NCBI GenBank assembly: GCA_017499595.2 | Contig: CM039000.1 | Coordinates: forward strand, 682,001 to 746,000 | DNA length: 64,000 nt | From: Psilocybe cubensis | Taxonomy: Eukaryota | Direction of reading: 5' to 3' | In this document: in pieces, positions 1 through 64,000 of the stretch | Layout of the letters: each line of letters starts with the position of its first letter | How positions within the stretch are numbered: position 1 is the first letter of the stretch | Position numbers and translations under genes: made by a program | Notes under the pieces: generated by a model | Told to the model about the DNA's origin: nothing | Databases searched by the model: none | Seen by the model: only the letters and a program-made list of their open reading frames with translations

Positions 1-39
1 TTGTCTAACGCCATACTGGTGCTGGGTGAGGAGTAGGCT

Positions 40-720
40 GTATCCAGTTCGGCAGACAGCAATACATCTCCAGTTGGGTGGGTGCATAGCACTGCCTCCA
101 AAGAGGCTGGACAACATTGGATGAAGGAGGAGATGCGCGTCTTGCCGGACAGCAATACATGGATAAGAGTTGGGTAGATCCTACTCGCCGGAAGACGATA
201 CGTTGCGTTGGGGCATATGTTGGTGGCACATAAAGTCGACACGAGCAAAGGGGAGAATTGAGCTCGCCGGAAGGCGATACGTTGCGTTGGGGCATACGTT
301 GGTTGCACATGAAGTCGAGACGAGCAAAGGGGAGGGTCCAGCTCACCGGAAGGCGATACATGGCGTCGGCGCATAGCTGGATACGTAGTGGGTTAAATCC
401 TGCTTGCCGGAAGACGATGCTTCGCGTTGGAGCATCCGCTGGTTGCACATAGAGTCAAAACAAGCAAAGAGGAGGGCCCAGCTCGCCGGACGGCAATACA
501 TAGCGTCAGAGCGTAGTTGGACAAGGAGTGTGGTGGATCCTGCTCGCCGGAAGACGTTGCATTGCGTTGAAGCATCCGTTGGTTGCACATGGAGTCGATA
601 CGAGTAAAGGGGAGGGTCCAGCTCGCCGGACAGCGATATATCGTGTCGGGGCATTATTTGGTGTCCTTGGGACAAGCAAAGCGGGTGGGTTTAGCTCGCC
701 GGACGACGATATGTTGCCTC
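40..720 (+). repeat. Degenerate minisatellite with GCTCGCCGGA(A/C)G core, ~79/61-bp spacing
   Basis: Core or near-core at ~139, 183, 262, 341, 402, 481, 542, 621 and 694. Equivalent arrays at ~10585-11235 and ~21108-21758 are ~104 bp shorter over the aligned span. Confidence 0.9.
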
Positions 721-3700
721 AGAGCATCTTTAGGCATGCTGGCACTAGCGAGTCGCGGGAAAGAAATATATCGCGTCGGAGTAATCTGAGTTATGGAAAA
801 CAGTTAAGCACATGTCTAGCACTGTGAACAGCAATACACTTACCAATACCACAGCCCTTTATTCTCAAGGCGAGAATCAATGCATAGCTTCAAGGCAAAA
901 CTGATACAAAGTCAGTACATGTTTTCAACACTATATCCAATGTCACATACCTCTTGGTTACCATGCATTCCTTTACCAGCATTCGTCGGACACCCGAATC
1001 TCAAATTTGATTCTGCACACATTGTCAGTACTTATAAGTCTTTGAAGCGTATAAAACTTACAAGGTTGAAACCAGAATACATCGCCCGAGAGACCTAGGT
1101 TGATACTAGAGCATGGCATAGACAGAGTGCGATGCCAAGGAGGGTGCATGACGATGAGGAACGTCCACGACAAGGAGGGTGCACAACAATGGGTGCATGA
1201 CGAGGAGGGTACGCAAAAAGAAAGGTGTGCAACGAGGGAGGTAACGACGAGGACGGGTACACGTCGACGTACATCCAGCATTAGGGCATAATGCACGGCT
1301 GGTGTTCATGAAATTCCAGTCCCTCTTTATACTCTTTTTTTACCAAGTTTTCAAGGTCACGTTGTATTTTCGCTGGCACATCACCTCATTTCTGTAGCTT
1401 CATCAATTACACTAGTCTTCGCTTCACTCCAACTTCGTTTACGAAGTGTAAAATTTATTTATTGGAATGCCATAATTTGACTCTTAGGAGTCCGGGAATA
1501 TGAGTGATTCCACTTCCCTGTTTGCTCTCCAACTTGAATTCCAAGGCAGAAGATCCTGCTACAAATGTCCGAAAACTGTCCACATCCACAAATTACATTC
1601 CATGCTCGAGCACTGGAACAGCCGCTTTCGATCCTCGTAAACTCGTATCATTGTGCTAGACCCGGAGATCCACTTACGCGTAGAAGGCCGTAGTTTTGTT
1701 GAACGTTGCTTCACAACATTACGTGCATTTACATCCAACATAACGTCCTGCACCGCTGGCACAACACGCGCACACGGCATGCAGGTATTCTGAATTCGAC
1801 GCGACGCATCTCATCCACAACGCCAGAAAGCAAAAAGACCCTGAACGCCCCTAAACGCGAATTGACTCCGAAAATAACAAAGTCACTTGAACTCGACGCG
1901 ACGCGTCGGACGCGTGTCAGGGCAGCTGAGCTGTTTAATCTAATGACGCACATTTTCGTAACAAGCGCTGCTTCCTTTGAAACCCGCTTTTGGAATAGTC
2001 GCGCTAGCGCCCGATCCGTGTCATCGCGATTCCGGATTCACGATCCTTGATTCAAGCCTAAATTTAAATCTGGGCAGACCAACATCCAGGCCCACATTTA
2101 CATAAATGCTTGCTGGAGAGCTTTCTACTACGTCTGGGGGTCATTTTTGATGTAGCGACTGTAATTGAAGGTGTTTTCATGGGAGTTAAATATAACTCTG
2201 GCTTGTTTTCAATGTAAATATAATTAAATCTCGAGGTATACTCTACAGAAATTGTTTGTGGGAATACCGGTAAGTCAGGTTGCATCTGCATACTCGCTGA
2301 CTATCTGTAGCACTGTAGAGGTTTGATATACGTGCTTATATTAACATTCATTTCACTCTGCGGCCAAAAATCCGTCTCTGAACGGATATTTAAATAACTC
2401 ATGCAGGGGTCACCCGAGCCCCTGTCCCGCTCTTGAATGTAAATTTAAAGTCTAACTGCAGCCTATGACATGCTTTACCTCAACAAGGCTAGTGGCTCGG
2501 CTGCTCGGAGCCATCACAATGTTCAGCGGAGACTCTGAAGTTTCGGAGGATTGAGAAAAATACAATGACGTGGCATTCAAATTCACAGTAGTTTGACCTC
2601 CATAAGGCGTCTGTGAGTTGAATAGTGAATAGAAGACAATATGATAAAATCCACTTGTAACTAACAGAATAAATTGAAATCTCTTGTGAATTTTCAAGTA
2701 CTCGTCCTAAAATCGACTGCACGCAATTTCATCCGCAGAATATAGATTACAACAAGCCCACAGGCAGGGTATGGTGTACCAGTACTGATATATTACCTAG
2801 AATAGTCCAAAATCACTCACAGGAAGCAATGACATTTGTTTGACATATAAACCAATGACATTCTCCTCCTCCCCCGATACGTCATTTTACGTCGTTTCAG
2901 TCGTTTCCATTCTATCCGTACCTTATTATAGATTAGCCTAGCACCCTTCGGCTCGCAAATAACGTTGTGAATCGGTGCTCTAGAGCCCAGAAGAACGTAG
3001 TTGATTGGATACAGTGCAGGCGGGTAATAACAATGTGGCATGCGTACCGCGGCCGTTTGCTGCATACTCGCCATTTGAGGCGGTTTGGCGGATGCGTATA
3101 GGTGTAGTGATGCGTGGTTGAAGAGATGATGCGCCGTGGTGCAAAGAAAAGTCGGCAATTTGGAGTTGTTCACGTCAAGCCGTGAAATGGTGTAAATCGC
3201 GCATTCCCGCAGTTTGAAGAGGTGTAGGGGGGATTTTGTGAGCTGAGGGGCTGGAATAGTATGAAATTTAAGTGATGAGTAGTGAAATTTGAGTGCTAAA
3301 ACCTTGAGAAAAGTTACACATTTCAAAAAATATTAAGCGCCCGAATAGACATCACACTGAATTGCGTGAACACAGCAATTCCAAAGGCATTCCTCAGGTA
3401 TCTCTGTATAGCAGCAGATACTACCATACCCCTAATCACTCACATCGTGCATCCCATGTCAACAATCCCAAAAAATTCAACAAAATTTTCAACTCACGTA
3501 CATACCAACATCCTCCCCCTCCCCCGATTCGCGAATACAGCCCATTTCGAACGCCTCCCTTTCTTCCTGGTCTTTTCCGGCACTAACGGGGACCTGCTCG
3601 GCTAGGCTAGGCTGCCGTCACCCGACCTAGAAGGACGGAAATGAAAGCAACCACTGACGGTCTTCAGCTGAATACACAAATGCAATGATACGTACCGTAC

Positions 3701-4879
3701 AATTCTGCGCGTTTTCCGCGTATTCCTGGCATTTAGGGTGTTTTAATACGTTACCTATGGTGTTATGCTGGTGTCTGGGCGTCGGATCGAAGGTTGAAAA
3801 GTCGTAAGGTTTGTCTGGTTTCGTATTGCAAGTGTGCTCATGGAGCCGAATGCCCTCATTGTTGGAATAACGGGTTTACATGGTTTTTCAATGTCAGGTA
3901 GCCCCTGAGTGATATGATAGATGCTCTTCAGTATGTGAGTATGTCTGCGAGACTTGTTGAGCTCGGAGCACGATGGAAAAGGGTGTACTGCGTATCAACT
4001 CCAAATAAGCGCCGAGAACGTGCATATCTACATACAGTGCAAAACAACACTACACACACCTCTAGAAAGATGACAGGGGTAATAATACCTCTCAGCTCTA
4101 CCCCTCCAAACCATCCACCCCGCGGAACCATCGAAACAGCTGAACCAATCACATCCGAATCTGCACCTCCTCTCCCAAATCCGCATTCCACCCCATTCCA
4201 ACCGCATTTCTTTTCTTCCGGCTTCGGAATCTCACCACCTCGGCTACTCAGAGTCATAACGGCAGATCAGAAGAAGACAGCGGCGTTCAATTTGTCGCTG
4301 TGCAGAAGACGAGTTTTACGGGTGTTGACTACAGAGCAAGTGTCCGCACTCCGGGAGAGCTAGAATGTGTCGTTTGTGTGATTATGGGTAGAATACGTAT
4401 GGGTGGTGAATTGAATGTACGTACTGGTTTCCCCGAGTCGTGAAGCATTTGAAAATTGTGGAAGATTTGGTGCTAAAGTTTTGTTATTCGTCGTTCAGGC
4501 AATTTTGAGGAAATGGAGTGTATCATGAATCCAGTACTTGTATTGTCCTGGTTTGCGTCTTCAAGCATTGTAAATCTTTATTCTTTATTGAGTTGAATAT
4601 AATTCTCTCTTGAGCGCAATGCATCGACATCAGCTCAAACAAACAAATGTACGAAATCATATTTCACAATACAACACACCCACCCAAAGTTTCACTCACT
4701 GCAAACGGAGAAACCACATCCAATCTACAATCTCGACACACACGGACGATCGGACCACAACTCGCGTAACCCAAATCCGAACCCGCACTAACAAGCGACA
4801 CCGAAAAAAAAAAAGAATCTGTATATTTCATTATTCGGTCTACTTACGACATGTAACAGGCGTACTAGTAACAGCCCCA

Positions 4880-7170
4880 CGCGGGTATATAAAGACCACG
4901 CACCTTGCTGGCCTTTCTTCATCCCCTCACCGCCTACTCTCCTCTGCCTCTTCAGCTCTCCTCTTCTTTTCTCTTCGGGCTTGGATGGCGCGTTCTGGCA
5001 GACGGTGAGCCTTCTAGTTCGTTCTCGACGGCGCTGACGTTGTGCACTATATAGGCATTGGTGAGTGATATTGACACGACGCCGAGGCGATTCTGACGCG
5101 TTTCTCATAGGCCCGCGCACCACGATGAAAACACCCCTCCTAACCTTGCCCGTAAAGGTGAGTTGCACCCACCCAACGATGCGCTGCTACTCACTTTGCT
5201 TCTCGCTGCACAGAAAAGTAAGGATTTCCGTGAGTCGGGGCCCCTATGACACGCAGAGCGCTGACAACGCACCTTGACAGAATGGCCTCTCGATCCATCC
5301 ACCTGACGGCGTGGGCTGGTTGATACCGTGAAGGTTGCTGGAAAGGTCCTAGACGGTGTGGACACGATAACGACGGTAAGTAGTAGGGCAATAACTAACA
5401 GATGCTTTACTGACCCACCTTGAAATTAGATTCCCCGCCCGCCTCTGTCACTGCAAGTTGGATCCATTGGACTATGAGGGGACATAACATGCCCCCCAAA
5501 TCCCGCTCCACGGTGAGTGTCGAGAGCGACTGAAAGTGCTTGCTGATTAATCCGACGCTTGCTGGGGTAGACGACCCTACGCGGGTATAAAGACCACGGG
5601 TGTTGCTGGCATTCTTCATCTTTGGGCTTGGATGACGTGTTCGGGCAGACGGTGAGCTTTGTAGTCGACAGCGCTGACGTTGAGCACACCAGAGCCACCG
5701 TTTGAGGCGACGGTGAGTAACATGCACACGATGCCAATGTGATTCTGACGCATTCCTCGTAGAAGTGCTATAGGTGCGTTGGTCACCGCAGAACGCTGAC
5801 AACATACCTCGACAGAACACCACCTAGCCTGTCCCGCTCTGCCCAGACCAGCCAACACCGCTTCTCGCTACACAGACAAGGCATTGCCTACAGAATTTCT
5901 GTGAGTCGGGGCCCCTGATACGTAGAAAGCTGACGAAATACCTTGACAGAATGTCTTCTTGATCCATCCCGCTCCTCTCCCTGGCATAACGATTGACGGC
6001 GTGAAAAAAAAGAAGTTTAGATGCGTAACGAACTGCAGAGTACTGACCGTGCCGATTACTCCATCCCACACTCTCCTTGTATCCTTTCCCTCTCCGCATT
6101 GCCCCATACCACCAATGACCGCGCGCAGCGACACTGTCTTGACGGCCGTCCAGAATGCATGCAGCTGAGGGGAGAGAGGTAAGCACAATCCCTCGCGGTC
6201 AAAAGAATTGTCAACTTACTGACCGGTGATACAAGCTGTTGAAAATTGACATGGCCTGCCCACACCATCGATGACCTGCGCTGTGTGCTGGATAGCGCGC
6301 AGTGACGCTGTCTTGACGGCCGCCCAGAATGCACACAGCTGAGGGAAAGCGGTAAGCACGGTCCCTTGAGGTTGAAAGAGTTGTCTACTGACCTGTGACA
6401 CAAATCGACCCCCTAGGTCCATGGATAGCGAGCAAAGACTCTTGACCGCAAGGTAAGCCGTCGATATAATAACCCAACCAACCTATTGACGCACCAATTG
6501 ACCTCTAGTCGGGCACGACTGTATGCGCGAGCCTTGTTCTTTGAGGCGCAAGGAACCTTGGGTGTTGGTTAAAGGTATGCCCGCTCAGTTTGTCTGCGAA
6601 ACTGTCTTGAATGGCGGGCTGAATGCTGCATGCACTGTGGCTTGACGGGGGTGGAAAGACTCTGCAAGGGTGCTGTCACTGGCTTGGGCATCCATCGCTT
6701 GTCCCATGACGGCGGCGTGTCGACGTTGGGATCAACGTTGTTTAGTGATGAGTCTGCGTGCTGCCACATTCCCCTATACGGACATGCGGCCTCAAGCTGA
6801 GATCCAACAACTGAGAAAGTCAAATATAAAAAGACGGACAATAACGTACCTCAGTTTCCCCTAGATGCTCACAAATATCAAGGTAGGCGAAGATCGGGGT
6901 GTGTGAGTGAGAAGACGAAGCGGGTAATATAGGTGCTGTGGGGATGAGGCGGAGAGTGCAACATGTGTCGCCTCCTTCATCTTCCAACGGAAAGGACTTG
7001 AGCGCAAGGTGCACGGCGTGACGGTGGTCAAGGAGCTCATCAAAAACGAAGGCCGACTGCCTTCTTCAAGGGGCTGACGCCAAAGGTATGCCAGTGTCCT
7101 ACTTAGTTGCAATTCGCCGCATGCACCGCATCGACACAACGTCTAGTGATTACTTGCTAAAACAGGTATA
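4880..7170 (+). other. Intron-dense putative non-coding or decayed transcription unit (also at 15394-17684 and 25917-28207)
   Basis: TATATAAA at ~4886 followed by a pyrimidine-rich leader. About 14 GTRAGY/GTATGC/GTGCGT donors (5005, 5061, 5158, 5230, 5376, 5513, 5652, 5713, 5774, 5901, 6179, 6352, 6453, 7086), most followed by a CTGAC/CTAAC branch point and YAG ~40-60 nt later. The spliced frames I tried stop early. Confidence 0.5.
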
Positions 7171-8126
7171 CATACATCTCGTAGTGTAGAGTATGATTCA
7201 GGAGCACATGCACAGCTGGTGGGGATAGATAGGGTAGGTAGGTTACTATAGGTGTAGTAGTAGTATGTCGGCTGTACACACATGAAAAAAGGTATAAGTG
7301 TTAACGTGAATGTGAATCTGGGAAAACAAGGTCATAAAGATGGGAGAAAATTAAATATAGGAAATGTGCGGTCGGGTGTGCGTGCACACTATGCAGCAGA
7401 GGAGAACACAACAGGCAGAAGGTAGAGGTGGATGATAACGAGGTGAACATGCCGAAGAAGAAGAAAAAGAGGAGAACAATGCAGAGGAGGGAAAATCGAG
7501 AACGAAATTGAAGGAAGACGAAACGAGAATCAAATCAGAACGGCTCGAAATCCAAAATCCAGTTCCGATTCCAATAGTTTTCTACAACAACTCTACTCTA
7601 CAAAGATCTTCTACTTTTACAAATTCGTCTTCGACACGTCAACGCGTCGTCGACGATCACCCGCGTACCGCGCCACCTGCTCTGCAGTGGTCACTCGTCC
7701 TCGCACGCACGCGTGCAAGTGCACAAATCAAGCACGACCGGTGAGTCTTTCTACTACATCAAAACAAAAAAAAGCAGAAACGGGGGAAAGAAATAGAAAA
7801 CAAAAGGAGAAAGCGGGAACTGGACTGGACGATATACACGAGGGGCTTGGTGGTGGTGGTGGTGGTGGTGGCAACAACAGACAGCATCGAGCGCCAGGCG
7901 GTCTAGGGATGGACAGAAGGGATCCTCCGAGCATGCATGCACGCGCGTGTGCTCCCCTCCCTCTCATCCTCCGAGGTGTGATGTTGGCCCGCAAAAAGTG
8001 AATAGGTGCGTATGTGGGTGGAAATCAACTCCGGGTATCGGTTACTGAACTAGATGGGAAGGGGGGGAGGAGACTTGGACAGACATGTATGGTATGCAGG
8101 GAGGCACGACGGAAGAAGGAGGGCGC

Positions 8127-9920
8127 TCAGAGTGAGAACCACTGCCTCTTCGCGTGAAGCCTCCTGTGCGCGGTGGTTGCAGCTACTTTCACCTGTGGCT
8201 CGGGCTCGGGCGATTTCTTGACGAGCACGCCCTCCTCCGGGGAGGGAAGCAAAGCGCGTCTCCTGCGCCTGCTCGAGCGCTTCTGGCAAGACGGGGCGGG
8301 GTTGCCGTTGTCGTTGCTGGTAGAAACAGAAGCAGCGGATGCAGAAGAAGCGGAGGCAGAGGCAGAGGAAGAAGCGCCTGCGGCGAGGTTGGCGGGGGCG
8401 GGGCTTGCACCGGTGTTCCCACCTGAGTTTGCGTTGTTCGAGCCTGAGCCGTTGTTTGAGTTGGGTTTGTTCGAGCCCGAGTTGTTGTTGTTGGAGCCAG
8501 AATTGTTGGAACCGGAGTTGCCTGCGGGAGCACTCGGAGCGCCGGCAAAGATATCGTTCTGCGCGCCTGAAAAGAAGAATCGCAAAAAAACGCCAGGTCA
8601 GCCACTTACAATCCGAAATAAAAAAAAAATAATCATTGAAACCAACCATCAGCGAAACCCAGCTTGGCATTGTATGCTGGAGACTTGAAGCTGCCTGAAA
8701 GGTCGTATCCACTGACAGCGATGTTGTTGCCCTCGTTCTGGTTCCAGTAAATCATCTGCTTCGAGCCCTTGACGCAGGCACCTGGGTTGCCCTCGCACCA
8801 CACGGGTGGCTGTGGGGGTGCAATGGGCGTAGTGCTCTTCGCGCCGGTGACTTTGCACTTGAATGGCTGGTGGTACATGTTCGGCTGGCCGCAGCCGTTC
8901 GGGACCCATCCCCACTGTGGAAAGAGTTAGACGAAAAATGTGAAGTTTGAATAGAAGTCGGCTTACAGCGCAGATGCAGCCTCCTTCAGGGCAGGCGGGC
9001 AAGTTGGCCGGGACATCGTAGCTGATAACGCGCTTCCAGGGTGTGCTGTGGGGGATTTTATTGATAAGCGTCATTGATTTATTTGCAAGGAATGAAAACC
9101 ACTCACTTATAACGAACAGTGAACACTGCAAGGTTCTGGGGAGTTACTGCCTTGATGTCAGACTAGAAAGTATTTGCAAAGTGAGCGCTAGATATGATTT
9201 TGAACGAGAGTTGGGGACTTGCGTTGTACGAGATTGCGAATGCGGTTCCGGCCGCCATAGACTGATTCTGGGCATGCACTGCACAAAAATGAATCAGCAA
9301 AAACGCCAAGAAACGAGGGCCGCTCACTGTTTGGGGACGTGATGCATGAAGGGACATTCTGTGAGGCACAGTGGGTTAATTAATCAGTTGCTAGGAATAT
9401 GGGAAAGACACGCACATAGTCCTCGGGGTATGTCGCACCGTCTGGCCATTCTGAGGTGTCGCGCCCGTTGTACGCCAGCGTGGTCTTTGCGCGGTTGGAG
9501 GCGATCTCGACGGTGAAGCTTCCACCAGCAGGACTGAAGTCGGGGTTTAGACGACGGAAATCAAAAATACAGGTGTGTTGGGACTCACAGCTCGAGGAAG
9601 TCCCCGTCTGCAGGAGGATATAGGTCACACTAGGTTAACAATTGCGTTGTTGATATGATGGACTGCAGAGTGTTGTTTAATGAGATGAACATAGCACAAC
9701 GGCAAAACACGTACACCACCAATCCTTAAAGTTGAGCTGGACAATCGCGTAGGAATTCAAGTCTTGCGCAGCTTGCGGACCCTATAGAAAGAATGTAGAT
9801 TCTTCAGCGGTTCTGAACATTTTGAAATGAGGACTACATTCCTTTGTGGAAAGCTGCAAGATGGGCGTTGGCGCCGCTTAGCCACAAGGCCGCTGTGAGA
9901 AGGGTTGCAGCTCGAAACAT
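8127..9920 (-). pseudogene. AA14 LPMO pseudogene, copy 1
   Basis: Homologous to 29168-31066, but a 20-bp deletion removes YCLN and the intron-1 donor, giving ATG-TAG (stop 9834-9836). The intron-3 donor and the SPLY codons are also deleted. Confidence 0.88.
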
Positions 9921-10584
9921 TGACTTGAACTTGTTGAGCCGCGTTGAAAAAGAGTGTGGTTGGCCTTGAAGAAAGTTTGGCGTAAACCGAGCGGGATGGT
10001 ACAGGAAGGAGTCGTACAAGTCGTTGGAGTGAAAAGTTGACAGTCTAGTTTATAAGCTAATCAGGAAGTGAGCGGATGGATGATACCCTGCGTTCATCAT
10101 GGAAGAAGGGGAGGCAGACCACCTAAATTGATAGATTACTATTTATGATGTGCAGATGTTGCTTTTTCTGGCGAGTTTTTTCTCGGTAAAATGTCGAGAT
10201 CTATTAATAGGCCAAAAAAAGAGCGTAGTCCATGCATTCCAACACCTTCAATTTATCGTACAAGCAGAGGTTAGCCCCGCCCGAAGGCCAGAATGGGGCG
10301 TAACCGGTCTATCTACAGGGAAATCACTCACCGGCGAAAATCTGTCAAGGTCACGGGACAAACATCCTACCACAACGACGGGTCATACGTGTTCTTCCCG
10401 GGTTGACAATAGGCCCGCCTACGTCGTGTTAGAGGGTTCAAGGGCCCCGCGCGGGTCCACTTCAGAGGTGTCCAACAATAATCGCTAGAGCATACCCCTG
10501 CGTCAAAGCTCCCCGGACGCCATTATGTTGTGTCAGAGCATAGCGGGGTGACTCGAGGGTGCTGAACGGAAATTAGGGTGAGTC

Positions 10585-11235
10585 CTGCTCGCCGGGTCAA
10601 AGCAACGATGTGTCGTGTTTGTCTAACGCCATACTGGTGCTGGGTGAGGAGTAGGCTGTATCCAGTTCGGCAGACAGCAATACATCTCCAGTTGGGTGGG
10701 TGCATAGCACTGCCTCCAAAGAGGCTGGACAACATTGGATGAAGGAGGAGATGCGCGTCTTGCCGGACGGCAATACATGGATAAGAGTTGGGTAGATCCT
10801 ACTCGCCGGAAGACGATATGCTGCATTGGGGCATATGTAGTCGAGACGAGCAAAGGGGAGAATTGAGCTCGCCGGACGGCGATACATAGCGTCAGCGCAT
10901 AGTGGGTTAAATCCTGCTTGCCGCAAGACGATGCATCGCGTTGGAGCATCCGCTGGTTGCACATAGAGTCAAAACAAGCAAAGAGGAGGGCCCAGCTCGC
11001 CGGACGGCAATACATAGCGTCAGAGCGTAGTTGGACAAGGAGTGTGGTGGATCCTGCTCGCCGGAAGACGACGCATTGCGTTGAAGCATCCGTTGGTCGC
11101 ACATGGAGTCGATACGAGTAAAGGGGAGGGTCCAGCTCGCCGGACAGCGATATATCGTGTCGGGGCATTATTTGGTGTCCTTGGGACAAGCAAAGCGGGT
11201 GGGTTTAGCTCGCCGGACGACGATATGTTGCCTCA
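10585..11235 (+). repeat. GCTCGCCGGA minisatellite, copy 2
   Basis: Same core motifs as 40-720. Confidence 0.9.
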
Positions 11236-14200
11236 GAGCATCTTTAGGCATGCTGGCACTAGCGAGTCGCGGGGAAGAAATACATTGCGTCGGAGTAATC
11301 TGGGTTATGGAAAACAGTTAAGCACATGTCTAGCACTCTGAACAGCAATACACTTACCAATACCATGGCCCTTTATTCTCAAGGCGAGTATCGATGCATA
11401 GCTTCAAGGCGAAACTGATACAAAGTCAGTACATGTTTTCAACACTATATCCAATGTCACATACCTCTTGGTTACCGCGCATTCCTTTACCAGCATTCGT
11501 CGGACACCCGAATCTCAAATTTGATTCTGCACACATTGTCAGTACTATATAAGTCTTTGAAGGTATAAAACTTACAAGGTTGAAACCAGATTACGTAGCC
11601 CGAGAGCCCAAGGTTGATACTAGAGCATGGCATAGGCAGAGTGCGATGCCAAGGAGGGTGCATGACGATGAGGAACGTCCACGACGAGGAGGGTGCACAA
11701 CAATGGGTGCATGACGAGGAGGGTACGCAAAAAGAAAGGTGTGCAACGAGGGAGGTAACGACGAGGACGGGTACACGTCGACGTACATCCAGCATTAGGG
11801 CATAATGCACGGCTGGGTTTCATGAAATTCCAGTCCCTCTTTATACTCTTTTTTTCCAAGTTTTCAAGGTCACGTTGTAATTTTGCTGGCACATCACCTC
11901 ATTTCTGTAGCTTCATCAATTAGACTAGTCTTCGCTTCACTCCAACTTCGTTTACGAAGTGTAAAATTTATTTTATGGAATGCCATAATTTGACTCTTAG
12001 GAGTCCGGGAATATGAGTGATTCCACTTCCCTGTTTGCTCTCCAACTTGAATTCCAAGGCAGAAGATCCTGCTACAAATGTCCGAAAACTGTCCACATCC
12101 ACAAATTACATTCCATGCTCGAGCACTGGAACAGCCGCTTTCCATCCTCGTAAACTCGTATCATTGTGCTAGACCCGGAGATCCACTTACGCGTAGAAGG
12201 CCGTAGTTTTGTTGAACGTTGCTTCACAACATTACGTGCATTTACATCCAACATAACGTCCTGTACCGCTGGCACAACACGCGCATAATGCACATTCAGC
12301 ATTCAGGTATCCTGAATGCGACGCGACACATCTCATCCCGAGCAAAAAGACCCTGAACGCGAGCACCCCTAAACGCGAATTGGTTTCGGATAACAAAGTC
12401 AGCTGAACTTGACGCGACGCGTCGGACGCGTGTCAGGGCAGAGCTGAGCTGTTTAATCTAATGACGCACATTTTCGTAACAAGCGCTGCTTCCTTTGAAA
12501 CCCGCTTTTGGAATAGTCGCGCTAGCGCCCGATCCGTGTCATCGCGATTCCGGATTCACGATCCTTGATTCAAGCCTAATTTTAAATCTGGGCAGACCAA
12601 CATCCAGGCCCACATTTACATAAATGCTTGCTGGAGAGCTTTCTACTACGTCTGGGGGTCATTTTTGATGTAGCGACTGTAATTGAAGGTGTTTTCATGG
12701 GAGTTAAATATAACTCTGGCTTGTTTTCAATGTAAATATAACTAAATCTCGAGGTATACTCTACAGACATTGTTTGTGGGCATACCGGTAAGTCAGGTTG
12801 CATCCGCATACTCGCTGACTATCTGTAGCACTGTATAGATTTGATATACGCGCTCAGATAAATATTCAGTACACTCTGCGGCCGAAAATCCGTCTCGGAA
12901 ACGGATACTTAAATAACTCGTGCAGGGGTTCCTTGAGCCCCTGTTCCGCTCTTGAACGCAAATTTCAAGTCTATGTCAGGATTTTAGCTCAATGAGGCTA
13001 GTGCCTCGGCTGCTCGGAGCCATCACAATGTTCAGCGGAGACTCTGAAGTTTCGGAGGATTGAGAAAAATACAGTGACGTGGCATTCGAATTCACGGTAG
13101 TTTGACCTCCATAAGGCGTCTGTGAGTTGAATAGTGTACCATAGAGTGTGAATAGAAGACAATATGATAAAATCCACTTGTAACTAACAGAATAAATTGA
13201 AATCTCTTGTGAATTTTCAAGTACTCGTCCTAAAATCGACTGCAAGCAATTTCATCCGCAGAATATAGATTACAACAAGCCCACAGGCAGGGTATGGTGT
13301 ACCAGTACTGATATATTACCTAGAATAGTCCAAAATCACTCACAGGAAGCAATGACATTTGTTTGACATATAAACCAATGACATTCTCCTCCTCCCCCGA
13401 TACGTCAATTTACGTCGTTTCAGTCGTTTCCATTCCATCCGTACCTTATTATAGATTAGCCTAGCACCCTTCGGCTCGCGAATAACGTTGTGAATCGGTC
13501 CTCTAGAGCCCAGAAGAACGTAGTTGATTGGATACAGTGCAGGCGGGTAATAACAACGTGGCATGCGTACCGCGGCCGTTTGCTGCATACTCGCCATTTG
13601 AGGCGGTTTGGCGGATGCGTATAGGTGTAGTAATGCGTGGTTGAAGAGATGATGCGCCGTGGTGCAAGGAAAAATCGACAATTTGGAGTTATTCACGTCG
13701 AGCCGTGAAATGGTGTAAATCGCGCATTCCCGCAGTTTGAAGAGGTGTAGGGGGGATTTTGTGAGCTGAGGGGTTGGAATAGTATGAAATTTAAGTGATG
13801 AGTAGTGAAATTTGAGTGCTGAAACCTTGAGAAAAGTTACACATTTCAAAAAATATTAAGCGCCCGAATAGACATCACACTGAATTGCGTGAATACAGCA
13901 ATTCCAAAGGCATTCCTCAGGTATCTCTGTATAGCAGCAGAACCCCTAATCACTCACATCGTGCATCCCATGTCAACAATCCCAAAAAATTCAACAAAAT
14001 TTTCAACTCACGTACATACCAACATCCTCCCCCTCCCCCGATTCGCGAATACAGCCCATTTCGAACGCCTCCCTTTCTTCCTGGTCTTTTCCGGCACTAA
14101 CGGGGACCTGCTCGGCTAGGCTAGGCTGCCGTCACCCGACCTAGAAGGACGGAAATGAAAGCAACCACTGACGGTCTTCAGCTGAATACACAAATGCAAT

Positions 14201-17200
14201 GATACGTACCGTACAATTCTGCGCGTTTTCCGCGTATTCCTGGCATTTAGGGTGTTTTAATACGTTACCTATGGTGTTATGCTGGTGTCTGGGCGTCGGA
14301 TCGAAGGTTGAAAAGTCGTAAGGTTTGTCTGGTTTCGTATTGCAAGTGTGCTCATGGAGCCGAATGCCCTCATTGTTGGAATAACGGGTTTACATGGTTT
14401 TTCAATGTCAGGTAGCCCCTGAGTGATATGATAGATGCTCTTCAGTATGTGAGTATGTCTGCGAGACTTGTTGAGCTCGGAGCACGATGGAAAAGGGTGT
14501 ACTGCGTATCAACTCCAAATAAGCGCCGAGAACGTGCATATCTACATACAGTGCAAAACAACACTACACACACCTCTAGAAAGATGACAGGGGTAATAAT
14601 ACCTCTCAGCTCTACCCCTCCAAACCATCCACCCCGCGGAACCATCGAAACAGCTGAACCAATCACATCCGAATCTGCACCTCCTCTCCCAAATCCGCAT
14701 TCCACCCCATTCCAACCGCATTTCTTTTCTTCCGGCTTCGGAATCTCACCACCTCGGCTACTCAGAGTCATAACGGCAGATCAGAAGAAGACAGCGGCGT
14801 TCAATTTGTCGCTGTGCAGAAGACGAGTTTTACGGGTGTTGACTACAGAGCAAGTGTCCGCACTCCGGGAGAGCTAGAATGTGTCGTTTGTGTGATTATG
14901 GGTAGAATACGTATGGGTGGTGAATTGAATGTACGTACTGGTTTCCCCGAGTCGTGAAGCATTTGAAAATTGTGGAAGATTTGGTGCTAAAGTTTTGTTA
15001 TTCGTCGTTCAGGCAATTTTGAGGAAATGGAGTGTATCATGAATCCAGTACTTGTATTGTCCTGGTTTGCGTCTTCAAGCATTGTAAATCTTTATTCTTT
15101 ATTGAGTTGAATATAATTCTCTCTTGAGCGCAATGCATCGACATCAGCTCAAACAAACAAATGTACGAAATCATATTTCACAATACAACACACCCACCCA
15201 AAGTTTCACTCACTGCAAACGGAGAAACCACATCCAATCTACAATCTCGACACACACGGACGATCGGACCACAACTCGCGTAACCCAAATCCGAACCCGC
15301 ACTAACAAGCGACACCGAAAAAAAAAAAGAATCTGTATATTTCATTATTCGGTCTACTTACGACATGTAACAGGCGTACTAGTAACAGCCCCACGCGGGT
15401 ATATAAAGACCACGCACCTTGCTGGCCTTTCTTCATCCCCTCACCGCCTACTCTCCTCTGCCTCTTCAGCTCTCCTCTTCTTTTCTCTTCGGGCTTGGAT
15501 GGCGCGTTCTGGCAGACGGTGAGCCTTCTAGTTCGTTCTCGACGGCGCTGACGTTGTGCACTATATAGGCATTGGTGAGTGATATTGACACGACGCCGAG
15601 GCGATTCTGACGCGTTTCTCATAGGCCCGCGCACCACGATGAAAACACCCCTCCTAACCTTGCCCGTAAAGGTGAGTTGCACCCACCCAACGATGCGCTG
15701 CTACTCACTTTGCTTCTCGCTGCACAGAAAAGTAAGGATTTCCGTGAGTCGGGGCCCCTATGACACGCAGAGCGCTGACAACGCACCTTGACAGAATGGC
15801 CTCTCGATCCATCCACCTGACGGCGTGGGCTGGTTGATACCGTGAAGGTTGCTGGAAAGGTCCTAGACGGTGTGGACACGATAACGACGGTAAGTAGTAG
15901 GGCAATAACTAACAGATGCTTTACTGACCCACCTTGAAATTAGATTCCCCGCCCGCCTCTGTCACTGCAAGTTGGATCCATTGGACTATGAGGGGACATA
16001 ACATGCCCCCCAAATCCCGCTCCACGGTGAGTGTCGAGAGCGACTGAAAGTGCTTGCTGATTAATCCGACGCTTGCTGGGGTAGACGACCCTACGCGGGT
16101 ATAAAGACCACGGGTGTTGCTGGCATTCTTCATCTTTGGGCTTGGATGACGTGTTCGGGCAGACGGTGAGCTTTGTAGTCGACAGCGCTGACGTTGAGCA
16201 CACCAGAGCCACCGTTTGAGGCGACGGTGAGTAACATGCACACGATGCCAATGTGATTCTGACGCATTCCTCGTAGAAGTGCTATAGGTGCGTTGGTCAC
16301 CGCAGAACGCTGACAACATACCTCGACAGAACACCACCTAGCCTGTCCCGCTCTGCCCAGACCAGCCAACACCGCTTCTCGCTACACAGACAAGGCATTG
16401 CCTACAGAATTTCTGTGAGTCGGGGCCCCTGATACGTAGAAAGCTGACGAAATACCTTGACAGAATGTCTTCTTGATCCATCCCGCTCCTCTCCCTGGCA
16501 TAACGATTGACGGCGTGAAAAAAAAGAAGTTTAGATGCGTAACGAACTGCAGAGTACTGACCGTGCCGATTACTCCATCCCACACTCTCCTTGTATCCTT
16601 TCCCTCTCCGCATTGCCCCATACCACCAATGACCGCGCGCAGCGACACTGTCTTGACGGCCGTCCAGAATGCATGCAGCTGAGGGGAGAGAGGTAAGCAC
16701 AATCCCTCGCGGTCAAAAGAATTGTCAACTTACTGACCGGTGATACAAGCTGTTGAAAATTGACATGGCCTGCCCACACCATCGATGACCTGCGCTGTGT
16801 GCTGGATAGCGCGCAGTGACGCTGTCTTGACGGCCGCCCAGAATGCACACAGCTGAGGGAAAGCGGTAAGCACGGTCCCTTGAGGTTGAAAGAGTTGTCT
16901 ACTGACCTGTGACACAAATCGACCCCCTAGGTCCATGGATAGCGAGCAAAGACTCTTGACCGCAAGGTAAGCCGTCGATATAATAACCCAACCAACCTAT
17001 TGACGCACCAATTGACCTCTAGTCGGGCACGACTGTATGCGCGAGCCTTGTTCTTTGAGGCGCAAGGAACCTTGGGTGTTGGTTAAAGGTATGCCCGCTC
17101 AGTTTGTCTGCGAAACTGTCTTGAATGGCGGGCTGAATGCTGCATGCACTGTGGCTTGACGGGGGTGGAAAGACTCTGCAAGGGTGCTGTCACTGGCTTG

Positions 17201-18644
17201 GGCATCCATCGCTTGTCCCATGACGGCGGCGTGTCGACGTTGGGATCAACGTTGTTTAGTGATGAGTCTGCGTGCTGCCACATTCCCCTATACGGACATG
17301 CGGCCTCAAGCTGAGATCCAACAACTGAGAAAGTCAAATATAAAAAGACGGACAATAACGTACCTCAGTTTCCCCTAGATGCTCACAAATATCAAGGTAG
17401 GCGAAGATCGGGGTGTGTGAGTGAGAAGACGAAGCGGGTAATATAGGTGCTGTGGGGATGAGGCGGAGAGTGCAACATGTGTCGCCTCCTTCATCTTCCA
17501 ACGGAAAGGACTTGAGCGCAAGGTGCACGGCGTGACGGTGGTCAAGGAGCTCATCAAAAACGAAGGCCGACTGCCTTCTTCAAGGGGCTGACGCCAAAGG
17601 TATGCCAGTGTCCTACTTAGTTGCAATTCGCCGCATGCACCGCATCGACACAACGTCTAGTGATTACTTGCTAAAACAGGTATACATACATCTCGTAGTG
17701 TAGAGTATGATTCAGGAGCACATGCACAGCTGGTGGGGATAGATAGGGTAGGTAGGTTACTATAGGTGTAGTAGTAGTATGTCGGCTGTACACACATGAA
17801 AAAAGGTATAAGTGTTAACGTGAATGTGAATCTGGGAAAACAAGGTCATAAAGATGGGAGAAAATTAAATATAGGAAATGTGCGGTCGGGTGTGCGTGCA
17901 CACTATGCAGCAGAGGAGAACACAACAGGCAGAAGGTAGAGGTGGATGATAACGAGGTGAACATGCCGAAGAAGAAGAAAAAGAGGAGAACAATGCAGAG
18001 GGGGGAAAATCGAGAACGAAATCGAAGGAAGACGAAACGAGAATCAAATCAGAACGGCTCGAAATCCAAAATCCAGTTCCGATTCCAATAGTTTTCTACA
18101 ACAACTCTACTCTACAAAGATCTTCTACTTTTTACAAATTCGTCTTCGACACGTCAACGCGTCGTCGACGATCACCCGCGTACCGCGCCACCTGCTCTGC
18201 AGTGGTCACTCGTCCTCGCACGCACGCGTGCAAGTGCACAAATCAAGCACGACCGGTGAGTCTTTCTACTACATCAAAACAAAAAAAAGCAGAAACGGGG
18301 GAAAGAAATAGAAAACAAAAGGAGAAAGCGGGAACTGGACTGAACGATATACACGAGGGGCTTGGTGGTGGTGGTGGTAGCAACAGACAGCATCGAGCGC
18401 CAGGCGGTGTAGGGATGGACAGAAGGGATCCTCCGAGCATGCATGCACGCGCGTGTGCTCTCCTCCCTCTCATCCTCCGAGGTGTGATGTTGGCCCGCAA
18501 GAAGTGAATAGGTGCGTATGTGGGTGGAAATCAACTCCGGGTATCGGTTACTGAACTAGATGGGAAGGGAGGGAAGGGGGGGAGGAGACTTGGACAGACA
18601 TGTATGGCATGCAGGGAGGCACGACGGAAGGGGAGGGGGGGCGC

Positions 18645-20443
18645 TCAGAGCGAGAACCACTGCCTCTTCGCGTAAAGCCTCCTGTGCGCGGTGGTTGCAG
18701 CTACTTTCACCTGTGGCTCGGGCTCGGGCGATTTCTTGACGAGCACGCCCTCCTCCGGGGAGGGAAGCAAAGCGCGTCTCCTGCGCCTGCTCGAGCGCTT
18801 CTGGCAAGACGGGGCGGGGTTGCCGTTGTCGTTGCTGCTGGACACAGAAGCAGCGGATGCAGAAGAAGCGGAGGCAGAGGCAGAGGCAGAGGAAGAAGCG
18901 CCTGCGGCGAGATTGGCGGGGGCGGGGCTTGCGCCGGTGTTTCCACCTGAGTTTGCGTTGTTCGAGCCTGAGCCGTTGTTTGAGTTGGATTTGTTCGAGC
19001 CCGAGTTGTTGTTGTTGGAGCCAGAATTGTTGGAACCGGAGTTGCCTGCGGGAGCACTCGGAGCGCCAGCAAAGATATCGTTCTGCGCGCCTGAAAAGAA
19101 GAATCGCAAAAAAACGCCAGGTCAGCCACTTACAATCCGAAATAAAAAAAAATAATCATTGAAACCAACCATCAGCGAAACCCAGCTTGGCATTGTATGC
19201 TGGAGACTTGAAGCTGCCTGAAAGGTCGTATCCACTGACAGCGATGTTGTTGCCCTCGTTCTGGTTCCAGTAAATCATCTGCTTCGAGCCCTTGACGCAG
19301 GCACCTGGGTTGCCCTCGCACCACACGGGTGGCTGTGGGGGTGCAATGGGCGTAGTGCTCTTTGCGCCGGTGACTTTGCACTTGAATGGCTGGTGGTACA
19401 TGTTCGGCTGGCCGCAGCCGTTCGGGACCCATCCCCACTGTGGAAAGAGTTAGACGAAAAATGTGAAGTTTGAATAGAAGTCGGCTTACAGCGCAGATGC
19501 AGCCTCCTTCAGGGCAGGCGGGCAAGTTGGCCGGGACATCGTAGCTGATAACGCGCTTCCAGGGTGTGCTGTGGGGGATTTTATTGATAAGCGTCATTGA
19601 TTTATTTGCAAGGAATGAAAACCACTCACTTATAACGAACAGTGAACACTGCAAGGTTCTGGGGAGTTACTGCCTTGATGTCAGACTAGAAAGTATTTGC
19701 AAAGTGAGCGCTAGATATGATTTTGAACGAGAGTTGGGGACTTGCGTTGTACGAGATTGCGAATGCGGTTCCGGCCGCCATAGACTGATTCTGGGCATGC
19801 ACTGCACAAAAATGAATCAGCAAAAACGCCAAGAAACGAGGGCCGCTCACTGTTTGGGGACGTGATGCATGAAGGGACATTCTGTGAGGCACAGTGGGTT
19901 AATTAATCAGTTGCTAGGAATATGGGAAAGACACGCACATAGTCCTCGGGGTATGTCGCACCGTCTGGCCATTCTGAGGTGTCGCGCCCGTTGTACGCCA
20001 GCGTGGTCTTTGCGCGGTTGGAGGCGATCTCGACGGTGAAGCTTCCACCAGCAGGACTGAAGTCGGGGTTTAGACGACGGAAATCAAAAATACAGGTGTG
20101 TTGGGACTCACAGCTCGAGGAAGTCCCCGTCTGCAGGAGGATATAGGTCACACTAGGTTAACAATTGCGTTGTTGATATGATGGACTGCAGAGTGTTGTT
20201 TAATGAGATGAACATAGCACAACGGCAAAACACGTACACCACCAATCCTTAAAGTTGAGCTGGACAATCGCGTAGGAATTCAAGTCTTGCGCAGCTTGCG
20301 GACCCTATAGAAAGAATGTAGATTCTTCAGCGGTTCTGAACATTTTGAAATGAGGACTACATTCCTTTGTGGAAAGCTGCAAGATGGGCGTTGGCGCCGC
20401 TTAGCCACAAGGCCGCTGTGAGAAGGGTTGCAGCTCGAAACAT
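18645..20443 (-). pseudogene. AA14 LPMO pseudogene, copy 2
   Basis: Same lesions as copy 1; premature TAG at 20357-20359. Confidence 0.88.
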
Positions 20444-21107
20444 TGACTTGAACTTGTTGAGCCGCGTTGAAAAAGAGTGTGGTTGGCCTTGAAGAAAGTT
20501 TGGCGTAAACCGAGCGGGATGGTACAGGAAGGAGTCGTACAAGTCGTTGGAGTGAAAAGTTGACAGTCTAGTTTATAAGCTAATCAGGAAGTGAGCGGAT
20601 GGATGATACCCTGCGTTCATCATGGAAGAAGGGGAGGCAGACCACCTAAATTGATAGATTACTATTTATGATGTGCAGATGTTGCTTTTTCTGGCGAGTT
20701 TTTTCTCGGTAAAATGTCGAGATCTATTAATAGGCCAAAAAAAGAGCGTAGTCCATGCATTCCAACACCTTCAATTTATCGTACAAGCAGAGGTTAGCCC
20801 CGCCCGAAGGCCAGAATGGGGCGTAACCGGTCTATCTACAGGGAAATCACTCACCGGCGAAAATCTGTCAAGGTCACGGGACAAACATCCTACCACAACG
20901 ACGGGTCATACGTGTTCTTCCCGGGTTGACAATAGGCCCGCCTACGTCGTGTTAGAGGGTTCAAGGGCCCCGCGCGGGTCCACTTCAGAGGTGTCCAACA
21001 ATAATCGCTAGAGCATACCCCTGCGTCAAAGCTCCCCGGACGCCATTATGTTGTGTCAGAGCATAGCGGGGTGACTCGAGGGTGCTGAACGGAAATTAGG
21101 GTGAGTC

Positions 21108-21758
21108 CTGCTCGCCGGGTCAAAGCAACGATGTGTCGTGTTTGTCTAACGCCATACTGGTGCTGGGTGAGGAGTAGGCTGTATCCAGTTCGGCAGACAG
21201 CAATACATCTCCAGTTGGGTGGGTGCATAGCACTGCCTCCAAAGAGGCTGGACAACATTGGATGAAGGAGGAGATGCGCGTCTTGCCGGACGGCAATACA
21301 TGGATAAGAGTTGGGTAGATCCTACTCGCCGGAAGACGATATGCTGCATTGGGGCATATGTAGTCGAGACGAGCAAAGGGGAGAATTGAGCTCGCCGGAC
21401 GGCGATACATAGCGTCAGCGCATAGTGGGTTAAATCCTGCTTGCCGCAAGACGATGCATCGCGTTGGAGCATCCGCTGGTTGCACATAGAGTCAAAACAA
21501 GCAAAGAGGAGGGCCCAGCTCGCCGGACGGCAATACATAGCGTCAGAGCGTAGTTGGACAAGGAGTGTGGTGGATCCTGCTCGCCGGAAGACGACGCATT
21601 GCGTTGAAGCATCCGTTGGTCGCACATGGAGTCGATACGAGTAAAGGGGAGGGTCCAGCTCGCCGGACAGCGATATATCGTGTCGGGGCATTATTTGGTG
21701 TCCTTGGGACAAGCAAAGCGGGTGGGTTTAGCTCGCCGGACGACGATATGTTGCCTCA
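21108..21758 (+). repeat. GCTCGCCGGA minisatellite, copy 3
   Basis: Matches copy 2 at +10523. Confidence 0.9.
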
Positions 21759-24700
21759 GAGCATCTTTAGGCATGCTGGCACTAGCGAGTCGCGGGGAAG
21801 AAATACATTGCGTCGGAGTAATCTGGGTTATGGAAAACAGTTAAGCACATGTCTAGCACTCTGAACAGCAATACACTTACCAATACCATGGCCCTTTATT
21901 CTCAAGGCGAGTATCGATGCATAGCTTCAAGGCGAAACTGATACAAAGTCAGTACATGTTTTCAACACTATATCCAATGTCACATACCTCTTGGTTACCG
22001 CGCATTCCTTTACCAGCATTCGTCGGACACCCGAATCTCAAATTTGATTCTGCACACATTGTCAGTACTATATAAGTCTTTGAAGGTATAAAACTTACAA
22101 GGTTGAAACCAGATTACGTAGCCCGAGAGCCCAAGGTTGATACTAGAGCATGGCATAGGCAGAGTGCGATGCCAAGGAGGGTGCATGACGATGAGGAACG
22201 TCCACGACGAGGAGGGTGCACAACAATGGGTGCATGACGAGGAGGGTACGCAAAAAGAAAGGTGTGCAACGAGGGAGGTAACGACGAGGACGGGTACACG
22301 TCGACGTACATCCAGCATTAGGGCATAATGCACGGCTGGGTTTCATGAAATTCCAGTCCCTCTTTATACTCTTTTTTTCCAAGTTTTCAAGGTCACGTTG
22401 TAATTTTGCTGGCACATCACCTCATTTCTGTAGCTTCATCAATTAGACTAGTCTTCGCTTCACTCCAACTTCGTTTACGAAGTGTAAAATTTATTTTATG
22501 GAATGCCATAATTTGACTCTTAGGAGTCCGGGAATATGAGTGATTCCACTTCCCTGTTTGCTCTCCAACTTGAATTCCAAGGCAGAAGATCCTGCTACAA
22601 ATGTCCGAAAACTGTCCACATCCACAAATTACATTCCATGCTCGAGCACTGGAACAGCCGCTTTCCATCCTCGTAAACTCGTATCATTGTGCTAGACCCG
22701 GAGATCCACTTACGCGTAGAAGGCCGTAGTTTTGTTGAACGTTGCTTCACAACATTACGTGCATTTACATCCAACATAACGTCCTGTACCGCTGGCACAA
22801 CACGCGCATAATGCACATTCAGCATTCAGGTATCCTGAATGCGACGCGACACATCTCATCCCGAGCAAAAAGACCCTGAACGCGAGCACCCCTAAACGCG
22901 AATTGGTTTCGGATAACAAAGTCAGCTGAACTTGACGCGACGCGTCGGACGCGTGTCAGGGCAGAGCTGAGCTGTTTAATCTAATGACGCACATTTTCGT
23001 AACAAGCGCTGCTTCCTTTGAAACCCGCTTTTGGAATAGTCGCGCTAGCGCCCGATCCGTGTCATCGCGATTCCGGATTCACGATCCTTGATTCAAGCCT
23101 AATTTTAAATCTGGGCAGACCAACATCCAGGCCCACATTTACATAAATGCTTGCTGGAGAGCTTTCTACTACGTCTGGGGGTCATTTTTGATGTAGCGAC
23201 TGTAATTGAAGGTGTTTTCATGGGAGTTAAATATAACTCTGGCTTGTTTTCAATGTAAATATAACTAAATCTCGAGGTATACTCTACAGACATTGTTTGT
23301 GGGCATACCGGTAAGTCAGGTTGCATCCGCATACTCGCTGACTATCTGTAGCACTGTATAGATTTGATATACGCGCTCAGATAAATATTCAGTACACTCT
23401 GCGGCCGAAAATCCGTCTCGGAAACGGATACTTAAATAACTCGTGCAGGGGTTCCTTGAGCCCCTGTTCCGCTCTTGAACGCAAATTTCAAGTCTATGTC
23501 AGGATTTTAGCTCAATGAGGCTAGTGCCTCGGCTGCTCGGAGCCATCACAATGTTCAGCGGAGACTCTGAAGTTTCGGAGGATTGAGAAAAATACAGTGA
23601 CGTGGCATTCGAATTCACGGTAGTTTGACCTCCATAAGGCGTCTGTGAGTTGAATAGTGTACCATAGAGTGTGAATAGAAGACAATATGATAAAATCCAC
23701 TTGTAACTAACAGAATAAATTGAAATCTCTTGTGAATTTTCAAGTACTCGTCCTAAAATCGACTGCAAGCAATTTCATCCGCAGAATATAGATTACAACA
23801 AGCCCACAGGCAGGGTATGGTGTACCAGTACTGATATATTACCTAGAATAGTCCAAAATCACTCACAGGAAGCAATGACATTTGTTTGACATATAAACCA
23901 ATGACATTCTCCTCCTCCCCCGATACGTCAATTTACGTCGTTTCAGTCGTTTCCATTCCATCCGTACCTTATTATAGATTAGCCTAGCACCCTTCGGCTC
24001 GCGAATAACGTTGTGAATCGGTCCTCTAGAGCCCAGAAGAACGTAGTTGATTGGATACAGTGCAGGCGGGTAATAACAACGTGGCATGCGTACCGCGGCC
24101 GTTTGCTGCATACTCGCCATTTGAGGCGGTTTGGCGGATGCGTATAGGTGTAGTAATGCGTGGTTGAAGAGATGATGCGCCGTGGTGCAAGGAAAAATCG
24201 ACAATTTGGAGTTATTCACGTCGAGCCGTGAAATGGTGTAAATCGCGCATTCCCGCAGTTTGAAGAGGTGTAGGGGGGATTTTGTGAGCTGAGGGGTTGG
24301 AATAGTATGAAATTTAAGTGATGAGTAGTGAAATTTGAGTGCTGAAACCTTGAGAAAAGTTACACATTTCAAAAAATATTAAGCGCCCGAATAGACATCA
24401 CACTGAATTGCGTGAATACAGCAATTCCAAAGGCATTCCTCAGGTATCTCTGTATAGCAGCAGAACCCCTAATCACTCACATCGTGCATCCCATGTCAAC
24501 AATCCCAAAAAATTCAACAAAATTTTCAACTCACGTACATACCAACATCCTCCCCCTCCCCCGATTCGCGAATACAGCCCATTTCGAACGCCTCCCTTTC
24601 TTCCTGGTCTTTTCCGGCACTAACGGGGACCTGCTCGGCTAGGCTAGGCTGCCGTCACCCGACCTAGAAGGACGGAAATGAAAGCAACCACTGACGGTCT

Positions 24701-27700
24701 TCAGCTGAATACACAAATGCAATGATACGTACCGTACAATTCTGCGCGTTTTCCGCGTATTCCTGGCATTTAGGGTGTTTTAATACGTTACCTATGGTGT
24801 TATGCTGGTGTCTGGGCGTCGGATCGAAGGTTGAAAAGTCGTAAGGTTTGTCTGGTTTCGTATTGCAAGTGTGCTCATGGAGCCGAATGCCCTCATTGTT
24901 GGAATAACGGGTTTACATGGTTTTTCAATGTCAGGTAGCCCCTGAGTGATATGATAGATGCTCTTCAGTATGTGAGTATGTCTGCGAGACTTGTTGAGCT
25001 CGGAGCACGATGGAAAAGGGTGTACTGCGTATCAACTCCAAATAAGCGCCGAGAACGTGCATATCTACATACAGTGCAAAACAACACTACACACACCTCT
25101 AGAAAGATGACAGGGGTAATAATACCTCTCAGCTCTACCCCTCCAAACCATCCACCCCGCGGAACCATCGAAACAGCTGAACCAATCACATCCGAATCTG
25201 CACCTCCTCTCCCAAATCCGCATTCCACCCCATTCCAACCGCATTTCTTTTCTTCCGGCTTCGGAATCTCACCACCTCGGCTACTCAGAGTCATAACGGC
25301 AGATCAGAAGAAGACAGCGGCGTTCAATTTGTCGCTGTGCAGAAGACGAGTTTTACGGGTGTTGACTACAGAGCAAGTGTCCGCACTCCGGGAGAGCTAG
25401 AATGTGTCGTTTGTGTGATTATGGGTAGAATACGTATGGGTGGTGAATTGAATGTACGTACTGGTTTCCCCGAGTCGTGAAGCATTTGAAAATTGTGGAA
25501 GATTTGGTGCTAAAGTTTTGTTATTCGTCGTTCAGGCAATTTTGAGGAAATGGAGTGTATCATGAATCCAGTACTTGTATTGTCCTGGTTTGCGTCTTCA
25601 AGCATTGTAAATCTTTATTCTTTATTGAGTTGAATATAATTCTCTCTTGAGCGCAATGCATCGACATCAGCTCAAACAAACAAATGTACGAAATCATATT
25701 TCACAATACAACACACCCACCCAAAGTTTCACTCACTGCAAACGGAGAAACCACATCCAATCTACAATCTCGACACACACGGACGATCGGACCACAACTC
25801 GCGTAACCCAAATCCGAACCCGCACTAACAAGCGACACCGAAAAAAAAAAAGAATCTGTATATTTCATTATTCGGTCTACTTACGACATGTAACAGGCGT
25901 ACTAGTAACAGCCCCACGCGGGTATATAAAGACCACGCACCTTGCTGGCCTTTCTTCATCCCCTCACCGCCTACTCTCCTCTGCCTCTTCAGCTCTCCTC
26001 TTCTTTTCTCTTCGGGCTTGGATGGCGCGTTCTGGCAGACGGTGAGCCTTCTAGTTCGTTCTCGACGGCGCTGACGTTGTGCACTATATAGGCATTGGTG
26101 AGTGATATTGACACGACGCCGAGGCGATTCTGACGCGTTTCTCATAGGCCCGCGCACCACGATGAAAACACCCCTCCTAACCTTGCCCGTAAAGGTGAGT
26201 TGCACCCACCCAACGATGCGCTGCTACTCACTTTGCTTCTCGCTGCACAGAAAAGTAAGGATTTCCGTGAGTCGGGGCCCCTATGACACGCAGAGCGCTG
26301 ACAACGCACCTTGACAGAATGGCCTCTCGATCCATCCACCTGACGGCGTGGGCTGGTTGATACCGTGAAGGTTGCTGGAAAGGTCCTAGACGGTGTGGAC
26401 ACGATAACGACGGTAAGTAGTAGGGCAATAACTAACAGATGCTTTACTGACCCACCTTGAAATTAGATTCCCCGCCCGCCTCTGTCACTGCAAGTTGGAT
26501 CCATTGGACTATGAGGGGACATAACATGCCCCCCAAATCCCGCTCCACGGTGAGTGTCGAGAGCGACTGAAAGTGCTTGCTGATTAATCCGACGCTTGCT
26601 GGGGTAGACGACCCTACGCGGGTATAAAGACCACGGGTGTTGCTGGCATTCTTCATCTTTGGGCTTGGATGACGTGTTCGGGCAGACGGTGAGCTTTGTA
26701 GTCGACAGCGCTGACGTTGAGCACACCAGAGCCACCGTTTGAGGCGACGGTGAGTAACATGCACACGATGCCAATGTGATTCTGACGCATTCCTCGTAGA
26801 AGTGCTATAGGTGCGTTGGTCACCGCAGAACGCTGACAACATACCTCGACAGAACACCACCTAGCCTGTCCCGCTCTGCCCAGACCAGCCAACACCGCTT
26901 CTCGCTACACAGACAAGGCATTGCCTACAGAATTTCTGTGAGTCGGGGCCCCTGATACGTAGAAAGCTGACGAAATACCTTGACAGAATGTCTTCTTGAT
27001 CCATCCCGCTCCTCTCCCTGGCATAACGATTGACGGCGTGAAAAAAAAGAAGTTTAGATGCGTAACGAACTGCAGAGTACTGACCGTGCCGATTACTCCA
27101 TCCCACACTCTCCTTGTATCCTTTCCCTCTCCGCATTGCCCCATACCACCAATGACCGCGCGCAGCGACACTGTCTTGACGGCCGTCCAGAATGCATGCA
27201 GCTGAGGGGAGAGAGGTAAGCACAATCCCTCGCGGTCAAAAGAATTGTCAACTTACTGACCGGTGATACAAGCTGTTGAAAATTGACATGGCCTGCCCAC
27301 ACCATCGATGACCTGCGCTGTGTGCTGGATAGCGCGCAGTGACGCTGTCTTGACGGCCGCCCAGAATGCACACAGCTGAGGGAAAGCGGTAAGCACGGTC
27401 CCTTGAGGTTGAAAGAGTTGTCTACTGACCTGTGACACAAATCGACCCCCTAGGTCCATGGATAGCGAGCAAAGACTCTTGACCGCAAGGTAAGCCGTCG
27501 ATATAATAACCCAACCAACCTATTGACGCACCAATTGACCTCTAGTCGGGCACGACTGTATGCGCGAGCCTTGTTCTTTGAGGCGCAAGGAACCTTGGGT
27601 GTTGGTTAAAGGTATGCCCGCTCAGTTTGTCTGCGAAACTGTCTTGAATGGCGGGCTGAATGCTGCATGCACTGTGGCTTGACGGGGGTGGAAAGACTCT

Positions 27701-29167
27701 GCAAGGGTGCTGTCACTGGCTTGGGCATCCATCGCTTGTCCCATGACGGCGGCGTGTCGACGTTGGGATCAACGTTGTTTAGTGATGAGTCTGCGTGCTG
27801 CCACATTCCCCTATACGGACATGCGGCCTCAAGCTGAGATCCAACAACTGAGAAAGTCAAATATAAAAAGACGGACAATAACGTACCTCAGTTTCCCCTA
27901 GATGCTCACAAATATCAAGGTAGGCGAAGATCGGGGTGTGTGAGTGAGAAGACGAAGCGGGTAATATAGGTGCTGTGGGGATGAGGCGGAGAGTGCAACA
28001 TGTGTCGCCTCCTTCATCTTCCAACGGAAAGGACTTGAGCGCAAGGTGCACGGCGTGACGGTGGTCAAGGAGCTCATCAAAAACGAAGGCCGACTGCCTT
28101 CTTCAAGGGGCTGACGCCAAAGGTATGCCAGTGTCCTACTTAGTTGCAATTCGCCGCATGCACCGCATCGACACAACGTCTAGTGATTACTTGCTAAAAC
28201 AGGTATACATACATCTCGTAGTGTAGAGTATGATTCAGGAGCACATGCACAGCTGGTGGGGATAGATAGGGTAGGTAGGTTACTATAGGTGTAGTAGTAG
28301 TATGTCGGCTGTACACACATGAAAAAAGGTATAAGTGTTAACGTGAATGTGAATCTGGGAAAACAAGGTCATAAAGATGGGAGAAAATTAAATATAGGAA
28401 ATGTGCGGTCGGGTGTGCGTGCACACTATGCAGCAGAGGAGAACACAACAGGCAGAAGGTAGAGGTGGATGATAACGAGGTGAACATGCCGAAGAAGAAG
28501 AAAAAGAGGAGAACAATGCAGAGGGGGGAAAATCGAGAACGAAATCGAAGGAAGACGAAACGAGAATCAAATCAGAACGGCTCGAAATCCAAAATCCAGT
28601 TCCGATTCCAATAGTTTTCTACAACAACTCTACTCTACAAAGATCTTCTACTTTTTACAAATTCGTCTTCGACACGTCAACGCGTCGTCGACGATCACCC
28701 GCGTACCGCGCCACCTGCTCTGCAGTGGTCACTCGTCCTCGCACGCACGCGTGCAAGTGCACAAATCAAGCACGACCGGTGAGTCTTTCTACTACATCAA
28801 AACAAAAAAAAGCAGAAACGGGGGAAAGAAATAGAAAACAAAAGGAGAAAGCGGGAACTGGACTGAACGATATACACGAGGGGCTTGGTGGTGGTGGTGG
28901 TAGCAACAGACAGCATCGAGCGCCAGGCGGTGTAGGGATGGACAGAAGGGATCCTCCGAGCATGCATGCACGCGCGTGTGCTCTCCTCCCTCTCATCCTC
29001 CGAGGTGTGATGTTGGCCCGCAAGAAGTGAATAGGTGCGTATGTGGGTGGAAATCAACTCCGGGTATCGGTTACTGAACTAGATGGGAAGGGAGGGAAGG
29101 GGGGGAGGAGACTTGGACAGACATGTATGGCATGCAGGGAGGCACGACGGAAGGGGAGGGGGGGCGC

Positions 29168-31066
29168 TCAGAGCGAGAACCACTGCCTCTTCGCGTAAAG
29201 CCTCCTGTGCGCGGTGGTTGCAGCTACTTTCACCTGTGGCTCGGGCTCGGGCGATTTCTTGACGAGCACGCCCTCCTCCGGGGAGGGAAGCAAAGCGCGT
29301 CTCCTGCGCCTGCTCGAGCGCTTCTGGCAAGACGGGGCGGGGTTGCCGTTGTCGTTGCTGCTGGACACAGAAGCAGCGGATGCAGAAGAAGCGGAGGCAG
29401 AGGCAGAGGCAGAGGAAGAAGCGCCTGCGGCGAGATTGGCGGGGGCGGGGCTTGCGCCGGTGTTTCCACCTGAGTTTGCGTTGTTCGAGCCTGAGCCGTT
29501 GTTTGAGTTGGATTTGTTCGAGCCCGAGTTGTTGTTGTTGGAGCCAGAATTGTTGGAACCGGAGTTGCCTGCGGGAGCACTCGGAGCGCCAGCAAAGATA
29601 TCGTTCTGCGCGCCTGAAAAGAAGAATCGCAAAAAAACGCCAGGTCAGCCACTTACAATCCGAAATAAAAAAAAATAATCATTGAAACCAACCATCAGCG
29701 AAACCCAGCTTGGCATTGTATGCTGGAGACTTGAAGCTGCCTGAAAGGTCGTATCCACTGACAGCGATGTTGTTGCCCTCGTTCTGGTTCCAGTAAATCA
29801 TCTGCTTCGAGCCCTTGACGCAGGCACCTGGGTTGCCCTCGCACCACACGGGTGGCTGTGGGGGTGCAATGGGCGTAGTGCTCTTTGCGCCGGTGACTTT
29901 GCACTTGAATGGCTGGTGGTACATGTTCGGCTGGCCGCAGCCGTTCGGGACCCATCCCCACTGTGGAAAGAGTTAGACGAAAAATGTGAAGTTTGAATAG
30001 AAGTCGGCTTACAGCGCAGATGCAGCCTCCTTCAGGGCAGGCGGGCAAGTTGGCCGGGACATCGTAGCTGATAACGCGCTTCCAGGGTGTGCTGTGGGGG
30101 ATTTTATTGATAAGCGTCATTGATTTATTTGCAAGGAATGAAAACCACTCACTTATAACGAACAGTGAACACTGCAAGGTTCTGGGGAGTTACTGCCTTG
30201 ATGTCAGACTAGAAAGTATTTGCAAAGTGAGCGCTAGATATGATTTTGAACGAGAGTTGGGGACTTACGTTGTACGAGATTGCGAATGCGGTTCCGGCCG
30301 CCATAGATTGATTCTGGGCATGCACTGCACAAAAATGAATCAGCAAAAACGCCAAGAAACGAGGGGCAATAACGAGGGCCGCTCACTGTTTGGGGACGTG
30401 ATGCATGAAGGGACATTCTGTGAGGCACAGTGGGTTAATTAATCAGTTGCTAGGAATATGGGAAAGACACGCACATAGTCCTCGGGGTATGTCGCACCGT
30501 CTGGCCATTCTGAGGTGTCGCGCCCGTTGTACGCCAGTGTGGTCTTTGCGCGGTTGGAGGCGATCTCGACGGTGAAGCTTCCACCAGCAGGACTGAAGTC
30601 GGGGTTTAGACGACGGAAATTAAAAATACAGGTGTGTTGGGACTCACAGCTCGAGGAAGTCCCCGTCTGCAGGAGGATATAGGTCACACTAAGATTGTTT
30701 CGCAAGTTTCAGAGAATACTAGGTTAACAATTGCACCAAAACACACGTTGTTGATATGATGGACTGCAGAGTGTTGTTTAATGAGATGAACATAGCACAA
30801 CGGCAAGGCACGTACACCACCAATCCTTAAAGTTGAGCTGGTATAGAGGTGAGACAATCGCATAGGAATTCAAATCTTGCGCAGCTTGCGGACCCTATAG
30901 AAAGAATTTTGAATTGGAATGTAGATTCTTCAGCGCTTCTGAACATCTTAAGAAGAGGACTGCAACGCACATTCAAACAGTACATTCCTTTGTGGAAAGC
31001 TGCAAGATGGGCGTTGGCGCCGCTTAGCCACAAGGCCGCTGTGAGAAGGGTTGCAGCTCGAAACAT
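29168..31066 (-). CDS. Secreted AA14-family lytic polysaccharide monooxygenase with a low-complexity S/N/G/A C-terminal tail (multi-exon, intact)
   Basis: Manual splicing gives signal peptide [19 protein letters not shown] then mature His1 [14 protein letters not shown]...[44 protein letters not shown]...[18 protein letters not shown]...[40 protein letters not shown]...[13 protein letters not shown]...[16 protein letters not shown]. These match AA14 motifs as I recall them (WWFH, PxCPxGGCxCAW, GAQNDIF; His1, second His, Tyr). All introns are GT-AG. Confidence 0.88.
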
Positions 31067-33001
31067 TGACTTCAACTTATTGAGCCGCGTTGAAAAAGAG
31101 TGTGGTTGGCCTTAAAGAAAGAGAGTGTGTGGTTTGGCGTAAACCGAGCGGGATAGTACAAGCGTAGGTACAGGAAGAGGGAAGGAGTCGTACAAAAGGG
31201 AGTCTGTCCAAGTCGTTGGAGTGAAAAGTTGACAGTCTAGTTTATAAACCAACAGTTCCTGAAGCTAATCAGGAAATGAGCGGATGGATGATACCCTGCG
31301 TTCATCATGGATTCATCTTGACCCCTAGAAATTTTTGGCTCAATCGAGTCGATTTCTCGGCAAAAAAACTGGTTTCCGGGCTCAGCTCTCCGAGCGGCAA
31401 GGCTCCATTCTACCCAGAAATCCTCCATATCAGGGTATTTTCCGTGTCTTTGCTCGGCTTGAGCATATCGACAGGGACGCTGGTGAATTTGTGCGCATCA
31501 AGGATGGATGGGGTTAACGCCACGATAGTGGTTTTTTGTCGTTCTTCTAGCCGCAGACTCGGTGGTGTAAACCACGCTCGTTATCTTTCATCCAGTTTCC
31601 GTCGAATGACCTTGAAAATTGAACATCCAAAGGAAATTCTACAAACGATCATGTAGCATCGAGGGTGGAAAGTTGGTGCATGAGATAACCTGTCGGATGA
31701 GTCGTCCTGACAACAGTTACTTCCCGTGGGAAATTTGTAGTCATTCCGGCCACGTTCCTGACTCTAAATGAAGGAGCATTTGAAAAACGCTTGGGAGGCC
31801 AGATCGAGACGTCATAAAATTAACATGAGAGTTCATTCCAGTAAGATTCGAGAGACCATTCTTCAGTGCTTATAACGTATGTTAGAGTAATCCATTGCAG
31901 AGAATAAAGGCACCCTCCATTCTTCTCATCTAATAGTTGCTATAGCGCCACGCCACTGCTTCCACTCGCAAAAAAAAACGTCCACATGGACTTGTTCATT
32001 TGCGGGTTCAGAGTGCCGAAAGCAGTGAGGAATTTGGATAAAAGATAGCACAGTGAAGATAATAACTGCTATTTCGGCATTTGGGTTGTTACTATTAGGT
32101 CTTACGTGTAAGCGCGACGCATGGTCGTGCTAAACCTGCTTCTAGCAATGTCCAACGGAACCATGCACTCCGATTTCTTCCTTGTTATCTTCAAATTTGC
32201 TTCAATTTGTGAGCAAGAAATACACATTCATAAAAAACCTACAATTGCATGAAACGTATATCCAAGATATGTCTGGCCAACTCAAAATTGTAGGCTTACT
32301 CTGATTTTATAACTATCGTCTAAGAATCTTTTTGAATCAAAAAAGAAGCGCTAATTGATTCAGACGCGCGCTAATAGACGCGTGCAACGTTTCCAATCGC
32401 GTCGAACGTGGGGAATTCATTTTTAATAAAGGTCGAAACTAGACTACACAACACGAACGGTCATCATTTTGCAATTTAGATGATATTGTGCCTATATCTT
32501 AAAAGATACAGCTCATCTATAGACTGTCAGTCGTGGTCGCCTGAGCGGAGCAAGGCGGTCCAAATTGGAGGTTTGGAAGAAGTTATTTTAGAAACTATCT
32601 TCCTGATTTAGAACAGGTTTCTGAGGTCTGATTTTCCGAAGTATTTCTTACGTTCCATGTCCGCCAAAAATAATGGAAAGATATTGTTGAGGCTGTAATA
32701 CAGTCGTTTCTTGTGCGTCGTTCAGTATTTACTGGCGCAGTACGTCAGTACCGGAGTGTTTACTTCAACCTTCTACCTTTCTCAGGCAATCCACCCACTT
32801 GTAAAGTCATGTTGAACCATGCCACGTACAATCGTCAAATAATAAATTATACTAGTGTCAAATTTGGTGAAAGGCCTATATCCGGTTGGTAGGACTGGTG
32901 TTGAAAAGGTAAGTATATATGGCATGGGGACGATCAAGATAATATTAATGAGTTCATAAATAAAGTCGTAAGCAAATCTACCAACTGGAAGACTGGCATT
33001 T

Positions 33002-34359
33002 TCAATCATGTTCCTTCGTCGGCAGAGAGATGTAGGTTGGCGCTGGTTCTTTGGAAACAATCGGAATCAAAATAAGAACGCTGCATAGAGAAACTACAAT
33101 CATTTGTAGAACGATGCCCACGCTGTCTACATGAATTCACAAAATCAATGATTCGACTAGAAAGGTGCAATACAGAAATCTTACCCAGTAGTATCCCTGA
33201 AATTTGGGTATGCAGGTTGGCTTGAGAATTCTTTGAGTCTGAGCCAAAAACCACTTACCGAAGGGAGGGTTTTCAACAAAGAGTCCTCGGATGGTCGGCA
33301 TCGTAAGTATCATGGTCAAAGGCAAGACCACAATTCCTTCTCCCAGTTTTTGTCCGCAAATGACCAGCGTTGTGATATGCGCCACCAGCAGCGTCAACCC
33401 CCAATTTACAATAAACAGTAAGATGGTATACATCTTCGCATTCAATGTCCTACTCAGGTTCACAACCGTGTTGCGCGACTCGATTAGTGTTCCGTTCACC
33501 AGCGCCTTTGTCCGCGTCTCCGTGGACTGAGGCGCAAAGTTATTGACTGGGTCGGCGAACACCGCTTTGATGACGGGTAAGGAAGAGTTGTCGTTGGCGT
33601 TGATGACGAAGAAATCAGAGCCGCTGTGGTAGAAGTCGAACGGATACCAGAAAAGCTGATCATACACGCGTTTGGAGCCTAGTTGTGCAGTTGCAATGTC
33701 GATGGAATGCGTCTTTAGGAAGTGTACAACGCTTCAGTAGCATACCAGGAACATTAGCACCGCACTGGAATGTAAGAGGATATAGAATTCTACCCAATTG
33801 TTTTGTTCGTGCTTTCGTTAAAATCATAAAGGTCGTCCGGATTGTATGTATTCACCAAGTTGCTAATATGGTGTAAGTACGACCTCGGGGGTAAAACTGT
33901 AGTCACATACTTGTCGATGTATATGTTCAGAGGGACATTTGGCGCTCCACATTGAGCTCTGTTTGCATCATACGTCTCCGCTGATGTAAGTAGGAAGCGC
34001 CCACAAGCACCGACAATCCACTGGACTTCGAAGGTTCGGCCAGGGATATCGATCTGATAAATATGCCCCAGAAAGAAGATCTAGATACAATGCGAATTGG
34101 ACGTCAGAAAAATAGTTATTTCCTGAATGCAACCAAGCAAAGATTATACCCCATCTTGCTTTCCGTTTAGAACGTCGCTCCGAAATGTTGCTGCCGCCGT
34201 GGTCTGTGTTGATATAGGCGCCAAGGTGAGTAGCGCAGAAAACCCAATCATAGTCAACAGCGAAGTAGAGACAAAAAGCAGCTCTTTCAGATGCCATCTC
34301 TTCGGTAACTTGTTCAGCAAATTGAATACACCGTCCACAATTGTGCTTTTCCTGTACAT
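33002..34359 (-). CDS. Multi-pass membrane protein, DUF4436-like (multi-exon)
   Basis: Spliced product has an N-terminal TM segment, a WYPFDFY motif, then TM helices with LTMPTIRGLFVENPPFGILLDSVG and a final TM ending PTKEHD*. YPFD and R-x-P-P-x-G motifs resemble DUF4436. Confidence 0.65.
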
Positions 34360-35204
34360 AATGTCCTTTATGAGATTGGAGGTGTATATTCGATTGACCA
34401 GCAGTGAACGCACAGCGGCTTCATGGGTAGTGGGAGCTCTGGACACGAGGGGGAGTGCAGGCGACAGGCTCAAGCTTACGGTCCTGGTTTTATCAGCTAC
34501 GGATGGTGATGCTGCCTTGCATCCGCCGATGACACTTCACAGCCGTCAAATTTACGTACTAGTGGCACTCATGATTGCCGAGATGAGATTAATACACCAA
34601 CATGTTTGAAAGAGATAATCTACACCCCTATAGGTATATAATGTCTGGCACTGTGGCAGCGATCGCTTTTGAATTGTAGTTGTAGATTTTCGATGGTGTC
34701 CCGAGTTTTGCTGTTTTGCACCAACTTGTCTCCTTCAGAGGTATGTGCTACTGATCACTTCTATAAAACACACCTGTCCCGAGTGATTACATATTAACTC
34801 CTACCATTGTGGGTAGGTCCAGTACAGGTGTCCAGAATTGTCAACCATTTCTGAGAAATTGTCATTGTGAAGCAAGACGGCTGCGGCCCGTTGGGCGTCA
34901 CGGAGATGAAGCTAATTTTAGACACCTTTCAATGACGCAAGGATGGTGGCTGCCACCAGTGGCTGGTAAACGGCGTCTTGTTGCCCAAGACCTTAGTTCA
35001 TGAAATCAATTGTTTCATGCTATTTCATCTGTAATACAAAATTTCTATTTCAGATAACGACTTCTACTACGTAGTACTAGTACTAGATATGTAGACACTA
35101 TTCATAGAACTTCCCGAGGATGATTGGCGCTCGTGTGAGCGCGATAAGTTCGTAATCGGCAAATGCAAAGAAACACGGTTGACGATGTGTCTGGTAATTA
35201 TAAT

Positions 35205-35870
35205 CACTGCGGGCGCCGACCGCTGTAAGTTAAACATACAGCAGAAAACTTACATGTCTTATGTAAGTTTCGCTGTAAGTTCAACATACAGCACACGTGT
35301 ATAAAAAACAAACACTCGACAAAGACATATTGTGTTTGGTGGCTGTATGCCGACCAAACACAATTGCTGTAAGTAGACTGTAAATAAAATAAACACCTAA
35401 ATTACACAAATTGTGTTTGTCCGGTGTTAGTAAAACATACACATTTTCTGTAAATGACACAAACAGCACTTGCTGTAAGTAAAATTTACATACAAAGAAC
35501 ACTATTTGTGTATGTCAGACTTACACCATTAAATGAATTGAAAAACTTGTGTAAGTATAACATACACAAATTGTTTTCTTTGTGTGTAATTTCTACTTAC
35601 AGTAAGTGCTGTTTGTATTACTTACAGAAAATGTGTATGTTTTACTAACACCGGACAAACACAATTTGTGTAATTTAGGTGTTTATTCTATTTACAGGCT
35701 ACTTACAGTAATTGTGTTTGGTTGGCATATAGCCACCAAACACAATATGTCTTTGTCAAATGTTTGTTTTCCTGACACATGCGCTGTAAGTTGAACATAC
35801 ACCTAAACTTACATAAGACATGTAAGTTTACTGCTGTATGTTTAACTTACAGCAGTCAGCGCCCGCAGTG
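35205..35870. mobile_element. 666-bp non-autonomous foldback/MITE with CACTG...CAGTG termini (CACTA/CMC-like), copy A
   Basis: Starts CACTGCGGGCGCCGACCGCTGTAAG and ends CTTACAGCAGTCAGCGCCCGCAGTG. ~300-bp inverted arms, many TGTAAG/CTTACA/ACATACA sub-repeats, AT-rich, no real ORF. Confidence 0.85.
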
Positions 35871-36536
35871 CACTGCAGGCGCCGACTGCTGTAAGTTAAA
35901 CATACAGCACTAAACTTACATGTCTTATGTAAGTTTAGGTGTATGTTCAACTTACAGCATATGTGTCGGGAAAACAAAAATTTAACAAAGACGTATTGTG
36001 TTTGGTGGCTGTATGCCGACCAAACACAATTGCTGTAAGTAGCCTGTAAATAGAATAAACACCTAAATTACACAAATTGTGTTTGTCCGGTGTTAGTAAA
36101 ACATACACATTTTCTGTAAATGACCAAAACAGCACTTACTGTAAGTAAAAATTACACACAAAGAAAACAATTTGTGTATATTATACTTACACAAGTTTTT
36201 CAATTCATTTAATGGTGTAAGTCTGACATACACAAATAGTGTTCTTTGTGTGTAAATTTTACTTACAGCAAGTGCTGTTTGTGTCATTTACAGAAAATGT
36301 GTATGTTTTACTAACACCGGACAAACACAATTTGTGTAATTTAGGTGTTTATTTTATTTACAGTCCACTAACAGCAATTGTGTTTGGTCAGCATGCAGCC
36401 ACCAAACACAATATGTCTTTGTCGAGTGTTTGTTTTTCATACACGTGTACTGTATGCTGAACTTACAGCGAAACTTACATAAGACATGTAAGTTTTCTGC
36501 TGTATGTTTAACTTACAGCGGTCGGCGCCCGCAGTG
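35871..36536. mobile_element. 666-bp CACTG-ended foldback/MITE, copy B, inverted relative to A
   Basis: Reverse complement of copy A with scattered substitutions; abuts A with no spacer (CAGTG|CACTG). Confidence 0.85.
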
Positions 36537-39009
36537 TTAATAGATATATGCAGAACAAGGAAGATGTTTTACATTTCTAAGAATAACCTGAAAGGTGAGT
36601 GGGTGTACATCCTCAAAGAGACATTCCCGTGAAATTCGAGCGATCAAGACCGTGTCCGGGAAGGTCTGCACCGCCTTGCAAAGGAAGCAAAACCAAGAAT
36701 ACAAAACATGAGAAGGCGTATTGGGCGCTTAAATTCCGTCGACATCTTCATATTCCTCCAGATGGCAGAGTAAGGGGCATGACTCATGCAAAAGTTGTTG
36801 ATACGTTTGCAACAAAATTTGAGGAATTTACCATTTTATTCGCTAAGAATGATTTTGAGTAGGACAACACTAATGGTACGGTGGTACCAAGAAACTTGCA
36901 TGCAACCTGAGCATGCAGCGGCGGACGCTGCCGTCGTGTGCATCGATGCCGAAAATGTTGTTGACGGCCGTCGGCGCGCGCCGTAACTTTGCTCTCCGAC
37001 GAGCTCCGACGCCTTGCATAGTAAATAAAGTACAACAAGTTCCGACCCTGCTCAGTCTCCAAAGGTGATACACTCATCAATATTTCAATGCTCATGGGCT
37101 TAGGACTCTCTGAGCAGCAGCAACCTTGAAAAACAACGAGTCGGTCAAATCTCACATCACTCTCTACGGGACTTACTATGCAGTGGACATATTTCTGACT
37201 CTCAAGCGTCGTAGTTTCATTCATGTCGATAAAGTAACCGATCTTCCGACGAGGCGCTCGATTCAAGTTGTTCTCGTGGCTCTCATAGTCAATTGAATAA
37301 CTGTCAATCTTGAAAGTGCGCTTCCTCAGGCCTTTCATGAAGTGTGTGTATGGCCATATTTTGTGACGGGATACTGTTGCGTTAGATGATTCACTTCAAA
37401 GTAGTTGCAGGACGGCCCTATGTGTATGCTCGCGGCTGGTCAGTTATAGCTAAACTATTCATCCAAGATCATGATTTGACTAATCAACATTGATTATAGG
37501 TCCCATATCTATAGATGTACATGCATTCTAGGTATCACAAAATCGGTTTTCTTTCTTTTTATGGGTTCGTGTTTGAGATTTATCGAGGTATGCCGTCTTG
37601 CTGGCTCAGCTGCGGAGACGACCCCCAATACTACTACCTGTCACCAAACAGCGGAGAAGATTCAGAAACAATAGACGGCTGTTTATACTAAGAACATTGC
37701 CTATGCAAAGCATCATCGTAATAGAAACAAGACCCACTCACCGTTCTCAATGCTACACAGGGTCATATACCCTCTGACATGTCCACGGCACCTTTATGTA
37801 CGTTTTTTACTCATTTCCGTGCCCATCTGCGCTGATAGAATCTCTGTCATGTCACTCCTCTGATTGCTTTCCCACCACTGACGAAACACGACTTGATTAC
37901 CCACATCTACTCAACGATGGCATACCTCCGAAAATGTTAGAAAATGCACACGGCTATCACTACAACAATGAATTTTGTGCATATATGGACCTAAGATACT
38001 CATGTCCGGCATCGATTCACACGGAAATCCTACGTGTTCGGAACCCTTCCAATCCTTTCAATCAAATTTTACGGATCGGCAGTAAAGGTCTTGATGATTC
38101 TGATTTTCGAGAACATCTGATATGGTGTTGAAAACACGACAGAACTTCGGGTGTGTTATCTTTGTTATCTTCATCCCTCCTTCCTCGAAACGGTGGCTAA
38201 CTTCTGTTGAAACTTGGGTAGGTATATTCAACGCACCCTGTACATGCACTGCGCCACGTCGACAGTGTGTCCAAAATTAGCAAAAGGCCCAAATAACTTC
38301 GGTGCCTTCGAACGATGATCATCTTGAACCAGCTATCAGGAAAACACTTCCACATGGCGAGGATGTGCGAGTGACAGATACTTTATTATCTTTCCAACAG
38401 CTGCTCATAGCGAGGGTGCTGTTTCATTTTCAGAGTTGATTGTAACGACGTTGGAGTAAGAGGCGATTTAACATTCCACGGAGTGGTACTTCCGTCAAAC
38501 TTCAACGGTACCCTGCGACCGCACATAGGGAATGCTGTCAACAAGCCAGCGATCATCATCATTGATGGCTTCATCTGTCCCACCAATCAGCTCTGGACCT
38601 CCTAAACCACGCCTGGCTGGCTGAAAGGCAAAGAATAGACTGATTGCAATTCGGAACGAGCTCGAACACCCGCAGAATCCGTGCGCGTCCTTCAAACATG
38701 ACAAGCATGGGAGGTTGGATGTCCGCCGTCCCGCGTTTTTTTCCTGCCTTCTCTACGGTTGTTCCTGGGGTCTCGAAGGGTGTTCTTTTCATCTCGTTGT
38801 TTGATCTGTGCCTGGTGCCAGGTTTTGGCGGGTGTATCGTGTAGGATCAATCAACATGAAGCTATTCGTGGCCGCATGCGTGGGCTGAGCTGTATGGGTG
38901 TATAAAGAGCCACCGTCGGCTCGATGGTTCTACGCGTTCGCCGAACGTGTCGTTCTTTCTTTCCCTTTGGTTTTTCATTTTGAGTCTTGGTGCCCCCCGA
39001 ACTGGCAAG

Positions 39010-40866
39010 ATGCCTTTTTCTTTCGCGTTGTTATTGGGTGGCGGTGGGGCGTTGTTGAGTTCTGTGAGACGCGTCTTGTTCGACGCGTCGCTCTCTGCTT
39101 ATCCATCTCTGTTTCCTAGCGCGTGGCCGCCCAAACTATTCCAGCTATTCCAGCAGTGTTACCTGTGAATTGGACGTCTGTGGGGTGCTTTAGGTCGATG
39201 AGAACTCCTTAATTTCCTCCCCAACCCATAGACTCATTTTATTCATTGTATTTTTAGTGACATCTCGACATCGCGTACTTTGGCTGCTACTTCATTGGTT
39301 CAAGACCCTATGACTATTGAGACTTGTATCAGTTTCTGTGACTCTGGCGGGTTTTTGTTCGCGGGAGTTGAATTCGGACGTACGTATCTCGTTCCAGTGA
39401 CGTGTAAAATGCATGTGCTGACTCTTCGTAGGGGTATGCATATACTTTATTTTCCTTAGGAGGTTATTGAATCTTTGCTATTTGACGTGCTTCAGGAATG
39501 CTGTAAGCCGTTGTCTATCAAGAATAGCTCAAACTTCGTGTACTAATTCGACGACACCTAGATTGCGATTCGACGATTCAAATTCCAAGTACGGCAGAAC
39601 CAGCGACAGATTGTAACATGGCATGCAGCGGGAATGCTAGCGAACTTTGTGGTGGACCTATCCGTCTAAACATCTTCCAAAGCAACAGGCCCCCTCCTGT
39701 TATCGTTCAGAACATTACAACTGGAACGGGTCTATGGACGTACCAAGGATGTTTCACGTTAGTCCTTTTCATCTGCGAGTTGCCTCGCATTGGATTCATT
39801 TTTATACTTATTGTAATTCTAGGGATTCTCCTCAGGCAAGAACTCTGGGAACAGGCGCGAACATCCCACTTGGTACGACTCCTGAATCTTGCGCTGCTGC
39901 ATGTTTGGCACAAGGCGGATTCACATTTGCGGGTGTTGAAAATGGACACGAATGCTGTACGTTTTTTCCCCTTTTTCTTCTAAGACGTTTACATGACACA
40001 CACACATCGTTGGTTCCTCATTCCTTACGCTTTTTGCCTTATTTTACACAGGGTGCGACAACACAGTCCATGCACCAACACAACGGGTCGGAGACGCAGA
40101 TTGCCGCCAAATCTGCCAGGTGAATCATGCTGAATACTGCGGGAATGCGAATCGCGTGGCGGTGTATGAGTTCTCGCCGACTGGGAAGCCGCCTGGTCCG
40201 CAAGTTTGTTTGGACACAAACTTGGCGAATTTTACGTTGAGGGCGCAGTTCAAGAACCCTCCCATTACTGGGCCATCTAGCGTTCCTCTCAAGGTTGTGG
40301 CTGTGGAAATTGTGAAGAATGTTGTGTGGACCGTTCTTTCTGTGCGTTTCTCTTCTCCCTATCGTTTCTGTTTAGTCTTGAAAAAATTTATCACGTAGGC
40401 ATGCACGACGTGCTGCTCGGAATGGCCGTCCATCAGCCTCTCGAACTCGATTATCAGCCCGCATTCAGTAGTTGTTTCAACTCAGCAAATGACATCTACT
40501 TTTACAAATGACGGTGAATCTCCTAACTTTGTTGCTTCTGTACCTGCATTCGCAGGCTCTCAGGCATACTGCACCATGGTAAGTACATTCCTTCTCTTTC
40601 TACGATCGATCGGCAAAATCTCAGAACTATTAATCGTTTTAAATTTTAATTTCTGACAATTCTTCCTTTTTTCCGTTTAGACCGATCCTACGGCCCCCGT
40701 CGGCAGCCCACCGATTCTGGCCTTTAATGGACAAGCCAATGCGTTTTCTCTTTGCACCAATACGAGTGCTAACGCACGTGTGGATCTTGTCTTCTCTCCT
40801 GTCACAGGTCACCCACACTACACCCTGGATACTTGCCAACCTGTAAATGTCCAGGTAATCACATAA
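39010..40866 (+). CDS. Secreted protein with two WSC carbohydrate-binding domains and a Cys-containing C-terminal domain
   Basis: Spliced: MPFSFALLLGGGGALLSSRVAAQ...WTSVGCFSD...MTIETCISFC...FAGVEFGRECYCD...CNMACSGNASELCGG...WTYQGCFTD...ESCAAAC...FAGVENGHECWCDN...CRQICQVNHAEYCGNANR...CQPVNVQVIT*. Two canonical WSC Cys patterns. Confidence 0.9.
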
Positions 40867-41878
40867 ATCTTAGGCTTCACGTAGAAAATTCCTGCGGGAA
40901 AGAACATGTTTCACACTGAAGGTTCACGAGAACTTCTAGACATTCTTTTTCAGATTTTTTGTAGGTGATGGTAGTTGAACACGTTCGTTACTTTTTTATC
41001 TCTGCTCTCTATGCTAAATTTTCGCCTACGTGTATCGCATACCCCGTTGTATATCTGTAGTTTTATTAAAAATGGTATACCCCATGAAAGTGTTGTTCCT
41101 AAACGCCATTTAATCTCCGTTCCTTCAAGCCTTGCTCAAGGCTTACCATATCATCAATTTTTTTTCAATTTTCAAACTGGTTGGACAGATACATCCGGAC
41201 CCACAACGTACAAGACAAGCCCAGACCCCCAGACCGGATGCTCGGGAGGCGGCATCATCGTCTACATCGTTGAGCCATCGGATGTTGTGGGCCATATCCG
41301 CGTCGGAACCCGTCCGGGGTCGCATGAATCGGCATGATGACCGTGATGGAACGCACAATCCCCGCAATTTCATGTTCTGTTCGCCTCCTCACTCTTTTCT
41401 TGACCGTTCTTGTCGTGGATTGTGCATCTTGCTCTGCTTAACGAATAGGAGAATTGGGAGAATACCTAAGATTGGCCAAGGCCGCGTAAAGCGTATTTGG
41501 ATCCGGTGCCGGGAACAATGACGACGCCGATTTCGGAGGGGTTCCAAAACTGAACGGATATTCAATGTTCATTCGGCGCATGCATCCTTTTCTATTCTTT
41601 TCTGATGTGGCAAGGTATACAGAAGAGGTTTAATCTTAGCCGCAGAAATGACATTGTCATGCGCAATCCTGCGCAATCGCAGTCCGAATCCGCCGTACAA
41701 GAGCGACAAGGAGCGTATAAAATAGGCGTTGATTGCAAATTGATTATATCCCCCGAACCCCACTTCCCCGCATTTCCGCTATCAATCACCTTAGAGGAGC
41801 TCCGTCATGGCATCGCAAGACGTGTGGGTCCGCCTCTTTTAACTCTTACGCATTCCCGGCGTCTCATCATCTTCCCCG

Positions 41879-44800
41879 ATGGCTTCCTCTACTGAATTCT
41901 CTGACAGGAAACCATCGAATCGGACGCTGGCATATCAAGACAAGCTACCCAAGCTACCGATACCCGCCCTCGAAGACACTTGTAGTCGGTACCTCCGTGC
42001 ACTTGAGGGCTTGCAGGATGAGAAGGAGCACGAAATCACTAAAGCAGCGGTCAAGGAATTCCTGGAAACAGATGGCCCCAAGCTGCATGCTATGTTGCAG
42101 GAATACGCCAAAGACAAGGCGAGGTGAGTTGTCCGTAGATCTGAGTAGGGGATGACACTGATCTCGCATCTAGTTACATCGAGGAATTCTGGTAGATGAA
42201 GTTGCTTGTGACGTGCTTGTATTGGTGTTGACTCGTGGAATGATTCAGGTACGAATCATACCTCTCGCACAGCGATCCCGTTGTACTTGCCTTAAACCCT
42301 TTCTTCGTTCTCGAGTAAGAACCGTTTCCTTGATATACAATACGTTTATTGGTACTGATAAATACATTAGGAATGACCCAACACCGGATCGCGGTACCCA
42401 GCTTCCTCGAGCCGCATCTCTCATTGTTTCTTCTCTCGGTTTCATCCATGACCTGCGGGCAGGCATTCTTGAACCAGACAACGTCCGCGGCATCCCTCTC
42501 GATATGGACCAATATTCTCGCCTTTTTGGAACCTCCAGAATACCCACAGATGTACGCCCACGTCCTCTTTCATCACCATGAGTGTTGTGGCTTACAATGT
42601 TCTTATTATAGCGAGGATGCAGGATGGAAGTTCATTCGGAATCTAGACATATTGTCGTTCTTCGAAGAGGCCAATTCTGTATGTTTTTTGTTATAAATAA
42701 CAAAAGGAAGAGTCACGGCTAATAGTCTATATCCAAGATTGGTTCGATGTTCTCGACGAAGATAATCTACCAGTCTTGACGGAACGGGAAGTGTTGCGCA
42801 ATTTGCAGGCAATTGTGTCCGACGCTGATAAAACAGATAAATCGAAGGTGACTATTGGTTCCTTTTACAGGCTTCTTTTTCTCATCCAATTATGACGCAA
42901 ACAGGTAGCTAGAGGTGCTATTGGAGTCCTATCAACAGAAAATCGGAAAGTGTGGTCTGGCCTACGCGGCATGCTTGCAAAGGACAAGAACAACAAATCA
43001 TGTCTTGATATCGTAGACAACGCACTCTTTGTTGTTTGCCTTGACGATGCTGCCCCGGAATCTCTGGCTGATCTTTGCAGTAACTTCTTGTGCGGAACAT
43101 ACAATCTCCAAGAAGGAGAACAAGTAGGAACTTGCACTAATCGCTGGTACGATAAAGTGAGTTCTTTTCGATGAATATCCACGTAATGTGACGCTAACCG
43201 TATAATCCGCAAGCTTCAAATCATCGTATGTGCTGATGGGGCAGCTGGAATCAACTTCGAACATACAGGAGTCGATGGACACACTGTTTTGCGGTTAGTC
43301 ATTCCTGACCTTGTTCGAATTGCCCGTGTTCTAACCCTATCGCCGTTTTCAGATTTGCTGCTGACATATTCACCGAAGGACTTATGCTTCTGGCCAGATC
43401 CATCAACCCATCCGCTCCGACACTCTTCCACGCTCCACTTTCCCCGCGAGCAAGAGCATATAAACCCCCTCGTGGTGGTCAGAGTAAGTGTCTTCGTAAA
43501 AATAAATTCGCCATGAAACTTATGTCTAGTTGCCTCTAGAATCTCCTATTCACACCGAGAAGATTGACACGACGCCCAAGAAGCTTGAATGGAACTTGAC
43601 ACCTGAGCTGCGTGCCGGTGTGCGATATGCAGAGACTCGGATCAGCGATCTGATTTGCCAGAACGATTGCCAGGCCCTCGAATTCAAGGGATACGGGAAG
43701 AACTTTATCACTAGTCATGGGTTGAGTCCCGATGCCTTTGTCCAAATGGCCTTCCAGGCGGCGTATTTTGGGCTGTATGGTAGGTGAATATTTTGTTTTC
43801 AACGCTTTGGGTGTTGATATACCTTTTGCATCAAGGCCGAACGGAATGTGTCTACGAGCCCGCGATGACCAAAGCTTTCTTGCATGGTCGTACGGAAGCC
43901 ATCCGCTCCGTCCAACCGGAGAGTGTACACTTTACGAAGGTGAATAACTTTCTTTCCTGCCCGTTGAATGGTGCTTGAAATGTTTTTATCATTTCAGACA
44001 TTCTATTCTGAAGCTTCGCCATCTCAAAAAGTGGCTGCGCTTCGCAAGGCGTGTGATACCCATGTCAAACTGACTAAAGCATGCAGTCAAGGATTGGGCC
44101 AGGACAGGTAAGTTCAACATTACCTTAACTTTGTCTCTTTGGAAACCAACGTCCTTTGTTTCTCTGAATTCAGACACCTATATGCGATTTACTGCCTCAT
44201 TCAACGACAACTGCAGAACAAGACGGAATCAGAACCTAATGGTATTGTTCCTTCCTCGCCATCTCCGCCCCCTTCGTACAAGATCGACAAGATGCCCGCC
44301 ATTTTTACCGATCACGGATGGGCACTCCTCGGGACGAGCATCCTGTCAACATCAAATTGCGGTAACCCTGCCCTAAGGTTGTTCGGATTCGGACCTGTAG
44401 CTGCTGAAGGTTATGGAATCGGGTACATCATCAAAGAGGATGGCATTTCCATGTATGCTTCTTGTTAACCTCAATTTTTGGAAAGCGAACCCCTGATTGA
44501 TCAATCTTGCAGTTGCGCTTCATCGAAACATCTTCAGACTCGTCGGTTCTTGGATACACTGCAGGGATACCTCCTCGAGATCCAGCGGCAGCTCATTCAG
44601 CTGCATAGGTCAGCCAATCAGCGTCCTGCGCCGTTCGTCGACCATCTAGGAATTTTGCGTGATTCGAAGACGGGTAGGCCTATCCATGGTGCCACGTCCG
44701 ATCCGGGGTCATCTGATGAGGAAGAAGTTGCCCTTCGTGAGTTTTATCATTGATGTTTCGTTTTCGAATCAGTTTGGCCTGATGAGGGTTCATTGCAGCT

Positions 44801-44966
44801 GGATACTCGTTCTTTGATAGTGGAGAGGTCGCACTTTTGGGGCGAAAGAAGAAGTCGCCGTTTTCCGATATCGGTATGTTTCTTTATTGTAATCGTGTGG
44901 TTTTATGTGGCTAAGAAGGATTTGGCTGCTCTTATAGGCAAAGTTATACCACTGGCGGAGTACTGA
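41879..44966 (+). CDS. YAT1: Carnitine O-acetyltransferase (choline/carnitine acyltransferase family), YAT1-like
   Basis: Motifs LPKLPIPALEDT, SYIEEFW, PVVLALNPFF, NRWYDK, INFEHTGVDGHT, SPDAFVQMAFQAAY, YEPAMTKAFLHGRTE, GQDRHLY, LSTSNCG, FGFGPVAAEGYGIGY across many short introns. Confidence 0.92.
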
Positions 44967-45469
44967 TGGATGTATGATACGAAGATGAAGATGAAGAAGC
45001 GAAATTGTTGGAACTTGGGAATTTCATTCAGTCACGCCTGATACCTGTTGTACTTGTACTCCACTCACGTCTATTTCTGTCACATGTCCTACTCACATTT
45101 ACCCTGTAAAGCAACCTGTAAATCTTCAGCCTCTCAAATGCCTTATTGGCATCAGAACTTGTGTTGTCTACGCGATAAAATCCAGAGAGAATCAAGAAGG
45201 GGATAATGAAGTAATGCGTAATGCCTGATAATACCCGAAAGCCGCAGTCCCAAAAGCTGAGAAACAAATGCCACAGGCCGAGAAGAAGTCTACCAAGGAA
45301 CAAATCGGCATGGACTCGGTTCTCGGAGGTCAAGTCAAGGAAAAGTCAAGGGGTTGCAGGTGGTAACGATTTCACTCTCATCGACAATCTGATTTGTCTT
45401 GGCATTGTTCTTGCTTTAAATACAACGACTTGGTTGTCATCCATCGCATCCCTCTCTTGATCGCCTAAC

Positions 45470-48400
45470 ATGGCACCTAACCTCACGAACACGCTTCTGC
45501 TCATTACGTTCCTCGTCGTCTTGCTCCCTGTAGAGACCTATGCTTTCGGAGCTGGAGATATTCCGGACTTTGCTTATCTTAACGGTATGTTCTGTCTAAT
45601 CTTTCCATCCAAGTCCTTTATCATTGATCACGATTTTCTCAAATTGTCTGCCTCACAATGTCTTTACAGATAAAGCGTTCCGACATGGAGATATTGAAAA
45701 TATTTTGGAAACTTTGGCGAAATCGGCTGGTGGAGCCGCCGTTGGCTCAGGACTTTTTGGAAAGTTTGCGTCCTCTTTGATCGACCGCGTAAAGGGTGGA
45801 TCGAACTTCAGCAAAAGCGATATCAAGAAAGTGTATTTTGTGAGACTTTACTTTTAGAAACGATGCCACCGAGGCAGGCGCTTACCTGTATGGTGCAGGG
45901 AAATTGGCTTAGAGATTATTCTCAGGTTTGTTTGTTCATTTTTTCTGTGATGATTTTAGGCTAACTTGATCTTGAAGGCTATGGACATCGCTGGACTTAG
46001 CAAACTGACGGCTGATACCCTTGTTCTTGTCGTCTCTGTTCTCGGCTTCATGGTGAGGCATTACACCCATCCTTTTTTCTACGCTGTTGACGGCGACCTT
46101 CTCTAGACCTTCGGCTTCGCTTCCGAGGAGTATGAAGTTACCGCAGATCGGCTCGGGGTATACCTTCCTGTGGTATGTTTTTGGCGCTTCCCGTGTTTCT
46201 TAGTTTCTAAAAAATCACAGGAACATATAGATAATCCCAAGTAGGCGTCTAGAGACATGATGTTTTGACCAAATCTTGACAAATCACTCTATCTATAGAG
46301 GATACGCTGAAGCTGAAGGAGATGCTCGACAGTTCCACCCAAAACTTCGTCCTCCTGTCGATCCTCGCGAGCTGGAAATTGATGAGAATACGGGAATGAA
46401 GGTTAGTTATAAATTACCATGACTCGCCATGTTTTTTTTTTTTTACTTACGATTCGAAGAAATATATTGCTACAGAAAATCAGGGATGGGACACATCAAC
46501 CGCGTTTATTCGACGAACTCTGGAGGCATGCATTGAGTACGGAAGGCGCTCAGGGGGAGAGGAAGGTCCCGACTTGTGGGAGGCGTATCGTCTCCTCGGC
46601 ACAGGTCTTCATACATTGGAAGATTTACTCGCTCATAGTAATTGGTGTGAGCTTGCCCTGCGTAAGATGGGACACAGTAATATTTTCTGCCATGTTGGAG
46701 ACAATGGTTCGCTCTAAGCTTTGACGTTGGGTTGCTTTGATGTTGATTGTTAAAATCTAGTCATCATCGAAACACCCAATGGACCAGCCCCTCCTCTTGT
46801 AACTGGGACCTTTGGGAGTGAGCCTTTTTTTGTCTACTATATGACTTTTGTCGCTGATATCATATCAATGAAGGTGCTGATTTCTTGCATTCTCTGTTGG
46901 GAGAGGCTGGAGAGTCGGTATCAGATTTTTACTGACATAATTGCCTTACTTACAACCCCATGATCAGCAAATTGAGCCAGGCCAGCGTCACAGACCTTTC
47001 CGCAAAGATAAACAACGTACGTACAACTTCAAAGCACATGACCAATACCCCGCTAACTCTCGTCGGACAGAGTTCGCAAGAAGATATTGGGCCTAAAATC
47101 GAGACCATCAAAAAGATCATCGGTATGTTTGGAGGTGGCGAGGACGATAAGATCAACCAGGGAGAAGAGATCAAACAGCAAGCCAAGGCATACGACTTTG
47201 ATCCCGATAACATCGCCCCTCCTGAAGTTCAGAAGCAACTTCTGGACCTTCTTAAATGGCATGATGACATTATGAGAGATATAACCAAAAAGATTGAAAT
47301 GGTTCCTGGCCTTTCCAATATGTTGGAGGAGTTGTCCAATGCGATGAATGAATGTAAGCTTTTGCTTGTGGCACGGTCAGCAGAATTTGACGCTTGTCAT
47401 AGATGTGTATACCGTTCTCGCTCCATATATTGGCGTATGTACTGATTCGTTTTTCCGTGTCCATTTTGGTGCTAACTATTGTTATACAGCCTATTTTGAG
47501 CCAGGCAACGTCTGTTCTCGACGAAGGCAGCAAAGCCGTGATTGATAATGAGGACCAATACGAGGTACGTCTCAGTTAAGTGCTGATGTCGTAAAAATTC
47601 TGATCTTCATAGGTCTTTGATAATCCCGACGCTCATGACCCTTCTCACAGCTTGCTCTCAAAGGTTTGTCAATTTCAATAGGCTCAAAAGAAACATCTAA
47701 CGGTTATATTTTAGGATCATTTTGGGTTGATCCTTAACGAACCTGCTGGAAAGATCGCTCAGATTGTTGTAGAAAATAGCGTCAACTTGATTGTTCAGGC
47801 ATGGAGCAATGATGAAAATCCCAACCGGACTATCGACAAAGTGCGCTTTATTTTTTACAGATAAGTAAAACAATACTGATGTGCTGCTCAGATTCTCGAA
47901 GCCTTCCACCACCCCTACTATGCAACTGGTCGATCCGAGATCCAGAACAGAATGTTCGATCATATGGAAAGATGGATTGGTGAGCTTGGTGACGACGCAG
48001 ATATAATTCTAGACTCTTTAACCAAGGTTTGTGCAACATATGTCTTCTCTTGCTCGAATTTATATATAACAAAAATGTTATTCAGGAGAGCGTTCGTGAT
48101 CACAAGAACAAACGACCAGGATTGAATGACACAGAGGAAGCTGGCTACGGCGGGTGTGGCCACGGAAGTGCGCCCAGTCGAAGGCCTTCTTACCAGGTTT
48201 CCGAAGAGAGTGAAACGCAGGAGTATTCCAGCCGGGACTATGGGTCAAGATCCTACGGCGAACCAACCTACGGTGGCGGAAATTATGAGAGGCCTGACTA
48301 CGGTGATGCCTCGGAGTACCAGGAAGGTGGAGGTTACCAGTCGCAATACAGGGTTGATCATTTCTTAGAGGGATATGCACCAAGTTACGATGCCCCTCCT

Positions 48401-48514
48401 TCGGGGTACGAGTCAGGCTATGGAGGCGACGATACATTCGGAGCAGAGAACCTGAATATTAGCGAAGACCGATATCGTCGCTCGGATGATGATAATGGAG
48501 AATACTATGAGTAA
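45470..48514 (+). CDS. het-c: Het-C domain (heterokaryon-incompatibility Het-C family) protein with signal peptide and G/Y/S-rich tail
   Basis: AFGAGDIP, FRHGDIE, VYFGNWLRDYSQAMD, EHIDNPKGY, GTGLHTLEDLLAHSNWCEL, PLVTGTFG, DPSHSLLSKDHF and FHHP are hallmark Het-C motifs. Confidence 0.92.
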
Positions 48515-48871
48515 AGAGGTACTACAAGTATTTATTGCAGGACTTGGTCCGAAAATCCTGCTCAATTCCTGTCTCTGTTATTTGTCCCTCAGGAAGGGTT
48601 TACGGACATGAACCAAAATGTTGAGGGTAAAGTGCAGTGTTGTAATTATACCACCGTTGAGTTACATACTAGAGATCAATCAGTCGTTATTAACAAGATT
48701 CAAGTCAACAGACTGCTAGGCTTTCGTTCTCTTCTTTTCTCAGTTTGTTCGGGCCACACCCGGAATTTACCGGTAGATACTGTTCCGTGTTACGTACACT
48801 GACAGAAGAGCTTGTACTTCAGCCGCATTAGCACCACCAACTATTATCAGTACCGCTCTCCTCTCGACCCA

Positions 48872-50392
48872 ATGCACGCATCAGCCTTGAGTCTCCCGAT
48901 AGAATTATTGTATTTTATTTTTGAACATCTCCAAAATCAAACACAGGAGGAGCCCAACGACCTACTCGCGGAAATTGTCGTATCACACGTCTGCTCTGCC
49001 TGGCGATCGATAGCGATAGGATATCCCAGGTTCTGGTCATGGTACGCATATCGCCACGAGAAAAGGCATAAACAGGAATTAGAGCGACTTGTCGTTTATC
49101 TCGAACGATCTTGCAACCATCCTCTGTATTTGTGGTTCGTACTCCGGTCATATCTCCCTGGCCCACGTATCCTCCACCCAAGGGCACACTCCGATACCAA
49201 AGAATCAAGAGCAATTTCTCTAATCCAGAAAGCCACAAAGCACGCTCGCAGATGGCGTTGTATCTCAATCGACATTCGAGGGGCGGAAGAATCCTATCAA
49301 AGATCGTCGAGTTTCTTCTCGCCTCTACAAAATCTATCTTTCCCAGAACTGGAGACCTTTGAGGTGTATGTGCCACGCTTATTGTACAGTGCTTACTTAG
49401 ACGACTTGTTTGGTGGTGAACTGGCGACTCCTAAGCTGTGGTTTGTTCGCATAGACCCCATCTCTTCTCTGCATTTCAATCCACCACACAGTATCACAAC
49501 ACTCGAGTTACATTGGGAGTACGGCGACCCATACCCATTAATGCCCGAATTCCTCGAAGTATTATTGGAAATCATGGCCTCTCCAATGTTGACGACCGTA
49601 TCCATAATTGGAGAAATGTTCGATGATGCATGCACTACCGGGTTTCTGTCAAAGAGGAAACGGTTTTCTACTTCTATCAAAAACCTTCGGTGCAGTAGCT
49701 CTATATTCTCGAGCGCTATATTTCGTCATTTTCAGTTCCCTCGGCTGGAAATGCTGTTCTTGCAGGAGATTGTCCTCAGGAGAATATTTAATTTCCGACC
49801 AATCGACCCGATTTTGAAGATCTTTCCTAGACTACGAACTCTTATTCTCCTCAACTGCTACAGCCTCACTCGAGAATGCATAATTTCTCTCGCCCAATAC
49901 ACGCAGAATGTGAAGCATCTATACATCCTTCAAGATCCGGCGCTATTAATAGGAGTGCATCTAGTTGACTATGAAGAAAGATCGGTGTTCTTCGCGATAG
50001 TCGACGAGAAGATCCTTTCCAATACAACTATATGGCCTGATCTTGACACCGTAATGTTCTCTACACCATTACCACATGTTATCTCCTCGGAACAAGTTGC
50101 ATCATGCATCGACATTGTCCAGATCCGGAAAAAACAATGTATGCTCCGCATCCCCAGGTATAACGCGAAGTACTGGGAATCAGAAGACCCTGTACTGTGG
50201 GCGTCATTTTCGGATACAGGAAAGCTCGAGATAATTCCTGTCGACGCCAACAAATCGATAGGCCGCTGGTTGCCTTGGCCTTCGCGAAAGCTTCAAGGGA
50301 TTAAACGTCTCGCTGACATCTACAATGGAGATCCATTCTTGCGTCCTATTGATTCTAGTCTTGAAGACTATGATAGCAGTGGCAATTCTTAG
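48872..50392 (+). CDS. F-box-like domain protein (agaricomycete F-box/LRR-like), intronless, paralog A
   Basis: LSLPIELLYFIFEH...VSHVCSAWRSIAIGYPRFWS, then YLERSCNHPL and RRWRCISI; LxxLxL repeats. First ATG is at 48872 (the ORF track starts at a TTG). Confidence 0.88.
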   Translation: MHASALSLPIELLYFIFEHLQNQTQEEPNDLLAEIVVSHVCSAWRSIAIGYPRFWSWYAYRHEKRHKQELERLVVYLERSCNHPLYLWFVLRSYLPGPRILHPRAHSDTKESRAISLIQKATKHARRWRCISIDIRGAEESYQRSSSFFSPLQNLSFPELETFEVYVPRLLYSAYLDDLFGGELATPKLWFVRIDPISSLHFNPPHSITTLELHWEYGDPYPLMPEFLEVLLEIMASPMLTTVSIIGEMFDDACTTGFLSKRKRFSTSIKNLRCSSSIFSSAIFRHFQFPRLEMLFLQEIVLRRIFNFRPIDPILKIFPRLRTLILLNCYSLTRECIISLAQYTQNVKHLYILQDPALLIGVHLVDYEERSVFFAIVDEKILSNTTIWPDLDTVMFSTPLPHVISSEQVASCIDIVQIRKKQCMLRIPRYNAKYWESEDPVLWASFSDTGKLEIIPVDANKSIGRWLPWPSRKLQGIKRLADIYNGDPFLRPIDSSLEDYDSSGNS

Positions 50393-50707
50393 GAAATTCG
50401 TGCTACCATGACATCTGGGTTGATACCCAGATCCCGATTGCTGAGGTTAGCATATAACTTTGCTGCTTCCCCACCCGCTATATATCAATTTTAATTGCTT
50501 GTCACTAGGATTGTCCTGATCTCCCAAGCCAAGTTGACAGAAGACGCATGAATAGAAATGATGTGGATGTAACCCATCCACATGAAAAAAGCATTCCAAT
50601 TTTGAGAAAAAGTAGAAGCGAACAAACAAGTAATACAAAAAACGATCCAAGAAAATACACGAAATCAAGCCGGAGTCCAAACAAAAGAAATCGAAAATAC
50701 ACTAAAT

Positions 50708-50933
50708 CTAACCAGACTGGTACAGAGCAGGGCCCGCGACGATGTGGTCGTTCAGCATCGACACATTGACGGGTGAGATGGGGACATTCGTATCGGTGAC
50801 AGCAATAAACATGGTATCGTTGACGATAGGCGCTGTGTTATCGCCATAAACGGGTTCGCGTCAATAAGCCCACCAGAGAGAATAGGAACCGCATGTACAA
50901 CGCTAGCGAGAGAGATAAGGCCTCCGAATAGTT
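50708..50933 (-). pseudogene. Internally deleted remnant of the Rds1/ferritin-like gene
   Basis: 50708-~50852 matches 53044-~53188 (3' end) and ~50853-50933 matches ~54032-54120 (5' end). About 840 bp and the start codon are missing. Confidence 0.88.
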
Positions 50934-51233
50934 ATTCCTGCATTGATTTCCGATCCTGTCTCTGTTCAAATTTGTCCCTCAGGAAGGGTTTTCAGATGTG
51001 AACCAAAATGTTTGAGGCTAAAGTGAAGTGTTGTAACTATACTACCCTTTAAACACATACTGGAGATCAAACAGTCGTTATTGACAAGATTCAAGTCAAC
51101 AAAGTGCTTTCGTTCTCTTCGTTTCTAAGTTTGTTCGGGCCACACGGAATTTACCGGTGGTTACTGTTCCGTGTTACGTGCAACAAGAGCTTGAAGCACC
51201 CACCATCATCAGTACCACTCTCCTCTGGACCCA

Positions 51234-52736
51234 ATGAACGCATCAATCCTGAATCTCCCGATAGAATTATTATCTTTGATTTTTGAACATCACCAAAATC
51301 AAACACAGGAAGAGCCCAACGACCTACTCGCGGAAATTGTTGTATCACACGTCTGCTCTGCCTGGCGATCGATAGCGATAGGACATCCCAAATTGTGGTC
51401 GTGGTACGCATATCGCCACGAGAAAAGGCATAAACAGGAATTAGAGCGACTTGTCGTTTATCTCGAACGATCTTGCAACCATCCTCTGTATTTGTGGTTC
51501 GTACTCCGGTCATATCTCCCTGGCCCACGTATCCTCCACCCTAGGACACACTCCGATTCCAAAGAATCAAGAGCAATTTCTCTATTACAGAAAGCCACAG
51601 AGCACGCTCGCAGATGGCGTTGTATCTCAATCGACATTCGAGGGGAGGAAGAATCCGATCAAAGCTTGTGGAGTTTCTTCTCGCCTCTACAAAATTTATC
51701 TTTCCCAGAACTGGAGACCTTTGAGGTGTACGTGCCACACTTATTGAGCAGTGCTTGCTCAGGTGACTTGTGTGGTGGTGAACTGGCGACTCCTAAGCTG
51801 TGGTTTGTTCGCATAGACCCCATCCCTTTTGCGCACTTCATTCCACCACACAGTATCACAACACTTGAGTTACATTGGGAGTACGGAGACCCATACCCAT
51901 TAATGCCCAATTTTTTCCAAGAATTATGGGATATCATGGCCTCTCCGATGTTGACGACCGTATCCATAATTGGAGAGATGTTGGATGATGAATACGCTAA
52001 GGAGTTCCGGACAAAGAAGAAACGGCTTTCCACCTCTATCAAAAACCTTCGGTGCAGTAGCTCTATATTCTCGAGCGCTATATTTCGTCATTTTCAGTTC
52101 CCTCAGCTGGAAGTGCTCTGGTTGCGGGAGATTGTCCTCCGGGAAATATTTGAGGATGTTCAACCAATCGACCCGACTTCGAAGATCTTTCCTAGTCTAC
52201 GAACTCTTATTCTGCTCAACTGCGAGAGCGCTCAGGATTCATACATAATTACTCTCGCCCAATACACGCAGAATGTGAGGCATCTATTCGTCATCCAAGA
52301 ACCGGATTTTTTAGAAGAGGATCCATTTGACCTTGGAGAACGATCGGTGTTCTTCGTGATAGTCGACGAGAAGATCCTTTCCAATACAACTATATGGCCT
52401 GATCTCGACACCATTACGTTCTCTAGACCAATAGACTATGATGTCTCATCGGAACAAGTTGCATCATGCATCGACATTGTCCAAAAGCGGAAAAAACAAT
52501 GTATGCTCCGCGTCCCCAGGTATAACGCGGAGCGCTGGGAATCAGAAGACCCTGTACTGTGGACGTCATTTTCGGATACAGGAAAGCTCGAGATAATTCC
52601 TGTCGATGCCAACAAGTCGATAGGACGCTGGTTGCCTTGGCCTTTGCGAGAGCCTCAAGGGATCAAACGTCCCGCTGACATCTACGATGGAGATCCATTC
52701 TTGCGTCCTATGGATTCTAGTCTTGAATACCTATGA
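51234..52736 (+). CDS. F-box-like domain protein, intronless, paralog B
   Basis: 500-aa ORF colinear with 48872-50392, with long identical blocks. Confidence 0.9.
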   Translation: MNASILNLPIELLSLIFEHHQNQTQEEPNDLLAEIVVSHVCSAWRSIAIGHPKLWSWYAYRHEKRHKQELERLVVYLERSCNHPLYLWFVLRSYLPGPRILHPRTHSDSKESRAISLLQKATEHARRWRCISIDIRGEEESDQSLWSFFSPLQNLSFPELETFEVYVPHLLSSACSGDLCGGELATPKLWFVRIDPIPFAHFIPPHSITTLELHWEYGDPYPLMPNFFQELWDIMASPMLTTVSIIGEMLDDEYAKEFRTKKKRLSTSIKNLRCSSSIFSSAIFRHFQFPQLEVLWLREIVLREIFEDVQPIDPTSKIFPSLRTLILLNCESAQDSYIITLAQYTQNVRHLFVIQEPDFLEEDPFDLGERSVFFVIVDEKILSNTTIWPDLDTITFSRPIDYDVSSEQVASCIDIVQKRKKQCMLRVPRYNAERWESEDPVLWTSFSDTGKLEIIPVDANKSIGRWLPWPLREPQGIKRPADIYDGDPFLRPMDSSLEYL

Positions 52737-53043
52737 TAGGAGTGGCAATACTTAGGAAATTCGTGCTACGACGGCAGCTGGTTTGATACCTAGATCCCCA
52801 TTGATTGCTGAGGTTAGCATATTACTTTGCTGCTTCCCCACCCGATTGTCCTGATCTCGCAAACCAAGTTGACAGAAGACCGGCGGGTCGCAATGATATG
52901 GTTGGGTTATATCCAGACGAAAAAGGAGTCGAATTTTGAGAAAAAGTAGAAACAAATAAACAAGTAATACAAAAAACGATCCAAAGAAATTTAAACGAAA
53001 TCAAGCCCGAGTCCAAACAAAAGAAATCGAAATTACACTAAAT

Positions 53044-54132
53044 CTAACCAGATTGGTACAGAGCAGGGCCCGCGACGATGTGGTCGTTCAGCATCGACAC
53101 ATTGGCGGGTGAGATGGGGACATTCGTATCGGTGACAGCGATAAACATGGTACCGTTGACGATAGGCGCCGTGTTATCGCCATACACGTTGCCGCTGGGC
53201 TGGATGGTCTGTCCGCTACGTCCGCTGATATTGAAGAGCTCTGTGTAGGTGACGTTGAGCTGGGAAATCCAGGCGACATAGGCGGGAGCACCAGCTGTTG
53301 TGTTCGTCACGTAGCTGTTGTTGTAGCTGACAATCTGGCCGGGAGCATCCCACGTCAAGAAGACTTCGCGTCCAGGGTAGGAGAGGGGCTCGCTGCGGTT
53401 GTGGGTGATAGCAGGGGTGGTGTTGTTGCCAATGATAGAAGTGTTATACAGAGGAGTAGCATCGGGGTTGTTGATAATATTGAGAGCGGGGAAGTTTGTC
53501 CACTCAATGCGCGGGTTTTCAGCGGGGCAGGTGACAAGGTAGGGTGCGAGGAGCGTCCATGCCATCGACTGGGAAATACCTGTCTCGAACCACACAGGCA
53601 TCGGGAACAATCCCTCAAACTGCCTAAAGATCATTTGCTGCCTCGCCTCTGTCGTAATAGACTGCAGTAACAACTGCGCCGCATCGCGCGAGTTCAGGTG
53701 CTCCAGGAATCCATACACACCAGATTCACCAAAGCGCGTGAGCTTCTGGCAGAAGTCGACGAACTCGCGCACAGTTTCGAACGGATACTGGTACGTACAC
53801 TGCTTCGCTGCCCTGGGTCCGAGAATATTGGTGAGCAGTTCTGCGTGCCCGACTTCTTGCTCGGCCATGAATTGGATGAGGTATCGGTCTTCTGCGTTCA
53901 GTCCGGCAGCTTCAAACTCTTCCACTGAGAATTTCGCGAGGCCGTGGTGGAAGAGGTCGAGCTCAATCCACTCCTGATTAAGTGCCAAGTTGATAGACTG
54001 GAAGTCGAAGTCGCTCAGAGGGTGATAATAAGGTTCGCTTCCATTAGTCCCAAGCCCACCAGAGGGAGTAGGAACCGCATGGACAACGCTAGCGAGAGAG
54101 AGAAGGCCTCCGAATAGTTTTGAGAATTTCAT
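53044..54132 (-). CDS. rds1: Secreted ferritin-like domain protein, Rds1-like
   Basis: Signal peptide MKFSKLFGGLLSLASVVHA; SDFDFQSINLALNQEWIELDLF, EQEVGHA, CQKLTRFGESGVYGFL, ITTEARQQMIFRQFEGLFPMPVWF. Intronless, 362 aa. Confidence 0.88.
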   Translation of the reverse strand: MKFSKLFGGLLSLASVVHAVPTPSGGLGTNGSEPYYHPLSDFDFQSINLALNQEWIELDLFHHGLAKFSVEEFEAAGLNAEDRYLIQFMAEQEVGHAELLTNILGPRAAKQCTYQYPFETVREFVDFCQKLTRFGESGVYGFLEHLNSRDAAQLLLQSITTEARQQMIFRQFEGLFPMPVWFETGISQSMAWTLLAPYLVTCPAENPRIEWTNFPALNIINNPDATPLYNTSIIGNNTTPAITHNRSEPLSYPGREVFLTWDAPGQIVSYNNSYVTNTTAGAPAYVAWISQLNVTYTELFNISGRSGQTIQPSGNVYGDNTAPIVNGTMFIAVTDTNVPISPANVSMLNDHIVAGPALYQSG

Positions 54133-55054
54133 GCTGAAGACGGTTGTGATAGGACTCGAAGGGGTATCTGGATATCTAAAGAAGAGCAGGTGAACCTGAT
54201 GAAGAATACAGCTGCTTGTTTGCATGTTTATATACACCCGCAGGGCGAGTAGGAGATCATGTTTGAGTCTGGCTCGTAAATTTGCTCGGAAAGATCGATA
54301 ATGTCCCGGTCAGGGCTGAATATCGGGTGGAAAGCCTAACTCGCCCATTGCTCAGCGCTACAATCAGCATCGAAAAAACTAGCAGAAATACGGTATCCCG
54401 GAGCTTAGCGTGCGTCAATGTGCGGATACTCTGAAATGGTTTCCGCCTGGTGTAGCGCGATCGCTCTGGACCGAAATACAGAAGCAATGTTGCAGACTAA
54501 TCGATGCCGATGGCTTTGGAAACTGAAAGCTGGAGAAAGACCTTTCATATGACTCCTATATTAAAAATTGTTCGTTTGAATGAAGCCATCGACTGGTTGA
54601 GGATCACAAGAAGTTGGTGCCGAGTTGGGCGGAGTTGGATAAGATTATTAGTCTTGTAGTATCTGACTATACATATGCTCACATTGGCAAGCCTTTGCGT
54701 ATAGCATAGGCAATTATAAACGCAGGCCCTGTACCTATCGTCGGCATTTAATGCCATGGTTGGAGGGATATCACTTTCAAACAGTCGTGAGCGTGTAAAA
54801 ACATTAGCGTAGGACATTCAGTATAATTGTAACTCCGCTGCCGCTGCTGGCAGGAACCACTGCACGAGGTGTTTTGTTGCCTACAATATCTCGGAAGTCG
54901 TTGTTGAAGAGTCGCAATTTAATAGGTGGTCAAATCAAGGAAAAATCAGGTATGTATTCGACATTTTAAAACTACAGAATTGTTCACAAATTGGCACACT
55001 AGTATTACAGTCAAGTCCATCGTATCTTTGTCGTATCTCCAAAGATGAACAGAA

Positions 55055-56120
55055 TCATTTTTTCTCCTTCATCCCAACTGTAGTCCTGATCATGTTTGCA
55101 ATTTGCTTATCTTTGGCCTGCTCCAATGCCGACTCGTTGTTCTGAGGACCTTCTCTCAAGATGTGCTCTTGGAACATGTCGATTGCTGCGCATATTGTAA
55201 GCCTCAAATTTATACAAAATTTTGAAAATTCGCGTACCTTTATCCAGTCTGTCCTCCTCCTCCTCGCCCTTGGAGCCACCACCAAGTGAATGGTTGATCT
55301 TGTTCATCAGTCCCTGCGGCTTCTGCTGCTCCTGTTTCTTAGGCCCAACAACGACCTCCGAGATTTGGTGGATAAGACTGGGATTCGGTGGAGGAGCCTC
55401 ATCTTTTTTGCCCACGACAGCTTCAGTCAACTTGCCGACCAAGTTCTGCGGCTTCTGAGGCGCTGGTGCAGGCGGAGGTGTCTGCTTGCGGCCAATAGCA
55501 TCTCCGATTTTGGATAGTAGATTCTCCTCTTTACGAGGAGCGGGTGCAGGAGGCGGGGTCTGTTTCCCGGAAATTGCGTCGCCAATCTTGTGGAATATAT
55601 TTTCATCTTTGCGTGGTGCAGGTGCAGCTACGGGTGCGGGAGGTGGGGTGGATGGTTTGCCTGAAATCGCGTCGCCGATCTTGGAGAAGAGGTCGTCTTT
55701 ACGCGACGAAGCGGGTGCAGGGGTGGGTGCAGCAACAGAAACAGGCGGGGGTGTCTTCCTTCCGGACAGCGCGTCTCCGATCTTGGAAAATATATCCTCT
55801 TTGCCAGATGAAGAAGCGGGAACAGCAAAGGGGGCAGGGTCAGGGGCAGCCTCTGGTGTCTTACGGCCGGAAAGTGCTCCCCCGATCTTCGAGAAGATAT
55901 CTTCTTTGTTCGATGCGGTGGATGGTGTTGGAGCGGTGGCAACTTGGGGAGCAGGCGCAGAGGCGGTTGGAGTGGGGGATTTGTGCTCATTCAAAGCATC
56001 TCCCAGTTTGTTCAAGAAAGATCCGGCGCGCGATGCTGTGGAAGGCTGGGACGTGGGCTCGGTATGATTGTCAGAAGACTGCTTCTTGTCGTCGAGGTGG
56101 AGATTTTTGAGGAAGTCCAT
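55055..56120 (-). CDS. Hydrophilic Pro/Ala/Lys repeat protein with conserved fungal C-terminal domain (DDR48-like annotation family)
   Basis: Several KEDIFSKIGDAxSGRKTPPP repeats; one intron (~55188-55237) joins GGGSKGEEEEDRLDK to AIDMFQEHILREGPQNNESALEQAKDKQIANMIR. Confidence 0.75.
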
Positions 56121-57404
56121 GTTTCACAAAGTTACGGCTCCTTGAAAGGGGTAGTGTCGAATAGGAGGAGATTCACAAGCAGGTGGGCAGGACAAGGAAA
56201 ACACTGACGACGACGGGGTATTTGTACTGTAAACGACAACGGCGTTACCCCTGCGTCATCTCCCCAGGGATCAGCCCCTGCTATCTGCAGTGCGCCTCGT
56301 TGCCGTTGCTGTGCTACATATCGGCTGCTATCAATGGCGATCCATTCGCTTGGCATTGGAGAACTGCCTCTACAGTCCATCGATTGTGATGTCTTCGGAC
56401 TAACTAAGCCCTTTGTAGTCCTTCGGACTGTTTTCATGTTCTGGACAGCTTGTATGAGAGGATATATCGGAATGAACTTGTCAAGTAAGGTAAGATTTAT
56501 CTCCTTTTCTCTTGTAACGTTCTGGTAAACGCGTTTAGGGGCTATTCAGGGCCTTGTCCCGTTCTCTCCTGCGCCGCGATGTTCCTTGTTGTCTTGCGAG
56601 GTCTACCGCTCAATGCTCAGGCTCTAATATCTCCTTGTTGACGCTTGATGCTTCAACTTTGTCCCCACTAGCATGCACTATCTCCAACCCTTGCTTCTCA
56701 CCTCGAAGCTCTCTCGCCAAGGGTCTTTGCACTGTCTACAATGTCGCCGAAGCAATACCTCTCTATATGCCTGTTCTTGCCGACTTCAAGCTCGTGTAAA
56801 GAGCGTGTTTCGCTCAAGCTTTGCTGCGCACCGCGAGGCAACAATGCAATGCCCAACTTCTGTTTAATTGCCCTGGCTCCTTTGTGTCCTCGATGCTCGA
56901 TTCAGATGCTCTAATGTGATGACTGCTTTAGTACTCGCGATGCTGACGATCTTGCTTACAGAGCCTTTGAAAGAGAACGACCTTAACCTATGTGGACAGC
57001 TCGTTCATTGTGATTTGTGGTTTTCATCTGTGCTCGTTGCTGTCACTGTGCTTTTGTCTGCCTCGAACATAGACTGTGCGGACAATCCAAGTTCTATACT
57101 TTCACATTTGAATCCTGGACAGCCCCAGCGATAAAGGGCCAGGATGAAAGGCAATCATTTAAAATTATTTGGAAAGCGATCAGGTCTCCTTCTTCGAGAC
57201 CCTTCAAATTGCATCCTGAATCGTCTTACGTACATTAGTACGAGGGGCCTGGTGACGATACCTTCGTGGAAATGGATCAAAGCTGACCAATGAAAAGTAA
57301 AGTGTTCATTCATTTCTATCGATTTGACGCGATTTTTTGGCAGGGATGATGACTTGAACACGTAGTAGGAAAATGGATTCTTTCTGTAAAACGGAAGACA
57401 GAAA

Positions 57405-57458
57405 GAATGTGCCCCAGAGGATGTGCCTCTACAAGTTTCTTTATCTCAAGTCTGTCAA
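57405..57458 (+). pseudogene. F-box gene N-terminal fragment
   Basis: Translates ECAPEDVPLQVSLSQVCQ versus HASEDVPLQVAISQVCR in 60816-62294. Confidence 0.65.
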
Positions 57459-58330
57459 CTACCCTTCACATCGTCGCAGCACACCGTCGTAGAACCAGAA
57501 AAATATATTGGATCCCAATCATAGTCGCGGAGAGAAGCCATGCCCCCCTACCCTGAACTCTCTTTCCGTTACTGGAGTTAGGATATAGCGTAAATTACAA
57601 ACAAAGGCAAGTACTTAGCGCAAAGGTGAATTCTTTAAGTTTAAGGCGAGTTGCTTCTGGGGTATTTGAGTGTAGCGTTTTTATATCTAGACAGCCGATA
57701 TTCTTCGAAACGCTCGGAACATACGACATTCAGGCTCACCGCTCATAAACGATTGATAATTATTGTTAGGAGAAATCCATCCATGGTCCGTCTTTTCCTG
57801 TACGATTTTTACTTGCTTCAAGACATTCACTCCCGTCTTTTTTGTTACTTAGATGGACTTTACCCAGCCGAACAAGCTGCCGAATATGTCATAAACTAGT
57901 ACGTACTTGAGTAATAAGTTGAAAACCTGACATTGTATGGATTGTTATCACTCGAAGTTAAGGCCCCTGAGTTCGACATTACTGTCTGGCCGCCTGAGGA
58001 TAACAAGCCATGCAACTCTTTTTAGCCTTTTTTATTGGCTTCAAAGAGTCACATTCCAGATAATTAGATTAGGCGGTAAAGTAAACGAGGCTCGTCAAGA
58101 TTATTGTAACAAGAAACGATTGAACTGACATTATTTAGCTTGTTCATACCTGGAACCCGAGGAGCGGCGACAAGCCTACTTTTCTAGAAGGATACTATTA
58201 GACCAATCAAACTTGGGAACGTCGTGCCAAAACGTGGTTATGTCATGACGAGGTATAAAAGGGATGCCGATATTCACCCATCTCTCAGAAAGCTTAGTAT
58301 CTTTCCTCACCCAACCCTCTCATAATTAAA

Positions 58331-58708
58331 ATGAGGTTTCTCTCGTTTGCTCTCGCCATCGTTACTCTTCCCTTCATGGTTTCAGCGGATGCCACTGGTG
58401 AGCCTCAATGCAAGCCACTCTGTTGCGACGCTGTTGTCCCGAGTGCCCGTTCCAATGGAAACGTCGGCTGTGTGTATTCTTCAGCTCTATGATATGTCCT
58501 AAAAACTCTTGTGCTAATAATTATCTCCTTACAAAGTAAATTGCACGCCTGTTGGAATTGTCGAGTGTGGGTTCAACGGTCAAGTAGACGCATGCTGTAC
58601 TCGTGTGGTATGTTAATAACTTATAGCCTTACGTGTCTAGACGATTATTAATGCTTGCTTTAGGTTCCTTCAGAAGCTTTCAAGGGTACCGGCGTTGGTT
58701 GCAACTAG
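58331..58708 (+). CDS. Small secreted 8-Cys hydrophobin-like protein (2 introns)
   Basis: Spliced MRFLSFALAIVTLPFMVSADATGEPQCKPLCCDAVVPSARSNGNVGLNCTPVGIVECGFNGQVDACCTRVVPSEAFKGTGVGCN*. TATAAAA at ~58254. Confidence 0.85.
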
Positions 58709-59249
58709 AATACTTTTGGGTATTAATACGCTCAGCGCAATCCATGTGGAATGTAGTCGGAGGAATAATAGAACACGTTGAATTTTGTTACTTCAGTGAA
58801 ATTGTTGATATCATCGCTGTTATTGTTCAACTTGTTTTCCCAATGTCGCCCAAATAATTCAAGCCTTCAAGTTTTATCGCCAAGTCCCCTGCACCAGGAG
58901 AGATCCGGCATATGACGATAAAGCTCGGCGCGGCTTCTCACGCGCACGGCTGGGACTCAAACGCGTGGCAGCGTCGCGCTTCAATTGCACCTTGTACTTC
59001 CACCACCACCTTCATCGTCAATACCAAAAGTAATATTCGGACGTGGTGCGTGCCTCACAAGTTTTTACTGAACAAGGGCAGGCTCTGAAGTTGTATCGTA
59101 ACTTATTCGCAGCCTTCGAGCTTTACATAGAACGCGTGTCGGCGTAATTGTATCGGCATTGCCATCGGTGCACTCGACGACGGCTACACTCCTTCCTCAT
59201 TAGAAAAGTCCTATCTTAATATCAGTATATTCTTCGAATCTAGAGCCCA

Positions 59250-60287
59250 ATGGCATCCGCGAAACTCGCAACCCTCATTATCAGGGTGAGCATACCAACC
59301 AATTCACAGCTCCAACTCCTCATTTTTTATGCTGATTTTGACTTGTATTTGCTTAGACGCTGGCCAAACCCATCTCCACTCGAATCAAGGAACAGGCGCG
59401 GCAGTGAGTGCTTCTCTCTCTCCGTGTCCTGTCGTGTTTGTACTATATCGACGACGGTGCCCAGGCATGAGCGATTCCGCGGGCTGTGCGTCAACCTCGC
59501 GCAGTTCATGTACCGCTCCGAGGTGAAGCTGCGTACCAATATCCTCGGCGAGCCAGCTAAACACATTCGCCCACTCTCCGAAGCAAAGTGCGTTCCCTTC
59601 CCAAGCACAAGCTCAAACAAGAACGACTGACTGACCGCGTAGAGCCATCGACAACGGCGCAAATGCGCTGGCAGAAGGATTCCTCTTTACTGTTGCTGCG
59701 GCGCTCATCATCGGAGAAACGTGGCGCTCGTCGCGTAATCAAAGCAAGCGGCGCGATACCGTCGACGACCAACTCGAGGATCTGGGTGCGCGCATTGCGG
59801 GGCTGAACACGCGAATTGAAGAGATGGCGCAGAAGTGGGAGGAGGAGCGGAGTGCGGAGACACAAAGGTGCGTGATCACAATTCTCCTTGTCAACATCAT
59901 TGGCTCATGCAACCCTTCAGAAACGACGAGCTCGCGCGTATACTTGAACGCGTCGTTGAGATCGGCCTGCGCGGCGGCTGGGTAGAGTTCAAGGACACAC
60001 CCGTCCAGCTGCCCCGCGTCCAGCTCGCCCCGCCCGCGCTCGTGCAGCTGCGGGGTGGGGCGGGACTGCTACCTTCTTCCTCATCCTCATCACAGTCCGC
60101 AGACACTGACGCGTTCCCAACCCCCGTCGCGCACACGGGCCCCACGTCTGTGTTTGTCTCCGCGTCGCTGCCTGAGCCGCTGCCTTCTTCCTCTCCCAAT
60201 ACGTCCTCGTCTCATCCCCCATCTAATTCCACATCCCGGGAACCGGATTCAACGCCGAAAGTGGTACCGGGGAACGTGCGGGATTAG
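59250..60287 (+). CDS. OPA3: OPA3-family mitochondrial protein
   Basis: Spliced MASAKLATLIIRTLAKPISTRIKEQARQHERFRGLCVNLAQ...IRPLSEAKAIDNGANALAEGFLFTVAAALIIGETWRS, followed by a coiled coil. Confidence 0.9.
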
Positions 60288-60815
60288 CTTGAATGTGGGT
60301 GTGCGTTCTGGGTTACATCAAACATCTGTGGCCCACCTAACCGTTATCGTTTGTTGCTCATTATTCTGGGGGAAACTTCTGTCACCACGTTTTGAGTGTT
60401 GAAGATCCTCAAGCTTCAAGGTTGACAAGTACCGAGCCCTTTACGCGTTCGTATCCTTTTCATTCGCATGTTCAAAGTTCACATGCAATCTAAAGTGAAC
60501 GTCAATTGGAACAACATGACATGTGGTCTGCAAATCGTAGACCTCAGGTTATTGTGATTCCGAAATTATCAACGTCGGAATGAGATGCGCGGTCACACAT
60601 AAGTAATGAAAATAACTATATAAAAGCATACGGAGTATTAGAACACATCTGATATCGCCAATACCAGGCCAAATCAGCTAGAAGTGAATTATATATGGAG
60701 AAACGAATTGAAACATCCTTGCAAATTATTACAGCCATACAAGAATTCTGAAAGCGTTAAGCAGAAGTGCGATATGTTGCATCAGCGACCGTAATCCTAC
60801 TTGATAATAAGCCAT

Positions 60816-62294
60816 CTAACTTTTGAAGATGCCACCGGTTGAGGCAGCATAGAAAGGATCTCTAGTCCCATGTCCCAAGCCTTCAGATTCCCCAACACCA
60901 CTTCGTGCAGGCCACGGTGGCAAAAACATCTGCAAATTTTGACCGGCGATAACCTCAAGCACACCCGAGTCTTCGAGCTCCCGCCACAATCCATCATCCA
61001 AAACTTTGTAGCGATCCACAATAAACGAAGGAAGGCGAACCGTGCCCCTTTCCCGTCCTTCCAAAGCATACCGGCGATAGATTCGGATATCATCTTCATC
61101 CTGCCAACTGTCGTAAGCTTGATTGACGAAGAAGGTAAGGTTTTTGCAGTAGTTGTCGCGACTATGCAGAAACCCTTCAAGTATGTGCAGCATAAGGTTG
61201 TAAAAACTACATTTGTAGTTCATCCGAAAAGCCCCTTTTAGAACATACAAATGGGAAATGTTGTTGGCGTGTTTGGCGATGGAATAGACGAAATGTTCAG
61301 ACTCGTTTAATCCACAATCAATAAATGCCAGAGTGCGCAATGCGGGGAAGATGCCGCCTAGGATACTGGGGGGAAATTTCCATGCGATGTGGGCGATGGT
61401 GAGGTCCTTGAGGGTCAACGACTCTAGCTGAGGATAGCGAATGCGGAAGAATAAGGTAGGTGCAGCGATGGTGTTGCTACAGCGCAGATGCTTCAAGTTG
61501 CTAACTTTTGCCTGGACATTTTCATAATATTCTGCAGGTGGCGACATTCTTGAAGGCACTCCACGGATAGAAAAGGAGATCAGAGTTGGAGACGCAATGA
61601 CTTCCCTCAACGCTAGTAAAATTGGGCTTCTATGTATGCTGCTGGATGTCCATTCTATTTCCAACGTCGTAATGTTCTGCGACAGTGTGAACGACAACAG
61701 CGTAATAGCGTCAATCCGGATAAAGTTCAATTTGGGGGCCATTCCAGCCAAAGCGCTAACGTATTCTGGAGAAGCAAACCTCTCGGAGGTAATCAACTCA
61801 AAGGTCTCCAAATTCGGCAGGGAGATTTGCTGCAAGAAAACCAAGGGGCTTTGGGGAGGATCTGGATATGTCTCCTCTGTTTCTCCATCGATGTGCACTA
61901 AAATTCGGCGCCATCGACCTGCATGCTCTGTAGCTTTCTGAACCAAAGAAAGTGCCCTAGATTCGACAGAAAGGCTACTGGTTGGACGTAAGACGGGTTT
62001 CTTAATCAGATCATACGGTTCCAGCCTGAATGATAGGTCCAAGAGTTGGTTGTGGGATCTTTCTAGGTAGTGAGCAAGCCGGTCAAGCTCCTTGATGAAA
62101 TTCTTCCCGTTCCAATACGTGTACTGTGACCAAAGCTTTGGACTTCCAATAGCCACTGCACGCCAGGACCGACAGACTTGAGATATAGCCACTTGCAGAG
62201 GCACGTCTTCTGAGGCGTGTGCCCCTGGAGCATGACAAGCCTCTTCAAATATAATTTGGAGTATTTCAGTAGGAGCATCCATTGCGGCGTGCAT
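60816..62294 (-). CDS. F-box-like domain protein, intronless, paralog C
   Basis: APTEILQIIFEE...ISQVCRSWRAVAIGSPKLWS...YLERSHNQLL...ESRALSLVQKATEHAGRWRR; same subfamily as 48872 and 51234. Confidence 0.88.
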   Translation of the reverse strand: MHAAMDAPTEILQIIFEEACHAPGAHASEDVPLQVAISQVCRSWRAVAIGSPKLWSQYTYWNGKNFIKELDRLAHYLERSHNQLLDLSFRLEPYDLIKKPVLRPTSSLSVESRALSLVQKATEHAGRWRRILVHIDGETEETYPDPPQSPLVFLQQISLPNLETFELITSERFASPEYVSALAGMAPKLNFIRIDAITLLSFTLSQNITTLEIEWTSSSIHRSPILLALREVIASPTLISFSIRGVPSRMSPPAEYYENVQAKVSNLKHLRCSNTIAAPTLFFRIRYPQLESLTLKDLTIAHIAWKFPPSILGGIFPALRTLAFIDCGLNESEHFVYSIAKHANNISHLYVLKGAFRMNYKCSFYNLMLHILEGFLHSRDNYCKNLTFFVNQAYDSWQDEDDIRIYRRYALEGRERGTVRLPSFIVDRYKVLDDGLWRELEDSGVLEVIAGQNLQMFLPPWPARSGVGESEGLGHGTRDPFYAASTGGIFKS

Positions 62295-62534
62295 AGTGCG
62301 ACTAGAGTGCGCGTCCTCCGTAATGCGATGTCGGTGAGTGTACAAGTTTGAAGAGAGTAAATTTTGAACCTTGTGCTTACGTGGCCCTTGTTCCCACTCT
62401 CGACAGTGAGAGCACTGATCATATTCCTGTGAATGTGAGCCAGTCAGAATCTTATATCGATGATTGCAGATTTAACTGGGGGGTACGGGGGTGGACTTGC
62501 ATTTACGGCTCGCCATGCGGTCCGTGTCATCAGG

Positions 62535-62815
62535 TACGTTGAGGCAGCATAGAACGGATCTCTAGTCCTATGTCCAGTCATTTTGTCTTCAGATATTTTA
62601 CAATTACCAGAGAAATTGAAGGCAAGGAAATAATGCACCAGTGTAACATTATCTTTGGATTGTGGACCTCTGACAGTTATGATTCTTTCAAATATCTCAA
62701 CATAGTCCAGATCCGGTGTAACAAAATTGTATATATGCTTTTCCAGTATTTCTCCTTGATACATATTTGTTGTCCTCTCTTTTCCTTCATCTTTGCTAGA
62801 AATGTTGCCCAAATA
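62535..62815 (-). pseudogene. F-box gene C-terminal relic
   Basis: 62538-62575 closely matches 60838-60875 (GHRTRDPFYAAST vs GHGTRDPFYAAST); the rest is degenerate. Confidence 0.65.
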
Positions 62816-62823
62816 GTTGTATC

Positions 62824-63190
62824 TCAGTTGCAGCCAATGCCGGTACCAGTTTCAGCACCGTTAGGGGCCTATAAGATGATATATTAATGAAAATGACTAT
62901 GACTTTTGGCCAGCTAACGATCACATACCAAACGAACGCAGCACGCAGAGATTTGGCCGCCAAACGGACAGTCAAATCCAGGACTGCAGTTTACTTTGAA
63001 AAGAAAATCAGCTCAAACAAGTTCCTGCAATCAAAACGAAATCATACTAACTTCCGACGTTTCCAGCTGGGCGGATGCTCGGGACGAGAGCGTCACAGCA
63101 GAATGGGCGGCATTCAGGCGCAGTAGCAGCTGCGGAAGCCATGAAGGGCAACGTCGAGAGGGCGAGAGCGATGGCAGAGAGGAACTTCAT
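62824..63190 (-). CDS. Small secreted 8-Cys hydrophobin-like protein (2 introns), paralog of 58331-58708
   Basis: Spliced MKFLSAIALALSTLPFMASAAATAPECRPFCCDALVPSIRPAGNVGINCSPGFDCPFGGQISACCVRLAPNGAETGTGIGCN*. Same intron positions and the same GAGGTATAAAA-GGATG promoter motif (~63260-63272). Confidence 0.85.
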
Positions 63191-64000
63191 CTTTGGTGAG
63201 TGACGATTAACTGAATGAAGAAAGACGACTTTCTGAAGAACATAGGCAGCTTCGACATCCATTTTATACCTCGCGATGACCACCCTTTTTTCATTTGAGC
63301 TCTCCAGTACAACTCCCAATTTGGTCTGCGTCGTATGCAAATCTTCCCAGAAATATGGCTCCTTGCTATTCCAATCCCAGCTTGCAATGAGGTGAGTTGG
63401 ACCACCTTCAAAACTGTGTTTCTTCAAGAGAATTGATTAGCATCTACCCTGTCTTAATTTTAAAGTAAAGCGATTAGAAGAGAACCTGGTATCTTTAGAT
63501 GACCATAAAACGTGCCCAACATTGTCGAGCCCGGGATTTAGGTGATTCAAATCTTACATTCGAATAACTTATTGATATGACTGGCTGATCACTCACTTTG
63601 GTCGATTTTGTGAGTAACACAAAAAAGAACGAAAGAAAACTTGTCCATGTCGTGGATTTTTATCAAAATCCGTAAGAGTATGGGTGGCCTCTGGTGGATT
63701 GGAAGACGTCACATTCACATTCGCCAGAAGCAATTCTCCCGTCACCACAGGGCTACTTGTTCGTATATTACAAGTCATTCGTTTTTCCACGGTAATCTTA
63801 TGCACATTTGATTTTCATTTTCAGGTCGGTTTGAGCAAACCATCTTGGATGCACTTATGACAGCCACTGTGCAACAGATTCTTTTGACGACGCCCTCAGC
63901 AAAAAAGCATATGTAAATTTCCGAACACGGTCAAGTTGAGAAAGAGTTGAACGTAGCTCCGTGAAGAAGGATCGACGACTCAGAAATGGACTAAGCACAA

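What the first reader, a model, noticed from the sequence alone, without database searches (positions are those of the whole stretch)
30358..31263. Eleven clustered 7-30-bp deletions, many at microhomologies, inactivate the 5' end of the duplicated AA14 LPMO copies
Seen: relative to intact copy 3, copies 1 and 2 lack 13 bp (AACGAGGG repeat, ~30358), 30 bp (ACTA, 30691-30720), 12 bp (30735-30746, intron-3 donor), 12 bp (30842-30853, SPLY), 13 bp (GAAT, 30908-30920), 20 bp (30961-30980, YCLN plus intron-1 donor) and five upstream tracts of 11, 12, 7 (GGAAG), 16 (CAA) and 16 bp. The sum, 162 bp, equals the offset change (10523 to 10685), so there is no net insertion. Polarity is fixed because only copy 3 keeps the ORF and splice sites. 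The rest of the gene shows only SNPs and small repeat indels. Inference: about one deletion per 80 bp, confined to the promoter and 5' exons next to the array junction, is unlike uniform neutral decay or RIP-type C>T mutation. It suggests a localised deletion process such as repeated microhomology-mediated end joining or template switching, possibly an undescribed route for silencing duplicated genes.
Basis: partly seen in the sequence, partly recalled or inferred. Interest (0 to 1): 0.8.

Follow-up and report, generated by a model that had tools for sequence, protein, structure and literature searches.

The report
Deletion halo beside gene-duplicating element
The small deletions that broke the extra copies of this mushroom enzyme gene are real, and they are one case of a repeated pattern: an unclassified non-coding insertion sits between kilobase-long duplicates of host DNA, and the host DNA right next to it keeps losing short pieces.

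Summary
The deletions are real, but the context is larger. The three copies are the right end of a 14-unit tandem array, built as host segment B (AA14 gene), then 13 x [7.4-kb non-coding element E + B]. Thirteen inner copies carry 14 distinct 8-30-bp deletions in mosaic, stepwise sets, beside only 21 substitution sites. The terminal copy is intact; an RNA contig of another run confirms its introns, and three other DNA runs lack the array. E is a family: at 8 of 8 simple loci it lies between 2.0-4.2-kb direct duplicates of host DNA. Within 600 bp of the joints, 38 of 40 mid-size indels are losses on the E side, about nine times the rate per substitution in other duplicates. They hit coding DNA as well as promoters. 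Microhomology is only modestly enriched (27 of 38 have 0-1 bp). So this is a junction-proximal repair signature, not RIP and not promoter-directed silencing. E fits no tested transposon class. Support from reads of the source strain is untested.

The parts
29168..31066 (-). Intact AA14-family LPMO gene of terminal unit k14: 11 exons, 428 aa
   Evidence: Exon map and open frame; nine joints of the X10 contig match it; Pfam PF22810 E 2e-27; PDB 5no7 E 1e-7
30358..31261 (.). Reference tract in k14 from which the 13 inner copies have lost 14 distinct 8-30-bp pieces (4-10 per copy, 57-162 bp)
19744..20626 (.).
9221..10103 (.).
28035..31311 (.). Host segment B in k14 (fragment of the neighbouring carrier-like gene, intergenic DNA, AA14 gene). 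The native left copy is C3:564944-569116; inner copies and k14 lack 837 bp of it, most also about 200 bp
   Evidence: 'carrier-like' is my reading of the sequence, no family hit
20627..28034 (.). Element E in k14, 7.4 kb: no long frame, no terminal repeats; intron-like units face outward from a conserved central block
   Evidence: no depth over 27201-28001 and next to none over 26934-27200 in X14, X15, X1
20686..20839 (.). Conserved 155-bp piece near the start of E with a nearly invariant hairpin; family marker, 42 matches in the genome; no Rfam match; no covariation
10104..20626 (.). Array unit k13 (E + B, 10,523 bp)
1..10103 (.). Most of array unit k12; the array runs on left of the window to about C3:564,944 (window = C3:682001-746000)
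20626..20627 (.). B/E joint of type J1 (k1, k6-k13); also at 10103/10104. k2-k5 have joint J2, which runs further into the right flank and holds a templated patch
29330..29373 (+). Template of the 44-bp patch found in joint J2, about 2 kb from the joint
   Evidence: 42 of 44 identical
31311..31312 (.). Right end of the array; single-copy native flank begins

Best explanation
SHOWN: the AA14 copies are cargo of an array A-B-(E-B)13-C. E is a 7-8-kb non-coding element family that lies between kilobase direct duplicates of its host site. The ends of B that touch E have lost many 7-30-bp pieces, densest within 200 bp and fading by about 600 bp; the ends of B that keep their native flank have not. 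The joints also hold 18-68-bp patches copied from nearby DNA, and larger skips. In the AA14 array the losses came in several rounds and were shuffled between units by recombination. INFERRED: E is put in at a broken DNA end, and copying of the host segment restarts from the E end. The first few hundred bases are copied by an unstable primer end that falls off and lands a little further on (small deletions) or elsewhere nearby (patches, large skips). Restarting 2-4 kb behind the break makes the duplication. The duplication lets unequal exchange grow the array, and later breaks at the same joints add deletions. Selection keeps one terminal copy whole, which makes the losses visible there. Gene inactivation is a by-product.
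For: Structure; empty single-copy site in 3 of 3 DNA runs laid. Polarity: 49 of 61 indels of 7-60 bp over whole B, 40 of 52 without AA14; 38 of 40 within 600 bp, same direction at 8 of 8 loci, sign test P 0.008. Gradient: 16, 9, 7, 6, 0 losses at 0-100, 100-200, 200-400, 400-600, 600-800 bp. Rate: 40 per 166 substitutions against 30 per 1165 (Fisher P 2e-17); at C7, 3 deletions in the first 111 bp with 0 substitutions in the first 60% of B. Templated patches at joints of AA14, C13c, C9, C13b, G5K and C7. Microhomology above chance: summed 48 against 30, P 0.012; 3 bp or more in 8 of 38 against 3.0. Stepwise: deletions private to k1 sit between changes shared by 12 copies; two overlapping, non-nested deletions at 31190 and 31193.
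Against: Yeast repair-synthesis deletions average 56 bp with 6 bp of microhomology (PMC12891019, passages); these have median 13 bp and mostly 0-1 bp. One insertion event cannot explain lineage-specific rounds; the repeat breakage is assumed. No enzyme for E was found. Farther than 600 bp there is a second E-side group (11 losses) and 11 losses from the other copy, mostly in G5K introns. One duplicate not touching E (C3 inverted piece beside the G5K array) shows the same density, 7 per 22, so the cause may be any rearrangement joint. Native/E-side status is checked against other strains only at AA14. The background pairs were hand-picked from fetched regions and include coding paralogs.
Confidence: 0.5

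Rival explanations
1. Pairing shadow: deletions come from end joining of ordinary breaks (meiotic or replicative). A break within a few hundred bases of E has homology on one side only when the partner chromosome lacks E, so recombinational repair fails and ends are trimmed and joined.
For: 27 of 38 deletions have 0-1 bp microhomology; stepwise gain; E is absent in 3 of 3 runs, so often unpaired; both E ends are affected; the two richest ends (AA14, G5K) are gene-upstream regions; inside E the AA14 units also show a peak near the far joint. Precedent for deletion-biased repair on the human X chromosome: PMC7615360 (passages).
Against: E bodies are also unpaired yet show only 0.011-0.096 mid-size indels per substitution. 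Patches copied from up to 3 kb away need DNA synthesis. It does not explain the duplication itself.
Confidence: 0.25
2. E acts on its flanks: outward transcription from E, or a nuclease guided or recruited by its conserved hairpin piece, damages the adjacent few hundred bases again and again.
For: Intron-like units face outward on both halves: 52 on + against 7 on - in the far three eighths, 39 on - against 4 on + in the first two eighths, 10 elements (summed by me). The hairpin piece is nearly invariant across 13 copies whose bodies are 65-80% alike.
Against: No TnpB/Fanzor domain match in the genome (PF07282); no long frame in E; no Rfam match; sequences beyond the hairpin piece look like local patches, not a guide of fixed length; deletions are spread, not at one site.
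Confidence: 0.1
3. Neutral decay plus edge effect: inner copies decay at the normal rate, recombination with the working copy refreshes the middle, and only the edges show change.
For: k13 and k14 are identical for 8.5 kb and differ only near the edge; inner copies are mosaics. This explains why the window shows differences only at the 5' end.
Against: It predicts about 4 mid-size indels for 166 substitutions, in both directions; 40 are seen, 38 on one side. C7 has deletions with no substitutions.
Confidence: 0.06
4. One reading: a promoter/5'-directed deletion route that silences duplicated genes.
For: At AA14 and G5K the clusters are upstream and 5' of the duplicated gene; all 13 inner AA14 copies are broken.
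Against: Clusters follow the joint, not the gene: coding DNA near a 3' end at C7, coding DNA at C13. The cluster at G5K lies mostly outside the coding part. Most AA14 deletions are intronic or upstream.
Confidence: 0.04
5. Assembly artefact of a long repeat array.
For: No reads of the source strain were laid; k4 and k5 are identical over 10,704 bp; the copy number could be wrong.
Against: The same breakpoints recur in up to 13 copies with linked substitutions; the polarised pattern recurs at two-copy loci on three other contigs and at the C7 array.
Confidence: 0.05

Closest known systems
Dualen-4b_cRei LINE insertions with very long target-site duplications in Chlamydomonas (PMC9977147, passages)
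   Same: An insertion flanked on both sides by a long direct duplicate of the host site (median 900 bp there).
   Different: E has no RT or endonuclease frame and no A-tail at either joint; duplicates are 2.0-4.2 kb at 8 of 8 simple loci; the passages seen report no halo of small deletions.
Element-linked tandem gene arrays: EPSPS with a 16-kb mobile element in Kochia (PMC6808082, passages); ToxB-HLE in Pyrenophora (10.1101/2025.11.13.688278, abstract and section 20); Ac reversed-ends duplications (PMC3744419, search listing only)
   Same: An element between tandem copies of a host gene; growth by unequal crossing over.
   Different: Here one family did it at 8 or more loci, one element between two B copies is enough as a starting state, and the terminal units are host DNA, not element. 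E lacks Helitron ends and terminal inverted repeats.
Repair-synthesis deletions in yeast gene conversion (PMC12891019, abstract and passages); MMBIR/FoSTeS junctions (recalled)
   Same: Deletions far outnumber duplications; template hops near a break.
   Different: Yeast events average 56 bp with 6-bp microhomology; these are 13 bp (median), mostly 0-1 bp, and several per copy.
Raised mutation rate beside transposon sites in grasses (PMC5023962, abstract and section list)
   Same: Mutations crowd near an element and are ascribed to break repair.
   Different: There mainly after excision and over 3 kb; here E is present, the zone is about 600 bp, and the excess is mid-size deletions.
Coprina endonuclease-deficient Penelope-like elements (PMC8557442, PMC13159263, passages)
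   Same: Blocks of E occur inside subtelomeric arrays on C8 and C15 that also hold RT frames of Penelope-like type (motifs read by eye, recalled), hammerhead motifs and telomere repeats. Such elements keep introns and use ready DNA ends.
   Different: E itself has no RT, no hammerhead core and no telomere repeat, and the 155-bp piece is absent from those arrays. The link is co-location only.
RIP and MIP of duplicated fungal DNA (recalled)
   Same: Duplicated genes end up dead.
   Different: No C-to-T excess; the lesions are deletions confined to joints.

Membership tests
AA14 LPMO (k14 gene) | AA14 family sequence match | tested here: met
   PF22810 96.7 bits on exon 10, cut-off 27; weak hit on exon 1; PDB 5no7
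AA14 LPMO (k14 gene) | Signal peptide followed by His1; histidine brace | tested here: inconclusive
   His20 follows a hydrophobic leader in the translation; the other brace residues were not aligned
AA14 LPMO (k14 gene) | Copper-dependent oxidative activity | not testable with these tools
   needs an assay
RIP | Dense C-to-T transitions in duplicates | tested here: not met
   4 of 21 sites G:C to A:T, 12 A:T to G:C; TpA/ApT 0.5-0.9 over the array
MMEJ deletions | Most deletions bounded by 2 or more bp of microhomology | tested here: not met
   6 of 14 at AA14; 11 of 38 pooled; enrichment over null is real but small
Helitron (for E) | 5'-TC and CTRR-3' ends, no target duplication | tested here: not met
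   0 of 5 elements end in CTRR in either orientation, 2 of 5 begin TC; kilobase duplicates flank E
Helitron (for E) | RepHel frame or an autonomous partner sharing ends | tested here: inconclusive
   No such frame in the E copies examined; two C8 loci with the 155-bp piece not examined
Non-LTR retrotransposon, Dualen-like (for E) | Variable, long target-site duplication | tested here: met
   2.0-4.2 kb at 8 of 8 simple loci
Non-LTR retrotransposon, Dualen-like (for E) | RT and endonuclease frames; A-rich or simple-repeat tail at a joint | tested here: not met
   No frame over 350 codons (its E_C1a row includes a nested insert); no tail in the joint sequences
Coprina Penelope-like element (for E) | RT frame, hammerhead motif beside reverse telomere repeats | tested here: not met
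   Found in the C8 and C15 units but in 0 of 10 E sequences
TIR or LTR element (for E) | Terminal inverted or direct repeats | tested here: not met
   Longest shared word between the 400-bp ends is 8-10 bp in 5 of 5
Fanzor/TnpB element | TnpB-like nuclease gene in cis or trans | tested here: not met
   PF07282 search of G000: 0 matches; introns could hide one
HDV-like ribozyme (for the 155-bp piece) | Nested double pseudoknot | tested here: not met
   My descriptor gave 4 hits in 10 elements, none at the piece; shuffles gave 1-3. Fungal variants with a loop E (PMC5640933, passages) could be missed

The most novel reading that the evidence does not exclude
E is an undescribed class of non-coding mobile element, moved in trans (possibly by the telomere-type Coprina reverse transcriptase acting at broken forks), whose normal insertion product is a 2-4-kb duplication of host DNA. 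It thus amplifies whole genes into arrays, while its joints erode the neighbouring few hundred bases round after round.
Probability: 0.3. Interest if true: 0.85.

Novelty: new variant of a known kind. Interest (0 to 1): 0.63.

Why it matters
It gives a route to gene duplication in a mushroom genome that has acted at many loci (an LPMO, a glutamate-kinase-like gene, a radical-SAM gene and others) and is polymorphic between strains at least at one. Each locus keeps the ancestral sequence beside the eroded copy, so the genome holds a set of natural before-and-after pairs for asking how break repair mutates DNA next to an insertion. The halo is directional and measurable (about 600 bp, median 13-bp losses), so it can be tested in crosses. 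It also warns that 5' decay of a duplicate can be a joint effect and not silencing.

Tried and rejected
rDNA or known RNA family: no Rfam match in the window or at the E start. Strand-biased A-to-G change: seen at AA14, not significant over 8 loci (21 to 11, P 0.16; 15 to 11 without AA14), dropped. Guide-RNA reading of the 155-bp piece: no TnpB match; following sequence is of variable length and partly local patchwork. Structure of the piece: fold z -0.5 and -0.7; 0 of 25 pairs covary. Protein coding in E: tblastx gave no consistent frame. Relatives of the piece outside this genome: 0 in two metagenome scans and one viral scan. HDV-like descriptor: at shuffle level. Run search: no RNA holder listed on record; X10 was labelled a guess but shows spliced joints. 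Reads of a strain with the array: none among the 3 DNA runs laid (4 of 15 listed runs were laid). Complex arrays on C11 and C6 were left out of the counts because their native ends are unclear; where looked at, they agree (16-bp loss, and 9, 20, 11-bp losses on the E side). The 6-bp and smaller indels and those over 60 bp were left out of all counts.
Full report
1. Observation. The window is G000:C3:682001-746000, a 46.6-Mb genome in 21 contigs. A neighbouring-contig protein is 100% identical to a Psilocybe cubensis entry, which names the species. Pairwise alignment confirms ten gaps totalling 162 bp and 18 substitutions between window copies 2 and 3, all in 30267-31276, after 8.5 kb of identity. 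Copy 3 has an 11-exon, 428-codon frame of the AA14 family. Nine joints of an RNA-type contig from another run match the exon map, and that contig runs 615 bases past the ATG to 31681 (three further joints were not shown).

2. The array. The gene region matches 14 places in tandem on C3, 567-713 kb. Units are 10.5-11.3 kb; k2 has a further 4.15-kb insert. The layout is A-B-(E-B)13-C. B is host DNA, whole only when the left part of k1 and the right part of k14 are taken together. E is 7.4 kb of foreign DNA. In two raw-read runs and one contig set, E has no depth over 27201-28001 and the gene has the same depth as the flank, so these strains have the empty site. X1 carries none of the deletions. 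No reads of the source strain were available.

3. All 13 inner copies. There are 14 distinct deletions of 8-30 bp and 21 substitution sites in 30267-31311; copies carry 4-10 deletions. The sets are mosaic. k2 lacks only the start codon, an intron piece and two upstream pieces. k1 has two private deletions lying among changes shared by 12 copies. Two overlapping deletions at 31190 and 31193 are not nested. So the losses arose in several rounds and were then shuffled. Summed microhomology is 28 against 10.3 expected (P 0.0004), or P 0.013 without the 8-bp case; 8 of 14 have 0-1 bp. Along the unit, mid-size indels per 600 bp are 0-2 over most of E, 2-4 near its far joint, 0-1 in mid B, and 3 and 9 next to the start joint (k2-k13 against k14).

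4. E is a family. A 155-bp piece near the E start has 42 matches in the genome (40 of 49 candidates scored). At 8 of 8 loci with a simple layout, E lies between direct duplicates of host DNA: 4.2 kb (AA14), 3.6 (C3, glutamate-kinase-like gene, my reading plus a PUA hit), 2.15, 3.4 and 3.8 (C13), 2.0 (C1), 2.4 (C9), 3.2 (C7). Three more loci are complex arrays (C11, C6 twice). Two loci on C6 show only the piece, with no duplicate in the 20 kb fetched. Two on C8 were not examined. E copies share collinear blocks at 65-83% identity, with no long frame, terminal repeat, Helitron end, tail, hammerhead or Rfam match. Intron-like units face outward from the centre. Blocks of E also lie in subtelomeric arrays with Penelope-like RT frames; this is co-location only.

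5. The test. If the deletions belong to E joints, then at each locus the copy whose end touches E should be the one that lacks sequence. Comparing first and last B at the 8 loci, 49 of 61 indels of 7-60 bp go that way (40 of 52 without AA14). Within 600 bp of the ends, 38 of 40 do, at 8 of 8 loci, on both ends of E (21 at the start side, 17 at the far side). Density falls with distance. The ratio to substitutions is 0.24, against 0.026 in 14 other duplicate pairs from the fetched regions and 0.011-0.096 in four E-body pairs. The middle of B gives 21 per 219, 15 of them at the G5K locus. At C7 the E-side losses break a 391-codon frame near its end, with no substitutions nearby. One background pair, an inverted piece beside the G5K array, has 7 per 22 and is kept in the background count; it suggests that other joints may behave alike.

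6. Joints. Between E and B lie short pieces copied from nearby DNA: 44 bp from the AA14 last exon (k2-k5), 31 bp from mid B (C13c), 21+21 bp from B (C9), 28 bp from 250 bp beyond B (C13b), 20+68+23+18 bp in order from the flanks (C7), 39+18 bp (G5K), and 33 bp from 1.2 kb left of B at the AA14 far joint. The small deletions look like the low end of a series of skips that grow toward the joint.

7. Mechanism. The patchwork and one-way losses point to unstable DNA synthesis begun at the joint (0.5). The low microhomology and repeated rounds point to end joining where only one side has a template (0.25). The two may act in turn. Neutral decay with an edge effect explains why the window shows change only at the 5' end, but not the rate. 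Promoter-directed silencing is not supported.

8. What is known. Long target duplications are reported for a Dualen LINE (PMC9977147, passages), element-linked gene arrays for Kochia and Pyrenophora (PMC6808082, passages; 10.1101/2025.11.13.688278, abstract and one section), and repair-linked deletions in yeast, grasses and humans (PMC12891019, PMC5023962, PMC7615360; passages or abstract). Eight literature searches (listings read) showed no report of this element or of a polarised deletion halo beside such insertions. The library lacks most subscription journals, and no supplements were opened; repeat libraries in genome-paper supplements could list E. The scan's notes had nothing at this place or for the marker sequence.

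9. Verdict. Observation confirmed, interpretation partly supported. Limits: one assembly, no source reads, one locus checked against other strains, hand-picked background, no enzyme identified.

Noticed in passing
L012-L013, C3:569330-573486 (in unit k2): A 4.15-kb insert with terminal inverted repeats sits at the end of the 155-bp piece; weak hAT-dimer and DUF659 hits; 7-bp duplication plus 5 extra bases at its right end.
   Followed up: partly
window 35199-36542: A 1,344-bp near-perfect palindrome whose halves also match each other directly (88%); AT-rich with raised TpA.
   Followed up: no
window 48567-50852 and 50954-53188: Older tandem duplication, 87% identical; used only as background (4 mid-size indels per 201 substitutions).
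   Followed up: partly
L030-L034, C3:847705-884930: Second E array, four host copies with a glutamate-kinase-like gene and the 5' part of a PRPP synthetase gene (Pribosyltran_N). Exons are alike while introns differ strongly between copies. An inverted duplication of 831-846 kb follows it at 885-897 kb.
   Followed up: partly
L093-L100 (C8:3238-3315 kb) and L041-L048 (C15:30-110 kb): Subtelomeric arrays of Penelope-like RT frames of up to 1,187 codons with hammerhead motifs and telomere repeats; units of 14-20 kb and 29.5 kb that include E-like blocks.
   Followed up: partly
L045:5546-8563 (+): 1,006-codon frame in the C15 unit with no Pfam match.
   Followed up: no
L059-L066, L107-L108 (C6:220-305 kb): Array of about 10-kb units, at least seven with a divergent 63-bp form of the E piece; its ends were not found.
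   Followed up: partly
window 33011-34302: Matches C3:558840-560107 at 73%, a paralog just left of the array; spliced joints occur here in X10.
   Followed up: no
window 26400-26900: X14 and X15 reads pile up with many loose ends, so related E-like sequence exists elsewhere in those strains although this insertion is absent.
   Followed up: no
window 30862-31276: Isolated changes in k1 within 600 bp of the joint include 6 A-to-G and no T-to-C, C-to-T or G-to-A on the + strand; the bias does not hold at other loci.
   Followed up: yes

Follow-up and report, generated by a model that had tools for sequence, protein, structure and literature searches.

A spacer-less inverted dimer of a CACTG-ended foldback element is a presence/absence polymorphism in Psilocybe cubensis

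Introduction

Long inverted arms composed of short motifs characterize the Drosophila FB elements, Galileo, and the hairpin-type MITEs, all of which are non-coding, occur in multiple copies, and are mobilized in trans. A hallmark of the CACTA elements is the presence of short subterminal repeats that occur in both orientations. The CMCT clade comprises EnSpm, Mirage, Chapaev, Transib, and Plavaka and has CA..TG termini and target-site duplications of 2–5 bp; for the Agaricomycotina, Plavaka termini of the types TGT..ACA and CATCA..TGATG are described (accessible part of PMC12730594). Transib elements carry the heptamer CACxxxG, followed after 12 or 23 bp by an A-rich nonamer with A at positions 5 and 6, and they insert into GC-rich targets. 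RAG-mediated events also occur with a 4-bp duplication, and as of 2005 soybean rust was the only fungus with Transib according to the accessible part of the same source (PMC1131882). V(D)J signal ends and excised Hermes and hobo elements can be joined precisely end to end, and such products can be cut and can reintegrate (PMC2803484, excerpt).

Here we describe a locus of the mushroom Psilocybe cubensis at which two foldback elements with CACTG termini are joined end to end. It lies in a stretch of 64,000 nucleotides, referred to as the window (GenBank assembly GCA_017499595.2, contig CM039000.1, positions 682,001 to 746,000), and all coordinates below are positions within this window.

Sequence data

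Thirteen sequencing runs from five studies cover part of the stretch, and four of them were used. Raw Illumina reads of X14 and X15, together with contigs from X1 and X6, were mapped to positions 34705–37036 at a likeness of ≥80%.

Architecture of the palindrome

A first-pass annotation of the window had described positions 35205–36536 as a spacer-less nested palindrome, and this description was borne out. Two foldbacks of 666 bp each, hereafter called A and B, lie in opposite orientation with 0 nt between them. The overall inverted repeat (I1) has arms at 35199–35870 and 35871–36542, which are 96% complementary at 0 nt spacing. Nested in these arms are the two foldbacks I2 (35205–35526 and 35549–35870; 322-nt arms, 90%, 22-nt loop) and I3 (35871–36192 and 36215–36536; 89%). 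In an ungapped comparison A was 95.9% identical to the reverse complement of B, with 27 differences in 666 positions and no indels, whereas the identity of A and B in direct reading was just 88.3%, which makes B a copy of A in inverted orientation. A 16-nt terminal sequence, CACTGCGGGCGCCGAC, was found with 0–1 mismatch at exactly four places in the 64-kb window, and these are the four predicted ends; the shuffled control yielded a mean of 0.33 matches at ≤3 mismatches. The insertion consists of the following parts.

35201–35204, no strand: left TAAT of the target-site duplication; the empty-site joint 35200→36538 has 4 letters fitting either side (X14, X15, X6).
35205–35870, + strand: monomer A, a 666-bp foldback with the termini CACTG...CAGTG; reads of other copies break at 35205 (204–221 reads) and 35870 (641–677 reads).
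35205–35526, + strand: outer (L-type) arm of A, 322 nt, with 97.5% identity to the outer arm of B and 90.4% to the inner arms.
35527–35548, + strand: loop of A, 22 nt, identical at 22 of 22 positions to the reverse complement of the B loop.
35549–35870, − strand: inner (R-type) arm of A, with 94.1% identity to the inner arm of B.
35866–35875, no strand: tail-to-tail junction CAGTG/CACTG without spacer, joint at 35870/35871; its exact centre is taken from the assembly alone.
35871–36536, − strand: monomer B, the inverted element, with 27 substitutions relative to A (I3 and the comparison of A and B).
36193–36214, − strand: loop of B, 22 nt (I3).
36537, no strand: one extra T, or part of a 5-bp duplication whose first base is mismatched (skipped length 1337 = 1332 + 1 + 4).
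36538–36541, no strand: right copy of the target-site duplication, TAAT (empty-site joint).

Both termini at the inner junction are complete, because other copies of the element end at 35870 and begin at 35871. The locus thus contains a precise fusion of two complete transposon ends (CAGTG/CACTG) of the kind found in signal joints. The signal-joint geometry pointed out earlier for this fusion holds in this sense, and the likeness is a geometric one.

The insertion in other strains

An empty site was present in three of the four runs (X14, X15, and X6). The joint 35200→36538 skips 1337 bases, has 4 shared letters, and was represented by 19 reads in X14, 21 reads in X15, and one contig of 3152 bp in X6. 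As these read counts approximate the full depth of the flanks, X14 and X15 appear to be mostly or wholly empty at this site. The site is filled in X1, which may be identical with the assembly's own sample: contigs from each flank extend into the element for 26–28 nt and show 0 differences. The polymorphism is one of presence or absence of the complete 1.33-kb dimer, both halves being missing together, and it can be used as a presence/absence marker between strains. At the flank sites 34722, 36605, 36649, 36771, 36842, and others, X14 and X15 showed intermediate allele fractions, which are consistent with dikaryotic or heterozygous material.

The empty allele reads ...TTA-TAAT-AGA... and the filled allele TAAT/CACTG...CAGTG/T/TAAT. 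The outer flanks are ATAAT and TTAAT, as had been noted from the assembly; the empty allele refines this observation to a duplication of 4 bp plus an extra T, or to an imperfect duplication of 5 bp, a length that was read at one locus. A single duplication flanks the pair. No target-site duplication exists at the inner junction, where 0 nt separate the complete termini. Duplication of the target site and the existence of individuals with an empty site are features that the insertion shares with non-autonomous DNA transposons of the foldback/MITE type.

A loop-less palindrome of 1.3 kb is likely to be a fragile and hairpin-prone site and an assembly hazard. We nevertheless consider it very unlikely that the centre is an assembly error and that the real insertion consists of one monomer or of two monomers with intervening DNA. 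It is true that palindromes are difficult to assemble and that none of the listed reads or contigs from the insertion-bearing strain bridges 35870/35871; the X1 contigs stop 26–28 nt inside each outer end. However, 27 substitutions without any indel between the halves do not resemble the pattern of consensus errors, and the empty allele shows that both flanks belong to one locus. A weak indication from one site points in the same direction: at both outer ends the X1 contigs have C at arm position 17, the base of the L type, as is expected for an inverted dimer and not for a plain L...R monomer, although X1 may be the sample of the assembly itself.

A multi-copy family with conserved termini

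Sequencing depth in X14 and X15 was ~25–30 in the flanks and rose up to ~1000 in the element. The integrated depth corresponded to ~36–44 monomer equivalents in X14 and ~37 in X15. With roughly 35–45 copies, the 666-bp monomer is mobile and repetitive and represents the usual unit of transposition in the family. Reads broke at the monomer ends (X14 and X15, respectively) at 35205 (204 and 221 reads), 35870 (641 and 677), and 35871 (403 and 424), and 205 reads of X15 broke at 35204. The consensus agreement of the loose read parts past these ends was only 0.34–0.42, and the contigs of X1 and X6 behaved alike; agreement as low as this is expected where the flanks are many and different. The first-pass annotation had named poorly conserved ends among other copies as the observation that would speak against it. 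In the other copies the ends lie precisely at 35205, 35870, and 35871, and its reading was not refuted. Conserved terminal inverted repeats are common to many copies, as in non-autonomous foldback elements and MITEs.

In each run, ~250 reads kept the first 87 nt of the element (up to 35291) and then switched to another, well-agreed sequence (agreement 0.96–0.98). Another group of reads departed from the element after 38 nt (35908) into a different, well-agreed sequence. Counted over both kinds of departure, the numbers were ~250–320 reads per run. These two groups represent subfamilies and possibly the longer autonomous relative. In X14, moreover, 8–9 reads joined the terminus 35205 to 35788 or 36132 on the opposite strand, which suggests that the family inserts into itself elsewhere in the X14 genome.

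Of the X14 reads, 3539 of 6680 were 95–99% like the window. Since most reads from strains that lack this locus fall into this range, a difference of 4% is ordinary between copies of the family. The window itself contained no further copies of the element, and outside 35150–36600 there were just chance matches of 12–31 nt; a related longer element was also absent from the 64-kb window. A metagenome scan with the terminal pattern gave 0 matches. A 21-mer motif matched nine metagenomic loci, but at these the motif alone was matched (locus L006, for example, is a mere 21-bp hairpin), and the matches were dismissed as chance. In the literature covered, which excludes most subscription journals, no basidiomycete foldback family with CACTG ends is described. 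Within the likewise incomplete coverage for P. cubensis, there was no transposon survey that includes this family. The CACTG-ended foldback family of P. cubensis is recently active and, within this literature, undescribed.

Arm types, internal motifs, and folding

The four arms were aligned from tip to loop and compared site by site. At 19 sites the two outer arms agreed with each other against both inner arms, and 0 sites showed any other two-two pattern. Both halves therefore descend from a monomer that was asymmetric before they separated and consisted of an L arm, a loop, and an R arm, and the layout of the dimer is L-R/R-L, tail to tail. The outer arms had 2 and 6 private changes and the inner arms 9 each; the excess in the inner (18) over the outer arms (8) was not significant (two-sided binomial, 0.076).

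Each arm is built from smaller palindromes, of which two are listed here.

35224–35240, no strand: example of the 17-bp mini-palindromic unit, TGTAAGT-N3-ACATACA, with ~8 copies per arm (25-mer family D1, 17 copies).
35329–35364, no strand: internal palindrome of 36 nt, ATTGTGTTTGG...CCAAACACAAT, one per arm (D3/I4).

The general form of the 17-bp unit is TGTAWGT-N3-ACWTACA, which occurs in about eight copies per arm. Its 7-mers reach 15–17 per kb in the element compared to 0.08–0.26 per kb across the other 62.7 kb of the window. By analogy with cut-and-paste transposons in general, the unit is presumably a transposase-binding subterminal repeat. A palindrome of ~70 nt adjoins each tip (arms 35222–35242 and 35272–35292). 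A single arm folded far better than its shuffles (z = −6.98), and for the 1332 nt as single-stranded DNA one continuous hairpin of −736.6 kcal/mol is predicted. If the locus is transcribed, double-stranded RNA is a likely product.

No transposase gene was found within 35205–36536, where the longest stop-to-stop frames have 77–79 aa and the sequence consists almost wholly of repeat arms. The 1.33 kb also contain look-alikes of fungal splice signals on both strands (GTAAGT 15 times, GTATGT six times, and TTACAG 11 times), and each monomer has one branch-point-like word ACTAAC. These words may be a coincidence of the repeated binding motif; they would allow a copy inserted in a gene to be spliced in either orientation.

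Divergence of the two halves

In the flanks, the empty allele (X6 contig) and the filled allele (window) differed at 3 of ~995 bases. A duplication in place must postdate the split of the filled and empty haplotypes, and the flank divergence therefore predicts ~2 or fewer differences between A and B. The 27 differences seen far exceeded this expectation (Poisson P = 2e-21). With the expected rate set to the upper confidence bound of the flank divergence, P was 2e-10 for all 27 differences and 0.017 when only the 12 polarised private substitutions other than C>T or G>A were counted, these values presuming like mutation rates in element and flank. The repeat mutates somewhat faster than its flanks. 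The ratio of observed to expected CpG was 0.66 in the element versus 0.97 in the flanks, and 14 of the 26 polarised private changes were C>T or G>A (5 at CpG, 8 at CpA/TpG), with transitions accounting for 21 of 26. The several CG>CA/TG differences mentioned in the first-pass annotation are thus real, as 5 of the 26 polarisable private substitutions lie at CpG.

In this light, it is highly improbable that a single monomer was duplicated in place and inverted, by template switching or hairpin repair, and subsequently altered by repeat-directed hypermutation. A spacer-less junction exactly at the transposase cleavage site would fit such a process, as would the transition bias (21/26) and the CpG depletion of the element, but the 27 differences stand against ≤2 expected, and changes other than C>T or G>A make up 12 of the 26 that were polarised. 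Had one cleaved end simply been repaired by hairpin priming, the flank would presumably also have been copied. The old inverted duplication in place that had been offered as one origin is accordingly disfavoured by the contrast of 27/666 with 3/~995.

The same contrast implies that the halves were already different on arrival. At the A-private sites 35303, 35491, 35593, and 35782 and the B-private sites 35910, 35993, and 36180, between 84 and 95% of the reads from other copies had the other state, and each half thus carries derived mutations of its own like any two members of the family. Since the difference of ~4% predates arrival, A and B represent separate members of the family; neither was copied locally from the other.

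The halves might also have diverged within an older, self-propagating dimer lineage, which arose from one monomer, for example by replication of a hairpin-closed excised element, and accumulated the 4% since then. Palindromes at every scale (17 bp, 36 nt, ~70 nt, 666 bp, and 1332 bp) hint at repeated inverted duplication, the folding of the arms (z = −6.98) is in line with it, and the two loops are still identical. Against such a lineage, 641 of the ~963 reads over 35858 in X14, a run without this locus, were clipped exactly at 35870. Given that the remaining reads may be extended by one to three bases by chance, there is, by a rough estimate, little space for numerous dimer junctions. The private changes of A and B are, as in ordinary copies, absent from most reads of the family, and we know of no hairpin-ended intermediates in the CMCT clade. 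We regard an older dimer lineage as distinctly unlikely.

Genomic setting

The dimer lies in a gene-poor gap with a GC content of ~41%. Among 20 frames between 31.2 and 41.3 kb, Pfam searches yielded a weak DUF4436 match at 33137–33733 (−), WSC matches at 39.5–40.4 kb (+), and nothing else. For the nearest ORF (36784–37338, −) no homologue was found. A neighbouring Rds1 gene matches a protein of Psilocybe cubensis with 100% identity, in keeping with this species as the host. Rfam and tRNA scans of the 64-kb window gave no matches.

Positions 1 to ~31660 of the window consist of three head-to-tail copies of a 10.5-kb unit, which are spaced by 10513–10536 and mostly share 96–100% identity; each copy includes 140-bp tandem subrepeats. 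Ribosomal DNA was considered for this repeat and rejected, given that there were no Rfam matches and no ITS1/ITS4 primer sites. The sole Pfam match among 25 frames of the repeat region was a short LPMO_AA14 fragment at 19172–19666 (−). Farther downstream, at 48812–50392 (+), 51234–52736 (+), and 60816–62345 (−), lie three ORFs of ~500 aa that are paralogues of one another and show a weak F-box-like stretch at the N-terminus. The first two form a tandem pair, with 93% identity over 300 nt and a spacing of 2362.

Origin of the dimer

The locus is probably (at roughly 0.6) a recent, strain-specific insertion of an inverted tip-to-tip dimer, in which two non-coding foldback copies were precisely fused at their ends and moved as a unit. 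The first-pass annotation had offered three origins, and it is the end-joined dimer moving as a unit that is favoured by the joint absence of both halves in other strains, the single outer duplication, the lack of one inside, and halves that are more diverged than the flanks. Its two other proposals fared less well. Besides the old inverted duplication discussed above, insertion exactly at another copy's terminus is unsupported, as a duplication specific to one half is present at neither of them. On the same ground, we rejected the possibility of a nested or adjacent insertion.

In the simplest course of events, two elements were cut and the end-joining machinery of the host ligated their right-hand ends precisely, with no base gained or lost. 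The fused product would then have acted as an enlarged foldback whose outer ends are both of the L type. A trans-acting transposase would have cut at these outer ends and pasted the unit into the AT-rich TAAT, giving rise to the 4–5-bp duplication. We infer the end-joining origin from the geometry of the junction only.

An alternative is a double insertion, in which opposite monomers successively entered one TAAT and their inner ends were afterwards cut and joined precisely, with loss of the middle duplication. It accounts for halves that had diverged beforehand, for the one duplication around the pair, and for the empty allele, and the X14 joints from 35205 to 35788 and 36132 suggest that the family lands in or beside itself. 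Double insertions are also documented in bursts of activity, including head-to-head pairs of P elements, but in the documented cases, as far as the accessible text goes, the duplication is retained in the junction, where it is absent here (PMC5932611). In addition, three events would have to have occurred at one site within the short time set by the flank divergence of 0.3%, and an allele with a single monomer was not seen among the joints listed. We consider a double insertion unlikely, and with its cleavage of the inner ends it would use the same joining chemistry as the preferred account. Movement as a unit and two insertions at one site with loss of the spacer are not separated by the data.

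Under the preferred account of an end-joined dimer, the locus is unusual but can be explained as a by-product of normal cut-and-paste transposition, and it is a clean natural example of two transposon ends that were fused without an added base and then carried to a new site. If the end-joining origin is true, the junction provides indirect evidence on the cleavage chemistry of a fungal CAC-ended transposon and a concrete route by which foldback elements can be enlarged. A bolder and rather unlikely proposal is that the dimer is a natural chromosomal signal joint from a fungal relative of CACTA, Transib, and RAG, whose blunt ends were ligated by the host to a transposition-competent product, and that repeated fusions of this type built the palindromes of 17, 36, ~70, 666, and 1332 bp. 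If that were true, the dimer would be a snapshot of the birth and growth of a foldback transposon. There is no evidence for a host function of the dimer, and it does not indicate a new kind of system.

Comparison with known systems

The element is a non-autonomous foldback DNA transposon of a new family that probably belongs to the CMCT clade. The attribution to CACTA and Transib made in the first-pass annotation is upheld by the CAC...GTG termini; it is not upheld by the 3-bp duplication of CACTA, the Transib nonamer, or a GC-rich target, and what remains is a resemblance. Like CACTA elements, the arms carry short subterminal repeats in both orientations. The CAC...GTG termini are shared with CACTA/EnSpm and the duplication falls inside the 2–5 bp of the clade, whereas the EnSpm duplication is 3 bp and that of the element, at one locus, 4 (+1) or an imperfect 5 bp (accessible part of PMC12730594). 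Plavaka differs from the element with its CACTG..CAGTG termini by having TGT..ACA or CATCA..TGATG ends and 2–3-bp duplications (same source, PMC12730594). The hAT elements, as characterized in the available sections of PMC1131882 and PMC12730594, differ by G as the third terminal nucleotide, where the element has C, and by a duplication of 8 bp (rarely 5–7 bp).

With Transib and RAG the element shares the CAC tip and a heptamer-to-heptamer fusion with signal-joint geometry, and its duplication may be 5 bp long. ATAAT and TTAAT match at 4 of the 5 bases of a Transib-type duplication, and the empty site supports 4 duplicated bases only. The 9-mers in the place of a Transib nonamer, TGTAAGTTA at a spacing of 12 bp and CATACAGCA at one of 23 bp, do not have AA at positions 5–6. 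The target at this one locus also differs from that of Transib, as it is TAAT in a region of ~41% GC and not GC-rich.

Hermes and hobo episomes and V(D)J signal joints resemble the dimer in the precise joining of two cut ends; in these, however, the two ends of one element are joined into a circle, whereas here like ends of two copies are joined in a chromosome (PMC2803484, excerpt). The double-insertion dimers of P elements, hobo, and R1 are similar in that paired copies occupy one target in the course of recent activity, but their junction retains the target duplication, and none is present here (accessible text of PMC5932611).

The overall organization resembles that of FB, Galileo, and the hairpin MITEs, since the element consists of nearly nothing but inverted arms built from short motifs, is non-coding and multi-copy, and would be mobilized in trans. 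It differs from these in being a new family of an agaric mushroom with CACTG termini and a 4–5-bp duplication, to which the dimer adds a further, loop-less palindromic level.
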